A DNA stretch of 62,358 nt, counting the filler. It is 7 parts of 7 records of this genome, joined end to end, with 100 filler letters (N's around TTAATTAATTAA, not from the genome) between each part and the next. Parts side by side here need not be neighbours in the genome. Positions count along the whole stretch, not along the records: positions 26,571 to 45,247 come from SRR20825010_9; 6 more parts are not named here. The stretch is one strand, 5' to 3'. The first letter of the stretch is position 1, and each line of letters opens with the position of its first letter. Both the position numbers and the translations under genes were made by a program. Below, piece by piece: positions 1 through 62,358 of this stretch. The notes beneath the pieces were generated by a model, which had not been told where the DNA came from, did no database searches, and was given only the letters and a program-made list of their open reading frames with translations.

Positions 1-1311
1 CTTTTCTTCGGCAGTAAATACATTCAACCATTTTTTACAAAAGGAATGCGAAGCATCCTTATTTTAGCTTCATTTGTGGCGTGTCTTGGTGTAACGTATT
101 ATGTGTTGCTACATCTTCCAATTATAGATTTTCGTCCTTATAAGATTGGTGCAAATATAACCGAAGGAATGTCTGTTCCTGAAGATGCACCAGCTCCTGT
201 TTTTGAATATAAATGGAAATTTAAAATCGATGGCGAAGAAAAAATTATTATTACAAATGGTGAATACCCGCAAGTGGATGGTGAGTTGATAGGTACAGAA
301 ACCGAAATGATTCAAGAAGGTTATGCGCCGCCTATTCACGATTTTACAATGGAACGCGACGGCGAGGATTTTACTACACAATTTTTAGAAGAAGAAAACC
401 TTGTAATCGTAATAGCATATAGCCTAGGAAATACCGAAAAAGATGGCTACATTCCTATAAAAACAGCAACAGATAAAGCAATAAAAAACGGCTATAATGT
501 AATCGGTCTTTCGGCATCTTCGCAAGAAATGACGGAAGCACTTGTAGATGAATACAAACTAAATTTCAAATTTTATTTCTGTGATGAAACCACTTTAAAA
601 ACTATTGTACGTAGCAATCCAGGGGTTTTAGAATTGGATAATGGAACTATAAAACAAAAACTTCACTGGAACGATATTCATAAATTGGCACTTCCTGTAG
701 TTGAAAATGCAAAACCTAAGTTGGATCTTTCGTTAAAACAACGTCTGGACAGTATTGCGGTTCTCGATCAAAAATACCGATCGTTGATGCAAGCTAGATC
801 TTTAGAAGAAAGAAAAAAGTTAGGCGAAAAAATGGGGCTTTCAGAAGCAGAGTATAGTGGCGATCTTGTAGGAATGCAAAGTGTGTTAGATAGTGTAAAC
901 ATGGTTTTTGTTGAAAAATATTTAAGAGAAAAAGGCTATCCAGGTAAATCGGTTGTTGGGGAAGATTCCAGTCTTATTGTTTGGAATGTTTTACAACACA
1001 ATCCAGAGAAAATCCCGCTGTTTTTACCTTTGGTTAAAAAAGCTGCGGAAGCAAATGAAATTCCAAAAACTTCTGCTGCAATGATGGAAGATAGGTATTT
1101 AATGATGGAAGGAAAGTTGCAAATTTACGGTACACAAGGAATGACGTTTGATGATGAAAGAGGGTCTTTTATTTGGCCAATAGAAAATGCTGAAACCGTT
1201 AACGAACGAAGAAAACAAGCTGGCTTTGATGAAACCATCGAAGCATATTCAAAGACACTTTTCGGAGACGATTTTGAATATGAGCCACGAACTTTGGATC
1301 AAGTAAAATAA
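1..1311 (+). CDS. BT_3928/DoxX-type membrane protein (5'-truncated) with a C-terminal DUF6624-like domain
   Basis: The frame is open from base 1. HLPIIDFRPYKIG and CDETTLKTIVRSNPG match the Bacteroidota BT_3928-type family. The C-terminal DQKYR...GYPGKSVVG...EDRYLM...QIYGTQ...VNERRK resembles DUF6624. Confidence 0.7.
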   Translation, partial: LFFGSKYIQPFFTKGMRSILILASFVACLGVTYYVLLHLPIIDFRPYKIGANITEGMSVPEDAPAPVFEYKWKFKIDGEEKIIITNGEYPQVDGELIGTETEMIQEGYAPPIHDFTMERDGEDFTTQFLEEENLVIVIAYSLGNTEKDGYIPIKTATDKAIKNGYNVIGLSASSQEMTEALVDEYKLNFKFYFCDETTLKTIVRSNPGVLELDNGTIKQKLHWNDIHKLALPVVENAKPKLDLSLKQRLDSIAVLDQKYRSLMQARSLEERKKLGEKMGLSEAEYSGDLVGMQSVLDSVNMVFVEKYLREKGYPGKSVVGEDSSLIVWNVLQHNPEKIPLFLPLVKKAAEANEIPKTSAAMMEDRYLMMEGKLQIYGTQGMTFDDERGSFIWPIENAETVNERRKQAGFDETIEAYSKTLFGDDFEYEPRTLDQVK

Positions 1312-1318
1312 TAAAATT

Positions 1319-2395
1319 TTGGTACGTTACATACTTCAAAAATTAGGATACGCACTGTTGACGTTGTTTGGAGTTGTAACCGTAATTTTTCTTCTTTTTA
1401 CAATTTTACCAGGCGATCCAGCCCGAATGATGCTGGGCCAAAATGAAACAGCAGAACAACTTGCCATTGTGAAAAAAAAATATGGTTTTGATCAGCCTGT
1501 TTCTGTGCAATACGTGCGGTATATAAACGATTTATCACCTATTTCATTTCACAGTAAAAACACAGATGATTACACCTTTCTTTCTGAAAAAAAGTATAGC
1601 GCAACAACCCTTTTTTCCATAGCAAATACAACAGTAGTTTTAAAGTTTCCGTATTTGCGTGAATCATTTCAGAAGAATGGAAAAAAAGTAAGCGAGGTTA
1701 TTGCCGAAACATTGCCAAATACTTTTATTTTGGCGGTTTCAGCAATTGTTATTGCAATGCTCATTGGAATATTTCTAGGGGTTATTTCCGTGTTATTTAA
1801 AGATAGATTTCTAGATAAATTTATCCAATTAACAAGTACGCTAGGGATGAGTGTTCCTTCGTTTTTTAGCGCCATTATTTTTGCATGGATTTTTGGATTT
1901 TTGCTTCATGAATACACAAATTTGAATATGACAGGAAGCTTGTATGAAGTAGATGATTTCGGTAACGGAAAACACATTCAATGGAAAAATTTAATACTCC
2001 CAGCAATCGTTCTAGGAATACGTCCGCTGGCAGTTGTAAGTCAATTAATGCGAAATTCATTGCTCGAAGTTTTAAACCAAGATTATATTCGCACCGCAAA
2101 AGCGAAAGGTCTTTCTTCGTATCAGATTATTAAAAAACATGCACTTAAAAACTCGTTAAACCCTGTTGTTACAGCAATTTCAGGATGGTTTGCTTCCATG
2201 CTGGCAGGTGCAGTTTTTGTGGAATATATATTTGGATGGAATGGTTTGGGTAAAGAGATTGTAAATGCTTTAAACACATTAGATTTGCCAATAATTATGG
2301 GTTCTGTCCTCGTAATAGCCACATTGTTTATTTTAATCAATATTTTTGTCGATATTATTTATGGCTGGCTGGATCCGAAAATAAGTAGGCAATAG
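1319..2395 (+). CDS. Peptide/nickel ABC transporter permease (DppB/OppB-like)
   Basis: TTG start, LPGDPARMMLG, EAA-loop region DYIRTAKAKGLS, and VEYIFGWNGLG. Confidence 0.9.
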   Translation: MVRYILQKLGYALLTLFGVVTVIFLLFTILPGDPARMMLGQNETAEQLAIVKKKYGFDQPVSVQYVRYINDLSPISFHSKNTDDYTFLSEKKYSATTLFSIANTTVVLKFPYLRESFQKNGKKVSEVIAETLPNTFILAVSAIVIAMLIGIFLGVISVLFKDRFLDKFIQLTSTLGMSVPSFFSAIIFAWIFGFLLHEYTNLNMTGSLYEVDDFGNGKHIQWKNLILPAIVLGIRPLAVVSQLMRNSLLEVLNQDYIRTAKAKGLSSYQIIKKHALKNSLNPVVTAISGWFASMLAGAVFVEYIFGWNGLGKEIVNALNTLDLPIIMGSVLVIATLFILINIFVDIIYGWLDPKISRQ

Positions 2396-2456
2396 TTATT
2401 TTACAGTAGGTTAGAATTTAAAAAATACCAGTTAATTAGTTTTAAAATTAATTTTT

Positions 2457-2933
2457 ATGAAAACAATCGTTGTCTTTTTATTATTCGTCGCTTTCGCGCA
2501 AGCACAACAAACAGCTTTTACTGAAGAAGCTTTGGGTGAAAAATTTCTTTCAGAAAACAATGAAGAAATTTCGTTTTCAGAAATCTTGAAGCTACACCAA
2601 GGCAAAACTATTTTTATAGATATTTGGGCCAGTTGGTGTAAAGATTGTATTGTTGGAATGCCAAAAGTTCAAAATCTTCGTGAAAAAAATCCAGAAATCG
2701 TGTTTCTATTTCTTTCCTTAGATAAAGAAACGAGTAGCTGGAAAAATGGTATTAAAAAATATAATGTTGTTGGTGAAAACTACTTTATTAAAGAAGGTTG
2801 GAAAGGCGAATTTTGTTCTTCCATAGACCTAGATTGGATTCCTAGATATATGGTTGTTAATCCTAAAGGAGAGATTAGTCTTTACAAAGCCATTGAAACG
2901 AACGACGAAAACCTTATAAAAGCATTAAAATGA
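2457..2933 (+). CDS. TlpA-family thiol:disulfide oxidoreductase
   Basis: Signal peptide, IDIWASWCKDC CxxC motif and cis-Pro WIPRY. Confidence 0.85.
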   Translation: MKTIVVFLLFVAFAQAQQTAFTEEALGEKFLSENNEEISFSEILKLHQGKTIFIDIWASWCKDCIVGMPKVQNLREKNPEIVFLFLSLDKETSSWKNGIKKYNVVGENYFIKEGWKGEFCSSIDLDWIPRYMVVNPKGEISLYKAIETNDENLIKALK

Positions 2934-3679
2934 GAAAGAATATAGTAGCAGGAAACTGGAAAATGAATAATGATTTGGCCGAAACTGAAATGTTTTTGGT
3001 TGATTTAAAAAAGCAAGTATTTCCAGAGAATGTAGTTGTAATGGTGGCTCCACCATTTACAAGTTTAAATCATACATTCAATTCGTTGCGGGAACATCCT
3101 GTAACAATTGCAGCACAGAATATGCATCAAAGTAACGAAGGCGCTTTCACTGGCGAAGTTTCAGCAAAAATGCTTAAAAGTGTAGGTGTAAATACGGTTA
3201 TTTTGGGGCATAGCGAACGCCGTGCTTATTTTAATGAAGACGGTAGTTTGCTTGCTGAAAAAGTAAATACGGCCTTAGAAAATAAGATGACTGTTATTTT
3301 TTGTATAGGGGAAGAATTAGCGGATAGAAAGGCTGCAAATCATTTTTCATTAATTGAAAAACAGCTTTCAGAAGGGCTTTTTCATATTTCTGATGCTGCT
3401 TGGGAAAATGTAATTATTGCTTACGAACCTGTTTGGGCAATTGGTACCGGCGAAACTGCGAGCCCTGAACAGGCACAAGAAATGCACCAATTTATCAGAA
3501 AAACTATTAGTGAAAAATATAATGAAGCGATTGCTGAAAAAGTTTCAATACTCTATGGAGGAAGTGTAAAACCAGACAATGCCACTGAAATTTTTGGACA
3601 AGCAGACGTTGATGGTGGTTTAATTGGTGGAGCTTCACTAAAAGTGGATAGTTTTATGAAAATTGTAAATGCATTTTAA
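2930..3679 (+). CDS. tpiA: Triosephosphate isomerase
   Basis: AGNWKMN, GHSERR, AYEPVWAIGTG and YGGSVKP motifs. Confidence 0.98.
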   Translation: MRKNIVAGNWKMNNDLAETEMFLVDLKKQVFPENVVVMVAPPFTSLNHTFNSLREHPVTIAAQNMHQSNEGAFTGEVSAKMLKSVGVNTVILGHSERRAYFNEDGSLLAEKVNTALENKMTVIFCIGEELADRKAANHFSLIEKQLSEGLFHISDAAWENVIIAYEPVWAIGTGETASPEQAQEMHQFIRKTISEKYNEAIAEKVSILYGGSVKPDNATEIFGQADVDGGLIGGASLKVDSFMKIVNAF

Positions 3680-4512
3680 TGTCACAGATTTATATAGGAT
3701 ACGATTTTAAAGTAACTCCGCTTCAGCCAGGAACAGAGATTCTCATTGCTGAATTAGGTTATGCAGGTTTTGAAAGTTTTGTGGAAACCGAAGATGGGGT
3801 TACAGCATACATTCAAAAAGAAGAGTGGAATGATGCTATTTTGGGAGATATAAATATTCTTCAATCAGCGGAATTTAAAATTACCCACACTTTTTCAGAA
3901 ATCGAGCAAATAAACTGGAATGCAGAATGGGAAAAGAATTTTGACCCCATTGAAGTAGCTGGTAAATGCACTGTTCGAGCGCCATTTCATCCAGCTAAAA
4001 ATTTTGAGTATGAAATCGTGATAGAGCCTAAAATGTCTTTCGGAACTGGGCATCACGAAACTACTTTTATGATGCTTCAGTTTATACTCGAAAACAATTT
4101 TGAAGGAAAATCAGTTCTAGATATGGGTTGCGGCACTGCTGTTTTAGCTATATTAGCTGAAATGCGCGGAGCTTCAAAACTAGAAGCAATTGATATTGAT
4201 GAATGGTGTTTTGAAAATTCCGCAGAAAACATAGAAAGAAATAATTGCAAAAACATTTCTGTTTATTTGGGGGATGCTTCCTTGCTTAGTGGTAGAAAGT
4301 ATGATGTTATTATAGCAAATATAAACAGAAACATACTTTTAAACGATATGGAAACCTATCGCACAAGTTTAAACGATAATGGAACTCTTTATTTAAGCGG
4401 GTTTTATAATGAGGATTTACCTATCATCACAGAATGTTGCAATAATTTAGGACTTACTTTCGTTGAAAACAAAGAGAAAAACAAATGGGTTGCCGCTAAG
4501 TTTAATAATTAG
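3679..4512 (+). CDS. prmA: 50S ribosomal protein L11 methyltransferase
   Basis: IEPKMSFGTGHHETT, VLDMGCGTAVLAI and ANINRN. Confidence 0.95.
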   Translation: MSQIYIGYDFKVTPLQPGTEILIAELGYAGFESFVETEDGVTAYIQKEEWNDAILGDINILQSAEFKITHTFSEIEQINWNAEWEKNFDPIEVAGKCTVRAPFHPAKNFEYEIVIEPKMSFGTGHHETTFMMLQFILENNFEGKSVLDMGCGTAVLAILAEMRGASKLEAIDIDEWCFENSAENIERNNCKNISVYLGDASLLSGRKYDVIIANINRNILLNDMETYRTSLNDNGTLYLSGFYNEDLPIITECCNNLGLTFVENKEKNKWVAAKFNN

Positions 4513-4546
4513 TAAATTTAGTACGTTTTAGAATTTTATAAAGATT

Positions 4547-4822
4547 ATGAGTACCAAGGAAAAGATTCAGGAAGATGTTTCGGTTGCTGAAAAAGAAAGC
4601 AATCAAAATGAAATTGTGCTGTACAATGACGATGTAAACACATTTGATCACGTAATAAATAGCTTAATATTTGCTTGCGAACACACACCAGAACAAGCAG
4701 AACAATGCTCAATCATTGTTCATTATAAAGGAAAGTGTACTGTTAAAACAGGCGGTCTCAATGAGTTAAAGCCGCGATGTACTATGCTTTTAGAAGCTGG
4801 TTTGAGTGCCGAAATAATTTAA
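4547..4822 (+). CDS. clpS: ATP-dependent Clp protease adaptor ClpS
   Basis: VLYNDDVNTFDHV and VHYKGKCTV. Confidence 0.9.
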   Translation: MSTKEKIQEDVSVAEKESNQNEIVLYNDDVNTFDHVINSLIFACEHTPEQAEQCSIIVHYKGKCTVKTGGLNELKPRCTMLLEAGLSAEII

Positions 4823-4867
4823 TAAATATTTTTTTAAAATGGTTGTTTTAATGTGAGCTATTTTTTT

Positions 4868-4875
4868 TACATTTG
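4868..4875 (+). promoter_or_regulatory. Bacteroidota -7 promoter element for the tRNA
   Basis: TACATTTG matches TAnnTTTG and ends 11 nt before the tRNA 5' end. Confidence 0.7.
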
Positions 4876-4886
4876 CACCCCAATAT

Positions 4887-4932
4887 GGCCTTGTGGCGCA
4901 ACTGAATAGCGCACCTGATTACGGCTCAGGAG
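4887..4932 (+). tRNA. tRNA-Arg(ACG), 3' half cut off by the contig end
   Basis: GGCCTTG acceptor 5' strand, D-arm GCGC-AACTGAATA-GCGC, anticodon arm CCTGA-TTACGGC-TCAGG with ACG at 4921-4923. Confidence 0.9.
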
Positions 4933-5032
4933 NNNNNNNNNNNNNNNNNNNNNNNNNNNNNNNNNNNNNNNNNNNNTTAATTAATTAANNNNNNNNNNNN
5001 NNNNNNNNNNNNNNNNNNNNNNNNNNNNNNNN
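4933..5032. other. Artificial contig-joining spacer
   Basis: N44-TTAATTAATTAA-N44, which places stops in all frames. Confidence 0.99.
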
Positions 5033-5520
5033 ATTGCATACTTGCTTGCGGTATAGGCTGTACGAGCTGGAGTACCACGAAAGCCATTAATTGATGAAAT
5101 CCCAATCACAGTTCCTTTGTTTTCCACGATGGAAGGAAGACAAAATTTAGTTGCATAGACAGTACCCCAAAAATTAGTGTCAATCACTTTATGAAAGACT
5201 TCAAAATCAAGGTTTTCAAATAGTGCTCGCATTGAGATGCCTGCATTATTTATCAAGATATCTATTTTGCCAAATTCTGCCAGCACAGTCTCTGACATCC
5301 GTTCGTTGTCCGCAACTACACTTGCATCGGCCAAAATCGCTAACACAGCAATACCTTCTGCTGCAAGTTTTGCCTTGCTAGCATCCAATTTATCTTGATT
5401 CCTGCCAGTAATGGCGATTTTAGCGCCAGCTTTGCCAAAAATCCTTGCGCAGGACTCTCCTATTCCAGAAGTGGCACCTGTAACAATAACTACTTTATCT
5501 TTAAGACTATCTTGTTTCAT
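5033..5520 (-). CDS. SDR-family oxidoreductase (3'-truncated)
   Basis: TGATSGIG, NNAG and YTASK. Upstream TATCTTTG promoter element at 5529-5536 (-). Confidence 0.92.
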
Positions 5521-5774
5521 TGATCGTACAAAGATACTGAATTTGTCATTTCTAAATTTTGAGTTCGAGTATCAAAAAAACAACCAACTTGAATCATTTT
5601 AATATCTCAAACAAAATTTAAGATTGCACACCGAACATTTTTTAACCCAGAAACCCTTTTTAAAGTTTTCTAAAAGAATAATATTTCACTTGGTCAATAA
5701 TTTTAAAAACGATATAAATCATCTGTTGGATCTGGAATTCACTATTAAAGGCAAATTTTCCTAATTTTGCGCCC

Positions 5775-7181
5775 ATGTCGCGAAAAATGAAAAACAAAGT
5801 GATTACCAACCTACTCATCGAGCGTATCGCTTCGGAGGGAAAATGCTTGGGACATCATGAGGAGAAAGTGGTTTTTGTAACGGGCGTAGCGCCTGGAGAT
5901 GTGGTAGATGTAAGAATCACCAAGGGAAAAAGCTCTTTTATGGAAGGAGAACCAGTAAATTTCCACGAGTATTCCAAAGAAAGAATTGATCCTTTTTGCT
6001 CTCACTTTGGCACTTGTGGTGGTTGTAAATGGCAACACATCAATTATGATCTGCAGAAAACTTACAAGCGGCAGCAGGTTTTGGATCAGTTTCAGCGAAT
6101 CGCTAAAGTAGAAATACCAGAGGTGATGCCCACTTTAGGTTCTGAAAAAACCCGCTACTATAGAAATAAGCTTGATTTCACTTTTTCTAACAAAAAGTGG
6201 TTGACGGTGGAGCAGATCCAATCAGGGGAAGATTTTGACAGAAGTGCTCTGGGATTTCATATCCCAAAGATGTTTGATAAAATCGTCGATGTGGATCACT
6301 GTTACCTACAGGGAAATATCTCGAATGATGTCAGAAATGAATTGAGAACTTTTGCGCTAGCGAATGGACTTACCTTCTATGATATTAGAGGACAAGTTGG
6401 ACTACTTCGCAACCTCATCATCCGAACCACCAGCACTGAGCAATCTATGGTGATCGTGCAATTCGGAGAAGATGATCCAGAAGGAATTCAGAAAGTCATG
6501 GAATTCTTAAATGAGAAATTCCCTCAAATCACCTCTTTGCTGTATGTGATTAACACCAAAGGAAACGAGACTTTCCATGATCTAGACTTAGTTACTTTCT
6601 CAGGAAATGACTTCATCGAGGAAGAAATGGAAGGTTTGAGATTCCGTATCGGGCCAAAATCCTTCTACCAAACCAATTCAGAACAAGCATATGAACTATA
6701 TAAAGTTGCCCGTGATTTCGCGGATTTACAGGGTGATGAGGTAGTTTATGATCTCTACACCGGAACTGGCACCATTGCTAATTTCGTAGCCAAAAAAGCC
6801 AAACAGGTAATCGGTATCGAGTATGTGCCGGCTGCGATCGAAGATGCGAAAATCAATTCCCAGATCAACGGGATCGACAATACACTCTTCTATGCGGGCG
6901 ATATGAAAGATATGTTGAACGATGAATTCATCGCAAATCATGCAGCGCCAGACTTGATCATCACCGATCCTCCGCGTGCGGGAATGGATGAAAAAGTAGT
7001 GCAGATGCTCTTGAGATTGAACGCTCCGAAGATCGTATACGTATCCTGCAACCCAGCCACACAGGCTAGAGATGTAGCTCTTTTGAGTGAAAAATATAAA
7101 GTGGAAAAGATACAGCCAGTGGACATGTTCCCACAAACGTATCACGTAGAAAATGTCGTACTCTTAACGCTCAAATCATGA
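5775..7181 (+). CDS. rlmD: 23S rRNA (uracil-1939-C5)-methyltransferase RlmD
   Basis: TRAM N-terminus, CSHFGTCGGC Fe-S motif, SFYQTN, DPPRAG, YVSCNPATQARD and DMFPQT. Confidence 0.95.
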   Translation: MSRKMKNKVITNLLIERIASEGKCLGHHEEKVVFVTGVAPGDVVDVRITKGKSSFMEGEPVNFHEYSKERIDPFCSHFGTCGGCKWQHINYDLQKTYKRQQVLDQFQRIAKVEIPEVMPTLGSEKTRYYRNKLDFTFSNKKWLTVEQIQSGEDFDRSALGFHIPKMFDKIVDVDHCYLQGNISNDVRNELRTFALANGLTFYDIRGQVGLLRNLIIRTTSTEQSMVIVQFGEDDPEGIQKVMEFLNEKFPQITSLLYVINTKGNETFHDLDLVTFSGNDFIEEEMEGLRFRIGPKSFYQTNSEQAYELYKVARDFADLQGDEVVYDLYTGTGTIANFVAKKAKQVIGIEYVPAAIEDAKINSQINGIDNTLFYAGDMKDMLNDEFIANHAAPDLIITDPPRAGMDEKVVQMLLRLNAPKIVYVSCNPATQARDVALLSEKYKVEKIQPVDMFPQTYHVENVVLLTLKS

Positions 7182-7555
7182 TATCAGATTTCAACGATCC
7201 AGAATTAAGCGGAAAATATCTGGGCACAATCACTAGTGATTTTATAAAAATATCAGACACGCTCAAGGAGGCTTCTTATCAAATCAGAACTCGGAAATTC
7301 TCTGATTATCCGATTTTCCCTATCTCCAAAGACATGCAGCCTATAGGCAAAATCTTTGTAGGGAAAGACGAAAAAGATCTAGACTGGAATTACTTCATGA
7401 CTTACTTAGATGAGTTTGTACAGCGCAAACTGATCGCGGAAGAATCATTGGAAGATTTCCAAAAAGCGTATAAAGACCCAGATGAGTTTTGCTGTCTATT
7501 TGTTATGGATGGTGCGTTTACGAGTTTCGTTTACTTACCGTATCCAAACGATTAA
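7178..7555 (+). CDS. Conserved hypothetical protein
   Basis: 125-aa ORF coupled to the rlmD stop (ATGA overlap) and followed by a terminator. Confidence 0.75.
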   Translation: MISDFNDPELSGKYLGTITSDFIKISDTLKEASYQIRTRKFSDYPIFPISKDMQPIGKIFVGKDEKDLDWNYFMTYLDEFVQRKLIAEESLEDFQKAYKDPDEFCCLFVMDGAFTSFVYLPYPND

Positions 7556-7598
7556 AGAAAAGAGGCTGTCCCAAAAAATTTGAGACAGCCTTCTTTTT
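7555..7598. terminator. Bidirectional intrinsic terminator
   Basis: AGGCTGTC...GACAGCCT stem with A and T tracts, between convergent genes. Confidence 0.8.
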
Positions 7599-8889
7599 AT
7601 TCAATAGCAGAAAATACCATCTGCCGGAACTTCCAAGCCGACTCATCGCCCGTTCCTCCTTGGGTCTGCTTCATCAATATCCCGATGGTATTAGTCACTG
7701 GATCTGCGAAATACTGTGTATTAAAATAACCGCCCCAGTCAAACGTACCGAGGCTTCCGATTCCTCCCTGAGCGACTCCATTTTCGTCTACTAGTCCAAA
7801 GGCAAGTCCATAGTCCTTTCCTCCATTACCTAACAAATCACCCACTTGATTGGACATAATGGCTTTGATAGTAGTCGGGCTCAATAATCTAGTGCCATTG
7901 TAAACTCCTCCGTTCAGATACATCTGAAGGAATTTCGCATAATCCTCTGCTGTCGAAGAAAGTCCAGCTCCTCCAGAGAAGAAGGTCTTTGCTCCAGTTT
8001 TAGGGTAATCCGGATTATAGAAAGTCACAGGGAATGATTCCCATTGATTATCTATCTTTCGGTGAATTGTCACCAACTTCTTCCCTTGAGCTTCATTCAA
8101 GTAGAAGCCAGTATTTTTCATCCCAATTGGATCAAAAATCCGCGTTTGCAAAAACTCGTCAAAAGGCATTCCTGAGATGATTTCCACAAAATACCCCATT
8201 ACATCAAGTCCTAGGCTGTAAGTATATTTCGAGCCTGGTTCGTGATGAAGCGGAAGCTTTGCGAGTTTTTTAATGTTATCAGCAATTTTAACTGGCTCAG
8301 TTGTGAACAGATCCACAATCCCTGCTTTTTGATAAATCATTTTCATCTGCTCATTACCATCGATCATTCCATAGCCAAGTCCAGAAGTGTGCGTAAGTAG
8401 ATGTCTTATCGTAATCTCACGCGGTGAAGGCTTAGTGGAATAGGAAGAATCTCCGTAGCGGAATCCTGTCAAGATCTGTGGATTGGCAAACTCAGGAATG
8501 TATTTAGAAATCGGATCGTCTAGCTTAAACTTCCCTTCTTCCCAAAGCATCATCACGGCAGTAGAAGTAATTGCTTTGGACTGGGATGCAATTCTAAAAA
8601 TCTGATCTTTTGCCATTTTAGTACCTGAAGGCACGTCTGCAAGTCCTTTGGCTTCATGGTAGACTATCTTCCCATCTTTTACAATTAGAGCTACTAATCC
8701 CGGAACTTGATTAGCACTCAATGTCTGATCTAGCATTTGATCAATTCTTTCTAATCGTTCAGATGAGATTCCTTTTAAAGTCTGCTTTCCTTGTAGCTCA
8801 AGACTGGTTGAGGGAGTCTGGGCAAATAGGTTACTGGTAAAAAGCAGCAGTACTAGAGTATAACTGTATATTGAAAAATACTTTTTCAT
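7597..8889 (-). CDS. Serine hydrolase, beta-lactamase/AmpC-like family
   Basis: FRIASQSK (SxxK), LLTHTSGL, YTYS and WGG. The start is moved to MKKYF (8889), which begins a signal peptide. Confidence 0.88.
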   Translation of the reverse strand: MKKYFSIYSYTLVLLLFTSNLFAQTPSTSLELQGKQTLKGISSERLERIDQMLDQTLSANQVPGLVALIVKDGKIVYHEAKGLADVPSGTKMAKDQIFRIASQSKAITSTAVMMLWEEGKFKLDDPISKYIPEFANPQILTGFRYGDSSYSTKPSPREITIRHLLTHTSGLGYGMIDGNEQMKMIYQKAGIVDLFTTEPVKIADNIKKLAKLPLHHEPGSKYTYSLGLDVMGYFVEIISGMPFDEFLQTRIFDPIGMKNTGFYLNEAQGKKLVTIHRKIDNQWESFPVTFYNPDYPKTGAKTFFSGGAGLSSTAEDYAKFLQMYLNGGVYNGTRLLSPTTIKAIMSNQVGDLLGNGGKDYGLAFGLVDENGVAQGGIGSLGTFDWGGYFNTQYFADPVTNTIGILMKQTQGGTGDESAWKFRQMVFSAIE

Positions 8890-8960
8890 AGGTCGTGGGT
8901 TTGATTGAAAAGTAAAGTAGTAAATCTGCCCCAAAAATCTATCCGGCTACACATAATGAC

Positions 8961-8994
8961 AAAAAAAACAGGCTGATGAAAATTCACCAGCCTG
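8961..8994 (-). terminator. Intrinsic terminator of the HtrA gene
   Basis: Minus strand CAGGCTGGTGAA-TT-TTCATCAGCCTG followed by T8. Confidence 0.85.
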
Positions 8995-9019
8995 CATATA
9001 CTTTTATTAATGAATGCTA

Positions 9020-10516
9020 TTAGTCTATCTCAAAGTAATATTCCGTCCCATCTTGGAACATGCCAAGAACGACGATATCTTCCCCTTCGGTATCCTCCAA
9101 CACTTCGAGGAGATTTTCGACATCTGATATTTTCTTTCTGCCACTTTCTGTCATGATAGAGGTAATAATAAATCCGGGGCGCGCTCCAGACCTTCTCCAT
9201 TTTTCTCCAGAAACAGATGCAATCAAAGCTCCACCACTTAGCTTAAGTTGCTCTTTTACAGTATCGGGCACCTCTTCAAAATTCACACCTTGAAATGCAT
9301 AGGTTTTAGGAATTACTTTTTTAACAATATCTGTGGTACCAGAGAAATTCTTAAGTGTCACTTTGGTTTTATTGGCTTTACCATCACGGAGATACTCAAC
9401 TTCAACTTTATCACCTGGGCGTTTCCTTGCCACCATTTCTTGAAGAGTAGCGACACTATTGGTCACTTTACCATCCAAACTTATGATGATATCACCTTGC
9501 TTCAGTCCTGCCTCTTCACCTCCACTTTTTTCATTTACACTTCCGATATACACTCCTTGCTCAACTGGCAATTCATAGCCTAACTGATCAGAAAGCTCAG
9601 GACTAACATTTAAAATACTTACACCTAACAATGCTCTCTGCGCAGTACCATACTGCATAAGGTCATCCATTACTTTCTTCACTAGCGTACTTGGGACAGC
9701 AAATGAATATCCGCTGAAAGTACCCGTACTACTCGCAATTGCCGTGTTGATTCCAATCAATTCGCCGGCAAGATTTACTAGTGCTCCACCTGAATTACCT
9801 GGATTGACCACTGCGTCAGTTTGCAAAAAGGCTTCAATTGCAAGGTTATTATCTAAGATTCTTATATTTCTTGCTTTGGCAGAAATAATCCCAGCTGTAA
9901 CTGTAGAGTTCAAATCAAATGGATTACCTACTGCAAGAACCCATTCCCCTATTTTAGTTTTATCAGAATCACCAAATCTCACAAATGGCAATCCCTCTGC
10001 ATCGATCTTCAACAATGCCAAATCAGTCGTAGGATCTGTTCCAATAACTTTGGCAGTGTAACGCTTATTGTTATCTAATGAAATCTCCAATCTAGTAGCA
10101 TTTTCTACTACATGATTGTTTGTCACTATATAGCCATCAGGAGAAATGATAACTCCAGAACCCGAGCTCATAGTCGTTGGGCCTTGTTGGCTTCCACCTC
10201 CTTGATTATCTCTTGGAGGTATCCCAAAATACTCTTGAATTGGATCTCGCTGGCTTCTACCTCTGCTGGTATACGAAACCTGGCTTTTCACATGGACTAC
10301 GGCGGGCACTACAGCCTCCGCAGAAGCCACAAAGTTGATCCCATCAGGAACGGTAAAATCTTCACCAGAAAGTAAGTTTACGAAACTGGCTTGCTGCTTT
10401 TCATCAAAGCTGGTAGCATTTTGTGGTTGTACGAGAAAGCTAAGCCCTGCTAAGGCGACGATGCCTCCGATTAAAGAGGCAAGAAGGATTCCCAGAAAGA
10501 ATTGTCTTTTGCTCAT
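9020..10516 (-). CDS. HtrA/DegP-family serine protease with PDZ domains
   Basis: TNNHVV, DLALLK and GNSGGAL triad motifs, N-terminal membrane anchor, C-terminal PDZ-like regions. Confidence 0.95.
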   Translation of the reverse strand: MSKRQFFLGILLASLIGGIVALAGLSFLVQPQNATSFDEKQQASFVNLLSGEDFTVPDGINFVASAEAVVPAVVHVKSQVSYTSRGRSQRDPIQEYFGIPPRDNQGGGSQQGPTTMSSGSGVIISPDGYIVTNNHVVENATRLEISLDNNKRYTAKVIGTDPTTDLALLKIDAEGLPFVRFGDSDKTKIGEWVLAVGNPFDLNSTVTAGIISAKARNIRILDNNLAIEAFLQTDAVVNPGNSGGALVNLAGELIGINTAIASSTGTFSGYSFAVPSTLVKKVMDDLMQYGTAQRALLGVSILNVSPELSDQLGYELPVEQGVYIGSVNEKSGGEEAGLKQGDIIISLDGKVTNSVATLQEMVARKRPGDKVEVEYLRDGKANKTKVTLKNFSGTTDIVKKVIPKTYAFQGVNFEEVPDTVKEQLKLSGGALIASVSGEKWRRSGARPGFIITSIMTESGRKKISDVENLLEVLEDTEGEDIVVLGMFQDGTEYYFEID

Positions 10517-10876
10517 ATTTTTAAGTTTTATTTTTCAGTAGTAATTAAACAGAATCACGAGTAAATAGATCCAAATATTACACCCGAAAAAGCATCTACA
10601 TGTTCAAATTAACATGAATTAACCGCTTTTGGGAGCTTTAAAATAATAAATCTAAAGATTACTCCATTTTCCAATTCCTCACTTCTTTAACAAAATGGAG
10701 GATCGGATGTTTTTCATGGACCAAAAATCAGCAGTTTATATAGAACGCATACCTAAGAACAGCGGATAGTTCTTCAATTTTTTAATCACTATAATCAGTC
10801 TAGCTTTGGTAAATCTGAAATACGCACTTGGAATGATTTTCTCTATAGTCTCTATAGTCAACACAACTATGTTTTT

Positions 10877-13158
10877 ATGAAGCACTTTTTTTTAACACTG
10901 GTATTTATTCTCCCCCTCTCCTTATTCTCGGAAGCCCAAGAGAAAGAAACCCCCATTAAAGCGATAGACACACTTTTTAATTTTGCCGATACAACTGACC
11001 TACCCGCTAAGAACACGAAATCAGCAGGCTCCGTACTGGCTCAAGTCATTAACAAAGCCCAGCATTATGCTTTCGATCTAAGTGAATTAAACCTTGAGCT
11101 CTCTGAGTCCTTGGACACGGTAGACATGTCTGATATGTTGCCACAAATCAATCTTTTAGCAAAGAGGATTAAAAATAGAACTGAAGCGGATTCAGAGTAC
11201 CTGAGCCATCGATACATCGTGGGAATGGAGAATTTGGTTTCGACCGCAGAAGACTTAAATAGATCATACCAAAAGAATATTCAAGAGCGGGTAGATAAGC
11301 TATCACAAGTAGGCAGCAAGCTAAATACCATTAAGTCTGACTCACTATTTGCCATGACTCTGCGTGACACCACTTTGATTCCTGCTATCAATAGTGAACT
11401 TAGAATGCTAAAAGCATCTCTTAAATCTGTGGATAGCATATACCTAGCTCAAGAGATTCTCGCAGCGAGATTTCAAGCAAGAGTTTCTGAAAACGCAGTA
11501 GTTTTCCTGTCATTGAAACAATACCTAAATCAAAATAAAAAGAGACTTGACAGGCAATATTGGACCAAAGAAATCAATTACCTCTGGGAACCAGCCAATT
11601 ACACAAAAGTAACTAATCTACCGACCGTCATCACCGAGTCAATGGAATTCAATACTCAGTTGATGTCAGCTTATGTAGACCGGGTTTGGTACATTTTCTT
11701 AATCTGTAGCAGTATCCTGATTCTAGTATATCTGAAAATTCGATCAACCATCGAAGAGATTGGCAATCAAAAAGATTTTGCATCTCTTATCCTTGACCGA
11801 GTCAAATATTTCAAAAGACATACTTTCTCTTCCAGTGTACTTATTTTGCTTCCCATCTTTTTGATCATTTTCACTAAGCCTCCCTTAGTGTTTATTTCAA
11901 TCCTGTCTTTTACCATGGTGATCGCGTCATGCTTTCTGGTCAAAGAACAGTTTGGGGAATACTTCAATAAAATCTGGTTCATCTTCATTATCCCCTATTT
12001 CCTACTGGCACTCAGTAGCCTTAACTGGAAAGTCGTCTATCAGGAAAGATGGTATATACTCCTATCCACTTTAATCTTCATAGGGATGGGAATACTCGTT
12101 TTGAAGTATGCTATTACACAAAAAAGTAAGCACGATTCTTTTTTGAAATACCTAGCCATATTCATGATTGCTATAGAAGGCTTTGCTTTTTTCGCAAACA
12201 TCACGGGCAGATTCAATCTCTCCAAAACCTACTCCGTCACTGGAGCGATCTTGTTCTATCGTGGTATAGGATTATATCTATTTGTCAATGTATTCCTTGA
12301 GGCTATTTATTTATTCATTGAAAATAGTAAAAAGGAAAGCGACGGGTTTACTTCCTATTTTGATTTTCAGGACTTGCAGAAGCGTATGAAAGGCCTATTG
12401 TACGTATTCGCTAGTACAACTTGGGCATATGGGGTTATTTGGCATCTTGGGTATTTTGACGACTTCTATAAGTGGATTTCAGAATTCCTTCTTCAAGACC
12501 GTACACTGGGAGAAACTGTGTTCCAATTTGGAAGCATACTTCTCTTCGTTACCATCCTCTACGTATCCACTTTCTTGGCCAACAACATTGCTTATTTCGC
12601 GTCTGTAAAAGACCAGAAAAATGCTTCTTCCAGAAAGCAGCGACTTGGAAGCTCAGTTCTCTTAATTCGTCTTGCCGTATTATTTGTGGGTTTTCTGCTT
12701 GGTATGACTGCTTCCAAAATTCCTTTTGACAAAATCGCGATCGTATTAGGAGCATTGTCAGTAGGTATAGGTTTTGGTTTACAAACCATCATCAATAACC
12801 TAGTCTCCGGGATTATTCTGGCCTTTGAGCGACCTATACAAATCGGAGACGAGATACAGGTAGGAACTACCAGTGGCACCGTTAAAGAGGTCGGCATTCG
12901 AGCTAGTAAAATACAAGGATATGATGGTTCGGAGATCGTCATGCCAAATGGAGACTTACTATCTCAAAGCCTGATCAACTGGACGCTTTCTGACAAGAAG
13001 CGTAGAATAGAATTAATTATTGGAGTTGGATATGGTTCGGACATGACCCTTGTGAAATCTGTCCTGGAAGAAGTTCTGACTAATGAAAGAATCTTAAAAA
13101 CCCCAAATCCGCATGTCTATATGCAGACGTTCAACGACAGCTCCGTTGATTTCCGTGT
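10877..13158 (+). CDS. Large MscS/MscK-type mechanosensitive channel (3'-truncated)
   Basis: Signal peptide, helical periplasmic region, many TM segments, and GALSVGIGFGLQTIINNLVSGIILAFERPIQIGD. Confidence 0.9.
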
Positions 13159-13258
13159 NNNNNNNNNNNNNNNNNNNNNNNNNNNNNNNNNNNNNNNNNN
13201 NNTTAATTAATTAANNNNNNNNNNNNNNNNNNNNNNNNNNNNNNNNNNNNNNNNNNNN
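13159..13258. other. Artificial contig-joining spacer
   Basis: N44-TTAATTAATTAA-N44. Confidence 0.99.
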
Positions 13259-13288
13259 AGCCCCAACTTAGCTAAGTTGGGGCTTTTT
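13259..13288. terminator. Terminator hairpin downstream of the PiT gene
   Basis: Perfect stem AGCCCCAACTT-AGCT-AAGTTGGGGCT. One flank is cut off by the contig start. Confidence 0.7.
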
Positions 13289-13311
13289 GTTTTAGGTTGC
13301 GTTCCTTTTTT

Positions 13312-15555
13312 TTATGATTTGTTATAACTGGTGTAATACTCTTCCATCAAATTCATTAGTGCGGTGATAAGATCTTTGGTTTCCAGAAGCATACTAAAAT
13401 ACAACGTTGTATTCTTTGGGCTGGATTCCTCAGTTCGCGTACGGGCTATTTGTTTTTCAATTTTGTTGGAAAGACTTGCAAAAACTTCTTCTTTCTTATC
13501 GAGTACATTCTTGATGCGTTCAAATTCCTTTTTATGGAAAATATCATCTATATCATTTAAAAGCGCTTCCAGATACAAATCAATTTCTTGCAGATCTTTT
13601 ATTTGGTTAAAACGAAGTGCTTTATGGTTGTTGTTAACGTGCTTGTAACTTGCTTTCGAAATAAATTCTAACGACTGCACCACATCCGTTAAATAACCTA
13701 GAATTACGATATAGAAATTACTTCCGCTTACGCTTGTCTCGTCTAGGTTTTTGATGAAATAGAAGATATTGTCACGTAATTCTTCAACCTCATCATTCAA
13801 TTTTTTGACACCTTTTTTACTTTTCTTCAGTTTTTTAACGTCCTGTTTTGCAAGACCGCGAAGCATATCGGTGTATATTTTATTTGAACGAGAAACCACA
13901 TTGCTAATGTTTTCGGCACTTTCTTGAATAATTCCCTGTACCGTTTTGCTTTCGGTTTTCTTTAGTCCGCTTTTTTCTAACTTTAGCTTCACTTTATTTT
14001 TATGTGAAAGGTAATTACGAACTAAAAGTAAAATCGCTAACAATAAAAGGACAGCGATCATTGCGCCTTTTCCTATAAAGATTAAATAGGTTAAAGTTCC
14101 TGCTGCGGTAAAAGCTACAAATGCGGTAAAGAACCAGCCGCCAATTACGTTCAGCACACCAGCAACGCGGTATACTGCGCTTTCACGTCCCCAAGCTCTA
14201 TCTGCCAATGATGTACCCATTGCCACCATAAATGTTACGTAGGTGGTTGATAATGGAAGCTTCATGGATGTAGCGGTAGCAATCAAAACTCCAGCAACAA
14301 CAAGGTTTATGGAAGCGCGGATCATATCAAAAGCTGGTACTTCATAGCTTTTGTGTTTTGGCAACTCTATAACCGGCTTTTCAAAACGCTTGTCTATTTT
14401 TTGTTGCAGTGATTGTGGAACAATAAATTCTAGATACGTAGCAATTTGTGTTGAGCCCCTCACTAAAAATCTTGAAAGCATGTTTGGATTAAACTTTTCA
14501 TGGCCATCTCCTTGACGTGCCAAATCTATCTCTGTATCTGAAACGGTTCTTGCTTTTTTAGAAAACCATAAGGTTAGTACCATAACGCCACCTGCTATAA
14601 AGAGCAGTAAAGGTTCTGCGGGAACTTGTTTAGCCAAGCTGCTCATTCGAAACTCAGATGCCACTACTCCAGAGGCAGACCAATCTAAAAAGCTATGATA
14701 TGCGGCCATTGGCACTCCTATAAAGTTCACCAAATCGTTTCCGGCAAAAGCCAAGGCAAGGCTAAAAGTACCTACGGCAATAACAATGATAAGGATGTTC
14801 TTTTTGAAAATTACCATAAACAGCTGCGAAAAAACGGTCCAAAAAATTAGACTTCCTCCAATCATTACTAGAGAATAGCTTTCCATAATGCTGCTAAATT
14901 CTCCGTAAAAAGGTGTGCTTTTAAGCCCTTTCATAAAGATGAAATAACTTATAGCTGTAAGGGCGATCCCGCCAAAAATAGCGCCGAAGTATTTCATTTT
15001 CTTTTCAGACTGAAAAGTAAAAATAAGCCTGGAAAGGTATTGGACGACGGCACCAATCGTAAAGGCAATAATAACCGATGCAACAATACCTATTATAATT
15101 TCAACAGCTTTGTCTGTATTAATATATTTTGAAAGTGCCGAAAAAGTTTCGGCATCATTATGTCCTATTTTTATAAGTGCCATTATTACTGCTGCCCCCA
15201 AAAGTTCAAATACGATCGAAACCGTTGTAGAGGTTGGTAGGCCGATAGTATTAAAAAAATCGAGAAGTAAGATGTCTGTAATCATTACTGCCATGAAAAT
15301 AATCATGATTTCATCGAAATAAAATTCGCCAGGAACAAATATTCCCTTTCGGGCTACTTCCATCATTCCACTTGAAAAAACGGCTCCAATGAAAATCCCT
15401 AAGCTGGCAATTATAAGGATGGTTTTAAATGAAATTGCCTTAGAGCCAATTGCTGAATTAAGAAAATTTACAGCATCGTTACTTACTCCAACCACCAAAT
15501 CTGCAATGGCTAAAGCTGCAAGGGCAACGATCATTAATAAATAAATATTATCCAT
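13312..15555 (-). CDS. PiT/PHO4-family inorganic phosphate transporter with a C-terminal PhoU-like helical domain
   Basis: GVSNDAVN, PTSTT, GNDLVN and PLSTTY PiT signature repeats, then a soluble helical C-terminus. Confidence 0.88.
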   Translation of the reverse strand: MDNIYLLMIVALAALAIADLVVGVSNDAVNFLNSAIGSKAISFKTILIIASLGIFIGAVFSSGMMEVARKGIFVPGEFYFDEIMIIFMAVMITDILLLDFFNTIGLPTSTTVSIVFELLGAAVIMALIKIGHNDAETFSALSKYINTDKAVEIIIGIVASVIIAFTIGAVVQYLSRLIFTFQSEKKMKYFGAIFGGIALTAISYFIFMKGLKSTPFYGEFSSIMESYSLVMIGGSLIFWTVFSQLFMVIFKKNILIIVIAVGTFSLALAFAGNDLVNFIGVPMAAYHSFLDWSASGVVASEFRMSSLAKQVPAEPLLLFIAGGVMVLTLWFSKKARTVSDTEIDLARQGDGHEKFNPNMLSRFLVRGSTQIATYLEFIVPQSLQQKIDKRFEKPVIELPKHKSYEVPAFDMIRASINLVVAGVLIATATSMKLPLSTTYVTFMVAMGTSLADRAWGRESAVYRVAGVLNVIGGWFFTAFVAFTAAGTLTYLIFIGKGAMIAVLLLLAILLLVRNYLSHKNKVKLKLEKSGLKKTESKTVQGIIQESAENISNVVSRSNKIYTDMLRGLAKQDVKKLKKSKKGVKKLNDEVEELRDNIFYFIKNLDETSVSGSNFYIVILGYLTDVVQSLEFISKASYKHVNNNHKALRFNQIKDLQEIDLYLEALLNDIDDIFHKKEFERIKNVLDKKEEVFASLSNKIEKQIARTRTEESSPKNTTLYFSMLLETKDLITALMNLMEEYYTSYNKS

Positions 15556-15577
15556 TTTTTGTCTTATTAAACTGGTG

Positions 15578-15631
15578 CAAATTTCCCATATAAATTAGGA
15601 ATGATTGTTACCAAATTGTTAACTGTAATTA
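15578..15631 (-). promoter_or_regulatory. PiT promoter: degenerate -7 element plus 11-bp-period direct repeat (Pho-box-like)
   Basis: Minus strand TAACAAT-ttgg-TAACAAT (plus GTTA at 15607 and 15618). GAAATTTG element at 15578-15585. Confidence 0.65.
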
Positions 15632-15633
15632 CA

Positions 15634-16833
15634 CTAAAAATGCAGGTCGAAACCTATTCTAAACTCAATAGAATCACTTTCGCCACCCTGTGTTGAGTAT
15701 GATACATCTGTTTGTACTTTTAATTTATGGCCCACAATATATTTAGAGCCTCCCAGTGTAAATTGAGTAAGCGTATCGTTGGCCAAAAAATTGGTGTCGG
15801 GCAAGATACTGCTATATCTTGCTGCGATCTCCCAATTGGATCTAAACATATATCCTCCTTGAAAATTGAAACCCTGGCCTGTATACACCTCTTCTCCGGT
15901 AGAAGATCCATCACTATTTTTAGCAAGCGGATCTGCGGCATCGCGATAGCTATATTCGCCCATAACCGAAAAGCCATTATACTTAAACATCGCATCTACA
16001 AAAACAGTACTTATATTGGTTTCATGAAAACCTGTATCATTTTTCATGTAAGTGCCCATATTACTTCGGGTTTTTACAGCGTCTTGATTTAGGTCGAAGG
16101 TTGCGCCAATTGCCAGTTTAGGTTTTTTTTCACGATACACATCACCTCCAATATAATCGCCTTTTTTTGTAAATTCACCAAAAGGCAAAATTTCCACACG
16201 GCTTGTATATTGATTGCCGCCAAGGTTTCCTGTAATTACGTTTCTGCCTTCCCCTTGCGAAAAAGCCAGCATTTCACGGACCACTATTTTTTCTGAAATA
16301 GTAAAAAAATGGTGAAGCTGAAACCCTAGATCTCTATCTATATTAAAGTTTCTGTTGAGAATGGAGCGATCTATTAACTGAAGATTCCCTGAAGAAATGA
16401 CGCGTTCCCTGTTGCCGGGCAATTTTGTCTGGCCTGCCCAAAGCTCAAGGTTTTTATAGAATTCCCACATCACGACAGCATCATAAATTATTCTTGGAGC
16501 ATTTCCGGTAAACTCTGAAGCACCGTCAATATCTTGATTAGAAAGGCCAAGTTCAATTTTATACCGAAGCTTTGGGGAATATGCAAAGCCATTAAACTTA
16601 AGGCGTGCCCGCCGTATTAAAAAACTTTGTTCAGGTTTCCCAAATTTATCATTTTCATAGCCCCAATTTGAAAGGGCTCTAAACTGAATTCGTGGTGCAA
16701 ATTTTACACTCCAGGTGCTATCCTTGCCCACCACCTTGAGCATTCCTTCACCAAATTTTGGTGTAATGTCCTGAGAATGGGCAACGGTAATGCATAAAAA
16801 TGTAATACCTATAAGAAAATACTTAAAGGGCAT
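15634..16833 (-). CDS. Phosphate-selective porin (OprO/OprP-like)
   Basis: FLIRRARLKFNG, GQTKLPGNRERVISSG and a terminal aromatic F. The start is moved to ATG 16833 (MPFKY) because the GTG at 16860 abuts the promoter element. Confidence 0.8.
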   Translation of the reverse strand: MPFKYFLIGITFLCITVAHSQDITPKFGEGMLKVVGKDSTWSVKFAPRIQFRALSNWGYENDKFGKPEQSFLIRRARLKFNGFAYSPKLRYKIELGLSNQDIDGASEFTGNAPRIIYDAVVMWEFYKNLELWAGQTKLPGNRERVISSGNLQLIDRSILNRNFNIDRDLGFQLHHFFTISEKIVVREMLAFSQGEGRNVITGNLGGNQYTSRVEILPFGEFTKKGDYIGGDVYREKKPKLAIGATFDLNQDAVKTRSNMGTYMKNDTGFHETNISTVFVDAMFKYNGFSVMGEYSYRDAADPLAKNSDGSSTGEEVYTGQGFNFQGGYMFRSNWEIAARYSSILPDTNFLANDTLTQFTLGGSKYIVGHKLKVQTDVSYSTQGGESDSIEFRIGFDLHF

Positions 16834-16862
16834 TGGTAAATCGGTTTTAGTTTTTGTCACTG

Positions 16863-16906
16863 CAAAGGACTATTTTTAACATCAGCCCAATGTTATTTTA
16901 ATGTTA
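16863..16906 (-). promoter_or_regulatory. Porin promoter: degenerate -7 element plus Pho-box-like repeat
   Basis: Plus AATGTTA-tttt-AATGTTA (GTTA at 16892 and 16903). GTCCTTTG element at 16863-16870. Confidence 0.65.
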
Positions 16907-16936
16907 AGTTACAATAAATACTTTAGCTATAAAAAT

Positions 16937-17025
16937 AAAAAAAGGGCCGCTCAGATAAGAACAGCCCAGTTTAAAATCTAGTCGACAAAAACTAAACGAT
17001 TTTAAATTTCGCCTTTTTATAAGGC
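16937..17025 (-). ncRNA. Candidate ~90-nt small RNA with three hairpins and an intrinsic terminator
   Basis: TTTCTTTG element at 17031-17038. Hairpins GCCTT/AAGGC and TTTAAAATC..TAGT/ACTA-GATTTTAAA. Terminator GGGCTGTTC/GAGCGGCCC plus U7, whose G-U pairs work only on the minus strand. No ATG inside. Confidence 0.65.
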
Positions 17026-17146
17026 AGTTACAAAGAAAATAAACGTATGTGTTGTTAGGGTAAAATCTGCTTTATTAAATCATTAAATTATCTTTTTGGC
17101 TAAATAATTTAAATTTAAATATCTGTAAACCAATAAAATATAACTT

Positions 17147-17201
17147 TAATGTTATCATAATGTTACGAAATAGTTTCGTGAAAGTTAATTTTGTAACTTT
17201 G
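17147..17201. promoter_or_regulatory. 11-bp-period repeat TAATGTTA-tca-TAATGTTA next to the plus-strand promoter elements of the 120-aa gene
   Basis: GTTA at 17151 and 17162. TAATTTTG at 17186 and TAACTTTG at 17194. Confidence 0.55.
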
Positions 17202-17302
17202 AATATTCCAAAAAACAAATTCATATAAAATGCCCTTAAAAAATTATTAATAACAGAAGATGTGGAATTAGGGCGTTTCGTCTTCAAAAAAATACTATAA
17301 AA

Positions 17303-17665
17303 ATGAAAAATATAATCACAATTTTAGCTGTTGTTTTGATTTCCAGTGTTGCATTGGCTCAAAACAATTCAAAGAACACCTATTTCTTAGAGGGAGATGT
17401 AATTGAAGCTACCATTTATCATGAAAACGGTATGGTTGCTCAAACAGGGTATTATACTCAAGATAATAAATTAACTGGCGAATGGGCTAGTTTTGACGAA
17501 AATGGAAACAAGACTGCCGTTGCACATTATAATAATGGCGAAAAAGTAGGTACTTGGTACTTTTTCACAGGTAATAGTATTCAGGAAGTATCTTATATGG
17601 ATGCAAGAATTTCTAAAGTTAAAACCTGGAAGCCAAATAATACACAATTATTAGTTTCTAATTAA
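17303..17665 (+). CDS. Small secreted MORN-variant/YwqK-like repeat protein
   Basis: Signal peptide (ALA-Q) and repeats YHENG..AQTGYY, GEWASFDENG, GEKVGTWYFF. Confidence 0.75.
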   Translation: MKNIITILAVVLISSVALAQNNSKNTYFLEGDVIEATIYHENGMVAQTGYYTQDNKLTGEWASFDENGNKTAVAHYNNGEKVGTWYFFTGNSIQEVSYMDARISKVKTWKPNNTQLLVSN

Positions 17666-17681
17666 AATATATTTAAATAAG

Positions 17682-17719
17682 AAAGAGCCAGGCTATAAAG
17701 TATAGTCTGGCTCTTTTTT
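17682..17719. terminator. Bidirectional terminator
   Basis: AAAGAGCCAGGCTATA-AAG-TATAGTCTGGCTCTTTTTT between convergent genes. Confidence 0.85.
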
Positions 17720-17738
17720 ATTGTGACACTGTTTTATA

Positions 17739-20570
17739 CTAGAATTTTAAGCTATACCCTAAACTTATTTCTTGTCCGGGATGCCATTTAGAGTATATTT
17801 GATCCTCTGCACCAAATGATTGATACACACTTTCTATGTTATCATTAAATAGGTTATCAAATTTCAATGAAATTGTTGAGTTTTTATTTTCTCCAAAACT
17901 CTTAGCAATATTCAGTTTTATATTGTGAAAAGGTAACGTGTAAACATCTGCAACATCACCAGAACCTACAATTTGTAATGTTTTGCCTTGTGTATTGTAA
18001 AAAAGCCCAGCTTGGAGTCCAGATGTTTCTTCTTTATAGTTAAATCCTAGGTTTATAAGATATGGGCTTTGCCCTTGTAGTTGTCTTGTATCATCAAGAA
18101 TTTCCCCTTCCCGTAAATTGTCTAATCTACCTTCTCTTTCATCATCACTATATTCTTGTTGAGATTCTATTAGTGAAAAGTTAAGGTTAAAATCAATATC
18201 CTCTAATCCATTAATAAACCCTAAATTTTTTCTTATTTCAAGCTCGCCTCCAAATACTGTAGCATCTCCTAGGTTTAGTGGTGTGTATTGTCCGTATGCT
18301 CTTCTAATGAATGACAATTCAATAGGATCGTCAAACGATTTGTAAAATCCACTTAAAGCAAAGAAATCTCCAGCTTCTCCATATATTTCATATCTAATGT
18401 CGAAATTATCAACATACGTGGGCTGAAGATCTATATTTCCAATAAAGGTAGTGCTGCTTATTGGATCGAATATTTCTGCTAGTGAAGCCTCTTTAAAAGA
18501 AGGTCTTGCTGTTGTTCGTGAATATGAAGTTCGTATTTTTTTGTTTTTATCTTCATTTAAATCAAAAATAAGATTTGCTGAAGGAAAAAAGTCTGATTTC
18601 TCCAAGACTTTTGCGCCGTTCAATTCTGTACCATCCTGTCTTTCTCCTGTGTATATTAGATCAAATTTCTCAAATCTTACACCCAGGGCTGCATTTACCC
18701 AATTGGTAACTTTAAATTCTTCGGCTATATATGCTGCTCCTACGTGTATTTCAGAATTAAAAGAATCAGAATCGTTAGAGTCTTGTCTAATGTAGATCCC
18801 ACTATTTGTAGCTGGATTATAAATATTTGCATCAGTTAATAATTGATCGGGATCGCCACCAAGTACTGCTGATGAAAAATTAAGAAACGGCAATGAGTAT
18901 TTAATTACACCAAAATCTCTTTCTTTATAGGTGTATGCGCCGCCAATTTTAGCTTTAGCTTCAAAACCAAATAGATTGTGTTCTTTTTCAAGACCTACTT
19001 TTCCTGCGAGATTTAATTCCTCTAGCGATCTAAAGAAACGTGATGCATCACCAGATTCACTAGGTTCTATAGTATATACTTCTTCTCCTGTTGTTGGATT
19101 GATAGAAACTCTAAAAGGTGTTGAGCGAAAATCTTTATCATCAACACGCGCTAAAGAAGGCGAAAGGTTCCATTCCAGTTTCCAGTCGTTTTCACTTCCA
19201 AAAGAATGGGTTCCTTTTAATAAGGCATTTGTAATAGACTTTTGAACATATGTAAGGTTGTCCTTTTTTATGTTGTTACTACTTACAATAAAGTTTTCAA
19301 TATTAAAAATCCCAGCCTCAGATTCTCCGTTTTGGATATGAAGTACATTGAATTGATATTTTGATTTTTCAGTTTTAAAGGTTAATCCAGCCATCGCACT
19401 AACTAAAACGGAATTAGTTCCTAATTCACCATTTTGAGTACGATCTGCTAAAAGATTAAAATTTGATCGATCGGCTTCATCTTTTCTATATAACTGACCA
19501 TCGATATATTCTTCGTAATATTTTGTTTCATTTCTATAAGAGAGTGATGCTAAATAACCCAATTTATTTTCGCCTATTTCAAATTGATCCCCTGCCGTGA
19601 GGGCAAAATTGTAATTCATAAAGCTTTGCTCGCGTTCTGCTGCCATTTTAGGGTTAAAACGTTGGGTAAGTGTACGTACTTCTGCTCCGTCTTGTTGTGG
19701 TAGCGGAACCGTTTGGTTTTGAGAGAGAGGATTGTCTCTTAAACCATTGTCAAAGCCTAAAAAGTCGGTATTACTCTTATCACCTGTTAAATAATTTTTA
19801 TTGAAATGAAATTCTGAATTGTATCCCAAGCCCACAGATAGGCTATATTCAGCTCTACTTGGAATGTCTTTGGTAACAATATTTATAACCCCTCCTGTAA
19901 AATCTGCAGGCTGATCTGCAGTTGCAGATTTTGAAATTAATACATTTTCGAGAATTTGAGAAGGAAAAATATCTAGTTGTAACGTATTTCTATCTGGATC
20001 TAAACCTGGTACTTCCATGCCATTAAGGATAGATTTAGTGTAACGGTCTCCCAATCCCCGAACATATACATATTTTCCACCTTGCACAGAAACTCCTGGA
20101 ACATTTTGTACGGCTGCAGCTACATCGCTTGCCCCCGTTTTTTTTATGCTCTCTAAAGATAAACCATCCATTAAGGTTACCGAATTTTTTTGAAGATTAA
20201 GCACAGACGCTTCAGTGTTTCTGCGTGCTGTTGTGGTAACAACTACTTCATCTAATTGTCCAGCAGAAGCATTGAGGGTTACATCTAAATTTGTTGTTTG
20301 ATCGCCATTTACTATTACTTCAGAAATTTCTTTTGTTTGATACCCTACAAATGAAAAAATAAGGGTGTAGGTGCCTGCATCTAGTTTTAAATTGAATTTT
20401 CCATCAAAATCTGATGTAGTTCCGGTTTGTGTTCCTTTTACAACAATACTCGCAAAAGGCAAAACATCATTGTATTCGCCATCGTTAACGGTACCCGAAA
20501 CAACGCCTGACTGAGAAAATGTACATTGTACTATAAACATTGCGACAAGCAAAGGGAAAATATTTTTCAT
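17739..20570 (-). CDS. TonB-dependent receptor with an N-terminal carboxypeptidase-regulatory-like domain
   Basis: GTTSDFDGKF/SFVGY N-domain, LDEVVV TonB box region, plug YVYVRGLGDRY...GGVINIVTK, and terminal SLKF. Confidence 0.92.
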   Translation of the reverse strand: MKNIFPLLVAMFIVQCTFSQSGVVSGTVNDGEYNDVLPFASIVVKGTQTGTTSDFDGKFNLKLDAGTYTLIFSFVGYQTKEISEVIVNGDQTTNLDVTLNASAGQLDEVVVTTTARRNTEASVLNLQKNSVTLMDGLSLESIKKTGASDVAAAVQNVPGVSVQGGKYVYVRGLGDRYTKSILNGMEVPGLDPDRNTLQLDIFPSQILENVLISKSATADQPADFTGGVINIVTKDIPSRAEYSLSVGLGYNSEFHFNKNYLTGDKSNTDFLGFDNGLRDNPLSQNQTVPLPQQDGAEVRTLTQRFNPKMAAEREQSFMNYNFALTAGDQFEIGENKLGYLASLSYRNETKYYEEYIDGQLYRKDEADRSNFNLLADRTQNGELGTNSVLVSAMAGLTFKTEKSKYQFNVLHIQNGESEAGIFNIENFIVSSNNIKKDNLTYVQKSITNALLKGTHSFGSENDWKLEWNLSPSLARVDDKDFRSTPFRVSINPTTGEEVYTIEPSESGDASRFFRSLEELNLAGKVGLEKEHNLFGFEAKAKIGGAYTYKERDFGVIKYSLPFLNFSSAVLGGDPDQLLTDANIYNPATNSGIYIRQDSNDSDSFNSEIHVGAAYIAEEFKVTNWVNAALGVRFEKFDLIYTGERQDGTELNGAKVLEKSDFFPSANLIFDLNEDKNKKIRTSYSRTTARPSFKEASLAEIFDPISSTTFIGNIDLQPTYVDNFDIRYEIYGEAGDFFALSGFYKSFDDPIELSFIRRAYGQYTPLNLGDATVFGGELEIRKNLGFINGLEDIDFNLNFSLIESQQEYSDDEREGRLDNLREGEILDDTRQLQGQSPYLINLGFNYKEETSGLQAGLFYNTQGKTLQIVGSGDVADVYTLPFHNIKLNIAKSFGENKNSTISLKFDNLFNDNIESVYQSFGAEDQIYSKWHPGQEISLGYSLKF

Positions 20571-20588
20571 ACATTTATTTTTATAAAA

Positions 20589-20621
20589 TTTGCCCGTCCT
20601 TAAAAATTAAAGACGAGCAAA
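20589..20621 (-). other. Intercistronic stem-loop between the lipoprotein and TBDT genes
   Basis: Minus strand TTTGCTCGTCTTTAA-TTT-TTAAGGACGGGCAAA, with two G-U pairs valid only on the minus strand. Confidence 0.7.
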
Positions 20622-20665
20622 CTGCTAATTAATTAAAACGAAAAGTTTAATTTGAATACTATTAT

Positions 20666-21931
20666 TTAAAGTGCTCCTTTAGCTGCTGTGTAAGTCCAAG
20701 AGAAAACGGAAAGATCTGCTCCTCCAGATGTTCCAGAAGTAGCCCAAGTTGCTGCTCTTTCTGTAAATGTTGGATTAAGAATAATCAAATCTTCAAAAAC
20801 ATCGTTAGTTGGATCATTGTCACTGCAATTTGCAATACAAGCAACTTTTTCAGCAAAGATTGTGTTATCATCACCGTTTATAACCCAATTTTGAAAAGTT
20901 AATTTTCCATCCAAAAAGTTTTGTGATACACCATTGTTGTCTAGCTCCACATCAGAATCTGCTTTAAAACCTACTGCATAAATATTATTTAAGGCGCCCA
21001 TTGCGTTATCACGTAAATCTGCGTACTCGCCATTTTCTGTAGTAGTGTTACCAATTAAAGTAATGCCATTTAATGTAAATCCTGCTTCGTAAGAACCTGC
21101 TGGGCCGTCAATTTCCATTGCATGATCAGAGATGTTGCCTAAAATAGCAACTGAATTTGAAATGGTACCTGAGTACGCCTCATCAATATCTAGTGCATCA
21201 TCACCACAAGCCCAAACTAAAGCATTTGATACGTTTACGCTTCCGCCAAACCATTCTATACCATCGTCCAAATTACCTACAACCTCTACATTAGAAATAG
21301 ATGTTCCAGATCCAACAGCACCCAGAGTAAGGCCGTTAATTTCATTTCCATCTCCTAATAAAGTGCCTCCGTGGCGAATAGAAATATAATTAATAACACC
21401 AGAATTATCTGCGTCATCATTACCTCCGTAAAGTCCGTTAGTATCACTAGCAGGAATACCTTCAATTTGGTTTTCAGTAGCATCTCCAGAAAGTGAAGCT
21501 TTCGCTTTACCTAAAACTATTACACCACCCCATAGATTACGATCATTTTCTGTAAGATTTGTTCCAGCAGTTTCGCCTAAAGCAATATTATCTGTAATTG
21601 AAGTAAAAATGATAGGCTTGCTTGCAGTTCCATTAGCTTGAATTTTTGCACCTCTTGCAATAATAAGTACAGAAGCATTGGAGTTTTGTCCTGCAAACGC
21701 CTTTATTATCGTACCTTCGTTAATAGTTAACGTTGCACCAGCAGTTACTGTTACACGACCTTCAAGTTCCCAAATAACATCATTGGTCAATGTCATGTCT
21801 TCAGTAATTTGACCAGAAAGTCTATTTTCTACTGGATCTGGATCAACGATTGGTGCATCGTCATCACTACTGCAGCTAATGGTAGTGGAAAGGGCAGCTA
21901 AAGCTATAATTGATAAAAAGAATTTTTTCAT
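20666..21931 (-). CDS. Surface lipoprotein with a probable beta-helix fold, partner of the TBDT
   Basis: Start moved to MKKFFL (21931). Lipobox TTISC followed by acidic SSDDD. Repeated DDGIEWFGG, DDALDID and DHAMEIDG rungs. Confidence 0.8.
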   Translation of the reverse strand: MKKFFLSIIALAALSTTISCSSDDDAPIVDPDPVENRLSGQITEDMTLTNDVIWELEGRVTVTAGATLTINEGTIIKAFAGQNSNASVLIIARGAKIQANGTASKPIIFTSITDNIALGETAGTNLTENDRNLWGGVIVLGKAKASLSGDATENQIEGIPASDTNGLYGGNDDADNSGVINYISIRHGGTLLGDGNEINGLTLGAVGSGTSISNVEVVGNLDDGIEWFGGSVNVSNALVWACGDDALDIDEAYSGTISNSVAILGNISDHAMEIDGPAGSYEAGFTLNGITLIGNTTTENGEYADLRDNAMGALNNIYAVGFKADSDVELDNNGVSQNFLDGKLTFQNWVINGDDNTIFAEKVACIANCSDNDPTNDVFEDLIILNPTFTERAATWATSGTSGGADLSVFSWTYTAAKGAL

Positions 21932-21967
21932 TTTTTTACTGTTTTTTTTATTATTTAAATTATGCAG

Positions 21968-22044
21968 CAAAGAAATGGCTGTAGTGTAAAACTAAGGTTA
22001 CTGCTAGATTACTAATATGCAATTATAGTGTTACCTTAGTGTTA
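21968..22044 (-). promoter_or_regulatory. Lipoprotein-TBDT promoter with an extended 11-bp-period repeat array
   Basis: Plus cores GTTA 21997, ATTA 22008, GTTA 22030 and GTTA 22041. TTTCTTTG element at 21968-21975. Confidence 0.7.
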
Positions 22045-22115
22045 AGCTATGATTCAAAAAAAACTATTGGTTTGCCTTCTGAAAATAGTATCTTGCCTTC
22101 AAAATTAGTACAGTT

Positions 22116-23447
22116 ATGATGCAATGGGAACAGTTGCTGTCGCTTCGGAAGCACGGAGATAAAAACAAGCGGCTTAGAATTGAAGAAAACGACACCCGTT
22201 TGGGTTTTGAAGTAGATTACGACCGCGTAATTTTTTCTTCAGCATTTAGGAGTTTGCAGGATAAAACACAGGTTATCCCCTTGTCTAAAACATCCTTTGT
22301 GCATACAAGGCTCACACATAGCCTAGAGGTTTCTGTGGTGGGGCGCTCTTTGGGACGCATTGTGGGAAAAGCTATTCTTAAAAGGCATCCCCATTTACAA
22401 AATACACATGGATACCAATTTAATGATTTTGGCGCTATTGTAGCAGCCGCAGCTTTGGCGCACGATATAGGCAATCCACCTTTTGGACATAGTGGTGAAA
22501 AAGCCATAGGCAACTATTTTTTGAACGGAAATGGCAAGCGCTTTAAAGAACACCTTACCGATAAAGAGTATCAAGACTTAGTGGATTTTGAAGGAAATGC
22601 AAATGGTTTCAAGATTTTAACAGAATCTAAAAATGGGGTAGCAGGTGGGTTGCGATTAACCTACGCAACCCTTGGAGCTTTTATGAAATACCCAAAGCAA
22701 TCACTCCCAAAGCGACCAACTTTATTTGTTTCAGATAAAAAATATGGTGTTTTTCAAAGTGAAACGGTTTTTTTTAATGAAGTTGTTGCCGATTTGGGGC
22801 TTTTAAATAGAAACAGTACAGGCTATGCGCGACATCCGCTAGCATTTCTGGTAGAAGCTGCCGATGATATTTGTTATACCATAATAGACTTTGAGGACGG
22901 CATCAATCTCGGGCTGATTGAAGAAGATATTGCTCTGGAATATTTAATCAATTTAGTACGGAATAACCTGAAAACAGAGGTCTATTCCAAACTAGAGACC
23001 CTGCAAAATAGATTGGCATATTTACGCTCACTGGCAATTAATACGTTAATAGGAGAAGCGGCAACCATTTTTATTGATAATGAGGAAGCAATTTTAAAGG
23101 GTACATTTTCGGATGCTTTGTTGGCTAAAAGTCAATACAAGGCACAAATTGCAGATATTATTAAAATTAGTATTCAAAAAGTGTATCAAAGCACAGAGGT
23201 AATGGAGAAGGAGATTGCTGGCTATACGATATTGACTACCTTATTGGACGCTTTTACAACTGCTGCTGAAAATTATAGCAACGGAGAAATAAGCCATTAC
23301 GATAAATTAGTAGTACAAATGTTTGGTTCAGATTTTACTAAAACCCAAACTGTCTATGATTCTTTAATGGAGAGTTGCAGCTATATTTCAAGATTAACGG
23401 ATGGGAATGCGCTTCAAATCTTTCAAAAAATAAAAGGAAATTTATAA
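22116..23447 (+). CDS. dgt: dGTP triphosphohydrolase (HD domain)
   Basis: LQDKTQV, HTRLTHSLEV, AHDIGNPPFGHSGE, FEGNANG and EAADDICY. Confidence 0.95.
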   Translation: MMQWEQLLSLRKHGDKNKRLRIEENDTRLGFEVDYDRVIFSSAFRSLQDKTQVIPLSKTSFVHTRLTHSLEVSVVGRSLGRIVGKAILKRHPHLQNTHGYQFNDFGAIVAAAALAHDIGNPPFGHSGEKAIGNYFLNGNGKRFKEHLTDKEYQDLVDFEGNANGFKILTESKNGVAGGLRLTYATLGAFMKYPKQSLPKRPTLFVSDKKYGVFQSETVFFNEVVADLGLLNRNSTGYARHPLAFLVEAADDICYTIIDFEDGINLGLIEEDIALEYLINLVRNNLKTEVYSKLETLQNRLAYLRSLAINTLIGEAATIFIDNEEAILKGTFSDALLAKSQYKAQIADIIKISIQKVYQSTEVMEKEIAGYTILTTLLDAFTTAAENYSNGEISHYDKLVVQMFGSDFTKTQTVYDSLMESCSYISRLTDGNALQIFQKIKGNL

Positions 23448-23614
23448 AAAAAATAAATTTGAGTTGCGTCAAAAAATGTTAAAACTTAAGTTAAAAGCGA
23501 TTTATACTTAATTTTATGATATTTTTATCACTTATTTTTTTGAAATATTATACAATCAAACTTTTTTGAAATAGTATTTCCTATTTATTCATTTTTTTAA
23601 TCAATTTAAGCCCT

Positions 23615-26215
23615 ATGAAAAAAATTTTTTACTTACTTATCTTCTTTGCTGTAAATACTGCCTTTGCGCAGGATTATAGCAATGTGATAAAAGCGTATTT
23701 ACAACAAAATAAATCGCAGTTCTCTTTGCAGCAGCAAGATGTGGCAGATATCTCGATTGCCTCACAAACTGCTTCAAAAAGTATGGGAGTGCATAACGTA
23801 TATGTAGAGCAGCGTTACCAAGGCATTAAAATATTCAACTCTTCTTCTCCATTCGTTATAAAAGATGGAGCTGTGTTAAACGCAAAAGTTTCATTTATTG
23901 AAAATATTTCAGCAAAGGTGAATAGTACCTCGCCTTCTATATCTGCAGTAAGTGCAATAGCTAAAGCAGCAAATTTTCTTGGATTACAGAGCCCTTCTGG
24001 CCTTAATCTAATAGAAACGGTATCTAATAATAGCTATGTTTTTTCTAATGGGAATATTTCACAAGAAAACATTCCAGTGGAATTGGTTTTCCAAAAAATG
24101 GAAGATTCTAATGCATTAAAACTAGCATGGAATTTAAGCATCTATCTTTTAGACTCTACTCATTATTATAGTGTGCGTATTGACGCGCTAACGGGCGAAC
24201 TGTTAAGTACGCACGATTGGGTTGTAAGCTGTAACTTCGGTGAGGGCTCGCATTCCCATGATACAGAAAGTGTACTCGTTGCTAAGTACCACAACAGCAG
24301 TAATGCTACAATCCTTACTGATGGATCTTCTTACCGTGTATTCCCTTTACCTTTAATCGGACCAAATGAAGGACCGGATCAATTACTCTCTGAACCCTCA
24401 GATGCAGTTGCCTCTCCTTACGGATGGCATGATTACGATGGAGTCGCAGGGGCGGACTTTACTATTTCACGTGGTAATAATGTTTGGGCGGTAGAAGATC
24501 AAAATGGAAACAATGGTGTTGGTACCGCTGCTGAAGGAGGTGCAACCCTTACTTTCGATTTTCCTTTTAATCTTCCTGCAAATCCAACCAGTTTCTTAGA
24601 TGGAGCAATTACCAACTTGTTTTATATGAATAATATGATGCACGATATTATGTATCATTATGGTTTTGATGAAGAAAGTGGAAACTTTCAAAGAAACAAT
24701 TATGGCCATGGTGGTAATGGGAACGACTTTGTGTTGGCCGAAGCTCAAGATGGTAGCGGCTTAAACAATGCAAACTTTGCCACACCTGCTGATGGTGGAG
24801 CTGGAAAAATGCAAATGTATTTATGGTCTGCTCCTGGAAATGTTTTAGGAACTTACCTTACACTAAATACAGGTGCTTTGGCTGGACAATATTATGGAAT
24901 GGACTCTAATTTTGCGCCACCTGTACCTACTACTGCAATTACAGCAGATCTAGTAGTTATTGAAGATGATAACTCAGGACCTTCAACAGATGCTAATGAC
25001 GGTTGTGATACCATTACAAACGCTGGTGACTTAAGTGGAAAAATTGTAGTAATCAGAAATGGTGTTTGTAGCTATAACGTTAAGGTTGCAGCAGCACAAG
25101 ATGCCGGGGCATTGGCAGTAATAATTGTAAATAATATTTCTGCAGATCCCCTTGTAATGGGAGGAAACGGGTCATCAATTAACATTCCTGCTATTATGAT
25201 TTACGAATCTGATGGGGATGAAATAATAGCTTCACTTCTTAATGGAGATTCTATTAATGCTTCCTTACGTAATGATGGCTCTGGAACAGATAACTTTTTA
25301 CGTGATGGAGATCTTGATAACGTCGTTATCGCACACGAATATGGACATGGTATCTCTAACCGCTTAACTGGTGGGGCATCTCAAGCAGGATGTCTGCAAA
25401 ACCAAGAACAAATGGGTGAAGGCTGGAGTGATTACTTTGGTTTAATGCTAACTATGAAAACGGGCGACTCAAGAGATGATTACCGTGGAATTGCAACTTA
25501 TGATGTAGGCCAAGGTCCAGGTGGAAAAGGTATTAGAACTAAGTACTACCACACTGATTTTGCAGTAAATAATTTTACCTATAACAGTATCAAATCTCAA
25601 ATTGCACCACACGGTGTGGGATCTGTTTGGACAACTATGCTTTGGGATTTAACTTGGGACTTAATTGACCAATATGGTTTTGACCCAGATGTTAAAAGTG
25701 GAAACGGTGGAAACAACATCGCTCTACAGCTTGTAATGGATGGTCTAAAATTACAGGCATGTAGCCCTGGGTTTGTAGATGGCCGTGATGCTATTCTTGA
25801 AGCTGATGAACTTGCCAATGGTGGTGCTAACAGATGTCTTATCTGGAGAGCCTTCGCTAGACGTGGGCTTGGGCTAAGTGCTAATCAAGGAAGTACCGCA
25901 AGTAAATCTGATGGTACTGAAGCTTTTGATATCCCTGTAGGTTGTGAACTAGGTGTTTCTGATAACGAAGGACTTAAAAATAACTTCATCGTATACCCTA
26001 ACCCTTCAAACGGTGAGCTTAACATTAAAGCAAGAGTAGATGTGGGTGAAGCTACAATAGCTATTTTTGATATGAATGGCAGAAAAGTTTTCAGTCAAAC
26101 ACTAGAACTTAGCCAAAACGCAACAATTAATGCATCTGGTCTTAATTCAGGTATTTACTTGATGCAGATCGATGGAGCAAATACTTCTCAAACTACAAAG
26201 TTGATCATCAACTAA
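23615..26215 (+). CDS. T9SS-secreted M36 (fungalysin) metallopeptidase with a PA domain
   Basis: Signal peptide, propeptide, GFDEESGNFQ, HEYGHGISNRL, MGEGWSDY, PA insert, and T9SS C-terminal domain VYPNP...GIYL...KLII. Confidence 0.92.
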   Translation: MKKIFYLLIFFAVNTAFAQDYSNVIKAYLQQNKSQFSLQQQDVADISIASQTASKSMGVHNVYVEQRYQGIKIFNSSSPFVIKDGAVLNAKVSFIENISAKVNSTSPSISAVSAIAKAANFLGLQSPSGLNLIETVSNNSYVFSNGNISQENIPVELVFQKMEDSNALKLAWNLSIYLLDSTHYYSVRIDALTGELLSTHDWVVSCNFGEGSHSHDTESVLVAKYHNSSNATILTDGSSYRVFPLPLIGPNEGPDQLLSEPSDAVASPYGWHDYDGVAGADFTISRGNNVWAVEDQNGNNGVGTAAEGGATLTFDFPFNLPANPTSFLDGAITNLFYMNNMMHDIMYHYGFDEESGNFQRNNYGHGGNGNDFVLAEAQDGSGLNNANFATPADGGAGKMQMYLWSAPGNVLGTYLTLNTGALAGQYYGMDSNFAPPVPTTAITADLVVIEDDNSGPSTDANDGCDTITNAGDLSGKIVVIRNGVCSYNVKVAAAQDAGALAVIIVNNISADPLVMGGNGSSINIPAIMIYESDGDEIIASLLNGDSINASLRNDGSGTDNFLRDGDLDNVVIAHEYGHGISNRLTGGASQAGCLQNQEQMGEGWSDYFGLMLTMKTGDSRDDYRGIATYDVGQGPGGKGIRTKYYHTDFAVNNFTYNSIKSQIAPHGVGSVWTTMLWDLTWDLIDQYGFDPDVKSGNGGNNIALQLVMDGLKLQACSPGFVDGRDAILEADELANGGANRCLIWRAFARRGLGLSANQGSTASKSDGTEAFDIPVGCELGVSDNEGLKNNFIVYPNPSNGELNIKARVDVGEATIAIFDMNGRKVFSQTLELSQNATINASGLNSGIYLMQIDGANTSQTTKLIIN

Positions 26216-26237
26216 GGTAGCTTAGAATTCCCTATTG

Positions 26238-26267
26238 AAAAGAGGCTCACAACGAGCCTCTTTTTTT
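26238..26267. terminator. Bidirectional terminator
   Basis: AAAAGAGGCTC-ACAAC-GAGCCTCTTTTTTT. Confidence 0.85.
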
Positions 26268-26469
26268 ATAAATACTTGTAGATAGTTTCTTTTATTCTTT
26301 CAGAAGAAATGCCGGCAATCCCTTGCAGTTCTTGGACGGTACCTTGTTCACAAAAAACATCTGGGATGCCTAAAACTTCAATTGAATTCTTATAACTATG
26401 CTTAGCTGCAAATGAAGAGACGGTACTTCCTAATCCACCTATAATTGCACCTTCCTCTACCGTAATGAT
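26266..26469 (-). CDS. dxs: 1-deoxy-D-xylulose-5-phosphate synthase, C-terminal fragment (not in the ORF track)
   Basis: Manual translation IITVEEGAIIGGLGSTV...LGIPDVFCEQGTVQELQGIAGIS...KYL*, a Dxs/transketolase-type C-terminus. Confidence 0.8.
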   Translation of the reverse strand: MITVEEGAIIGGLGSTVSSFAAKHSYKNSIEVLGIPDVFCEQGTVQELQGIAGISSERIKETIYKYL

Positions 26470-26470
26470 G

Positions 26471-26570
26471 NNNNNNNNNNNNNNNNNNNNNNNNNNNNNN
26501 NNNNNNNNNNNNNNTTAATTAATTAANNNNNNNNNNNNNNNNNNNNNNNNNNNNNNNNNNNNNNNNNNNN
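26471..26570. other. Artificial contig-joining spacer
   Basis: N44-TTAATTAATTAA-N44. Confidence 0.99.
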
Positions 26571-27503
26571 TGCATCCACCGGGCCGTGCGGCACCTGGCG
26601 ATCGGGCAGGGCGGGCTCAAAACCCAGTTTGTGGCATTCCTGGCAGTGGTTTTCCATGCTCAGGGTTTTAAAGCCTGTCGCTGTGTCTGCCGGTTCATGG
26701 CAATTCGCGCATTCCATGACCACCTTTTTTGTGGGTGTGTCGATGCCTTTGGGGTCCAGGTGCACGTCGTGCGGAAACTTCAAGTTCGTTTTCTCAACAA
26801 TGGGTGTGTTCGCTGCCATGCGAATACGCCGCAAATCGCTGGGTTCGGGCCCGGTTGCCACGGTTATCCGGAAGGCGGGGTGTTTGTCGCCTGTAAAATC
26901 GCGTACCGCCAGGGTTTCAGTTTTTGGGGCAACGGTTTTAATATCAGCGTGGCAAGCCGCGCAGTCTGCACCTACAAAATGTTTGTTCTGTTCGGCAAGG
27001 CTCTCGCGGCCTTTGTGGTCGCGGTGGCAGCTTGCGCAGCGGCCCTCTTCAAACGAGGTTTCAGGTACGGCTTTTTCGGCCACATGCAAACCCATGTTGC
27101 TGTGGCAAACTGCGCAGCTTTCGTCCTTCACACGAGAAAAATCACCGGTGTGGCAAGCCTGACAATCGCCTTCCAGATTGGAGTGCGCAGATGCCAAAGG
27201 CCCTGGGTTCCAGACTGAATCAAGCGCCAGCGCCGTAGTATTTCTTGAGTTATGCGCCGCATGGCTTTGAAGGCTGGGGTGGGCGTTTTGTGGCAACTTT
27301 GCCGCGTCTACCTGTTGTGGCTTCGCATTGACGGGTTGTTCAAGCACACCAAACAGGTGCGGTGTATATATTGCAACAAGCGGCAACACCAGAAATGCAA
27401 GCAGAATGGGCAGGAAAAAGAGCCACGACAAGGGGCGTTTCAAACCCATCGGTTTTTGCAGGGCTTGTTGCTCGATTTGAAGGGGGCTTTGTTGTTCGGC
27501 CAT
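26571..27503 (-). CDS. Membrane-anchored multiheme cytochrome c (c3-like, 3'-truncated)
   Basis: One N-terminal TM helix and six CxxCH motifs in the visible part (CQACH, CAVCH, CASCH, CAACH, CANCH, CQECH). Also WNPGPLASAH and FPHDVH. Confidence 0.9.
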
Positions 27504-27509
27504 GTGCGC

Positions 27510-28325
27510 TTACCAGTAAATGAACACGGACAACACATGTGCGATCAGTGCTGCAAGCAGCCCGAAAGACAAAGGAACATGCACGGCCAGCCACAGTTCA
27601 AGCCAGTAACGCATGTAGTAATAACGACGCAGTTGTTTGAGGGCACGCAGGCGTTGTACCTGGTTTTTGTAAATGTCGGCCAGGCTGTCGGATCGCGTGA
27701 TCTCCCGCTGCAGGGTATTGACTGCTTTCTCGGTGGCACAGTTTTTTACGTTCCCGGTGCGTTGGTTTCCACGTGTGTTGAAAACACCTTGCTTCAGTGA
27801 GCTGGCCACGGTGCGAGCTATCAGATCACCGGAGTTTCTAATCAATTTGACCGCTTCCCGATCCAGATTTTCCAGTTGTGCAACTATTTGGTCTGGGCTT
27901 TGACGGTTCAACACCTGCGACATTTCTTGAGGAAACCGAACATAGAATGTCAGCCCCCACACGCCCGTGCCAATGGTGGCCATGGTCAGCACATAGGCCA
28001 GCGAATGGACATTCCAGCCAATTTGAAAACCACTGTGAAGCGTGGCCACGACCGACAAAGCCAAACCCAGATAAATGTGTGCAGAAACCCAGCCGCGCAA
28101 ATTACCCGATTCATTGGCGTATTGGCGTTTGCGCACGCCAAACCACATTAGCCAGAGGATAAGCAGCGCGCCAATAGTGCCCAGGGTGTAACCCAGCCAG
28201 GTACCGCCGTTGGCATTAATGCGTGGTTGATCAAGCAGGTATGCAAATGAAGAAACGAGGGTGAGTAGTAGTGCCCACTTCAGGAAAACGAATTTTTTAT
28301 AATTGAACAGGTTGTCCTGAATCAT
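27510..28325 (-). CDS. Integral membrane protein with conserved TM histidines (cytochrome b/ferric-reductase-like)
   Basis: About 6 TM segments with SAHIYLG, TLHSG, AVHVPLS and IAHV. Lies directly upstream of the multiheme gene. Confidence 0.7.
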   Translation of the reverse strand: MIQDNLFNYKKFVFLKWALLLTLVSSFAYLLDQPRINANGGTWLGYTLGTIGALLILWLMWFGVRKRQYANESGNLRGWVSAHIYLGLALSVVATLHSGFQIGWNVHSLAYVLTMATIGTGVWGLTFYVRFPQEMSQVLNRQSPDQIVAQLENLDREAVKLIRNSGDLIARTVASSLKQGVFNTRGNQRTGNVKNCATEKAVNTLQREITRSDSLADIYKNQVQRLRALKQLRRYYYMRYWLELWLAVHVPLSFGLLAALIAHVLSVFIYW

Positions 28326-28453
28326 GGGTTCAGCGCCTTGGCGATTTTCAGAAGTAATGCTGCTCAGGGTTTACGCTAATATCGGTACAGCTATCAATGT
28401 TACGTCATCATTCGTAATGTTAGTATCCCTACTTCGCGTCTGGGAGTGTTCAA

Positions 28454-29707
28454 TTGAGTCTTGATGTTGCTTTTGTCGGCTTTATCTTCCTGTTTTTTCT
28501 AGTATTTTGTATGTATTTCGCATGGTACGGTTTTTTTTCTTTCAGTTGGAATAAAGCCAAACCCGGAGCAGAATCGCTGGAAAAAAGTCCGGAATGGCAT
28601 GCGCTGCTGGACCGTCGCCGGGAAATTGAGAACGACCCCATGCTGGACGAGGGTAGCAAGCGGATTTTGATTGAAAACTGGCAAACCATGGCGCAGGAAA
28701 GCAAGCCGCACATGGACGCACGTGGATCCCTTCAATCATCCAATTCAAGCTGGATCAAACCCGCAGCTTTGCCCGTATTGGTCGGCGGCGCTTTGATACT
28801 GGCCATTGCATTCACTTATTCCATTGGCGCGATGAATGCCGGCTCCCTTCAGTGGCCGGGGCGCAATACAGATTTACCAGGCACTTCATCTGTGGATCAA
28901 GCGGTTGCCGCTTCGTCGGGCCATCCTGGCGATGGTGCAAGCCTGGAGGATCGTCTGGCTGGTTTGAAAATCCGCCTCGCCCAACAACCTGACGACCTGC
29001 GTGGCTGGGTGTTGTTGGCGCGTACCCACGCGTCGATGTCCAATTATCTGGACAGCGCTGCCGCACTGAAAAAAGCACTGGAATTGACGCCCGGTCATCC
29101 CGACATTCTTGCCGATTTGGCCGACATGACAGCGATGGCCCAAGGCCGCAAGCTGGCGGGCGAACCTGAAACCTACATTGCGGCAGCGCTGCAAAGCGAG
29201 CCCCGGCACGAGAAAGCCCTGGCCCTGGCTGCCAGTGCAGCTGAACAGGCGGGCGACCCGAACAAGGCACAGGTGTATTGGCAGTTGTTAAGCCAGGTTC
29301 AACAAGCCAGTTTGAAAGCTGCTGCCCCTGAACCGGTTGTTGCAGATGATGTGTTAACCACAGTCAGTCTGGCGTTGCCGCAGGCAATGCCAGGCGGCAT
29401 AAATGACAATTCCGCGCTGTTTGTGTTCATGAAATCGCAGGCTGGAGCAGGCATGCCCCTGGCCGTGGTGCGTGTACCCGCCAGGCAATTGCAGGTGGGG
29501 CAAGTTGTGCGTTTTGGTCCGGGCGACTTCATTCAAGAAGGCGCAGTGAATAATTTGCCGGACACCTTGCATTTTCAGGCACGCCTGTCGATTCAGGGCA
29601 TGGCACAGCCTGGTGATGGTGATGTGGTATCCGGATGGGTTTCTGTGCCGCGCAGCGAATTGAGCCGTGGGCTCTCTCTGGATTTGAACCAGGGCAGCGC
29701 CCGCTAA
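28454..29707 (+). CDS. ccmI: Cytochrome c biogenesis TPR protein CcmI/CycH
   Basis: Two TM segments, TPR-like PDDLRGWVLLAR, C-terminal ALFVF...GMPLAVVR...ARLS domain, at the head of the ccm operon. Confidence 0.82.
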   Translation: MSLDVAFVGFIFLFFLVFCMYFAWYGFFSFSWNKAKPGAESLEKSPEWHALLDRRREIENDPMLDEGSKRILIENWQTMAQESKPHMDARGSLQSSNSSWIKPAALPVLVGGALILAIAFTYSIGAMNAGSLQWPGRNTDLPGTSSVDQAVAASSGHPGDGASLEDRLAGLKIRLAQQPDDLRGWVLLARTHASMSNYLDSAAALKKALELTPGHPDILADLADMTAMAQGRKLAGEPETYIAAALQSEPRHEKALALAASAAEQAGDPNKAQVYWQLLSQVQQASLKAAAPEPVVADDVLTTVSLALPQAMPGGINDNSALFVFMKSQAGAGMPLAVVRVPARQLQVGQVVRFGPGDFIQEGAVNNLPDTLHFQARLSIQGMAQPGDGDVVSGWVSVPRSELSRGLSLDLNQGSAR

Positions 29708-31033
29708 ATGATCGACGCAACGCTTTCAACGCAACAACTGCATGTGCGCTGCACTAGCCTGCAAGCGGCGGGTGTGGTGTTGTCTGGTGAAATTCAATGT
29801 GTGTTGAATTCAGGCGAAGTGCATGTGTTGCGTGGCGCCAATGGTGTTGGCAAGTCCACCTTGTTGCGTGCACTGGCCAATGCCTTGCCGGGGCAAGCCA
29901 TGTTGTTCAAAGCGGAATACGGTTTGCGCGATGAACTGCTGGTACACGACCATTTGCAAAACCTGTTGGCGCACTTGAACCGGGCGCACACCGACATGGC
30001 GCATATTCTTGCGCAGGTCGGCCTGAGCGATTGGCAACACGAGCGAATCGGTACGCTGTCATCCGGGCAAAAGGCTCGCTTGGGTTTGTGTACATTGCTG
30101 GTGTCGCCTTTCAGGGTATGGCTGTTGGATGAACCTTTGAACGCGCTGGATACCGAAGGCCAGCAGGTGTTGGCCAAAGCCCTGGAACAGCATCTGCAAG
30201 CGGGTGGTTTCGTGTTCATGGCCACCCATGTTGACCCAGCTGGTTTGTTGCAACAATTGCCCGGTGTGCTCGTGAATGTGGATGTGTTGGCACAAGGGCA
30301 GCTGCGCGGCGATGCCGCCAGTCGAAAACCTGTGTCCCCGGCCAAGCCTTGTTTGTCATTAGAACCCACCGCGAATGTGCCTGTAGGGGCATTGATCAAG
30401 CGTGATTGGGCTGTGCTGTGGGGCAACCCCCAGGCGGTGCTTTGGGGGGCCTTGTTTCACTGGATGGTATTGAGTTTTTTCGGAATTGGATTGGGAAAAA
30501 CCAGCGTGGAATTTGCGCAAGTGGCCACTTGGGTAAGCTTGCTGCTTGCCGTACTGCTGGGTGCAAAAGACTGGTTTGCCGAAGACCAGCGCGTGGGCTG
30601 GATTCGTTTTCTGACCCAGATAAATCCGGGCATCACCGGCACCTATTGGCTGGTGCGTGTGTTGTACACAGCGTGTGCCCAAATGCTGGTGTTGGTGCCT
30701 GTTACCGGTTTGGCGGCTTTGCAGTTCGGTTTGAATGGCGCGCAGGCGCTGCAGTTGATTTTCGCCATGGTGGCGGGGGTGTGGGCCATTGCGCCCTTGC
30801 TGGGCGTGATTGGCCTTCTGGTGATGCTGACCCGCGGTGGCGCGGTGCTGGTGTATCTGTTCGCCTTGCCCCTGTTGGTGCCCATGCTGATATTTGGCCT
30901 TGAGGCCAGCCAGGCCGCAGACCTGGGTCGCAGCGCACTGGCCCCGCTGGCGGTGTTGTTCAGTTTGGGATTGTTGGCTTGCTTGCTTGGCCCCGTTGTG
31001 GCCAGGCGTCTTATTCAATTGATACAGGAATAA
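29708..31033 (+). CDS. ccmAB: Fused heme-export ABC ATPase and permease (CcmA-CcmB)
   Basis: Walker A GANGVGKST, LSSGQ, LLDEP and MATH, then in the same frame a six-TM CcmB-like domain (FAEDQRVG, LALPLLVP-type motif FALPLLVPMLIFG). Confidence 0.85.
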   Translation: MIDATLSTQQLHVRCTSLQAAGVVLSGEIQCVLNSGEVHVLRGANGVGKSTLLRALANALPGQAMLFKAEYGLRDELLVHDHLQNLLAHLNRAHTDMAHILAQVGLSDWQHERIGTLSSGQKARLGLCTLLVSPFRVWLLDEPLNALDTEGQQVLAKALEQHLQAGGFVFMATHVDPAGLLQQLPGVLVNVDVLAQGQLRGDAASRKPVSPAKPCLSLEPTANVPVGALIKRDWAVLWGNPQAVLWGALFHWMVLSFFGIGLGKTSVEFAQVATWVSLLLAVLLGAKDWFAEDQRVGWIRFLTQINPGITGTYWLVRVLYTACAQMLVLVPVTGLAALQFGLNGAQALQLIFAMVAGVWAIAPLLGVIGLLVMLTRGGAVLVYLFALPLLVPMLIFGLEASQAADLGRSALAPLAVLFSLGLLACLLGPVVARRLIQLIQE

Positions 31034-31035
31034 CC

Positions 31036-31728
31036 ATGTTTGGGCAGTTGGCTTCTCCGCCGAAATTTCATGCTGTGGCCAGTTGGCTGTGGGTCTGGTT
31101 GCTGCTGGCAGGTATTGTGCTGCTGGCTTTCGGTTTGTACACGGGCTTGTTTTTGGCGCCGGTGGACGTACAACAAGGCGAGGTGTATCGCGCTATTTAT
31201 GTGCATGTGCCTGCAGCCTGGATGTCGATGTTTTTATACCTGGTGGCCTGTGCTTATGCCATGCTGAACTGGGTGTACCGAAGCGACGTGTCTGCAGTCA
31301 TGATGCGGGCTTTGTTGCCCACCGGCGCGTGGATGACAGCACTGGCGCTGATCACCGGGGCTTTGTGGGGAAAGCCCACATGGGGCACCTATTGGGTGTG
31401 GGACGCACGCATGACATCCGAGTTGTTGCTGTTGTTCATTTACCTGGGTTTGATCGCCTTGGGTCAATTGGCCACCGACCCCGCCAAGGCTGATCGCGTG
31501 TTGGCGGTGGGTCTGTTGATCGGTGCGGTGAATATTCCCTTGATTTATCTGTCAGTGGTGTTTTGGAATACCTTGCATCAGGGTTACAGCGTGTCCTTGG
31601 GCGGTAGCCGCATTCACCCTGACATTGCCACAGGCATGTGGCTGAGCGTGTTGGGTTTCTGGCTGATCTGCGCCAGCACGGTATTGAACCGGGCAAGGCG
31701 TTTGTTGGTGCAGCGCCGGTGGCAGTAG
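31036..31728 (+). CDS. ccmC: Heme exporter CcmC
   Basis: IYVHVPAAW, WWD motif WGKPTWGTYWVWDARMT, and TLHQ. Start moved to ATG 31036. Confidence 0.95.
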   Translation: MFGQLASPPKFHAVASWLWVWLLLAGIVLLAFGLYTGLFLAPVDVQQGEVYRAIYVHVPAAWMSMFLYLVACAYAMLNWVYRSDVSAVMMRALLPTGAWMTALALITGALWGKPTWGTYWVWDARMTSELLLLFIYLGLIALGQLATDPAKADRVLAVGLLIGAVNIPLIYLSVVFWNTLHQGYSVSLGGSRIHPDIATGMWLSVLGFWLICASTVLNRARRLLVQRRWQ

Positions 31729-31759
31729 TGTCAATGAAGTTTCAAACAAGGTGTAGACA

Positions 31760-31930
31760 ATGAATTTTGATGCATGGCAAACCGTCTGGATTTTTGTGGC
31801 TTTAAGTGTGTTGGTGTTGCTTGTGGATGGTGTTTTTGCCTTTCGCGCTGGCCCTGATAAAACCGAGTTGGCACGCAAAAGCCAGCGCAACAGCCGTATG
31901 GCCCGCATGGGCAAGGGGAGCTGCCAATGA
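31760..31930 (+). CDS. ccmD: Heme exporter CcmD (56 aa, not in the ORF track)
   Basis: MNFDAWQTVWIFVALSVLVLLVDGVFAFRAGPDKTELARKSQRNSRMARMGKGSCQ*: one TM plus a basic tail, between ccmC and ccmE with an ATGA overlap. Confidence 0.75.
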   Translation: MNFDAWQTVWIFVALSVLVLLVDGVFAFRAGPDKTELARKSQRNSRMARMGKGSCQ

Positions 31931-32334
31931 GCAATGCGCGTGCTTACCGTACCGCCTGGCTGGCTGCCATTGTGGTGGTTGCACTGGGTTTTGGAATTGC
32001 ACTGGTCAAAGTGTTCAATGACAACCTGGTTTTTTTCTACACACCCACACAAATATTGAGCGGTGAAGTGCCCAAGGGCGAGAAAACCTATCGTTTGGGC
32101 GGCATGGTTGAAGTGGGCAGTGTTCAACGCGAAGCCGATTCATTGAAAGTGCGTTTTGTGGTCAGTGACATGAATAAAAAAGTACCGGTTGAATTCAACG
32201 GCATCGTTCCCGATCTGTTCAAGGAAGGCACCGGCGTGGTGGCCGATGGCCAGTGGGACGGAAGCACCTTCGTGGCTTCTGAAGTGTTGGCCAAGCACGA
32301 TGAAGATTACATGCCTCCCGGAGTCGACAAGTGA
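31927..32334 (+). CDS. ccmE: Heme chaperone CcmE
   Basis: FFYTPT, RLGGMV, PDLFKEG and LAKHDEDY (HxxxY). Confidence 0.95.
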   Translation: MSNARAYRTAWLAAIVVVALGFGIALVKVFNDNLVFFYTPTQILSGEVPKGEKTYRLGGMVEVGSVQREADSLKVRFVVSDMNKKVPVEFNGIVPDLFKEGTGVVADGQWDGSTFVASEVLAKHDEDYMPPGVDK

Positions 32335-34322
32335 TTTCATTTATATCGCAGTTCAGCCTGGCATTGGCCACTGTGCTGGCCTTGTTCGGTGCCGTGGCCG
32401 GCTTTGCAGCGGTGCGTGGTGTGTATACCCATGAACCTGCGGTGCCTTTGCTGGTGTCATTGCAGCGCAATGTGTTGCTGGTTTCCGGCTTGGTCAGCGT
32501 AGCCTTTCTAGGGCTGATTTATTCATTTGTACTTAGCGACTTTTCAGTTCGCAATGTGGCTGAAAATTCCAACCTGGCTTTGCCGGTGTTTTACAAGGTT
32601 GCTGCCAGCTGGGGTTCCCATGAGGGCTCCTTCTTGCTGTGGGTGCTCATGTTTGCGGGGTGGACGCAGGCGGTGGCATGGTCAGGTTTTGAAGTGTCTG
32701 CATGTTTCAAGGTGCGTGTGTTGGCAACCTTGCAATTGGTGTTGGTGGGCTTTTTGTTGTACCTGCTAACTGCCAGCAACCCTTTTGAATACCTGAACCC
32801 CACGCCAGTGGATGGCCGCGATTTAAACCCGCTGCTGCAAGACATCATCATGATTATTCACCCCCCCATGCTGTACATGGGTTATGTGGGTTTTGCCGTT
32901 ACTTTTGCCTTTGCCGTGGCGGGGCTGCTTGAAGGGCGTTTCGACATGACCTGGGCGCGCTGGAGCCGCCCCTGGACCAATGTGGCCTGGGCTTTTCTCA
33001 CGGTAGGAATTGCTTTGGGTAGCTGGTGGGCTTATCGCGAACTGGGTTGGGGCGGTTGGTGGTTTTGGGACCCGGTTGAAAATGCATCCCTGATGCCCTG
33101 GCTGGCTGGTACGGCCTTGATTCATTCACTGGCCGTGTCTGAAAAACGGGGCGCACTGCGCAGCTGGACTTTGCTGCTGGCACTGACAACCTTTGCCTTG
33201 TCCTTGTTGGGTACATTCCTGGTTCGCTCGGGTGTGCTTACTTCCGTACACGCATTTGCCACCGACCCTGAACGTGGCGTGTTCATTCTCGCCTTGCTGT
33301 TCATCGTGGTGGGTGCTTCTTACATTCTGTACGCGCTTAAAACCGGCGAGGTGGGGCAGGGTGGCAACTTCAAAGCCACCGGGCGTGAATCGCTGTTGTT
33401 GTCGAACAATGTGTTGATGAGCGCTGCGCTGGTTGCCGTCATGCTGGGCACACTTTACCCCTTGGTCGTCGAGGTAATTGGCGGGCGAAAAATGTCGGTG
33501 GGGCAGCCTTATTTTGAAGCCATGTTCGCCCCCATTTTGCTGCCCGCTGTGTTGCTGATGGCACTGGGCCCTGATTCACGCTGGCGCGAAACCCGGCTTG
33601 CTCAGTACATCAAACCCGGCGCAGTGGCTTTGGGTGCTGCTGTGCTGGTGTTGCTGGGTGCGTCATTGTTCAATGGCCACTTCAGCCTGCTGTGGGCGAT
33701 TGGCGTGGTGTGTGCTGTGTTCATGGCGGTGGCCACGCTGGCCCACGCGGCAGCGGCCACACGCAAGGCTGGTGCAGCGGCACCTGAAAGTGGCTTGCTT
33801 TACCGCATTCGCCGTTTGTCCCTTTCCTACTGGGGCATGGTACTTGCGCATTTGGGCGTGGCTGTGTTTGTGGTGGGTGTTAGCTGGGTAAAAACCTTCG
33901 AGACTGAAACCGATGCTGTGTTGAAACCGGGCGAAACCAGCGAGATTGGCCCGTGGCGCGTCACCTTCATTGGTGTTGATTCTGTGCAGCGACAAAACCA
34001 TGTGGCAGCACTTGGTGTGTTCGAACTGACGCGTGGCGAAGGCAGATTGATTCACTTGCTCGAACCCGAGAAGCGGCGCTACCAAAGTTCGGAACAGATC
34101 ATGACTGAATCTGCCATTCACACCGACTGGTTTTCTGATGTGTATGTCAGCCTTGGCGACGCCGTGCAAAGCAGCACCAGCAGCGGCGCCTGGGGTGTGC
34201 GCTTGTACTACAAACCGTTGATCAACCTGATTTGGCTGGGGTGTGCGCTGATGGCACTGGGTGGTTTGCTTACTGTGTTTGATCGCCGTTACCGGCCCAG
34301 AAAAAATGCGGTGGCAACATGA
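32331..34322 (+). CDS. ccmF: Heme lyase CcmF
   Basis: WGSHEGS, LNPLLQ, HPPMLY, WGGWWFWDPVENAS and SVHAFA. Confidence 0.97.
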   Translation: MISFISQFSLALATVLALFGAVAGFAAVRGVYTHEPAVPLLVSLQRNVLLVSGLVSVAFLGLIYSFVLSDFSVRNVAENSNLALPVFYKVAASWGSHEGSFLLWVLMFAGWTQAVAWSGFEVSACFKVRVLATLQLVLVGFLLYLLTASNPFEYLNPTPVDGRDLNPLLQDIIMIIHPPMLYMGYVGFAVTFAFAVAGLLEGRFDMTWARWSRPWTNVAWAFLTVGIALGSWWAYRELGWGGWWFWDPVENASLMPWLAGTALIHSLAVSEKRGALRSWTLLLALTTFALSLLGTFLVRSGVLTSVHAFATDPERGVFILALLFIVVGASYILYALKTGEVGQGGNFKATGRESLLLSNNVLMSAALVAVMLGTLYPLVVEVIGGRKMSVGQPYFEAMFAPILLPAVLLMALGPDSRWRETRLAQYIKPGAVALGAAVLVLLGASLFNGHFSLLWAIGVVCAVFMAVATLAHAAAATRKAGAAAPESGLLYRIRRLSLSYWGMVLAHLGVAVFVVGVSWVKTFETETDAVLKPGETSEIGPWRVTFIGVDSVQRQNHVAALGVFELTRGEGRLIHLLEPEKRRYQSSEQIMTESAIHTDWFSDVYVSLGDAVQSSTSSGAWGVRLYYKPLINLIWLGCALMALGGLLTVFDRRYRPRKNAVAT

Positions 34323-34888
34323 TCAAGAAACGTTTGCGCTTGTACTTGCCAATTTTGGTGTTGCTGTTTCTGGGCGTGTTTTTGCTGCGTGGTTTGTGGC
34401 TTGACCCCAAAAAATTGCCCTCGGCCCTGATTGGCAAACCTGCACCTGCGGTGGTGTTGCCTGTGCTCAGTTTTACCGGGCCAGCGGCGGGTGCTGTGCA
34501 GCTTGCCGACATTCAAGCCATGCAGAATATCGATGCATTGAAAGGCCAACCCTGGGTGTTGAATGTGTTTGCTTCCTGGTGCCAAGCCTGCCTTGTTGAA
34601 CACCCACATTTTATTGCCCTGGCCAAACAACAGAAAATCAAACTGGTGGGTTTGGCCTACAAAGACGACCTGGCCAACACCCGCCGCTGGCTGGCGCAGT
34701 ATGGCAATCCTTATGATTTGATCTTGATTGACCAGCAAGGCCAGTACGGCATTGAATTGGGTGTGTATGGCGTGCCCGAAACTTTTTTGATGAGTGCCAA
34801 CAACACCATTATTCACAAGCAGGTGGGGCCAATTCCCGCCGATTACTTTGACAGCATGGCACTGCCTGCCATCGAGGCTTCCCGATGA
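34319..34888 (+). CDS. ccmG: Thiol:disulfide interchange protein CcmG/DsbE
   Basis: PSALIGKPAP, FASWCQAC and GVYGVPETF. Confidence 0.93.
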   Translation: MIKKRLRLYLPILVLLFLGVFLLRGLWLDPKKLPSALIGKPAPAVVLPVLSFTGPAAGAVQLADIQAMQNIDALKGQPWVLNVFASWCQACLVEHPHFIALAKQQKIKLVGLAYKDDLANTRRWLAQYGNPYDLILIDQQGQYGIELGVYGVPETFLMSANNTIIHKQVGPIPADYFDSMALPAIEASR

Positions 34889-35298
34889 ATGTGAACGACC
34901 TGAATGCAGTTGAAAAAGAACATTACAAGGAAGTGGCCAGCGAGTTGCGTTGCCTAGTGTGCCAAAACCAGTCGCTGGCCGATTCGCATGCTTCTTTGGC
35001 AGTCGATTTGAAAGAGAAAATCGCTGAACAAATTCGCGCCGGGAAAACCAGTGAAGAAATCAAAAGCTACATGCAAGACCGCTATGGCGAGTTTGTGATC
35101 TACAAACCTGCTTACAGCATGGAAAATGCGGTGCTGTGGCTGGGGCCTTTTGTGGTGCTGGTTATTGCAGTGGTATTGGCACGCAAGGTGGGCAAGGGTG
35201 GGGGTGTAAATGGAATATCGAAACCCCCGGCTACTGAAGCAACCACAGCTTGGGCTGAAAGCCTGTATGTAAAAATGAAAAACAAGAAAGACGAATAA
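34885..35298 (+). CDS. ccmH: Cytochrome c biogenesis protein CcmH (CycL-type)
   Basis: LRCLVCQNQSLADS, RYGEFV and LWLGP. Confidence 0.93.
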   Translation: MNVNDLNAVEKEHYKEVASELRCLVCQNQSLADSHASLAVDLKEKIAEQIRAGKTSEEIKSYMQDRYGEFVIYKPAYSMENAVLWLGPFVVLVIAVVLARKVGKGGGVNGISKPPATEATTAWAESLYVKMKNKKDE

Positions 35299-35545
35299 GC
35301 ACCAGCGGTATTACCGCATTTGCGGGCTAACCTTTTTTTTGTTGAACAAAGCTTGTTGGGGATGGTACTTAAGAATTAAGACCTGAGGAAAAGTCGCGCT
35401 TTCAGCCTGCTGACATATTGATTGATAGTACGTTGTCTTGGCTTCGGTTGGTCGTATGTAACCCAGTGGCTTTGTAAAATTGCACAGATTTTATAAACAA
35501 CAGGTACCTATTAATAAAAAATTTTCTGCAAAAAAGGATGTCTGT

Positions 35546-36427
35546 ATGGTGGCCTCAGTAAATAGAACCCAACAATCCCAAAGTTATACAGATGAGGTTA
35601 ATTATAACGATGCCAAACGCCACATCCAAAATGAAAATGGAGTGACCAAAGAAGTATTTGGACGATACATCAAAGCTGAATTTGGTGATGTGACACCACA
35701 AGGTGCAATGGCTTTATTTGATGAAATTGATGCAAACAATTCTGGCGGTCTGCGTGAAGCGGAGTTCAGCAGGTGGGCTGCCAATTCAACAGTTGGTATC
35801 TCATCTGTTGGTTCTTCATCCAATACATCTGGTGCTGGCAGCAGCGTGTCCACCAATGGCGTAGATGCCACTTTTGGGAATTATAAAAAGTTGACAAGAG
35901 TCGATGGTGGCACGGACAGTTTTAACAACGTTAAATCAGACTACCTGGTCATTGTAGAAAGTCACGGCAGGAATGCCTCCGACCGTGTAGAGGCAAACGA
36001 GCTTCCAAAGGTTACAGGCGCCAAGCTTGTCAGCTTCGGTGGTAGTCACGACAAATACATCGCACTGTACAAAGTTACCGATTCAAACGTCTCAATCACT
36101 GGCGATGGTGGTTCTGGACAGGCGCTTTTCATCAATACAGACCAGCAGGTAAGTCTTAAGGCAAAAGGGGTTGATCCTTCTCTCGGTAGTGAAAAACTGA
36201 AGGGGCCTTCGAAGGCTAATGAACTGGTTATTTATGCCGAAGATGAAGGCGGAAAAGGCGCTAAGACAAACGGTGTCGCTGATCGTGATCGGTTTTTCAA
36301 ATCATATGCAAATGGCAGTTTTGGTTCGGGTGATGACCTTATCTATGTGATCGATAATCAGCTATCGGCTAACAATGACAAGGGGCCTAACCTCAATGGG
36401 GCAGCCGGTGTTTTGACATTCACATAA
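35546..36427 (+). CDS. Hypothetical protein with an EF-hand-like loop
   Basis: Likely start MVASV (35546) after AAAGGA. Contains DANNSGGLREAE, a Ser/Gly-rich linker and a beta-rich C-terminus. Confidence 0.65.
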   Translation: MVASVNRTQQSQSYTDEVNYNDAKRHIQNENGVTKEVFGRYIKAEFGDVTPQGAMALFDEIDANNSGGLREAEFSRWAANSTVGISSVGSSSNTSGAGSSVSTNGVDATFGNYKKLTRVDGGTDSFNNVKSDYLVIVESHGRNASDRVEANELPKVTGAKLVSFGGSHDKYIALYKVTDSNVSITGDGGSGQALFINTDQQVSLKAKGVDPSLGSEKLKGPSKANELVIYAEDEGGKGAKTNGVADRDRFFKSYANGSFGSGDDLIYVIDNQLSANNDKGPNLNGAAGVLTFT

Positions 36428-36452
36428 TCCATTTGGTCAATTGCCCATTGAC

Positions 36453-39400
36453 TCAGCAGTTTTGAAGCAAATCCCGAATTTTCTCGAATTCGGCCTCCAG
36501 CAGTTCTTTGCCAGTTTGAACAATGCTGTCGTCAGTTTCCTGTGCGGCGGTTTCTATCAAACCGCAGGTGTCGGCCAGGGTTTTTGCACACAGTCCAAGT
36601 GCAGTGCCCTTGATTTTGTGGGTCACCCTGATCACGCCTTGCATGTCTGAATTCCTGATCATGTTGTCCAGCTTTTCAAGTTGTTTGCCTTTGTCTGCGA
36701 TGAAGGCCAACAGCAGGTCTTTTGCAAAATCCCTGTCGTTCCCCGTGATTTCATCCAATGCGTTCCAATCAATGGGTGATGTCATGGTTGTCAGCACGGG
36801 TAACTTTTTTCGGCCAGGTTCAAGCCATTTAATCAATGCTGATTTAAGGGTTTCCATGCGCACAGGTTTTACCAACACATCGTCCATGCCAGCGGCCAAA
36901 CAGCGTTCGCGTGTTTCACTTAGGGCATCGGCGGTATAGCCAATAAGTGCTTGTACACGGCGATCAGGGCGAAGGGCTGTAATTTCCCGGATGTGTTGAG
37001 CCACGTCAAAGCCACTCATCTTGGGCATCTGGCAATCACAGATGAACAAGTCATAATCCTTTTCTATCCACTTCGACAAAGCTTCCAGGCCATCACCGGC
37101 CACGTCAACATTGCAACCCATCAGGCCAAGCTGGTTTTTGAGCAATGCCCGGTTGATTTCATTGTCGTCTGCAATCAGGATATTTGCGTTCCTGACGTAC
37201 TGGGGTACATCAATTTTCTTCGAATTCCTCCCGCTTTCGTTTTGCGTGCGTTTTTGGGGTTCGGTTCTTCTCAATGGCAGCGTAACGGTCATGCACGAAC
37301 CTTCGTTAAGCACGCTGTGCAAGGCAAGTTTTCCCCCTAGAAGTTTGGCGAGCCGCTGGGATATCGAAAGCCCAAGACCTGTGCCACCAAATTTCTTGCT
37401 GGTGTCGTGCGCCGCCTGAACAAACGGATCAAAAATCTGATTCTGAGCTTCAGGACAGATGCCAATCCCCGTGTCAATTACTTCAATCACGATTTGTTCG
37501 CTGCCTTGCTCGTCCCGTTTCATTGCTGCATTGAATTCAATTCCACCTTTGTGGGTAAATTTGACGGCATTGCTCAGCAGGTTGAACAAAATTTGTCGCA
37601 AACGCAATGGATCGCATTCCATGGAATGCGGAATGTTTTCATCAAACTTCATGTGCAAATACAGACCCTTGGCCTGTGCAGATTGCGAGAACAGATCTGC
37701 CGCGAATTCAAACGCACTTTTCAGTGACATCGGTTCAAGATTCACCTCCAGTTGTCCCGCTTCAATTTTTGACAGGTCCAAAATATCGTTGATGATGTCG
37801 AGCAATGAATAGGCCGACTGCCGTGTCAGCTTCAGCAAGTGGGCTCGCTCTTTCGCCGCACTGGTTTGTTCCAGCAACTCCGACATGCCGATGATGGCAT
37901 TCAATGGCGTGCGAATTTCGTGCGACATGTTGGCAAGAAAACTGGTCTTGGCCTGATTGGCTGATTCGGCTGCTTCGCGTGCCTGCGCCAATTCAGAAGT
38001 TCTTGTCGCGATACGCTGTTCAAGGTCCGCATTCCAGCCCCGCAGTTTTTCTTCGAGCTTTTTTTGATGGGTGATGTCCCGAGACACTGACAACAATCTG
38101 CCCGGTTTCCCCTGATTGTTGGCAATGGGGCTGATAATCACATCCCACCATTTTTCTGTGCCTTTCATGGTGGGGGTCATTGCTTGAAACCGACCCAGTT
38201 GGCCAGCTTTTGCGCAATTCAGTGCGTCCTGTACTTTGGGCTGGTCTTTCTCGTTCCAGAATGTCAGCCAGTCAGCGCCTTCAATGTCGCAGAAGTTGTC
38301 CACTTCCATAATTTGGCAACCACGTGCTGTCATGAAAAGTAGCTTGGCGTCCAGGTCGAGAACTTTGAGGCAATCGGGGCTGCTCTCAATCATGCTGTTG
38401 ACGAAAGCCATGTTTGCAGCCAGGTCTGTGGTCCTTTTTTTGACCAGTTTTTCGAGTTCATTCTTTCGGTTGTTCAGTGCATTTTCGGCTGCTTTTTTCT
38501 CGGAAATATCAATATGAATGCCATACATCATCAATGGTGATCCATCCTTGGCGCGGCTCACCACGCGGCCATGGGACTGAACCCAAACCCAGTGTCCATC
38601 TTTGTGTTTAAGGCGAAAGGGTTGTTCGAATACATCGATGAGTCCCTGAAAATGCTGCTTCAACATACGTTCCGATTCAAGCAGGTCATCCGGGTGTACG
38701 CGTGATCGCCACACCTCAAGATCAAGTGGTTGAAGCTCTTCAAGTGTGAAGCCCATGATTTGTGCCCATCGATCATTCACAATGATTTTGTTTTCGGGAA
38801 TGTTCCATTCCCAGGTTCCGGCGCTGGTGCCTTCAATAACGCCATGCAGCCTTTTTTTCTCAAGATAAAGTTCTTCTTGCGTTCGCTGGATGTCGGTCAG
38901 GTTTTGCGCGATGTGCAAGTAACCGCTGAACTCTCCGTCCTCGATATGGAGCGGGTTGACTGTCAATTCAACATCGATGTGTTTTCCTGTTCTGGAGATC
39001 AGTGTCCAATAGCGGCGTTCTACCCGCCCATCGCGTGCTTTACCGATCAGGGTGTAATGGTCATTGACAAGGGTTTTTTGAGATTCCTGAAGAAGCTGGC
39101 TTTTGCGAATCAGGATTTCGTTGGGTTCATGGAAATCAAGTGAATGAAGCTTGTTGATGGCTTGCTCGGCCGTGCATTCCAGCATCAGTTCCGCTGCTTT
39201 GTTGAAATGCGTGATCAAGCCGTCGGGATCGGTCGCAATAACTGCAGCATCTGTTGAGTTTAAAATCGATTGCTGGAATGCATTCTCCGACTTCAATAAC
39301 CTTGCAGTTCGCTTCAGCTCCATTTGCGAAACAACTTGTTTGGCCAGTTGCAACAGGGCTTTTTTTTGCGAATCTTTCAGCTTCCCCGGTTTAAGGTCGA

Positions 39401-39794
39401 TGACGCACAAGGTGCCCAGCGCATAACCGCGCGGGGACACAATTGGTGCGCCCGCATAGAAACGGATGTGTGGTGCGCCGCTCACCAAGGGGTTGTCGCG
39501 AAAGCGTTCGTCCTGCAAAGTGTCCTGGATTTCCATCAATCCTGTTTGGGCAATTGCGTGACCACAAAAGGAGATGTCCCGGGCTGTTTCTGTTTCGTCG
39601 AATCCGATGGTGCTTTTGAACCACTGGCGTTGCTCGTCGATCAACGAGATCAACGCAGTTGGCGTGCCACAAATTTCAGCCGCCAATTCAGCAATGGCGT
39701 CAAATTCGCCTTCTGCAGGGGAGTCCAGTAATTTGTAGCTGCACAAATCCTTGAGCCGGGCGATTTCATTCAGGGGGGTGGGTGCTGGCATCAT
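36453..39794 (-). CDS. Hybrid sensor kinase GAF-PAS-PAS-PAS-HisKA-HATPase-REC-HPt
   Basis: GAF (DISFCGHA, HIRFYAGAP), PAS (VHPDD), FLANMSHEIRTPLN, GGTGLGL, REC DCQMP and HPt HKIKG. Confidence 0.95.
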   Translation of the reverse strand: MMPAPTPLNEIARLKDLCSYKLLDSPAEGEFDAIAELAAEICGTPTALISLIDEQRQWFKSTIGFDETETARDISFCGHAIAQTGLMEIQDTLQDERFRDNPLVSGAPHIRFYAGAPIVSPRGYALGTLCVIDLKPGKLKDSQKKALLQLAKQVVSQMELKRTARLLKSENAFQQSILNSTDAAVIATDPDGLITHFNKAAELMLECTAEQAINKLHSLDFHEPNEILIRKSQLLQESQKTLVNDHYTLIGKARDGRVERRYWTLISRTGKHIDVELTVNPLHIEDGEFSGYLHIAQNLTDIQRTQEELYLEKKRLHGVIEGTSAGTWEWNIPENKIIVNDRWAQIMGFTLEELQPLDLEVWRSRVHPDDLLESERMLKQHFQGLIDVFEQPFRLKHKDGHWVWVQSHGRVVSRAKDGSPLMMYGIHIDISEKKAAENALNNRKNELEKLVKKRTTDLAANMAFVNSMIESSPDCLKVLDLDAKLLFMTARGCQIMEVDNFCDIEGADWLTFWNEKDQPKVQDALNCAKAGQLGRFQAMTPTMKGTEKWWDVIISPIANNQGKPGRLLSVSRDITHQKKLEEKLRGWNADLEQRIATRTSELAQAREAAESANQAKTSFLANMSHEIRTPLNAIIGMSELLEQTSAAKERAHLLKLTRQSAYSLLDIINDILDLSKIEAGQLEVNLEPMSLKSAFEFAADLFSQSAQAKGLYLHMKFDENIPHSMECDPLRLRQILFNLLSNAVKFTHKGGIEFNAAMKRDEQGSEQIVIEVIDTGIGICPEAQNQIFDPFVQAAHDTSKKFGGTGLGLSISQRLAKLLGGKLALHSVLNEGSCMTVTLPLRRTEPQKRTQNESGRNSKKIDVPQYVRNANILIADDNEINRALLKNQLGLMGCNVDVAGDGLEALSKWIEKDYDLFICDCQMPKMSGFDVAQHIREITALRPDRRVQALIGYTADALSETRERCLAAGMDDVLVKPVRMETLKSALIKWLEPGRKKLPVLTTMTSPIDWNALDEITGNDRDFAKDLLLAFIADKGKQLEKLDNMIRNSDMQGVIRVTHKIKGTALGLCAKTLADTCGLIETAAQETDDSIVQTGKELLEAEFEKIRDLLQNC

Positions 39795-39882
39795 GGCGGG
39801 TCTCCTTGATCAATTCGAGCGTGAAGCCTTTGTGTTGACAGGTACCAAACTTGGTTGAATCAGCATGACTAATAATATCACA

Positions 39883-39907
39883 ATTGGTAATATTGGTATA
39901 ATTGGTA
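39883..39907 (+). promoter_or_regulatory. Three 9-bp-period ATTGGTA repeats overlapping an extended -10 promoter
   Basis: ATTGGTA at 39883, 39892 and 39901. TG-G-TATAAT at 39894-39902, upstream of the regulator gene. Confidence 0.7.
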
Positions 39908-39937
39908 GAACCGCTTGCTTGAATTGCAACATTAACA

Positions 39938-40561
39938 ATGGTTAAAACAATGAATGACGCAACAGATTACTGCTCAATCAAAGAGGCCTCTCAAATATTG
40001 GGGGTTTCGCCAAAAACGATTCAATTGTGGGTCGAGAAAGGCAGCCTGCGTGCCTGGAAAACTGCTGGTGGGCATCGGCGTATCATCCGCGAATCGGTGA
40101 ATGCCTTAATCAAGGCACGAAATCCTCAAGCTGCATCCAATGCCGGTTCCGGGTTGCCTAACCTGGAACAAGGCATGCGGGTGTTGATCGTTGAAGATGA
40201 GGAAGCGCTTCGCCGACTCTACGAGTTCAATGTCCGGCAATGGGCCAATTCCATTCAGGTTGAGCTGGCCAAAGATGGTTTTGAGGCATTGCTGCGCATT
40301 GGCAAGACCAAACCCGATGTGTTGATCACCGATTTGAGTATGCCGGGTATGGATGGCTTCAAGATGCTGCGTCGCCTGAGCGAGCTTGGTGAATTGGGCT
40401 CCATGTTGGTCATTGTGATCACCTCCTACGATTCAGAGGCGATACAAAACCTGGGCAGCTTGCCCGAAGGTGTTCATGTTTTTGAAAAACCAGCGCCTTT
40501 CAAGTCAATCCGGCAGCTGGTTGTGGATAGCGTGGCGGAAAAAATGGCGCTTTCCAGATAA
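39938..40561 (+). CDS. Response regulator with an N-terminal excisionase-like (HTH_17) DNA-binding domain and a C-terminal receiver
   Basis: SIKEASQILGVSPKTIQLWVEKG...KTAGGHRRI, then VLIVEDE, TDLSMPGMDG and EKP. Confidence 0.9.
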   Translation: MVKTMNDATDYCSIKEASQILGVSPKTIQLWVEKGSLRAWKTAGGHRRIIRESVNALIKARNPQAASNAGSGLPNLEQGMRVLIVEDEEALRRLYEFNVRQWANSIQVELAKDGFEALLRIGKTKPDVLITDLSMPGMDGFKMLRRLSELGELGSMLVIVITSYDSEAIQNLGSLPEGVHVFEKPAPFKSIRQLVVDSVAEKMALSR

Positions 40562-40585
40562 TTCGTGGTCGTTTTTGATTTTCTG

Positions 40586-40647
40586 AATTGGTAATAAATT
40601 ACCAATTTAATCCATTTCTCCTTGACTAAATCGGTAATATCGGTAAT
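40586..40647. promoter_or_regulatory. ATYGGTAAT operator-like sites upstream of the DUF11 operon
   Basis: Palindrome AATTGGTAAT-AA-ATTACCAATT (40586-40607). Tandem ATCGGTAAT x2 (40630-40647) just after TTGACT (40622). Confidence 0.65.
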
Positions 40648-40727
40648 TATTTCCTTAAGTGTTGATTAAGCACCTGCTCGTCCTCTGTCATTTCAGGGGT
40701 GTTTGCAAACATTGAAGGAAAAATACG

Positions 40728-41234
40728 ATGAGACCCATCACCACAGCAAGTTTGTTCGCGCTGTTGGCCGTTTTCAGCAGTGTGGTCCACAGTAAAGAAG
40801 ACGTCAAAATTGATCTTCAGGTTCATTTGGTTCAAATGGACGCCAAAGGTCTGGAAGTTTTCAAACCAGCCCAACAAGCCAATCCTGGCGACATTCTTCA
40901 GTACAAAGTGATTTGCCGGAATCAGGGCGACACCCTGGCTCGCAATGTCATGGCGATCTTGCCGGTTCCCGCACGGGAACTTGTGTTCGTGAAAGACAAA
41001 ACCGATTTGCAGAATCTTCAAGCCAGTCTGGATGGTCGGGTATTCGGTGATTTACCACTGAAGAAAATTTCCAAGACCCCGGATGGCCGAATCGAGACCG
41101 TCGATGCTGATCCCGCTGATTACCGTTTTCTGCGGTGGGCTGTTGGCGATATTCCCCCACAGAAAAGCGCCACGATGTATGCACGCATGCGTGTAGCACC
41201 TGGCGATGATTCGATTGCAGGAGGGCAACAATGA
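40728..41234 (+). CDS. Secreted single DUF11-like domain protein
   Basis: Signal peptide (VHS), ANPGDILQYKVICRNQG and LRWAVGDIPP...ARMRV. Confidence 0.8.
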   Translation: MRPITTASLFALLAVFSSVVHSKEDVKIDLQVHLVQMDAKGLEVFKPAQQANPGDILQYKVICRNQGDTLARNVMAILPVPARELVFVKDKTDLQNLQASLDGRVFGDLPLKKISKTPDGRIETVDADPADYRFLRWAVGDIPPQKSATMYARMRVAPGDDSIAGGQQ

Positions 41235-43873
41235 GCAACAACAATTCCTCTGGATCCATGCAGAAATTCACGACCACCGTTGTGTGGGGTTTGTGGGTCG
41301 TTGCCTTTATCGCTTTCATGTTGGTGTGGCTGAAAGATGCGCACGCAGCCCCTGTGGCCGGAACGTCGATTGGTAACCAGGCATCAGCAACGTACACCGA
41401 CGGATCACAAACCACGCGTACGGTGACCAGTAACACAGTGGTCACGATTGTGCAGCATGTGGCCAGTTTGACCTTGACAGCCGATGGCAACAAAAACGTC
41501 ACCGCTGGTGGGCAGGTAAGCTTCCCGCACACCTTGACCAACACCGGTAACGGGGTTGACCAGTTCAGTTTGACCACGGTCAACTCGGGCGCTTTCACGT
41601 TTGATCAGGTGAAGATTTATGCCGATCTGGATGGCAATGGTGTACCCGACAATTCATCCGAGATTTCGAACACAGGCGATCTTGCACCCGGTCAGGCATA
41701 CAACTTCGTCATCGTGGGGCAGGTTCCCACCACAGCCAGTTCAGGTTCAGCCAATGACATCACAGTCACGGCGACCAGCGGGTTTGATTCCACAAAGACG
41801 GCTTCAAATACTGACACCACAACCGTGTCCAGCAATGCTGTGGTGAATGTGACCAAGTCTATTGATGTGGCCAGTGGTTCGGCTGGCAGTGGTCCGTACA
41901 CTTACACGCTGACTTACAACAACACTGGAAACAGTGCTGCGAGCAATTTGGTGATCACGGATGACATCCCGGACGGCATGACGTATGTGCCGGGCAGCGG
42001 ACGCTGGACCAGCACAGGTGCCACCGTGTTGACTGACCTGGATGCGACCGATGACCAGGGCGGCATTGTTTACGATTTCAATGTCACCACAACAGACACG
42101 GTAAGGGCAGTGATTGCAGTGGTGCCTGCTGGTTCCTCTGCCTCAATTTCCTTTCAAGTGAATGTGGATAACGGTCTTGACGCAGGCTCAAACCCAGCCA
42201 CCTTGAATACGGCTTACTACAGTTACAACGACGGCAGTGCAGATGTTGCGCAGAACTTCACGAACTCGGTGCAGTTCCGTGTTGATCAAACCGTGGCAGT
42301 AAGCTCGACTGGTGACTCCGTGGCGGCTGCAGCCCAGGGCAGTACAGTGACTTTCACCAACGTGGTGAGCAATGATGGCAACGGCGAGGACACTTTTGAT
42401 TTGACCATGATCAATTCATCGTTCCCGGCGGGCACTGCCTTCGTGCTGTACCAGGCCGACGGCGTTTCTCCTTTGCTGGACAGCGATGGTGACGGTGTGC
42501 CCGATACGGGGCCGTTGGGTCAAAATGAAAGTGTGTCGTACGTGGTCAAGGCGATTTTGCCAAGCGATGCATCCGCTGGTGGTCCCTACACGGTTGAGGC
42601 AAAGGCGACTTCGAGTGTGGATGTGGCAGTGTTTGCAGTGGCCACCGACACCTTAAGCACCATTACCAGCAACAGTGTTGATTTGACCAACGATGTGTCT
42701 GGTGCAGGTGCTCCAGGTTTCGGACCCGGTGCAGAAGCGGTGTCTGTTGACACCAATCCTGTCAACCCCGGAAGTACCACCACATTCACCCTGGCAGTGG
42801 CCAATTCAAGCAGTGTTGCAGACAACTTCAACCTGCTTGCCAGTACCGATTCGACCTTCTCCACGATTGGATTGCCAGATGGATGGAGCGTTGTGTTTCG
42901 TGATGCCAGCGGTGCCGTGATCACGAACACGGGTGTTGTCAATGGGGGTAGCACCGTCACGGTGACTGCTGAAGTGTCAGTGCCGGCAGATTATGTGCCG
43001 GGTACGGAAGACATCTATTTCCGTGCGGTTTCTCCCAACTCTGGCGCAGGCGACATTGTGCACAATGCTGTGACCGTGAATACCGTTCGCAACGTGGTGT
43101 TGGAAAGCAACAATTCCGGGCAGGTGTCGCCAGGCGGAACGGTGACCTACACGCACACCTTGTCCAACCTGGGCAATGTTACTGAGGGCAACGGCACCAC
43201 CAGCAGCATCGACTTTGCATTGGTCGACGACAAAGACGGCTTCTCTTCGATTGTTCATTGGGACATCAACAACAACGGTGTGCTGGATCCATCCGACCCA
43301 GTGGTCACCGATGCGTCGCAGTTGACCGGGGGAAGCAATGGTGCAAGTACAAATCCGGGTCTCGATCCGGGCGAAAGTGCGACGCTGTTCGTGAAGGTTC
43401 AAGCGGGCGCAAACGCCACAGCTGGTGCGATGAATACCAGCAGTTTGAGCGCAACAACCAGCGGCACCATCGATACTCAGGCCGCGCCCACAGCAGCCAG
43501 CGTGGACGATGCAACCACCGTGATTGCCGGAAGTGTGAAATTGGTCAAGAAGCAGGCACTGGATGCGGACTGCAATGGTTTGCCGGACACCGCATTCACC
43601 ACAGCCGACCTGACCAATGGTGCTGTACCCGATGCGTGTATTCGCTACGAGATTACAGCCAGGAACGTGGGTGTTTCTGAAGTGCTTGATCTGGTGGTCA
43701 GCGATGCAACACCTGTGCACACCATCTATCACGCGGTGTCCCCGGCTGCTGCGAGTGCTGGCACGGTAACGGCCCCCGCTGCCGATGACTCCGGGACCAT
43801 TCAGGTCACTGCCAACAGTCTGGCTCCGGACCAGACCCTTGTCTTGACCTTCGGCGTGAAGATCATGCCTTGA
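41231..43873 (+). CDS. Secreted multi-Ig DUF11-repeat protein (putative fibre subunit)
   Basis: Signal peptide ending AHA, DUF11 motif VTKS...YTLTYNNTGN...VITDDIPDGMTYVPGS, DxDGxG-type Ca loops, and Thr/Ser/Val-rich composition. Confidence 0.85.
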   Translation: MSNNNSSGSMQKFTTTVVWGLWVVAFIAFMLVWLKDAHAAPVAGTSIGNQASATYTDGSQTTRTVTSNTVVTIVQHVASLTLTADGNKNVTAGGQVSFPHTLTNTGNGVDQFSLTTVNSGAFTFDQVKIYADLDGNGVPDNSSEISNTGDLAPGQAYNFVIVGQVPTTASSGSANDITVTATSGFDSTKTASNTDTTTVSSNAVVNVTKSIDVASGSAGSGPYTYTLTYNNTGNSAASNLVITDDIPDGMTYVPGSGRWTSTGATVLTDLDATDDQGGIVYDFNVTTTDTVRAVIAVVPAGSSASISFQVNVDNGLDAGSNPATLNTAYYSYNDGSADVAQNFTNSVQFRVDQTVAVSSTGDSVAAAAQGSTVTFTNVVSNDGNGEDTFDLTMINSSFPAGTAFVLYQADGVSPLLDSDGDGVPDTGPLGQNESVSYVVKAILPSDASAGGPYTVEAKATSSVDVAVFAVATDTLSTITSNSVDLTNDVSGAGAPGFGPGAEAVSVDTNPVNPGSTTTFTLAVANSSSVADNFNLLASTDSTFSTIGLPDGWSVVFRDASGAVITNTGVVNGGSTVTVTAEVSVPADYVPGTEDIYFRAVSPNSGAGDIVHNAVTVNTVRNVVLESNNSGQVSPGGTVTYTHTLSNLGNVTEGNGTTSSIDFALVDDKDGFSSIVHWDINNNGVLDPSDPVVTDASQLTGGSNGASTNPGLDPGESATLFVKVQAGANATAGAMNTSSLSATTSGTIDTQAAPTAASVDDATTVIAGSVKLVKKQALDADCNGLPDTAFTTADLTNGAVPDACIRYEITARNVGVSEVLDLVVSDATPVHTIYHAVSPAAASAGTVTAPAADDSGTIQVTANSLAPDQTLVLTFGVKIMP

Positions 43874-43883
43874 GTCCCCGTTT

Positions 43884-43922
43884 CCGGCCCCGCCCGGGAG
43901 GGTAGCGGGCCGGTTTTTTTTC
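43884..43922 (+). terminator. Intra-operon GC-rich hairpin with U-tract
   Basis: CCGGCCCCGC...GCGGGCCGG followed by T9, between the 880-aa gene and the next gene. Confidence 0.8.
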
Positions 43923-43950
43923 TCAAAACGCTAAAACGAGAGGATACGAT

Positions 43951-45247
43951 ATGAATCAGTATCTGATGATCCTGCTCGCTTGGTTTTCAATGTTTTCCGC
44001 TGCCTCTGCAGTATTTGCAGCATCGACCATCCAGCCTTTGACGGCTGGTGGCACCGTGCTGAACCAGGCCAGTTTGTATTACGTCGACAACGCAACGGGT
44101 TTGCCTTCAAATCTGGCATCCAACGCTGTGCGTGTCTTCATGCAGCAATACGAAGCCGGCCTTCTGCTGAGCGATCAACGGCAACGCCGAACAGCAGGAA
44201 ATTCGGTCACGTTAAAGCATCGCCTTGTCAATACTGGCAATTCAATCACTGCGTACAACTTGCGTTTGGAGAACCATGCAAACGATCAATTTGATATTGA
44301 TCCATTGTTGCTGGTGCACGATCTCAACGAAAATGGCGAACCTGATTCTGGTGAACCCACCGTAACGTCCATCGAGCTATTGCCTGGGCAGGCTGTTGCG
44401 CTGTTGATTTCGGGCGTGGTGCCTGTTGATGCCAGTGGGCTATCAAAAATTGATGTGGTGGCCTATCGGGGCGACATCGAATTTGCACGCAACACAGACA
44501 CTGTTGAAGTAACGGCAGGTGCCGTACTGGTTTTGAGCCTTGAAGCGTCCACCCTGACACCGGTGCCCGGCGAACACGTGGAGCTGGTATTAAACACACA
44601 GAACACAGGCAATGCAATTGCCGATGGGATTGATTATGAAGTGGACGGTCGCGTTGAATCGGGTCTTCTGATTGTTCAGGAAATCGCACCGAATACGCAG
44701 TTTGTGGATGCGGGTGCCAAGGTGGGCCGGGTGTTGTACAAGACAGGAAATAACTATGATTTTTCTGCCACGCCACCGTCCGATTTAAGCCGAGTCACTG
44801 CGGTTGCGTATGTGCTTGAAAGCCTGATGCCCACAGCCGATGCTCAGTTCAATCTGACCGTTCAAGCCAATGACAATTCATCGGGTGAGTTGCCTTACCG
44901 GTCCCAGGCCTACTACGACAATGCCGTGGCAGTGGACAATTCAATGTCGTCTTCCAACCAGGTGGTTTTGCTGCTTGAGCCCAGCCCACCCGAAATTACT
45001 TACTATTCAGACCCTTCGTTTTCTGCGCCTGCCACGGCGACTCGTTTGGGCACTCCCTTGTATTTGCAGGCTGATGCAAGTGCATGCAATTCAAACGCCT
45101 CGCTTGTTGACGAGGTGGTGATCACCATTCGTTCAGAATTGTCTGGCGATGAGGAGCAGTTTCTGGGCGTGGAACAGGGTATCAACACTGGGATTTTCCG
45201 GATTCCACAAGCCATTGAAACCAGCAACATGCGGATCAGCAATATGG
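43951..45247 (+). CDS. Large secreted DUF11-like protein (3'-truncated)
   Basis: Signal peptide, VLNQASLYY...SNAV, HRLVNTGN, DLNENGEPD and PGEHVELVLNTQNTGN. Runs into the spacer. Confidence 0.8.
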
Positions 45248-45347
45248 NNNNNNNNNNNNNNNNNNNNNNNNNNNNNNNNNNNNNNNNNNNNTTAATTAAT
45301 TAANNNNNNNNNNNNNNNNNNNNNNNNNNNNNNNNNNNNNNNNNNNN
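45248..45347. other. Artificial contig-joining spacer
   Basis: N44-TTAATTAATTAA-N44. Confidence 0.99.
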
Positions 45348-45515
45348 AACCTGTCCGAGCAACACGGGATCAAAGTGGTCGTCGACAAAAAAAGCGATCT
45401 CTTCCTGGACGGAACGACCTTAGACTACTACGAAAGCCTCGAAAAAAGAGGTTTCACATTCGACAATCCCAACGCTGTCAAATCCTGTGGTTGTGGCAGC
45501 AGTTTCTCTGCCTGA
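45348..45515 (+). CDS. IscA/HesB-family Fe-S assembly protein, C-terminal fragment (not in the ORF track)
   Basis: Manual translation ...[18 protein letters not shown]...[21 protein letters not shown]. Confidence 0.92.
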
Positions 45516-45575
45516 GACGGTTTACCCCCCTCAGCGACACAGATTCGCAATTGATTGAGACATGGAAAGATTTTG

Positions 45576-45608
45576 CCGAGGAGCAGAGAATGCTCCTCGG
45601 TTTTCTTT
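45576..45608 (+). terminator. Intrinsic terminator
   Basis: CCGAGGAGCA-GAGAA-TGCTCCTCGG followed by TTTTCTTT. Confidence 0.85.
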
Positions 45609-45903
45609 GTTTTAAGGCCGCACTAGTTTACAGTAATAAGTGATCGGAGCCTCTTTCTCAGAGACCAATTTACGGAGAAACCGTCTACAGGGAATCTATT
45701 CGTCTTTCAGGCGTAAATGAGACCCGTGCCCTGTTCACACTGGATCCATACAGAGTGAATGATTTCAGACAGCGCTCCGTCATACTGGCCACTTCCAGAA
45801 GAGAATTCAGACAGCAAGGTCGTTTCTGCAGTCGGAATCGTCTCTGAAGTGCAATTCAAGTTATTATTAACGAAACAGAACAATAGACTAAGGAAGTAAA
45901 ACC

Positions 45904-46686
45904 ATGAAGCTGGAAGGGCGAAATGCGCTCGTAACAGGGGCCTCCCGGGGAATCGGTCGGGGATGTGCAATGGAGATGGCCAAAGCAGGGGCCAACGTCG
46001 CCATCAACTACCGCTCTCACCCTGAGGAAGCAGAAGAAGCGGCAGAAGAAGCACGCTCGTACGGCGTAAAAGCCATCACCATTCAGGCTGATGTTTCCGA
46101 CCAGGAATCGGTCGAAGCCGCGGTCGCGAAGGTCGCTGAAGAATTTGGCAGCCTGGATCTGTTCGTTTCCAATTCTGCTTACAGTGATCGTGAACTGATT
46201 CTGGATGCTGACATGGAAGGCTTCCGAAGAACCATCGATGTCACCATGTGGGGTGCCTTCTTTGGTGTGCGGGCTGCAGCCAGCCAGATGACAAAACAAG
46301 GCAACGGCGGTTCGATTGTGGTTATCAGTTCTCCGCACGCAGTCATCGCCATTCCGACCTCCGCAGCATACAACATGGCAAAAGCAGCCATCGATCATAT
46401 GGCACGAACTGCTGCCATCGAATTTGCACCGCATAAAATTCGTGTCAACACCGTACATCCCGGCTGGATTGACACTCCTGGAGAACGAAAATTCTTCACC
46501 GACGAGCAACTGCAGGCTGGTGCGGAAAATATTCCCTGGAAACGTCTGGGAATGCCCAATGAGGTCGGTAAGCTGGTCACATTTCTCTCCAGCTCCGATG
46601 CAGATTATATGACGGGTGGCACAACGACAATCGATGGTGGGATCAGTTTGCCCTGGTGGTCAAAACGTTCCGAGGGAGGCCAGTAA
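45904..46686 (+). CDS. SDR-family oxidoreductase (glucose-1-dehydrogenase-like)
   Basis: TGASRGIG, YNMAK and PGWIDT. Confidence 0.92.
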   Translation: MKLEGRNALVTGASRGIGRGCAMEMAKAGANVAINYRSHPEEAEEAAEEARSYGVKAITIQADVSDQESVEAAVAKVAEEFGSLDLFVSNSAYSDRELILDADMEGFRRTIDVTMWGAFFGVRAAASQMTKQGNGGSIVVISSPHAVIAIPTSAAYNMAKAAIDHMARTAAIEFAPHKIRVNTVHPGWIDTPGERKFFTDEQLQAGAENIPWKRLGMPNEVGKLVTFLSSSDADYMTGGTTTIDGGISLPWWSKRSEGGQ

Positions 46687-46950
46687 TCCGATCAGTAACG
46701 GACACACAAGCCAACCTGACTTCCTTCTCGGGAAGAATCTCTCAACCCCTTAATCTGTAAAGACTTCAGGTTGGTCTAGTCCTTTCATTCGTCATCAGAT
46801 ACACTATCAGGACACCGGCGTTGAAGCCTGTGCCTGCTTTTAATAATGGTCAACGCTTCTGATTTTATCGGGTTATCACTAAGATCAGACCCTGAAAAGC
46901 GAACACCCCAGACACGTTGACCAGCCAAGGCATTCCCTGAGGATCCTGAA

Positions 46951-47838
46951 ATGACCGAGAGTCAGAGTAAAATCGAACTAAAAAATCCGGTGGTCGCCGC
47001 GATTCTGGCATTCCTCATTCCAGGAGCAGGACACTTCTACCAGGGACGGATCTTTAAGGCCGCCATCTACTGCTTTTGCATCCTGAGTACTTTTTTCTGT
47101 GGCATGGCACTGGGTGACTGGAAAACCGTGTATTATCAGTCCTGGCAGGGAAAACGAAACCTGGGATACTTTGCGCAAGTTGGTGTGGGGCTGCCGGCAC
47201 TCCCCGCTTTGATCCAAAAACAGCGGTATAATAAAATGACAGCCCCCAATAATGTGGCACGTCAGGGCGCTGAGAGCAGTTTTTTTGAGACGCACCCCTA
47301 TCGCATGGAACTTCCCCTGGAAGCGCCTTTCAAGGGAACCTTGCTCGATCGCGGCGAAGATGGCAATAATATCAACGGCAAACTGGATGGTTATATCAAA
47401 CTGAAAACCGTTCCCGGTGAATTTGGACCTGAAGTCGCTGGGACCTTTGAAGGAACCCTGGACAACAAGCCGATTGAAACGCTGCAACTCGCAGATCCTG
47501 TGGGGATTGGATTACCACTGGGAGGCGATCACAACCGGCCTCTCGAATGCGCGGTCGTACGCGAAGTCAACGGCAGACGTACTGATACGGGCCATATCGA
47601 AGGCGCGATTCCGCGCTCTTTCCTGAACTGGTTTGAAATGCCGTTAACCGACCATGAGCTGGACGATATCAACAAAAAATTAGGGAAACGTTACGAATTT
47701 GCTGTGGTCTTCACCTGGATTGCCGGCCTGTTAAACCTGCTGGTCATCTGGGATGCCTTCGAAGGTCCTGCTTACGGTAGAGGTGACGAAGAAGACTTCA
47801 AACCGGATGATAAGCAGCCGGAACCTGTCAAATCCTGA
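46951..47838 (+). CDS. Planctomycete membrane protein (DUF6677-like)
   Basis: AAILAFLIPGAGHFYQGR at the N-terminus and IAGLLNLLVIWDA at the C-terminus. Confidence 0.7.
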   Translation: MTESQSKIELKNPVVAAILAFLIPGAGHFYQGRIFKAAIYCFCILSTFFCGMALGDWKTVYYQSWQGKRNLGYFAQVGVGLPALPALIQKQRYNKMTAPNNVARQGAESSFFETHPYRMELPLEAPFKGTLLDRGEDGNNINGKLDGYIKLKTVPGEFGPEVAGTFEGTLDNKPIETLQLADPVGIGLPLGGDHNRPLECAVVREVNGRRTDTGHIEGAIPRSFLNWFEMPLTDHELDDINKKLGKRYEFAVVFTWIAGLLNLLVIWDAFEGPAYGRGDEEDFKPDDKQPEPVKS

Positions 47839-47917
47839 TCAGGAAAGTCCCACTCAACAGCCTGGATCCCTCGTATCCCGTTTTAGAATTAATATAATAA
47901 TAAGGTGTTATAAGAAA

Positions 47918-48124
47918 ATGACCATTTCACTACTTTTTGCCAATCAGGTTAATGCGGTAGTGTATCTGATTCCGCTGCTGGCAGTGATCAGTCTGGTCTA
48001 TAACGCCACGCGATATGAGTTACCTCAAATCATCATTCAACGTTCGATCAGGTTTTTTTTCACATCTGTCATAATCATGGGAGCATTGATGACTTTACTG
48101 GCTTTGCTTTCGTGGAACTTATGA
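47918..48124 (+). CDS. Small two-TM membrane protein (68 aa)
   Basis: Probable start MTISLL inside the listed 123-aa ORF. Contains ISLVYNATRYE. Confidence 0.6.
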   Translation: MTISLLFANQVNAVVYLIPLLAVISLVYNATRYELPQIIIQRSIRFFFTSVIIMGALMTLLALLSWNL

Positions 48125-48323
48125 ACAGGCAGGCACTAGTTTTATGCACCGGATATTTTCCGGATCCCGCCATGCTAAAGTTTGCAGCAGAAACTTTTTG
48201 ACTTGCTAAAAAAACATTCTCATTTATTTATATTCAATTGCACTTTAGGCAAAGGTTGCACATACTCAAACGATTGCGGGGTTATGGATTCCCTTTCTGC
48301 AATTGCGAGGTTGGGATTATTTT

Positions 48324-49427
48324 ATGCAGACTAATGGTTTTGCACTGACAGAAATCGTAGATCTGGCAGATCATACAGATCTGTTTGAACTATTAGATAA
48401 TGAAAGTGTATATACACTCTCTCACCAGGGTTTCAGCGCCGGTTTTTCCAGCGTGAAAGCAATCAGTCGCTCTACGGGCATCGAAACACGTCGCCTGCTG
48501 CAGCCGGATCTTTCACCACTGGATATTGCGACTGCGATTGCAGAAAAACTGCAACTGACCGTCGGCTTTGACTGGGCTGACTGTCCGGCAATTCTGCTGT
48601 GCCATTCGCACACCCGCAACCAGTCTGCCCGTCAGCTGTGCGATCAGCTCTCTGAAAAACTGGGAGTTCCCTCCGAGCGATTTATCGCTTTAAACTACGG
48701 CTGCGTCGGATTTATCGAGTTGCTGAACCGGGCTTCCCGACTGCTGGAAGACCAGCCCGCCGGCGTGCATATTCCCCTGCTGACCGTTGAAACTCCCGAA
48801 CACTGGCACGATTCCTCAGACAAGGCATTCTGCGGCATTGTCTCTGCCGGCGCTACTGGTACCACATTGTGGCGTGGCCCCGGACACTCACTGCTGCACG
48901 TCGAAACTTCAACCGAATATATTCCCGAAGAACGCCGTAAAGCCGATATGCCTCTGTTCTGGACCGAACAGGGAGACATGTACGATTTCCGGGGACAGCC
49001 CGAGCACAAGCTTGTGATGCACATGGACGGCGAATCCGTGTTTCTGAATGGCGTTGATCTGATGCTCGAAGCGTGCCTGAAGTCTTACAAAGAAGTCTCT
49101 GGTACGACTGATCGGATTCTGATTGCCCCGCATCAGCCAAGCGGCAAACTGTTAAAAGCCATGATCGCCGCAGCGAAGCAGATTCCCATTTCCGCCGACT
49201 TCCTCAATAATCTACCGAACTATGGGAATTCGATCTCCTCAACCATTCCCACGATTCTGGCGCGACTGGATGAAGTGGTTGAGAATAACGATCATGCCCC
49301 TGTGAATCCGGGAGACCTGATTCTGCTGCCTGCAGCAGGCATCTGCATGGATCGCCTGACAGACTCCATGTGTATTGGCCGTGCAGCTTTGAGATGGCAG
49401 CCTGGTCGTTACCGGAGTGAATCTTAA
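48324..49427 (+). CDS. Divergent KAS III/FabH-like condensing enzyme
   Basis: Cys-His-Asn motifs YGCVGF, PHQPS and YGNSISSTIP, plus MDGESVF. Confidence 0.75.
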   Translation: MQTNGFALTEIVDLADHTDLFELLDNESVYTLSHQGFSAGFSSVKAISRSTGIETRRLLQPDLSPLDIATAIAEKLQLTVGFDWADCPAILLCHSHTRNQSARQLCDQLSEKLGVPSERFIALNYGCVGFIELLNRASRLLEDQPAGVHIPLLTVETPEHWHDSSDKAFCGIVSAGATGTTLWRGPGHSLLHVETSTEYIPEERRKADMPLFWTEQGDMYDFRGQPEHKLVMHMDGESVFLNGVDLMLEACLKSYKEVSGTTDRILIAPHQPSGKLLKAMIAAAKQIPISADFLNNLPNYGNSISSTIPTILARLDEVVENNDHAPVNPGDLILLPAAGICMDRLTDSMCIGRAALRWQPGRYRSES

Positions 49428-49433
49428 GATTGA

Positions 49434-50216
49434 TCAAGCAGCTTCGCGATCAATGCCTCGTGTACCGAAAGCTTCGCGTCCCTCGATGATCGAACCTTTG
49501 TCGAACCGTTTACCAAAGTAGAGGGCCTGCGCCGAAGCGTCACTGAGTACGGTTTCCGCGTCTCCGCTGACCAGCACCTGACCAGCCGAGATGATATAAC
49601 TGCGGTCGGTAATGGTTAATGTTTCCCGTTCCCGGTGGTCGGTCAGCAGAATCGAAATGCCATCATCCCGCAGGTCGGCAATGATATCCTGAATATCATG
49701 GATGGTTACCGGGTCAATTCCGGTAAAAGGTTCATCGAGCAGGATCAGTTCGGGAGAACTGGCCAGGCAACGGGCGATTTCCAGACGTCGTCGTTCTCCC
49801 CCGGAAAGAGTGGAAGCAATCTGTTTCCGCTTCGCCGTCAGTCCAAACTGGTCCAGCAGCCGGTCGACCGTTTCGTGTCTCTGTTTGCGGGTCACATCCA
49901 GAAATTCGAGTATGGCATAGATGTTCTGCTCGATCGAAAGTTTCACAAAGACGCTTTCATCCTGAGGCAGGTAGCCCATTCCTTGCCGGGCCCGTTTATA
50001 CATAGGCCATTTCGTGACCTCAGTTCCTTGGAGATACACGCGGCCTTTGGTCGGAGCAACCATCCCACATGCCATTCGGAAGGTGGTCGTTTTGCCTGCA
50101 CCGTTGGGTCCGAGCAGACCGACGATCTCGCCGCGCTCCACAAAGAAGTCGACACCGTCGACGGCCCGTTTACCGGGATAATCTTTTACCAGGCCCACAC
50201 ATTCCAGTAATGCCAT
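49434..50216 (-). CDS. lptB: LPS export ABC ATPase LptB
   Basis: GPNGAGKTT, PMYKRAR, LSGGERRRLEIAR, LLDEPFTGIDP and TDH. Confidence 0.93.
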   Translation of the reverse strand: MALLECVGLVKDYPGKRAVDGVDFFVERGEIVGLLGPNGAGKTTTFRMACGMVAPTKGRVYLQGTEVTKWPMYKRARQGMGYLPQDESVFVKLSIEQNIYAILEFLDVTRKQRHETVDRLLDQFGLTAKRKQIASTLSGGERRRLEIARCLASSPELILLDEPFTGIDPVTIHDIQDIIADLRDDGISILLTDHRERETLTITDRSYIISAGQVLVSGDAETVLSDASAQALYFGKRFDKGSIIEGREAFGTRGIDREAA

Positions 50217-50335
50217 CGTACTCGTCCTCCTTGACGAAACTGCAATCGAAACTCACGCGAGAGATGATTCTACTAAATTATGCCATTCGGCTGAATATCG
50301 ATTTTTTATACACATGGGAGAAGTGCGATATGAGC

Positions 50336-50761
50336 TTACCGGATGCGTTTCATCCTGGAAAAATTAGGATAAAAGGGCACGGAGAGCTTGGCATAAGGGT
50401 CATCGGGATACTCTCCCGGACGCGTCTGATGGTAGAAAAACCGCTTGAGGGGGCCGACACTGGGTGAGTAACCGCGCCCATCATTCATAAACGGAATTCC
50501 ATGCGGCCAGTAGATCATAAAGGCTTTCCCGACCAGAGCAGAACGGGGAACAGCGTGCCGATGTTCTGCCTGACGCGAATTCCCCCAGAGTCGGCTGTCG
50601 GCACTGCGGGCAGAGTTATCACCGAGAACAAAAAACTCATCATCGGACATTTTATCAAACCGGACCTGCTGGCGGTGATCTTCATACTGACGACTCCAGG
50701 CAGCCGGATCCCAGAGCAATTCCCATAAGTGTCTGCGATCGCCGGAGTACTCCTGATTTTG
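50336..50761 (-). CDS. lepB: Signal peptidase I, C-terminal fragment
   Basis: FFVLGDNSARSADSRLWG and VGKAFMIYWP. The frame is open to the contig end. Confidence 0.85.
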   Translation of the reverse strand, partial: QNQEYSGDRRHLWELLWDPAAWSRQYEDHRQQVRFDKMSDDEFFVLGDNSARSADSRLWGNSRQAEHRHAVPRSALVGKAFMIYWPHGIPFMNDGRGYSPSVGPLKRFFYHQTRPGEYPDDPYAKLSVPFYPNFSRMKRIR

Positions 50762-50762
50762 A

Positions 50763-50862
50763 NNNNNNNNNNNNNNNNNNNNNNNNNNNNNNNNNNNNNN
50801 NNNNNNTTAATTAATTAANNNNNNNNNNNNNNNNNNNNNNNNNNNNNNNNNNNNNNNNNNNN
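50763..50862. other. Artificial contig-joining spacer
   Basis: N44-TTAATTAATTAA-N44. Confidence 0.99.
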
Positions 50863-51564
50863 GTGTATGATTTGGTTACCAAATGCTTTAATGATAAAAC
50901 CAAATACCCTGAATACACTATTTTAAAAGCACATAGAAAAGCTTTGCAAAAAGATGCTTCAATGATTGAAATGAAGGATTTTGGGGAAGGTTCACGAGTT
51001 TTCAAAGGCAACGCCCGAAAAGTTTCTGCAGTCTTAAAAAACGCAGGGATGAAAAAAAAGCGTCAGAAGCTGTTATTTAGATTGGCTACATATTTTAAAA
51101 GTGAAAATGTTTTAGAATTAGGCACTTCTCTTGGATTGGGGACAACTGCACTTTCGGTTTCAAATGAATTTACAGCTATTCACACAGTAGAAGGCTGCCC
51201 AAATACTTTTAAAAAAGCACAAGAATATTTTGAAAAATTCAACTTTCATAATATTGAAATTCATCAAAAATTATTCAATGCATACCTTTCTGAAAATACT
51301 TCAGAAAAATTCGACCTTATTTTTATTGATGGCGATCATAACGGAGAACGGACTTTAGGTTACTTCAATTCACTTTTAAAAAATGTGCATAATAATTCAA
51401 TCATTATATTTGATGATATCTATTGGAGTAAAGATATGACCGCGGCTTGGAAACAAGTAATTGCCCATGAAAAAGTTACTGTAAGTATCGATACGTTTCA
51501 ATGGGGAATGGTTTTTTTTAGAAAAGAGCAACCAAAACAGCATTTTATATTGCGGGTCCGCTAA
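50863..51564 (+). CDS. Class I SAM-dependent methyltransferase (5'-truncated)
   Basis: LELGTSLG, FIDGDH and FDDIYWS. Confidence 0.85.
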   Translation: MYDLVTKCFNDKTKYPEYTILKAHRKALQKDASMIEMKDFGEGSRVFKGNARKVSAVLKNAGMKKKRQKLLFRLATYFKSENVLELGTSLGLGTTALSVSNEFTAIHTVEGCPNTFKKAQEYFEKFNFHNIEIHQKLFNAYLSENTSEKFDLIFIDGDHNGERTLGYFNSLLKNVHNNSIIIFDDIYWSKDMTAAWKQVIAHEKVTVSIDTFQWGMVFFRKEQPKQHFILRVR

Positions 51565-51677
51565 GTGTTAAAGTAATCTTTTCGCATTTCAAGAATTTCT
51601 TTTCTCTTTAAAGTTTGAACTACATTTGTAACATCCCACGTACCTTTGCGTCCTATATAGCATATTGAAAAACGTCT

Positions 51678-52376
51678 ATGAGCTTAGTAATTAAAATTCG
51701 AAATATCACTCGGGATTTTCCGCTGGGAAATGAAATTGTAAAAGTTTTAAAAGGAATTGATTTAGATATTGAACGCGGCGAATACGTTGCTTTAATGGGA
51801 CCATCAGGTTCAGGAAAATCAACATTAATGAACCTTTTAGGATGCTTAGACACTCCTACTTCTGGAAGCTACGAGCTTAACGGGAGCGATGTTAGCAATA
51901 TGACGGATGATAACTTGGCTGAAATTAGAAACAAAGAAATAGGTTTTGTTTTTCAAACTTTTAACCTTCTTCCACGAACTACAGCACTTGAAAATGTTGC
52001 GTTACCAATGATTTATGCAGGCGCATCAAAAGCCGAACGCACCGAACGCGCAATAGAAGTTTTAACAAATGTTGGTTTAGCAGACCGAATGGACCACAAA
52101 CCCAATCAACTTTCTGGAGGGCAAAGACAACGTGTGGCTGTTGGTAGAGCTTTGGTGAACAAACCTTCCATTATTTTGGCAGATGAACCTACAGGAAACT
52201 TAGATTCAAAAACTTCATTAGAAATTATGAGTCTTTTTAATGAAATCCATAAAGCTGGAAATACCGTAATACTTGTTACTCACGAAGAAGAAATTGCTGA
52301 TAATGCCCATAGAATTATTAGACTACGCGATGGTGTGGTTGAAAGTGATACTAAGAAAAATGTAATGAGTAGTTAA
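51678..52376 (+). CDS. ABC ATPase (LolD/MacB-like)
   Basis: [28 protein letters not shown] and ADEPTGNLD. Confidence 0.93.
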
Positions 52377-52409
52377 AAAAATTATTCATTATTCATTTAT
52401 CTTTGAAGT

Positions 52410-52586
52410 ATGAATCTTGACCTTTCAAACCCTATAATCTTAATAATTGGCGGAATATTTCTATTAGCCTTACTTTATTTTTGGAACAAACGTAATACCA
52501 ACAACCAAAGACAGCGAAAGCAAAAAAGTTTTCGCAGTAATTATTACGAACGAAAAAAAGAACGGGAGAAAGAAAGTGAGCAATAG
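52410..52586 (+). CDS. Small single-TM protein (58 aa, not in the ORF track)
   Basis: MNLDLSNPIILIIGGIFLLALLYFWNKRNTNNQRQRKQKSFRSNYYERKKEREKESEQ*. TATCTTTG ends 4 nt upstream of the ATG. Confidence 0.7.
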   Translation: MNLDLSNPIILIIGGIFLLALLYFWNKRNTNNQRQRKQKSFRSNYYERKKEREKESEQ

Positions 52587-52678
52587 GCAGTTGCAGTTAG
52601 CAGTAATTGGATTACAATATTCTTAGGGTTATTTGTAAATTTGAAGCAAAACCTCATCCCTAAAATCAAAAAATTATT

Positions 52679-53251
52679 ATGAAAATATATACCAAAACCG
52701 GTGATGCTGGCACTACCGCCCTATTTGGAGGCACGCGTGTTCCCAAACACAACATTCGTATAGAAAGTTATGGAACGGTAGATGAACTTAACTCATACCT
52801 CGGCTTAATCCGCACTCAACAAATAGACCCACGAAGCAAAGAAATATTGGTTCACATTCAGGATAGATTATTTACCCTAGGTGCAATTTTAGCTACTGCA
52901 CCGGAAAAAGAAACTCTAAAAAACGGCAAAGAACGCCTCAATATTCCAAAAATAGACGAAGAAGACATTACCCTCTTAGAAAAAGAAATGGATATTATGA
53001 ACGATGCCCTGCCACCAATGACACATTTCATTCTTCCAGGCGGAAACACAACTGTGTCATATTGTCACATTGCCCGTACTATTTGTCGCCGTGCCGAACG
53101 CCGTACAACGCTTTTAAATGAAAATGAGCCAGTTGATGAAAGAGTGCTAAAGTATTTAAACCGACTATCTGACTACCTATTTGTGCTGGCACGAAAGTTG
53201 TCCAAAGACACAAACGCGGAAGAGACACAATGGATACCTCAAAAACTATAA
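52679..53251 (+). CDS. Cob(I)alamin adenosyltransferase (PduO-type)
   Basis: KIYTKTGDAG, YGTVDELNS, RRAER and YLNRLSDYLF. Confidence 0.95.
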   Translation: MKIYTKTGDAGTTALFGGTRVPKHNIRIESYGTVDELNSYLGLIRTQQIDPRSKEILVHIQDRLFTLGAILATAPEKETLKNGKERLNIPKIDEEDITLLEKEMDIMNDALPPMTHFILPGGNTTVSYCHIARTICRRAERRTTLLNENEPVDERVLKYLNRLSDYLFVLARKLSKDTNAEETQWIPQKL

Positions 53252-53395
53252 ATCGATTCCATTACAAAAAATTACAGTATCTGATTTTCAGCTACTTACA
53301 TAAGTTCTTTAAAATATAGCAGAAATAATTCGGATTTTTCTTGACTTTTTGATCTAAAAAATTACTTTTGCAGAAAAATAAAACCTAACGTTACT

Positions 53396-53617
53396 ATGTA
53401 CTGGACATTAGAATTAGCATCTTATTTAAGCGATGCGCCCTGGCCCGCAACCAAAGACGAATTGATTGATTACGCGATCAGGACCGGTGCTCCACTGGAA
53501 GTAGTGGAAAACCTTCAGGCAATTGAAGACGAAGGAGACTCTTATGACTCTATTGAAGAGATATGGGCAGACTATCCTACAGACGACGATTATCTTTGGA
53601 ATGAGGATGAATATTAA
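53396..53617 (+). CDS. DUF2795-family small protein
   Basis: MYWTLELASYLSDAPWPATKDELIDYAIR, a highly conserved Bacteroidota protein. TACTTTTG promoter element upstream. Confidence 0.88.
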   Translation: MYWTLELASYLSDAPWPATKDELIDYAIRTGAPLEVVENLQAIEDEGDSYDSIEEIWADYPTDDDYLWNEDEY

Positions 53618-53651
53618 TCCCAAGATTTTGGGAAAACATTTAAAATAATAT

Positions 53652-53681
53652 AAAAAGTCTCTTTTAAAGGGGCTTTTTTTT
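53652..53681 (+). terminator. Intrinsic terminator
   Basis: AAAAAGTCTCTTT...AAAGGGGCTTTTTTTT stem with G-U pairs. Confidence 0.7.
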
Positions 53682-53846
53682 ATTTAAAAAATAGTGTAGA
53701 AATAAATCTACCAATACAGAATACTTTAATTATTCGTGTATTAGGTGACAAAATATTATTCAGAAATATAAATACTATATCCTGAAAAAAAACTGAATTG
53801 ACAAAATAGTGCTGCATAGCAACACTTCAAAATAAATTAACACATC

Positions 53847-56800
53847 ATGGGATTATTAGACAATATATTAAAAACGTTTGTAGGCGATAAATCGAAGAAA
53901 GATATAGGCGAAATACAACCGTTAGTTAACGAAGTAAAAAAACACGAAGCTGTACTCGAAAAACTCTCCCACGATGAGCTTCGCGCAAAAACAGATTATT
54001 TCAAAAAAGAAATAAAAGACGCTCAAAAAGATGTTCAAGACCAAATTAATGCCCTTGAAAGTCAATCGGAAAACGAGCAAAACATCAATAAAAAAGAAGA
54101 TTATTACAACCAAATTGACAAACTAAAAGACGATCGCTACGAAATAGAAAAAGCGACACTTATCAAAATACTTCCGGAAGCCTTTGCCGTAATGAAAGAA
54201 ACAGCAAAACGCTTTAAAGAAAACCAAACCATTACTGTTACAGCAAGCCAGTTTGATCGCGAAATTTCTGCTGCAAAAGAATATGTAACACTTGAAGACG
54301 ACAAAGCAATCTGGCAAAACTCGTGGAATGCCGCTGGTAAAGAAGTAACCTGGGATATGGTGCATTACGATGTACAACTTATTGGTGGGGTTGCACTTCA
54401 CGAAGGGAAAGTTGCCGAAATGCATACTGGTGAAGGTAAAACATTAGTAGCTACACTTCCCATGTATTTGAATGCCCTTGCTGGAAACGGAGTTCACCTT
54501 GTAACTGTAAACGACTATCTGGCAAAACGTGATAGCGCATGGATGGCACCATTGTTCCAATTTCATGGTATGACGGTAGATTGTATTGACAACTATACTC
54601 CAAATTCTTCAGAACGTAGAAAAGCTTACTTAGCAGATATTACCTACGGAACTAACAACGAATTTGGCTTCGATTATCTTCGTGATAATATGGCACATGC
54701 TCCGAACGATTTGGTGCAACGCCCGCACCACTATGCAATTGTAGATGAGGTAGATTCAGTTTTAATTGATGACGCACGTACACCGCTTATTATTTCTGGC
54801 CCAGTTCCTGAAGGTGATCGCCACGAATTTAACGAGTTAAAACCAAAAATTAACGACATTGTTGAAGTTCAGAAAAAATACTTAAACGGTGTTTTAGCTG
54901 AAGCAAAAAAGCTTATAAAAGAAGGCGATGCTAAAGAAGGCGGTTTTCAATTACTTCGTGCATACCGTGGACTACCTAAAAACAAGGCTTTAATTAAATA
55001 CCTTTCGGAAGAAGGTGTAAAACAAATTCTTCAGAAAACGGAAAATCACTATATGAGTGATAACAACCGTGAAATGCCTAAGATTGATGCGGAGCTTTAT
55101 TTTGTGATTGATGAAAAAAACAACCAGATAGAACTTACCGATAAAGGTGTAAACTATCTTTCTGGTGAAAACGATCCTGATTTCTTTGTAATGCCAGAAA
55201 TTGGAACAGAAATAGCCGAAATTGAGAAAAAAGGACTTCCAAAAGAAGAAGAGGTTGCTCAAAAAGAAGAACTTTTCCGTGAGTTTTCTGTAAAAAGTGA
55301 ACGCATCCACACCATGAACCAACTACTAAAAGCCTATACGCTTTTTGAAAAAGATGATCAGTATGTGGTAATGGAAAACAAGGTGATGATTGTAGATGAG
55401 CAAACCGGTCGTATTATGGACGGGCGGCGTTATAGCGACGGACTTCACCAAGCAATAGAAGCCAAAGAAAATGTAAAAATTGAAGCGGCAACGCAAACTT
55501 TTGCAACAGTAACTCTTCAAAATTATTTTAGAATGTACCGCAAACTTTCGGGGATGACGGGTACAGCGGTAACTGAAGCGGGTGAGCTTTGGGAAATCTA
55601 TAAACTAGATGTGGTAGAAATACCAACCAACCGCCCAATAGCACGTCATGACCGTGAAGATAAAATTTACAAAACAAAAAGAGAAAAATACAATGCCGTA
55701 GCTGATGAAGTAGTTGCACTTTCAAGAGCAGGAAGACCTGTTTTGATTGGTACTACTTCCGTAGAAATTTCAGAGTTATTGAGTAGAATGCTTAGTATCA
55801 AAAATATTCCTCATAACGTATTGAACGCAAAGCTTCACAAACGTGAGGCAGATATTGTTGCTGAAGCAGGAAAAAGCGGTATCGTTACCATCGCCACAAA
55901 CATGGCAGGTCGTGGAACGGATATAAAACTGAGCGAAGAAGTAAAAAATGCTGGTGGACTTGCAATTGTAGGGACAGAGCGTCACGATTCGCGTCGTGTA
56001 GACAGACAGTTACGTGGTCGAAGTGGTCGTCAAGGAGATCCAGGAAGCTCACAATTTTATGTTTCATTGGAAGATAACTTGATGCGTCTCTTCGGAAGTG
56101 ATAAAATCGCAAAAATGATGGACCGCATGGGCTTGAAAGAAGGCGAAGTTATCCAACACAGTATGATTTCAAAATCTATTGAGCGCGCACAGAAAAAAGT
56201 GGAAGAAAACAACTTTGGTGTTCGTAAAAGATTGCTTGAGTATGATGATGTAATGAATGCACAACGTGAAGTAGTTTACAAACGTCGTTACCACGCACTA
56301 TTCGGCGACCGTCTTCGCGTGGATATTGCAAACATGATTTTTGATACTGCCGAAGTAATTGCCGAAAGCAATAAAATGGCGCAGGATTTCAAAAACTTTG
56401 ATTTTGAATTGATTCGTTTCTTCTCTATGAGTTCTCCTATTTCTGAAAAGGAATTTGAGAAAATGGATAGCAAAGAAATTGCTGGAAAAGTATATAGAGC
56501 CGCATATCTTCATTATCAAGATAAAATGACTCGTAATGCTGAAATGGCTTTCCCGGTAATTAAAAATGTGTACGAAACACAGAAAGACAAATACAAGCGT
56601 ATTTTAGTTCCTTTTACTGATGGTGTAAAAACCTTGAACGTTGCTACAGATCTTGAAAAAGCATACGAAACTGAAGGAAAGCAATTGGTAAACGATTTTG
56701 AAAAGAACATTACACTTGCTATTATTGACGATTCTTGGAAAACACACCTTCGTAAAATGGACGAGTTAAAACAATCTGTGCAGCTTGCGGTTCACGAACA

Positions 56801-57200
56801 AAAAGATCCGTTGTTAATTTATAAGTTTGAAGCATTTGAGCTTTTTAAAGCAATGATCGAGAAGGTGAACAAAGATGTTATTTCATTCCTTTTCAAAGGA
56901 GAATTACCTCAGGAAAACCAACAACAGATTCAAGAAGCACGAGAAGTAAAGCGTAAAGAAAACTTAAGCGAGCAGAAAGACGAGATTCCAAATATGGATG
57001 AACGCGCTTCACAGTCGCGCGCAGCTGGTAATACACAACGCCAACAAGTAACTGAAACCATTACACGTGAACGCCCGAAAATTAATCGTAATGATAAAGT
57101 AACCATCAAAAATGTGATGAGCGGCGAAAACAAAGAAATGAAGTTTAAACAAGCCATTCCATTGCTTGATAAAGGCGAGTGGGTTTTGGTAGATGAGTAA
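53847..57200 (+). CDS. secA: Preprotein translocase ATPase SecA
   Basis: MHTGEGKT, DEVDSVLIDDARTPLIISG, ATNMAGRGTDI and QLRGRSGRQGDPG. Confidence 0.98.
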   Translation: MGLLDNILKTFVGDKSKKDIGEIQPLVNEVKKHEAVLEKLSHDELRAKTDYFKKEIKDAQKDVQDQINALESQSENEQNINKKEDYYNQIDKLKDDRYEIEKATLIKILPEAFAVMKETAKRFKENQTITVTASQFDREISAAKEYVTLEDDKAIWQNSWNAAGKEVTWDMVHYDVQLIGGVALHEGKVAEMHTGEGKTLVATLPMYLNALAGNGVHLVTVNDYLAKRDSAWMAPLFQFHGMTVDCIDNYTPNSSERRKAYLADITYGTNNEFGFDYLRDNMAHAPNDLVQRPHHYAIVDEVDSVLIDDARTPLIISGPVPEGDRHEFNELKPKINDIVEVQKKYLNGVLAEAKKLIKEGDAKEGGFQLLRAYRGLPKNKALIKYLSEEGVKQILQKTENHYMSDNNREMPKIDAELYFVIDEKNNQIELTDKGVNYLSGENDPDFFVMPEIGTEIAEIEKKGLPKEEEVAQKEELFREFSVKSERIHTMNQLLKAYTLFEKDDQYVVMENKVMIVDEQTGRIMDGRRYSDGLHQAIEAKENVKIEAATQTFATVTLQNYFRMYRKLSGMTGTAVTEAGELWEIYKLDVVEIPTNRPIARHDREDKIYKTKREKYNAVADEVVALSRAGRPVLIGTTSVEISELLSRMLSIKNIPHNVLNAKLHKREADIVAEAGKSGIVTIATNMAGRGTDIKLSEEVKNAGGLAIVGTERHDSRRVDRQLRGRSGRQGDPGSSQFYVSLEDNLMRLFGSDKIAKMMDRMGLKEGEVIQHSMISKSIERAQKKVEENNFGVRKRLLEYDDVMNAQREVVYKRRYHALFGDRLRVDIANMIFDTAEVIAESNKMAQDFKNFDFELIRFFSMSSPISEKEFEKMDSKEIAGKVYRAAYLHYQDKMTRNAEMAFPVIKNVYETQKDKYKRILVPFTDGVKTLNVATDLEKAYETEGKQLVNDFEKNITLAIIDDSWKTHLRKMDELKQSVQLAVHEQKDPLLIYKFEAFELFKAMIEKVNKDVISFLFKGELPQENQQQIQEAREVKRKENLSEQKDEIPNMDERASQSRAAGNTQRQQVTETITRERPKINRNDKVTIKNVMSGENKEMKFKQAIPLLDKGEWVLVDE

Positions 57201-57219
57201 AATCATTTTAGAAATAAAT

Positions 57220-57254
57220 AAAAAATCCCGAGGTAGTTACTTCGGGATTTTTTT
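57220..57254 (+). terminator. Intrinsic terminator after secA
   Basis: AAAAAATCCCGAGGTA-GT-TACTTCGGGATTTTTTT. Confidence 0.85.
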
Positions 57255-57309
57255 ATAAATAAGTTATCTTTAATCCAAATTGTAAGTCATACTTTAATCA
57301 ACTTAAGCA

Positions 57310-57786
57310 ATGCAAAAAATCTTTATAGAATTTAAATGGGCCATAATTTTTACCATTACCATCCTTTCGTGGATGTTGTTAGAAAAAACATTGGGATGGC
57401 ATGAAGAACAAATTGCAGATCATCATTGGCTAACTCTTTTCTTTGCACCCTTTGCTATTTTTATGTATTTATTAGAAATGCGTGAAAAAAGAAGAAGGGT
57501 TTATGAAGGAAAAATGACTTGGCTTCAAGGATTTATTTCAGGACTTATATTGAGTGTTTTTATAACCTTCCTTTCACCTTTAGCACAATTTATAACGCAC
57601 AATTACATTACTCCAGAATACTTCAATAACGTAATAGAATACTCCGTAACTAACGAATTGATGTCGCGCACTAAGGCTAATGACTATTTTAATATAAACA
57701 ACTATATATGGCAATCAGCCTTTGGAGCACTCGGTTTTGGAATTGCGACTGCAGCAATAGTAGCTGTTTTTGTTCGGAAGAAGTAA
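57310..57786 (+). CDS. DUF4199-like membrane protein
   Basis: Four TM segments, MTWLQGFISG and ITPEYF. Confidence 0.7.
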   Translation: MQKIFIEFKWAIIFTITILSWMLLEKTLGWHEEQIADHHWLTLFFAPFAIFMYLLEMREKRRRVYEGKMTWLQGFISGLILSVFITFLSPLAQFITHNYITPEYFNNVIEYSVTNELMSRTKANDYFNINNYIWQSAFGALGFGIATAAIVAVFVRKK

Positions 57787-57851
57787 TAAACAAATTCTTA
57801 CAACCAAGAAAAAGCTAACAACTTCAAAACTATTAATTTCAGAATACTAAT

Positions 57852-58427
57852 TTAGTCGCCACTTGTATTAAACCTACGTTGTGCCCACTGTTGTAATAGA
57901 TAAAATAGCCAGCCTATTATTCCGCCAAAAGCCATACCAGTAATAACATCTAAGGGGTAATGAACACCTAGATAAATTCTGCTATAACCAGTCATTACTG
58001 CCCAAATAAGTAATAAAAAAGGTACGTATTTAAACCATTTTTGAAGACTTAATCCTAAAAAAACCGCTGCAGCCATCGAGCTTGCAGCATGTGCAGAAAA
58101 GTATCCAAACCTACCGCAACCATCAGCAACGTAACGCATTTGTTCTTTTAGTTCTGCCACTTGGCAAGGCCGCGGGCGACGAATACCATATTTAAAAAGA
58201 TTCGCAAGTTGATCTGTAGCAGTTATCATTAAAGCAACACAAACAATAATTATAAGCGTTCCTTTCAGCCCATACTTTTTGTATATTAAATACAGAAGAA
58301 CAACGTAGATTGGGATAGAAGACCATTTTTCAGTTACAAAACGCCAAAAACCATCCCAAGAAGTGTTTCCTAAATTATTTAGGAAAAGGAAAAATTGGGT
58401 ATCGTATTTTAGAAGTTCTTCAATCAT
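57852..58427 (-). CDS. PAP2-family phosphatase
   Basis: KYGIRRPRP, FSAHA and SRIYLGVHYPLD. Confidence 0.92.
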   Translation of the reverse strand: MIEELLKYDTQFFLFLNNLGNTSWDGFWRFVTEKWSSIPIYVVLLYLIYKKYGLKGTLIIIVCVALMITATDQLANLFKYGIRRPRPCQVAELKEQMRYVADGCGRFGYFSAHAASSMAAAVFLGLSLQKWFKYVPFLLLIWAVMTGYSRIYLGVHYPLDVITGMAFGGIIGWLFYLLQQWAQRRFNTSGD

Positions 58428-58654
58428 TCTTCGTCGTAAAGGGCAATTTCTCTATCGTAAAATTCTGTAGCACCTTGAATTAAATTTTCAGCCTCTGCCT
58501 CCAATTCTTTTTGGTCTTCAGCATCAAAATCTTCCAACCATTCCACTTCATCATTTTCAAGATTAATAATAAAACGTGGAAACTCTGTATGTATTACGAA
58601 AATCGCCGTTGGAAAATCGCTGTTGTCACCTAATAAATATTTTGGAAAATCCAT
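58424..58654 (-). CDS. Conserved acidic hypothetical protein
   Basis: PKYLLGDN...FVIHTEFPRF, with an ATGA overlap into the PAP2 gene. Confidence 0.75.
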   Translation of the reverse strand: MDFPKYLLGDNSDFPTAIFVIHTEFPRFIINLENDEVEWLEDFDAEDQKELEAEAENLIQGATEFYDREIALYDEE

Positions 58655-58661
58655 AGTATGA

Positions 58662-58691
58662 TTGTTGGTTGTTGGTTGTTGGTTGTTGGTT
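58662..58691. repeat. Heptamer tandem repeat (TTGTTGG)4+
   Basis: Four full copies run into the contig end. Confidence 0.9.
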
Positions 58692-58791
58692 NNNNNNNNN
58701 NNNNNNNNNNNNNNNNNNNNNNNNNNNNNNNNNNNTTAATTAATTAANNNNNNNNNNNNNNNNNNNNNNNNNNNNNNNNNNNNNNNNNNNN
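58692..58791. other. Artificial contig-joining spacer
   Basis: N44-TTAATTAATTAA-N44. Confidence 0.99.
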
Positions 58792-58826
58792 AAGGAAACA
58801 AATTAAACCCATTTCGATGCAAAGTA

Positions 58827-58934
58827 CTTCGGCAAACTCAGCACAGGCTCTGAGGAATTAAACCCTCAATGAGAGATTCAAAGGAAAAGCTAAAAAATAT
58901 TTCGTATTAATCCCTTCGGAAAACTCAGGACAGG
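58827..58934 (+). repeat. Two copies of a REP-like element CTTCGGMAAACTCAGSACAGG
   Basis: 58827-58847 and 58914-58934 match at 19 of 21 positions. Confidence 0.7.
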
Positions 58935-58988
58935 TTTTGGAGCATTCAAATCTCGATTATCAAGTAACAACAGGAACTCATAAGTTAT

Positions 58989-59450
58989 ATGAAGACAAAT
59001 TATTGTGAAAAAATAGGATATACAATTGCGGTACTAGGTACAGCAACAATTTTAATTTGGATAGGCTTATTTAAGTTTACGGAAACAGAAGCAAAAGCCA
59101 TCGAAAATTTAGTGGCTAATCACCCGATGATGAATATTTTTTATTCATTTTTTTCCATCCAAGAAACCTCTATTATTATAGGTATAATGGAAATTATTAC
59201 AGCTCTGGGATTAATTCTCTCTTTTTGGAGTAAAAAAGCAGGAGTTATAGCTGGAACATTAACAACGCTAACTTTTTTAACTACACTTAGCTTTTTATAT
59301 ACTACTCCTAATACTTGGAAATTTGTGGATGATTTTTTTGTTACAAATTTCTTTATACTAAAAGACCTTCCAATATTTGGGATAGGACTCATAGTATTGG
59401 GGAAAAGTTTAAATAAATCCAAGAATAGTAATCGTAGAGGCGTGTATTAA
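58989..59450 (+). CDS. DUF417/YkgB-family membrane protein
   Basis: WIGLFKFTETEAKAI, TTLSFL and FILKD. Confidence 0.85.
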   Translation: MKTNYCEKIGYTIAVLGTATILIWIGLFKFTETEAKAIENLVANHPMMNIFYSFFSIQETSIIIGIMEIITALGLILSFWSKKAGVIAGTLTTLTFLTTLSFLYTTPNTWKFVDDFFVTNFFILKDLPIFGIGLIVLGKSLNKSKNSNRRGVY

Positions 59451-59714
59451 ATACAGCCATTTTTAGGTATTTGAATTGTATTTAACTAAAACCTTTCAAT
59501 TTTATATAATTTATTGATTGTAAAAAAATAGTTTAATAATAATGTAAAAAATACTTCATAATGTGAAATATTTTATCTATATTAGTACGTATATATACCT
59601 CACGTCTTTATAATTTAATTTTTCAATTTTTATATAATATTTGGTGGTAAAGAAACCATCCCCCCATGCTACTAACGTTGCAAGCTAAATATTGTAACTA
59701 TTTTGATTAATTCC

Positions 59715-59742
59715 AAAGTCCAGATGTTTCTGGACTTTTTTT
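59715..59742 (+). terminator. Intrinsic terminator
   Basis: AAAGTCCAGA-TGTT-TCTGGACTTTTTTT. Confidence 0.8.
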
Positions 59743-59967
59743 GTATTTTATTTCATTAATGTCAGAGAAAAAATGCAAGACCGCTTCGCTGCAAGAAAAT
59801 ATAGTTATTAAATCCGCTACTTGTTTATATTTTTTAATGGTAAGATTTCATTTTAAAAACCTCATATAAGACTTGATATAACAGAAGTTTAATAAATTCT
59901 ATTTATTTTAAAAGGATAGCAATGATTACCTTTATACAATCCACAGGAATTTTATGAAATAGATAAA

Positions 59968-62265
59968 ATGACAAAAAGAAAGTATCGAGATATTAGTACG
60001 GAGGGGAATATTAAATTTTCTGGAATTACACTTAAAGAACCCGAAACATATGCGGCAGGATTTAAAGCTGTGAAAGTAGCTTTGAAACATGCTTTTAAAG
60101 AAATGGGGATTACTCGTCCGTTAGGAGCACTTTCCCATATGAATCAAAAGGGAGGTTTTGATTGCCCAAGTTGCGCCTGGCCTGACCCAGAGCATCGTTC
60201 AAAATTAGGGGAGTATTGTGAAAACGGAGCGAAAGCGCTAGCAGAAGAAGCTACTACCAAGCGTGTAAATACTGATTTTTTTAAAAAATATGCTGTTGAA
60301 GAACTCTCCACATGGACAGATTATGAAATTGGAAAAAGTGGCCGTATTGAAACACCTATGTTTTTAGATACTGAAAGTTCTAATTATACACCTATTTCAT
60401 GGCAGGATGCTTTTAATATTGTAGCTGAAGAGTTACAGCTACTTAATTCTCCAGATGAAGCTATTTTTTATACCTCTGGAAGGTCTAGTAATGAAGCTGC
60501 CTTTTTATACGGACTTTTTGCACGTGCTTTTGGAACTAACAATATGCCCGATTGTTCCAATATGTGTCATGAGTCAAGCGGCGTAGCATTAGGTGAAACA
60601 CTAGGTATCGGAAAGGGTTCTGTAAAACTTGAAGATTTATATAAAGCTGAGGTTATTATGGTGATTGGGCAAAATCCAGGTACAAATCATCCTCGAATGT
60701 TATCCGCATTAGAAAAATGTAAAAATAATGGCGGCCATATAATAAGTGTAAATCCTTTGGAAGAAGCTGGTCTAACACGGTTTAAAAATCCACAGGAAGT
60801 AAACGGATTTTTTTCAGGAACTGCTATAAGCAATATCCATCTTCCTGTAAAAATTAATGGAGATGTAGCATTATTAAAGCTAATCATGAAAAAATTAGCC
60901 ATTCTGGATGAAGGTAATAAGGAGGTTTTTGATCATCATTTTATTGAAAAATATACTGCAGGATATCAATCTTTTATAAATCATTTAAATCAATTTTCAG
61001 AAGAAGAACTTTTAAATCAATGTGGAGTCAACGAGGGTTTAATAAATCAAACTGTTGCATTATTAGCAAAAAATAAGAAAATTATTATATGCTGGGCAAT
61101 GGGACTTACACAACATAAAAATGGAGTTGAAAATATCCAAGAATGTGTAAATTTATTATTGCTGAAGGGGAGTTTAGGGAAACCTGGTGCAGGCACATGC
61201 CCTGTTCGGGGGCATAGCAATGTACAAGGAGATCGAACGGTTGGGATTATGCATTTTGTGAATGAAAAATTAAATGAAAATATTAAAAAAACATTTTTAT
61301 TTGACGCACCAACCAAAGAAGGTTTTGATACCGTAAAAGCTATTAAAGCAATGCATGAAGAACGTGCAAAAGTGTTTATAGCCTTGGGAGGAAATTTTTT
61401 ATCTGCAGCCTCAGATACTAATTATACAGCCACGGCATTACAAAACTGTAATCTTACGGTGCATATAAGCACAAAATTAAATCGGTCGCATCTGGTTCCA
61501 GGAAAGAAAGCATTGATTTTACCAACGCTAGGTCGGTCTGAACAAGATAAAAAAAATGGAACTTCTCGTTTTTTAACAGTTGAAAATAGTATGGGTAAAG
61601 TTCATCAAACCAAAGGAATTTTAAAGCCTGCCTCGAGTAATTTAAAGAGCGAGCCTGAAATAATTGGAGGGATTGCAAATGCTTATTTTAAAGGAGAACA
61701 TCCTGTAAATTGGCTAGAATTAAGCGCAAATTACCATTTGATTAGAGAAAAAATGGGAGCTGTACTTTCTGGTTTTAAAAAGGTCTCAGAAAAAAGTGAA
61801 GCAGGAGGTTACTATCTTCCAAATAATGTTAGAGAATTAGATTTTAGTATGCTTCCACAGGGAAAAGCGCAATTTACCAATTGCAATTTACCGTTGCATA
61901 ATTTAAATGAAAATGAATTTCTATTGATGACTATTCGTTCACACGACCAATTTAATACTACAATTTATGGGCTTAACGACCGTTATCGAGGGATTTACAA
62001 TGAGAGACGTGTTGTTTTGATGAATGAAGAGGACATGAAAAAGCATCAATTAAAGAAACTTGATATTGTAGATTTAGTTAGTAATTATGATGGTATTGAA
62101 CGTATTGCAAAACAATTCTTAGTAGTTCCGTATAAAATTCCGAAGCAAAATTTAGCAGCTTATTTTCCTGAAACAAATGTGTTGATTCCTATTAATCAAT
62201 ATGCCGATAAAAGTTATACCCCCATTAGCAAGTCTATAAAAGTAAGTATTAAAAAAGCGAAGTAA
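59968..62265 (+). CDS. FdhF/YdeP-family molybdopterin oxidoreductase
   Basis: GFDCPSCAWPD, CENGAKA, PDCSNMCHESSG, PVRGHSNVQG and RSHDQFNTTIYG. Confidence 0.93.
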   Translation: MTKRKYRDISTEGNIKFSGITLKEPETYAAGFKAVKVALKHAFKEMGITRPLGALSHMNQKGGFDCPSCAWPDPEHRSKLGEYCENGAKALAEEATTKRVNTDFFKKYAVEELSTWTDYEIGKSGRIETPMFLDTESSNYTPISWQDAFNIVAEELQLLNSPDEAIFYTSGRSSNEAAFLYGLFARAFGTNNMPDCSNMCHESSGVALGETLGIGKGSVKLEDLYKAEVIMVIGQNPGTNHPRMLSALEKCKNNGGHIISVNPLEEAGLTRFKNPQEVNGFFSGTAISNIHLPVKINGDVALLKLIMKKLAILDEGNKEVFDHHFIEKYTAGYQSFINHLNQFSEEELLNQCGVNEGLINQTVALLAKNKKIIICWAMGLTQHKNGVENIQECVNLLLLKGSLGKPGAGTCPVRGHSNVQGDRTVGIMHFVNEKLNENIKKTFLFDAPTKEGFDTVKAIKAMHEERAKVFIALGGNFLSAASDTNYTATALQNCNLTVHISTKLNRSHLVPGKKALILPTLGRSEQDKKNGTSRFLTVENSMGKVHQTKGILKPASSNLKSEPEIIGGIANAYFKGEHPVNWLELSANYHLIREKMGAVLSGFKKVSEKSEAGGYYLPNNVRELDFSMLPQGKAQFTNCNLPLHNLNENEFLLMTIRSHDQFNTTIYGLNDRYRGIYNERRVVLMNEEDMKKHQLKKLDIVDLVSNYDGIERIAKQFLVVPYKIPKQNLAAYFPETNVLIPINQYADKSYTPISKSIKVSIKKAK

Positions 62266-62292
62266 TTTTTTCTGAAACAATACCTTTGCATT

Positions 62293-62358
62293 ATGGCTGG
62301 AATTTATATTCATATCCCGTTTTGCAAGCAAGCTTGCCATTATTGCGATTTTCATTTT
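62293..62358 (+). CDS. hemW: Radical SAM heme chaperone HemW, N-terminal fragment
   Basis: MAGIYIHIPFCKQACHYCDFHF with CxxxCxxC. TACCTTTG ends 4 nt upstream. Confidence 0.88.
   Translation, partial: MAGIYIHIPFCKQACHYCDFHF

Follow-up and report, generated by a model that had tools for sequence, protein, structure and literature searches.

We identified a putative small RNA (sRNA) gene on the minus strand, in tandem with and directly 5′ of a phosphate-selective porin gene, in the window (the whole stretch of DNA analysed here, 62,358 nucleotides in length), which comes from a marine flavobacterium. The reading that best accounts for our results, to which we assign a probability of roughly 0.68, is that this locus encodes an independently transcribed base-pairing sRNA of ~89 nt that is conserved in the Flavobacteriaceae and lowers porin output. 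The comparisons laid out below establish the anatomy of the predicted gene, its predicted RNA structure, and a conserved, co-varying complementarity to the start of the porin message; they also bear on several alternative interpretations of the same DNA.

Positions 16938–17026 of the minus strand have the sequence features of an sRNA gene, whose transcription and exact ends we infer, the 3′ end from a U tract and the 5′ end from a -7 box rule. The start was set 5 nt past the G of the TTTG element, following the sigma-A box position of -12 to -5 mapped in F. psychrophilum (PMC9723704). The proximal -7 box, TTTCTTTG (17031–17038), carries this TTTG and lies 5 nt before a 5′ hairpin (UGCCUU AUAAA AAGGCG, 17010–17026, from the MFE fold). 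A central hairpin follows (16970–17006), composed of an outer stem, a GUU bulge, an inner stem UAGUU/GACUA, and the apical loop UUUGUC (16984–16989); the seed region AAAUCGUUUAGUUUUUGUCG (16983–17002), which is complementary to the porin leader, falls within this hairpin and has half of its length base-paired there. The unit ends in an intrinsic terminator (16937–16967) with a 9-bp stem, including six G-C pairs, followed by U7. This was the sole terminator-like site in the region searched (15400–17800), and its U tract is strand-specific, being present on the minus strand only. The 116-nt stretch containing the unit folds with -30.6 kcal/mol, compared to -17.3 ± 2.8 for shuffled sequences (n = 200; z = -4.7), none of which folded as well. 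The terminator is not needed by any protein gene, as the upstream minus-strand gene ends at 17739 and has its own hairpin (17676–17722), and the gene at 17303–17665 lies on the strand opposite to the unit. A preliminary description of this DNA had proposed a minus-strand unit comprising a TTTG element, a 5′ hairpin, a central hairpin, and a strand-specific terminator that no protein gene requires, and each of these elements was recovered where described, with the TTTG at 17034–17031.

The promoter of the porin gene (16863–16906, minus strand) consists of Pho-box-like half-sites (16890–16906) and the -7 box GTCCTTTG (16863–16870). We use the label “Pho box” for the flavobacterial repeats by analogy with the E. 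coli box; no flavobacterial Pho box was identified among the papers that a literature search listed. The -37 position marks the start of a half-site in most sources (46 of 49), the -26 position in 29, and the -48 position in 20, and a TTTG or TTTA occurs at most 11 nt 5′ of the target core in all 49. With its 11-bp spacing and near-constant -37 site, the porin promoter clearly shows a PhoB-type pattern, and TAACAT-type half-sites starting at -48, -37, and -26 are a likely geometry for the flavobacterial Pho box. Upstream of the sRNA, conserved promoter elements are found at 17058–17087 (minus strand; TTAAT at about -60, TAATA at about -48, and TTTAC at about -37). Across 42 distinct sRNA promoters, TAA[TC] is present at -59 to -56 in 39 and [TAC]AC at -36 to -34 in 35, the latter in the same register as the -37 half-site of the porin promoter (itself present in 47 of 48). 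The -26 site of the sRNA promoter is weak (ACAT in 11/42), and its TTAAT and TAATA elements differ at -60 and -48. Its box consensus, TTTcTTTGTAa, is similar to that of the porin, tcTTTGCAg.

Of 49 sources, 44 have a TTTG 15–64 nt 5′ of the seed; the five without it are Maribacter/Zobellia-type loci (L049, L055, L058, L069, and L070), so the 5′ end of the sRNA may differ by genus. Further upstream, three TAACAT-type half-sites at 11-bp spacing form distal Pho-box-like direct repeats (17138–17165, minus strand). A box on the same strand is found 161–195 nt 5′ of the seed in 42 of the 49 loci with at least 300 nt of upstream sequence, which places this full box ~130 nt further 5′ than the sRNA promoter; it could serve as an alternative start and give rise to a longer isoform of ~185 nt. 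We also considered whether the spacer encodes a small protein instead of an RNA, and found this unsupported: the sole spacer ORF of at least 50 aa (17075–17287; 70 aa, TTG start) has no Pfam match, the distal Pho box falls inside it, and its tblastn matches, in close Aequorivita-type loci, cover mainly residues 24–70, DNA that contains conserved promoter elements. Another Pho-box operon in the window (17739–21970), encoding a TonB-dependent receptor and a 434-aa protein, has a leader that differs from that of the porin.

To survey related loci we used the best 80 of 589 relatives of the PiT transporter, which correspond to 77 distinct loci and, together with the window, to 78 sources. Fifty-four of these sources (53 of the 77 related Flavobacteriaceae loci plus the window) carry both the sRNA unit and the site complementary to it, and in all 54 the unit lies directly 5′ of the phosphate-selective porin gene. 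Carriers include Aequorivita, Ulvibacter, Altibacter, Cochleicola, Galbibacter, Zhouia, Olleya, Flaviramulus, Lacinutrix, Psychroserpens, Winogradskyella, Maribacter, Zobellia, and a MAG labelled Zunongwangia. A covariance model built from 22 Aequorivita copies had a single match in the window (16937–17030, E = 4e-21) and recovered 51 of the 53 loci at E < 0.01, with L041 at E = 0.095; it revealed no extra copies in the 62-kb window or in any locus. Searches of Rfam 15, GibS/FopS and Flavo-type motifs included, with positions 15000–18500 returned sbrA as the best match on the unit, over the terminator only and with 23.4 bits where the gathering score is 45, and the copies from L069 and L057 had no match above gathering score. 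The RNA is unannotated, as had been claimed.

Compensatory changes in these copies support a conserved RNA structure. In the covariance-model alignment, 97.1% of cells are paired compared to 84.0% in shuffles, with none of 500 shuffles attaining the observed value, and sliding the partners by 1–3 columns reduces pairing to 29–57% of cells. Double-sided changes are seen in 17 of 23 base pairs, including eight of the nine pairs in the outer stem of the central hairpin and all nine in the terminator stem (98.9% of cells paired in 43 aligned homologues); the inner stem is invariant, and the seed core AGTTTTTGTCGACT shows little or no variation among 49 aligned copies. This alignment was fitted to the covariance model; independent MFE folds agree with it. 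Among 47 distinct copies, these predicted the 5′ hairpin in 40, with a sequence that differs between homologues, the UUUGUC loop in 44, closed by U-G, and the terminator in 40. A sequence-only approach (MAFFT and RNAalifold, 49 copies) recovered just two elements, the terminator and the inner stem, since sequence alone could not align the highly divergent outer stems, a problem that the covariance-model alignment and the independent folds overcame. Covariation across the Flavobacteriaceae had been put forward earlier as a check on the proposal of an independent, unannotated minus-strand sRNA, and the unit is indeed conserved with covariation over many genera.

The predicted target is the adjacent Porin_O_P gene (15634–16833, minus strand; Pfam PF07396, E = 6.5e-12). 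Its target site, (U)GACAAAAACUAAAACCGAUUU (16838–16859, minus strand), would make up the first ~21 nt of the porin mRNA: the -7 box rule places the transcription start at about 16858, the G of GACAAAAAC, and the ATG is at 16833. In F. psychrophilum, the mapped start of oprP is 21 nt 5′ of the ATG (PMC9723704 supplement). Thirteen contiguous pairs join 16846–16858 to 16984–16996, and six more follow past a 2-nt bulge, exactly as the preliminary description had claimed. RNAduplex gives -23.5 kcal/mol for the window pair, compared to -7.0 ± 2.4 (best -17.5) for 1000 shuffled sRNAs. When up to two mismatches were allowed, the 13-mer CGACAAAAACTAA was found at just the seed and leader sites in the whole 62-kb window, which thus has no other such site that would point to further targets.

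This complementarity is retained in orthologous loci, as had been anticipated for a genuine base-pairing RNA. The invariant core UUAGUUUUUGUCG pairs with CGACAAAAACUAA, which lies immediately 3′ of the porin -7 box and would form the 5′ end of the mRNA; the full CGACAAAAACTAA occupies this position in 49/49 pairs. Of 54 sources, 33 have a perfectly Watson-Crick 13-bp core, and the number with a fully paired core rises to 40 when G-U pairs are included. A compensatory change (UAAG with CUUA) is present in L026 and L028, and a position flanking the core is T:A in 28/49 and A:T in 13/49. Cognate pairs had a mean duplex energy of -23.6 kcal/mol, compared to -20.6 when non-cognate partners were combined, and none of 10,000 permutations reached the cognate mean, although this result is inflated because related genomes are not independent. 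As the core is invariant, the evidence for co-variation of the pairing rests on the flanks and a few lineages. The pairing is extended in a clade-specific manner, by AAAUCG with CGAUUU in the Aequorivita clade and by UUUCAU with AUGAAA at the start codon in Maribacter/Zobellia/Olleya types. Seven loci (L035, L037, L039, L050, L059, L074, and L076) keep the porin leader motif without an adjacent sRNA, which indicates that conservation of the leader is independent of a neighbouring copy.

The preliminary description had also named the gene for a PiT-type phosphate transporter (13312–15555, minus strand; PHO4 domain, Pfam PF01384) as a second target. The octamer GACAAAAA is present immediately before the PiT ATG (15556–15563) as described, but it occurs seven times in the window where 6.4 occurrences are expected, i.e., at chance level, and it is found at most 30 nt 5′ of the PiT ATG in just 2 of 64 related loci; we therefore rejected PiT as a target. 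The PiT gene has its own Pho-box-like site (15605–15621), and its leader differs from that of the porin. A better second target is probably pstS: the window itself lacks this gene, and in 5/5 loci that have it the pstS leader starts with GCAAAAACUAA directly after its own -7 box, at a distance from the sRNA. The 970 kb of loci contain 125 occurrences of CAAAAACTA[AT], of which 51 are the complement of the seed and 48 sit directly 3′ of a -7 box and ahead of an ATG, 99 in total.

The preferred explanation for these observations is that pairing is nucleated where the loop UUUGUC, with the 5′ arm of the central hairpin next to it, meets the very first nucleotides of the porin mRNA (+1 GACAAAAACUAA...), and that it then zips along the whole A-rich leader of ~25 nt, which lacks a Shine-Dalgarno sequence, and would reach the AUG itself in several genera. 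Occlusion of the translation initiation region would lead to less porin synthesis and probably to lower mRNA stability. The sRNA probably acts in trans on several transport mRNAs of the Pho regulon, given that the pstS leader opens with the same motif in species that carry pstS. It is also probably phosphate-responsive, as its promoter carries Pho-box-like elements, and would then act as a feed-forward brake on porin and PstS output. In this scheme, the direction of the effect (repression) and the regulator are what we infer from the sequences; pairing to the extreme 5′ end of an mRNA can also stabilise it.

One may postulate that the same RNA and the same pairing raise expression under phosphate limitation, either by covering the 5′ ends of the porin and pstS mRNAs against 5′-end-dependent decay or by remodelling the leader. 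FasX is an sRNA that stabilises the ska message by pairing at its extreme 5′ end, so such an effect is known in other bacteria; here, pairing begins at the predicted +1, and the shared -37 register of the sRNA and porin promoters, together with the conserved distal Pho box, would fit co-induction in a coherent loop. We consider a positive effect unlikely, however, since the duplex spans nearly the whole 25-nt leader, including the AUG in Maribacter/Zobellia/Olleya types, and initiation on a leader without a Shine-Dalgarno sequence should be blocked by it; moreover, the precedents from this phylum, FopS and GibS, are repressors (PMC11697453). The preliminary description had raised a different alternative, in which read-through would turn the unit into a cis-acting leader switch. 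In such an attenuator, transcription from the upstream promoter would continue past the terminator, and the seed would pair with the porin initiation region in the same long mRNA as a switch or silencer. A 246-nt read-through RNA does fold with a long-range helix between seed and leader that encloses the terminator (-60.2 kcal/mol, z = -4.65), and wherever both are found, seed and target are adjacent and co-oriented. This reading is disfavoured by the presence, in 49/49 pairs examined, of a full porin promoter (half-sites at -48/-37/-26 and a -7 box) between the terminator and the target site, so that the main porin mRNA would begin with the motif and lack the sRNA. The terminator is also strong (9 bp, U7), and its arms are free to vary between genera while the upstream hairpin is invariant, so that a conserved antiterminator pairing is impossible; seed and target lie 112 to 250 nt apart, depending on the locus, and pstS leaders carry the motif away from the sRNA. 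A leader switch is accordingly quite improbable, and with the internal promoter and no conserved antiterminator we did not assign the unit to the transcription attenuators or riboswitch leaders.

It is also conceivable that the complementarity belongs to the DNA and that its appearance in RNA is a by-product, with the 13-bp arms acting as operators for a regulator, possibly by looping the porin promoter, or as sites at which recombination inverts the promoter. The porin promoter does lie between the arms of a perfect or near-perfect 13-bp inverted repeat, the downstream arm lies over the predicted transcription start as is typical of repressor sites, and duplex energies are similar for the two strands (sense -23.60 and opposite -23.17, sense better in 30/46), which makes energy a weak test of strand. 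The balance of G-U and A-C mismatches is more informative: among non-Watson-Crick cells of the core there are 13 G-U and two A-C, a count that omits one mis-picked site and three 1-nt insertions. In L044, UUGG faces CUGG with three wobbles, and L013 has two; in both, the DNA repeat is broken and pairing is kept only by virtue of the G-U wobbles. In addition, the complementarity runs past the core with bulges and clade-specific sequence, the spacing lacks helical phasing (112, 122–154, 165, 194, and 236–250 nt among the recorded values), and the upstream arm sits inside a hairpin with covarying stems that is followed by a strand-specific terminator. The terminator, Pho box, -7 box, and target are co-oriented in 54/54 sources and no flipped copy was seen; with a single orientation throughout and a repeat broken in L044 and L013, an invertible promoter (inverton) was rejected. 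The co-varying flanks, and the reliance of some genomes on G-U wobbles to keep the pairing, favour RNA–RNA pairing, and we give a DNA-level repeat very little credence.

Taking the repressing sRNA as the preferred interpretation, we tentatively put forward a broader possibility, about which we remain more doubtful than confident: that the Pho regulon has here a branch dedicated to post-transcriptional control, the first of its kind in Bacteroidota, in which a PhoB-driven sRNA conserved across Flavobacteriaceae genera would read a shared ‘+1 GNCAAAAACUAA’ tag at the extreme 5′ end of porin and pstS mRNAs through a hairpin-loop seed, with no need for Hfq or ProQ. The resulting incoherent feed-forward loop would limit, or set the timing of, outer-membrane porin and PstS output when marine flavobacteria are starved of phosphate. 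As the tag starts at +1, ribosome access and 5′-end-dependent decay could both be controlled by one pairing event. Flavobacteriaceae are among the major degraders of marine organic matter and are often phosphate-limited. Very few of their sRNAs have an assigned function, and their phylum lacks Hfq and ProQ. A candidate sRNA family that is single-copy and whose target site on a phosphate porin mRNA, and probably on pstS as well, is unambiguous and co-varies would offer an entry point both to base-pairing regulation on leaders without a Shine-Dalgarno sequence and to the post-transcriptional shaping of the Pho response in these bacteria. The family is not in Rfam, and an alignment and covariance model for it are now in hand and ready for use; our literature searches, which included the motif string, found no published description of this RNA.

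Several known systems share some of these features. Attenuators and riboswitch leaders resemble the unit in placing a structured RNA and an intrinsic terminator directly 5′ of a co-oriented regulated gene, but here the porin has its own promoter 3′ of the terminator, and no Rfam cis-regulatory family matches. Functional parallels are the enterobacterial MicF/ompF, MicC/ompC, and MicA/ompA pairs, trans-encoded antisense RNAs of ~90–110 nt that pair imperfectly with the porin leader and start region, prevent the ribosome from binding, and belong to the envelope or nutrient regulons that also drive their targets. The size and the pairing with a porin leader are alike; the sequences are unrelated, the Mic RNAs depend on Hfq and on a Shine-Dalgarno sequence, and micF is divergent from ompC and not in tandem with its target. 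For the phosphate porin PhoE, we know of no such sRNA.

Within the Flavobacteriaceae, the F. psychrophilum sRNAs Rfp11, Rfp13, Rfp15, and Rfp18 were identified from TSS mapping, and Rfp18, like the RNA described here, has a stem-loop as its pairing region (PMC9723704). In the same work, F. psychrophilum oprP lies directly after phoR with a leader that lacks the motif, and the sole feature of the phoR-oprP interval in the supplement rows retrieved is a segment filed under ‘putative artefacts’; this species therefore appears to lack the sRNA at that locus. FopS and GibS are intergenic sRNAs of Bacteroides thetaiotaomicron, with a sigma-A-type promoter and a Rho-independent terminator, in a phylum without Hfq and ProQ, and PMC11697453 describes repression of translation in vitro by FopS-10 and deposition of the FopS consensus structure in Rfam. 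The porin-linked sRNA shares this genetic setting and general architecture, but it has no match to FopS or GibS in sequence or structure. FopS uses a single-stranded 5′ end as its seed, is present in 14 copies per genome, and targets SusC-type PUL transporters, whereas the porin-linked sRNA would pair through a hairpin loop and arm, is present once in 62 kb with no additional copy in the loci, is predicted to target a phosphate porin and pstS, and is encoded in tandem, directly 5′ of its target.

The window derives from an Aequorivita-like flavobacterium whose 747-aa PiT transporter (PHO4; 13312-15555, minus strand) is 85-90% identical to that of many Aequorivita genomes. This PiT is unusually long, with its best PHO4 stretch, one of two, at residues 26-328, and its length and sequence are conserved in 77/77 related loci. 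Upstream lie a phosphate-selective porin gene (Porin_O_P, Pfam E=6.5e-12; 15634-16833, minus strand, ATG at 16833), a small divergent MORN-repeat gene (17303-17665, plus strand), and an operon of a 434-aa protein and a TonB-dependent receptor (17739-21970, minus strand). Between the convergent MORN and TonB-dependent receptor genes, a 22-nt inverted repeat (17676-17722, 91% complementary, A/T runs on both sides) is likely a bidirectional terminator. The 470-nt spacer between the porin and MORN-repeat genes holds the sRNA unit, and every element proposed for it in the preliminary description was found on the minus strand: a TTTG (17034-17031), a 5' hairpin (17026-17010), a central hairpin with apical loop UUUGUC (17006-16970), and an intrinsic terminator with a 9-bp stem (six G-C pairs) and U7 (16967-16937). 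This terminator is the sole such site across 15400-17800, and, as had been proposed, no coding gene requires it. The minimum free energy fold of the 116-nt stretch (-30.6 kcal/mol) contains the same three hairpins (z=-4.7; 0/200 shuffles as good), and the window copy matched no Rfam 15 family.

We compared the unit across 77 distinct loci recovered from the best 80 of 589 PiT relatives. In blastn searches the central part of the sRNA candidate was matched in many genera, as was its reverse complement ~140 nt downstream, and tolerant patterns found the seed (the part of the central hairpin complementary to the porin leader) together with its target in 53/77 loci plus the window. A covariance model built on 22 Aequorivita copies identified a single window copy (E=4e-21), 51 loci at E<0.01 and one further at E=0.095; it found no second copy in the window or any of the 77 loci. 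Carriers span Aequorivita, Ulvibacter, Altibacter, Cochleicola, Galbibacter, Zhouia, Olleya, Flaviramulus, Lacinutrix, Psychroserpens, Winogradskyella, Maribacter and Zobellia, and AGTTTTTGTCGACT is invariant or almost so across 49 aligned copies. A second, partial seed-like stretch, AAUUAGU(A/U)UUUC, lies ~20 nt upstream of the main seed in Olleya, Flaviramulus, Psychroserpens and Winogradskyella copies (L047, L053, L057, L058, L067, L071, L077) and is additionally built into an extended outer stem there.

Folded independently, 47 distinct copies produced the 5' hairpin in 40/47, the UUUGUC loop closed by U-G in 44/47 and the terminator in 40/47. In a model-guided alignment of 43 copies, which is fitted to the structure and thus biased, 97.1% of paired cells were complementary compared to 84.0% in column shuffles, with 0/500 shuffles reaching the observed value, and 17/23 pairs had double-sided changes; when the partners were shifted by 1-3 columns, pairing fell to 29-57%. 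Covarying pairs made up 8/9 of the central-hairpin outer stem and 9/9 of the terminator, while the inner stem UAGUU/GACUA was without any variation. Outer-stem sequences differ visibly (AAAAUC/GAUUUU, GAUUUCA/UGAAAUC, CAUAUAAU/AUUAUUAUG), which, together with the independent folds, argues that the result is not an artefact of the fitted alignment; the U tract and many G-U pairs fix the strand. The proposed unannotated sRNA represents a genuine, well-conserved and previously undescribed family of predicted sRNAs; a literature search that included the motif string returned no description of it.

The complementarity to the porin leader (16838-16859) held as described, with 13 contiguous pairs followed by six after a 2-nt bulge, and the duplex is predicted at -23.5 kcal/mol compared to -7.0 +/- 2.4 for 1000 shuffled sRNAs. 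Allowing <=2 mismatches, the 13-mer occurs at those two sites only in the whole window. A 17-nt inverted repeat (16818-16834 / 17229-17245, 82% complementary) also links the first porin codons (ATGCCCTTTAAG...) with a spacer site near the MORN gene, possibly by chance. The CGACAAAAACTAA target motif is always directly 3' of a -7 box (TTTGCAG-CGACAAAAACTAA); TTTG or TTTA lies <=11 nt upstream of the target in 49/49 pairs, and exact TTTG in 43/49. TAACAT-type half-sites start at -48 (20/49), -37 (46/49) and -26 (29/49) of the porin promoter, an 11-bp-phased array akin to the E. coli Pho box. Flavobacterium psychrophilum is the only family member for which we found a TSS atlas; this atlas places a sigma-A box TAnnTTTG at -12 to -5 and maps the oprP TSS, preceded by a comparable promoter, to 21 nt 5' of the ATG (PMC9723704). 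Under this box rule the window porin mRNA would start at ~16858, the G of GACAAAAAC, which would put the motif at the very 5' end of a leader 25 nt long.

The 13-bp core is perfectly Watson-Crick in 33/54 sources (loci plus the window) and fully paired counting wobble in 40/54. Leaving out L045 (a mis-picked site) and three loci whose target carries one inserted A, core cells that are not Watson-Crick comprise 13 G-U and two A-C. Both sides have changed in L026 and L028 (UAAG with CUUA), and a flanking position (n=49) reads T:A in 28, A:T in 13, A:A in six, T:G in one and A:G in one. L044 pairs UUGG with CUGG via three wobbles and L013 has two, so that the DNA repeat is destroyed and the RNA pairing kept. 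Pairing beyond the core is clade-specific yet complementary: in the Aequorivita clade AAAUCG pairs with CGAUUU immediately ahead of the AUG, and in Maribacter, Zobellia, Olleya, Flaviramulus and Zhouia types UUUCAU pairs with AUGAAA, which includes the start codon. Cognate duplexes averaged -23.6 kcal/mol compared to -20.6 for non-cognate ones (0/10000 permutations), a figure inflated by genome relatedness; a crude comparison of sense- and opposite-strand duplexes was weakly favourable (-23.60 vs -23.17, sense better in 30/46). The phosphate-porin leader is a convincing predicted primary target.

An sRNA without the leader motif was never seen among the loci compared. The motif (TTTGCAnnGACAAAAACT) occurs without an upstream sRNA in seven loci with other genes directly upstream (L035, which has only 233 nt of upstream sequence, L037, L039, L050, L059, L074 and L076); in these genomes the sRNA may be encoded elsewhere or have been recently lost. 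Four loci (L043, L051, L063, L072) have a porin and lack both sRNA and motif. Behind the common sRNA and leader sits one or the other of two strongly dissimilar Porin_O_P proteins: tblastn with the window porin gave no match in 23/77 loci, several of which retain sRNA and leader, and a highly diverged type lies downstream in a subset of Aequorivita-type loci (L006, 4696-5925, Pfam E=9e-53, compared to 6.5e-12 for the window porin). It looks as if the porin gene was replaced while the regulatory cassette stayed.

PiT, also put forward as a target, was rejected: GACAAAAA occurs seven times in the window with 6.4 expected, only 2/64 loci have it in the 30 nt preceding the PiT ATG, and PiT has its own Pho-box-like site (15605-15621) and TTTGCA box. 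A plausible second target, better than PiT, is pstS. The window has no pstS. A pstSCAB-phoU operon sits between porin and PiT in L003, L004, L031, L034 and L035, and in all five of these loci with a pstS homologue the pstS leader starts GCAAAAACUAA directly after its own Pho-box/-7 promoter; in L003 (1560-1640) its predicted duplex with the seed has 12 Watson-Crick pairs and one wobble. CAAAAACTA[AT] occurs 125 times in the 970 kb of loci, and 99 of these sites are either the seed complement (51) or sit immediately 3' of a -7 box and ahead of an ATG (48).

The predicted sRNA promoter of the window has a TTTG placed 5 nt ahead of the 5' hairpin; a TTTG is present in 44/49 sources, the exceptions being five Maribacter/Zobellia-type loci. 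Over 42 distinct sequences the promoter consensus reads TTAATgATTTg.TAAta.TA..tTTACa..aAa...Acatt...atTTTcTTTGTAa, with a -37 half-site register in common with the porin promoter ([TAC]AC at -36..-34 in 35/42, porin 47/48), a weak -26 site (ACAT in 11/42), and distinct TTAAT/TAATA elements at -60 and -48. In 42/49 loci with enough sequence, a complete Pho-box-like repeat on the same strand is positioned 161-195 nt 5' of the seed (window 17138-17165, minus strand); the TTGATTTTCAG-like element after it could act as an additional, weaker promoter for a ~185-nt isoform. From these promoter elements and the distal repeat, the sRNA is probably phosphate-responsive. On the minus strand, TAACAT-type direct repeats with 11-bp spacing stand upstream of PiT (15605-15621), the porin (16890-16906), the sRNA (17138-17165) and the 434-aa/TonB operon (22028-22044), apparently making up a cluster of Pho-regulon promoters within the window. 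The sRNA promoter region is overlapped by a 70-aa, TTG-initiated ORF (17075-17287, minus strand) that had no Pfam match. In close relatives its tblastn matches fall mainly within residues 24-70, where the underlying promoter DNA is conserved, and this ORF probably does not represent a gene.

The simplest interpretation is an antisense sRNA that acts in trans on the porin leader. The loop and 5' arm would bind the start of the porin mRNA, and likewise of pstS mRNA where present; pairing would then extend along the entire A-rich leader, which lacks a Shine-Dalgarno sequence, as far as the AUG or across it, and block translation initiation. If co-induced with its targets, the sRNA would act as an incoherent feed-forward brake. 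The opposite outcome, activation through 5'-end protection of the mRNA, seems improbable.

Read-through into the porin gene, which the preliminary description offered as making the unit a cis-acting leader switch, is disfavoured: a promoter intervenes before the porin, the terminator is strong and its arms vary freely beside an invariant hairpin, the seed-target spacing varies from 112 to 250 nt, and the pstS sites are distant. The repeated seed and target might instead constitute a DNA operator or inverton, but this too is disfavoured, as their orientation is constant (54/54), the spacing is unphased, the extensions are bulged and clade-specific, and wobble-only copies exist.

For work on RNA in Bacteroidota, and on phosphorus physiology in the sea, this sRNA family is of solid interest. 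In F. psychrophilum, oprP lies directly 3' of phoR and lacks the motif, and among the supplement rows listed the phoR-oprP interval contains only a segment filed as 'putative artefacts' (PMC9723704). Mechanistically closest are the Bacteroides sRNAs FopS and GibS. The enterobacterial porin regulators MicF, MicC and MicA are close as well. The present sRNA, which matches no Rfam family, falls outside both groups: it has its seed in a hairpin loop and not at a free 5' end, a single copy, phosphate-related predicted targets, and a tandem arrangement with its own target.

Follow-up and report, generated by a model that had tools for sequence, protein, structure and literature searches.

In chaperone-usher pili, the N-terminal extension of the next subunit completes an incomplete Ig fold, and in sortase-assembled pili the subunit joints are made by sortase at an LPXTG motif. 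SpyTag/SpyCatcher and isopeptag are engineered split-domain pairs, and to our knowledge split isopeptide domains are so far known only as engineered Tag/Catcher tools. In such pairs (see also PMC5487036 and PMC8878318), the strand carrying the Asn or Asp is separate from the rest of the domain, and the parts rejoin and bond spontaneously. These pairs are man-made from Gram-positive pilin or adhesin domains, whereas the protein analyzed here, P2, would represent a natural assembly split. The CLIPPER domain (DUF11, PF01345) of structure 9IFR, for which a Lys715/Asp748/Asn806 bond has been reported, has the fold family and the Lys/Asp/Asn triad in common with the internal domain of P2 (PMC12617251, main text). 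In contrast to the domain of 9IFR, the terminal copy in P2 appears to be split between the protein ends and between proteins, so any bond formed in it would join chains. In its main text, PMC12617251 uses neither "split" nor "Catcher."

In the biofilm fibre protein BsaA of Clostridium perfringens, an N-terminal donor strand enters the next subunit, and the joint is locked by Asn N35, Lys K74, and the acid E56 in an "exchange and lock" arrangement; mutants of each triad residue lose oligomers (bioRxiv 10.1101/2024.11.04.621531, sections consulted). The P2 system resembles BsaA, as far as those sections describe it, in its putative donor strand and its Asn/Lys/acid triad. BsaA has a TasA-like fold, a Gram-positive host, SipW dependence, and a single donated strand, whereas the P2 system combines a CnaA-like CLIPPER fold with a predicted two-strand hairpin donor in diderm hosts and, unlike BsaA, would also include a base with a barrel, a distinct tip protein, and a half-domain helper. 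The TasA/camelysin-like family Peptidase_M73 matched only 1 of 46 acceptor fragments (E, 0.049), and Pfam scans of the four operon products, P1 to P4, contained no signal peptidase. The archaeal threads of Saci_0406 likewise combine donor-strand complementation with a proposed covalent link through an Asn side chain; in the part of PMC9715654 consulted, the partner is the N-terminal α-amine (Asp24 to Asn57, subunit n to n+2), the threads have no Lys/acid triad, their fold has no Pfam family, and they are confined to archaea. The "tafi" paper (PMC11821415) was set aside, since its match came solely from the name DUF1102, which starts with the letters "DUF11," and isopeptide content is absent from it.

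The locus lies in a window of 62,358 nucleotides (the whole stretch of DNA analyzed, made of joined parts of one genome), on the part from SRR20825010_9, and has the following features.

40728..41234, + strand: P1, 168 aa; signal peptide and stand-alone acceptor half-domain, without a donor hairpin
41231..43873, + strand: P2, 880 aa; open reading frame of a putative secreted shaft subunit with tandem Ig-like domains (the stop codon runs to 43873)
41231..41347, + strand: Sec signal peptide of P2 (predicted from the translation by eye), residues 1-39, with AHA at its end
41348..41479, + strand: donor hairpin of P2, residues 40-83 (hhalign); N49 codon at 41375-41377
41816..42310, + strand: complete internal CLIPPER/DUF11 domain of P2, residues 196-360 (profile against 9IFR)
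41855-41857, 41960-41962, and 42206-42208, + strand: internal triad codons of P2 for K209, D244, and N326, respectively
43514..43870, + strand: acceptor half-domain of P2, residues 762-880, reaching the C terminus (hhalign)
43547-43549, 43553-43555, and 43703-43705, + strand: acceptor residues K773, Q775, and D825 of P2, respectively; the half-domain also has the Cys pair C781/C803
43951..45247, + strand: P3, 5' part only (contig end at 45247); signal peptide and donor hairpin
44035-44166, + strand: donor hairpin of P3, residues ~29-72; N38 codon at 44062-44064

The stop codon of P1 overlaps the start codon of P2 (ATGA). The signal peptide of P2 was called from a hydrophobic stretch followed by A-x-A in the translation, and Ala40, at coordinate 41348, is the first residue past it. 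The residues of P2 named in an initial annotation of this DNA are all present in the translation of 41231-43873, namely, N49 (within SIGNQAS), K209 (NVTKSID), D244 (VITDDIP), N326 (ATLNTAY), K773 (KLVKKQA), and D825 (VVSDATP). N38 of P3 (TVLNQAS) and the P1 motifs DLQVH (residues 29-33) and ILPVP (residues 77-81) are likewise present in their own proteins. Beyond the contig end, a full-length P3 homologue (1902 aa) and the fourth gene, that for P4, were seen only in L001, a 98%-identical Limnobacter MAG contig. Of the 101 loci with at least 700 nt of upstream sequence, 91 have a P1 homologue immediately before P2. P1-P2-P3-P4 is a conserved four-gene set, and the system is wider than the annotation had described. 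An upstream response regulator, considered as a further member, was dropped, being a conserved neighbour in no more than 10 of 78 loci. The main-text literature searched contained no account of either a split CLIPPER/DUF11 domain or the four-gene operon.

Against Pfam, P2 matched DUF11 with 47.2 bits (cut-off, 24.6; best stretch, residues 206-296) and NPCBM_assoc with 34.9 bits, and it matched TIGR01451 with 59.6 bits (cut-off, 24). The internal-domain profile (A3) matched chain A of PDB entry 9IFR (E, 1.8e-5), with K209 and D244 falling on the Lys and Asp of 9IFR; the alignment ends before the Asn. When the internal domain was used as a single sequence, a PDB search returned nothing meaningful. 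We infer that N326 is the bond Asn of this domain from its strict co-occurrence with K209: among 121 homologues, both residues were present in 72 and neither in 49, with no mixed cases, a pattern that amounts to only 2 events on the tree. Where the internal domain has no Lys, the homologous Asn is replaced in 49 of 49 sequences, so the Asn there appears to be unneeded for folding alone. By its matches to DUF11 and 9IFR and by the co-occurrence of K209 and N326, the internal domain is assigned as an ordinary CnaA-like member of the CLIPPER/DUF11 isopeptide domains, in agreement with its initial CnaA-type classification; K209, D244, and N326 would give the intramolecular bond usual for such domains.

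On profile alignment, one further CLIPPER/DUF11 (CnaA-like) domain of P2 is split across the two ends of the protein. In hhalign comparisons, the C terminus (residues 762-880) corresponded to positions 1-119 of the 165 of the internal domain (Prob, 96.7; E, 3.6e-10) and the N terminus (residues 40-83) to positions 122-165 (Prob, 93; E, 3.3e-7), N49 aligning with N326 and D825 with D244. Independent locus-based profiles drawn from 46 to 51 genomes of several phyla also matched A3, the acceptor profile A4 with Prob 97.3 (E, 2.1e-11) and the donor profile A5 with Prob 91.2 (E, 1e-6). The next-best matches of the C and N termini elsewhere in P2 had E values of 0.011 and 0.093, and controls with reversed order gave 0.058 to 0.19, so the resemblance of the termini to the internal domain is specific and beyond chance. 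The proposal that the two termini are complementary parts of one domain was thus borne out by hhalign, the independent profiles, and the reversed controls. By this alignment, the C-terminal part holds the first ~five strands, with K773 and D825, and the mature N terminus holds the last two, with N49. Pfam DUF11 was matched by 45 of the 46 acceptor fragments; that of P2 covers DUF11 profile positions 17-84 of 114 and alone scores 21.5 bits, under the Pfam cut-off of 24.6, and the terminal copy has no complete CLIPPER/DUF11 domain on one contiguous stretch. A PDB search with A4 gave weak matches only (best E, 0.034). The donor alignment continues into the linker and the first strand of the next domain, like the junction of the internal domain. 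The C terminus of P2 ends in FGVKIMP, and on direct reading an LPXTG motif, a PEP-CTERM-like tail, and a hydrophobic anchor are absent from it.

Across several phyla, N49, K773, and D825 show almost no variation, which confirmed the triad conservation expected from the initial annotation. N49 was invariant in each set compared (51/51, 109/109 loci, and 120/120 sequences), and K773, Q775, and D825 were invariant in 46 of 46 acceptor sequences with a mean column identity of 36%. In the locus alignment, K773 was present in 106 of 109 loci (three misaligned rows were checked by eye), as was D825, and triad conservation holds down to 31 to 37% identity. K773 and D825 changed together in 6 of 7 independent tree pairs and never in opposite directions (p, 0.031), a joint loss with which a buried salt bridge would likewise be compatible. 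The residue equivalences that had been drawn between the split and internal domains stood for D825 and N49 and are ambiguous for K773: against the internal domain, the canonical Lys position is taken by Q775, with K773 two residues upstream, whereas against P4 it is K773 that falls on the canonical Lys and Q-A appears as a two-residue insertion. The register of K773 relative to the canonical Lys is therefore ambiguous by two residues. We infer from the alignments that the triad would be juxtaposed in joined chains. N49 was retained in all 21 of the 121 homologues without K773, so it appears to be constrained by something besides the Lys of P2 itself, and its persistence would make sense only if N49 is also a partner for the Lys of P4. 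Query P0042 (3 genomes, then 401 of one phylum) yielded no further lineage without K773; its best match was 51 to 57% identical. Of the 7 independent losses on the tree, one has its gene context recovered.

The three partner proteins each contain a single half of the domain. P1, by its family profile (36 sequences, hhalign), is an acceptor half-domain without the Lys and Asp. This profile matched the internal domain, positions 7-127 of 165, with Prob 94.7 (E, 5.7e-8) and the P2 acceptor with Prob 90.7 (E, 1.3e-6), the latter alignment running to the final acceptor residue; the donor gave Prob 0.05. Leu or Val replaces the Lys and LP(I/V)P replaces S-D-x-T-P, so that hydrophobic residues occupy both sites, and the earlier observation that the 168-aa protein lacks both reactive residues proved correct. 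In family scans, DUF11 was the sole match of P1, and a weak one. P3, by the same kind of comparison, has a donor hairpin only, followed by a porin-like C-terminal β-barrel. Its donor profile (A6) matched A3 with Prob 90.5 (E, 1.3e-6), and, of 78 long P3 proteins, a single one had a C-terminal acceptor match, this one being a mis-assigned open reading frame. When the C-terminal 750 aa of 18 P3 homologues were scanned, OMP_b-brl was matched by 6, Phenol_MetA_deg by 5, and Porin_4 by 4, and this region matched the PDB OmpT porin (E, 1.7e-5); a PDB search with the P3 C terminus as a single sequence gave no match. A terminal aromatic residue of P3 was considered as an outer-membrane signal and dropped, as, of 76 complete P3 proteins, only 4 have Phe there. 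P4 aligns as a C-terminal acceptor half-domain only, with Lys and Asp: a donor match was found in 0 of 52 P4 proteins, and the acceptor matched that of P2 (E, 1.3e-17; Lys aligned with K773) and the internal domain (E, 1.1e-11; Lys aligned with K209). These orphan halves, donor only in P3 and acceptor only in P4 and P1, argue for pairing between chains.

Like chaperone-usher pili, this operon has a small, predicted periplasmic helper and an outer-membrane barrel protein. Family scans of P1 to P4 revealed no PapD-like chaperone and no PapC/FimD-type usher, and the C terminus of P3 matches porin-type and OMP_b-brl barrels and no usher families. In contrast to the chaperone-usher pathway, the helper here would offer a groove and not a strand, and the joints are probably covalent. 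Sortase-assembled Gram-positive pili have Ig-like shafts, as would P2, and the internal Lys-Asn bonds and covalent subunit joints that are predicted for P2; no sortase family was found in Pfam scans of the operon proteins, and no LPXTG motif occurs at the C terminus of P2.

The reactive residues also vary among the partners. In the alignment, 9 of 78 loci have another residue in place of the P3 Asn (6 with S, 1 with G, and 2 with V), and inspection by eye gave Leu in L062 and Asp in L065, where the Asp could still react. In loci L062 to L064, P2 has T at 773 and N at 825, the donor Asn of P3 is replaced by L, V, and V, respectively, and N49 of P2 is kept in all three; P4 keeps its K and D in L062 and L064, the two of these loci from which it was recovered. 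The three loci are closely related, so this cross-protein co-loss is effectively one event. Conversely, P2 keeps N49, K773, and D825 in the 7 loci where P3 has S or G for its Asn and in L015, where P4 has Q/N, and retention of the P2 triad despite a change in P3 or P4 is evidence for P2-to-P2 joints.

We consider it reasonably probable that P2 serves as the shaft subunit of a fibre in the cell envelope, whose chains are joined by hairpin insertion and a Lys-Asn bond. The N-terminal hairpin of one chain would insert into the C-terminal half-domain of another and complete its Ig fold, in the order P3 into P2, P2 into P2, and P2 into P4. Insertion would gather the Asn, Lys, and Asp in the hydrophobic core, whereupon the isopeptide bond would form autocatalytically with loss of NH3. 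The P2 subunits probably stand head to tail and covalently locked, like a natural protein glue, and the product would be a covalent chain running from barrel anchor through shaft (n copies) to tip. Before assembly, P1 would bind donor hairpins reversibly, as a chaperone or cap does.

We regard it as unlikely that the chains complement each other without a covalent bond at the P2 acceptors, K773, Q775, D825, and N49 forming a buried polar or salt-bridge network that merely stabilizes the joint, or that only the P2-to-P4 joint, with its canonical Lys, is covalent. This reading would suit the position of Q775 on the canonical Lys in the comparison with the internal domain; a salt bridge likewise predicts joint loss of Lys and Asp, and the 21 of 121 sequences that lack K773 still have N49. 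Strong joints can moreover exist without the bond, as the BsaA N35A oligomer is SDS-stable until heated (bioRxiv 10.1101/2024.11.04.621531, sections consulted). This reading is harder to reconcile with the internal-domain Asn, replaced in 49 of 49 cases once the Lys is gone, with the near-invariance of Lys, Asp, and Asn across phyla, and with the loss of the P3 Asn along with K773 and D825 of P2.

Fold-back within one P2 chain, in which the hairpin would enter its own C-terminal half and a bond would close a covalent ring with no polymer, seems very improbable. The two halves do belong to the same polypeptide, and the sequence contains no obstacle to fold-back, but the orphan halves of P3, P4, and P1 call for partners in other chains, the alignment of the donor, which runs into the next domain, suits an in-line rod, and P2 forms of ~440 aa retain both ends. 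Least credible is that the ends are not partners at all, the N terminus being an export or sorting motif and the C terminus a truncated Ig or sorting domain whose CLIPPER likeness has no meaning for assembly. Conserved termini are typical of sorting signals, and the C-terminal fragment alone falls below the Pfam cut-off (21.5 versus 24.6 bits). However, the pieces abut exactly, the acceptor running to position 119 and the donor starting at 122; an Ig domain minus two core strands would be unstable alone; the C terminus has no LPXTG motif, PEP-CTERM-like tail, or hydrophobic anchor; and sorting systems differ among the phyla in which the family occurs.

The P2 system is likely a new variant of donor-strand, isopeptide-locked fibres. 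If the bond forms, P2 would contain a natural split isopeptide domain, and "exchange and lock," as in BsaA and the archaeal threads, would extend to diderms of many phyla and to a different fold. P3-P2, P2-P2, and P2-P4 would then be natural donor/acceptor pairs, with P1 as a nonreactive counterpart, and these pairs might serve as orthogonal protein-ligation reagents. More tentatively, and with less than even confidence, we suggest that the set may represent an unrecognized, widespread class of diderm fibre without sortase or usher, in which the split CLIPPER domain is a built-in Tag/Catcher, a porin-like base, shaft, and tip form one covalent chain, and P1 is a dead, groove-donating chaperone, the reverse of chaperone-usher logic.

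When 8000 candidates were scored, 1310 homologues of P2 were found at E ≤ 1e-3, the best 120 of the 1310 having lengths of 819 to 924 aa. The operon is seen in the Pseudomonadota, Acidobacteriota, Abditibacteriota, Balneolaceae, and Verrucomicrobiota, and matches to P2 include cultured carriers among Limnobacter, Sulfuriferula, and Thiobacillus denitrificans. The reading of P2 as a fibre shaft, if true, would assign a role to this large DUF11-annotated family (1310 matches, E ≤ 1e-3). Short forms of P2, ~440 aa in length, also occur and retain both ends. Current annotations of P2 family members go no further than "beta strand repeat-containing" or DUF11 protein.

Three co-oriented genes, P1, P2, and P3, were found on the contig piece at positions 26571 to 45247 of the window, with genes for a sensor kinase and a response regulator upstream:

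36453-39794 (-), hybrid sensor kinase
39938-40561 (+), response regulator with an excisionase-type HTH
40728-41234, P1, 168 aa
41231-43873, P2, 880 aa, its start overlapping the P1 stop
43951 onward, P3, truncated where the contig ends (45247)

The full P1-to-P4 set is present in a Limnobacter MAG contig (L001) that is 98% identical, where P3 has 1902 aa (11817-17525) and P4, the fourth gene, 930 aa. Of 78 loci, only 10 have the response regulator beside the operon; it therefore probably represents local regulation rather than a component of the system. A 315-aa ORF farther upstream on the same contig (35480-36427, +) matched no NCBIfam family.

The initial annotation of the 880-aa protein, which began at position 41348 (Ala40, the first residue past the predicted signal peptide), is confirmed as an observation: translation of the locus places every residue it named in the sequence context described. 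Its interpretation, an isopeptide lock between subunits, is supported by the comparisons that follow. Profiles were compared by using sub-alignments of 121 homologues, with the internal domain of P2 represented by 165 positions. The C-terminal residues 762 to 880 (the acceptor) matched internal-domain positions 1 to 119 (Prob 96.7, E 3.6e-10), the match stopping at the final residue of the protein, and the N-terminal hairpin, residues 40 to 83 (the donor), matched positions 122 to 165 (Prob 93, E 3.3e-7). As controls, the whole remainder of P2 gave no other good match (next best E, 0.011 and 0.093), and reversed profiles gave E values of 0.058 to 0.19. Profiles built independently, from loci spanning many phyla, also matched the internal-domain profile (A3, built from 46 genomes): the acceptor (A4) at Prob 97.3 and E 2.1e-11, the P2 donor (A5) at Prob 91.2 and E 1e-6, and the P3 donor (A6) at Prob 90.5 and E 1.3e-6. 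DUF11 was matched by 45 of 46 acceptor fragments, that of the window spanning only profile positions 17 to 84 of 114. Judged by these profiles, the terminal domain of P2 is split into two complementary parts at opposite ends of the protein.

Two of the proposed triad equivalences stood, N49 aligning with N326 and D825 with D244, while the position of the lysine depends on the alignment. In direct alignment to the internal domain, the canonical Lys site is occupied by the invariant Q775, with K773 two residues before it on the same strand face; in the closer comparison with the P4 acceptor, K773 aligns with the Lys, Q-A being read as an insertion. A cysteine pair, C781 (43571-43573) and C803 (43637-43639), occurs in at least 90% of homologues and flanks a loop of about 15 to 18 residues that neither the internal domain nor the P4 acceptor contains. 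The two cysteines probably form a disulfide, in keeping with an extracytoplasmic location.

The internal domain had been described as a CnaA-type isopeptide domain, and the family matches bear this out. P2 matches Pfam DUF11 with 47.2 bits (cutoff, 24.6; best stretch, 206 to 296), a family recently renamed CLIPPER and described as a CnaA-like domain with a solved Lys715/Asp748/Asn806 bond in PDB 9IFR (PMC12617251). A3 matched 9IFR (E 1.8e-5) with K209 and D244 aligned to its Lys and Asp. On this evidence the domain is an ordinary isopeptide domain. Both K209 and N326 are kept in 72 of the 121 homologues and both are replaced in 49, with no mixed cases; because this pattern reflects only two events on the tree, it is consistent with the isopeptide claim and falls short of statistical proof.

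Conservation of the split triad in alignments, proposed earlier as a check, proved near complete: of the 109 loci whose P2 is complete, all 109 have N49, 106 have D825, and 106 have K773, the last count including L020, L043, and L047, which were misplaced by the alignment and checked by eye. Invariant positions comprise K773, Q775, P800, Y806, D825, P828, T831, and F874 in 46 acceptor fragments (mean column identity, 36%) and N49, I47, A51, Y55, S67, N68, and V74 in 51 donor hairpins. In 36 of the 109 loci (L051 to L055 and many of L103 to L141; e.g., L053, 9902-11227), P2 is short, at about 440 aa, and retains both ends, donor hairpin and acceptor half-domain, including N, K, Q, and D; the one example read, that of L053, has fewer internal domains and none of the K209 type. 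The two ends seem to make up the conserved core of the family.

Across the tree built from the 121 homologues there were seven changes at K773 and six at D825; in seven independent pairs, D825 changed in the same direction as K773 in six, in the opposite direction in none, and not at all in one (p 0.031). Such joint loss also fits a buried polar pair, with K773 and D825 forming a salt bridge instead of a bond, and the retention of N49 in all 21 homologues lacking K773 counts against the bond. In three of the loci, L062 to L064, P2 has T at 773 and N at 825 with N49 kept in all three, the Asn of the P3 donors is replaced by L, V, and V, and P4, recovered in L062 and L064, keeps Lys and Asp. Such a pattern would be predicted if P2 acceptors receive the P3 hairpin and P4 acceptors receive the P2 hairpin as well; since the three loci are close relatives, they count as one event. 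In seven other loci the P3 Asn site is S or G while P2 retains K773 and D825, and in L015 the P4 residues are Q and N with the P2 triad intact, both of which fit P2-to-P2 joints. The P3 site of L065 is Asp, which could be reactive with Lys. The P3 hairpin would enter a P2 acceptor, and the P2 hairpin both P2 and P4 acceptors. That a covalent bond really forms between subunits we consider moderately probable.

The operon make-up likewise suggests that pairing takes place between separate chains. Of 101 loci whose upstream sequence is long enough, 91 have a P1 homologue immediately 5' of P2; P2 is followed by a long ORF in 92 of 97 loci; and a downstream ORF with a terminal acceptor half-domain was found in 47 of the 72 loci having at least 9.8 kb downstream. 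The P4 acceptor profile matched that of the P2 acceptor at Prob 98.9 and E 1.3e-17 and that of the internal domain at E 1.1e-11, with the P4 Lys on K209, and a donor-like N terminus was found in none of 52 P4 proteins. The P1 profile matched the acceptor (Prob 90.7) and internal-domain positions 7 to 127 (Prob 94.7) and gave no match to the donor. In agreement with the annotation of the 168-aa protein as lacking Lys and Asp, P1 carries a hydrophobic residue where the Lys would be, and LP(I/V)P replaces the acceptor's S-D-x-T-P. In P3, a donor hairpin at the N terminus is combined with Ig-like domains (DUF11, SdrD_B, and CarboxypepD_reg) and with a porin-like barrel at the C terminus. Its C-terminal 750 aa matched outer-membrane barrel families among 18 homologues (OMP_b-brl, 6; Phenol_MetA_deg, 5; Porin_4, 4) and the OmpT porin in the PDB (E 1.7e-5); of 76 complete homologues, only 4 end in an aromatic residue. 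A C-terminal acceptor match occurred in 1 of 78 long P3 proteins, a misassigned ORF (L092). By sequence, then, P3 is donor only with a membrane barrel, P2 is donor and acceptor, P4 is acceptor only, and P1 is a nonreactive acceptor.

Proximity-induced bonds are known from alpha-helical spore fibers. Donor-strand joints of BsaA, which has a TasA-like fold and a Gram-positive host, lock autocatalytically through an N35-K74 bond with E56 as the catalyst (bioRxiv 10.1101/2024.11.04.621531), and for archaeal threads a covalent joint from the N-terminal amine to Asn57 is proposed (PMC9715654). Neither a split CLIPPER domain nor an account of the P1-to-P4 operon was found in the literature searched, and "split" and "Catcher" are absent from the main text of the CLIPPER survey (PMC12617251).

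In one study, three marine metatranscriptome runs contain contigs that cover the locus at about 99% identity. One of 4039 nt corresponds to 40668-44707 (P1, P2, and the 5' part of P3), although DNA carryover is possible in such libraries and one contig is no proof of a single transcript. The contigs start at 40668 to 40804, near the P1 start, and none overlaps the intergenic region 40437-40615, which hints weakly at transcription starting upstream of P1. The contigs of the window are joined by N44-TTAATTAATTAA-N44 linkers (4933-5032, 13159-13258, 26471-26570, 45248-45347, 50763-50862, and 58692-58791), and its GC content, taken in 2-kb steps, varies between 0.30 and 0.56, with some contigs lower than others, which may mean a mixed genome bin.
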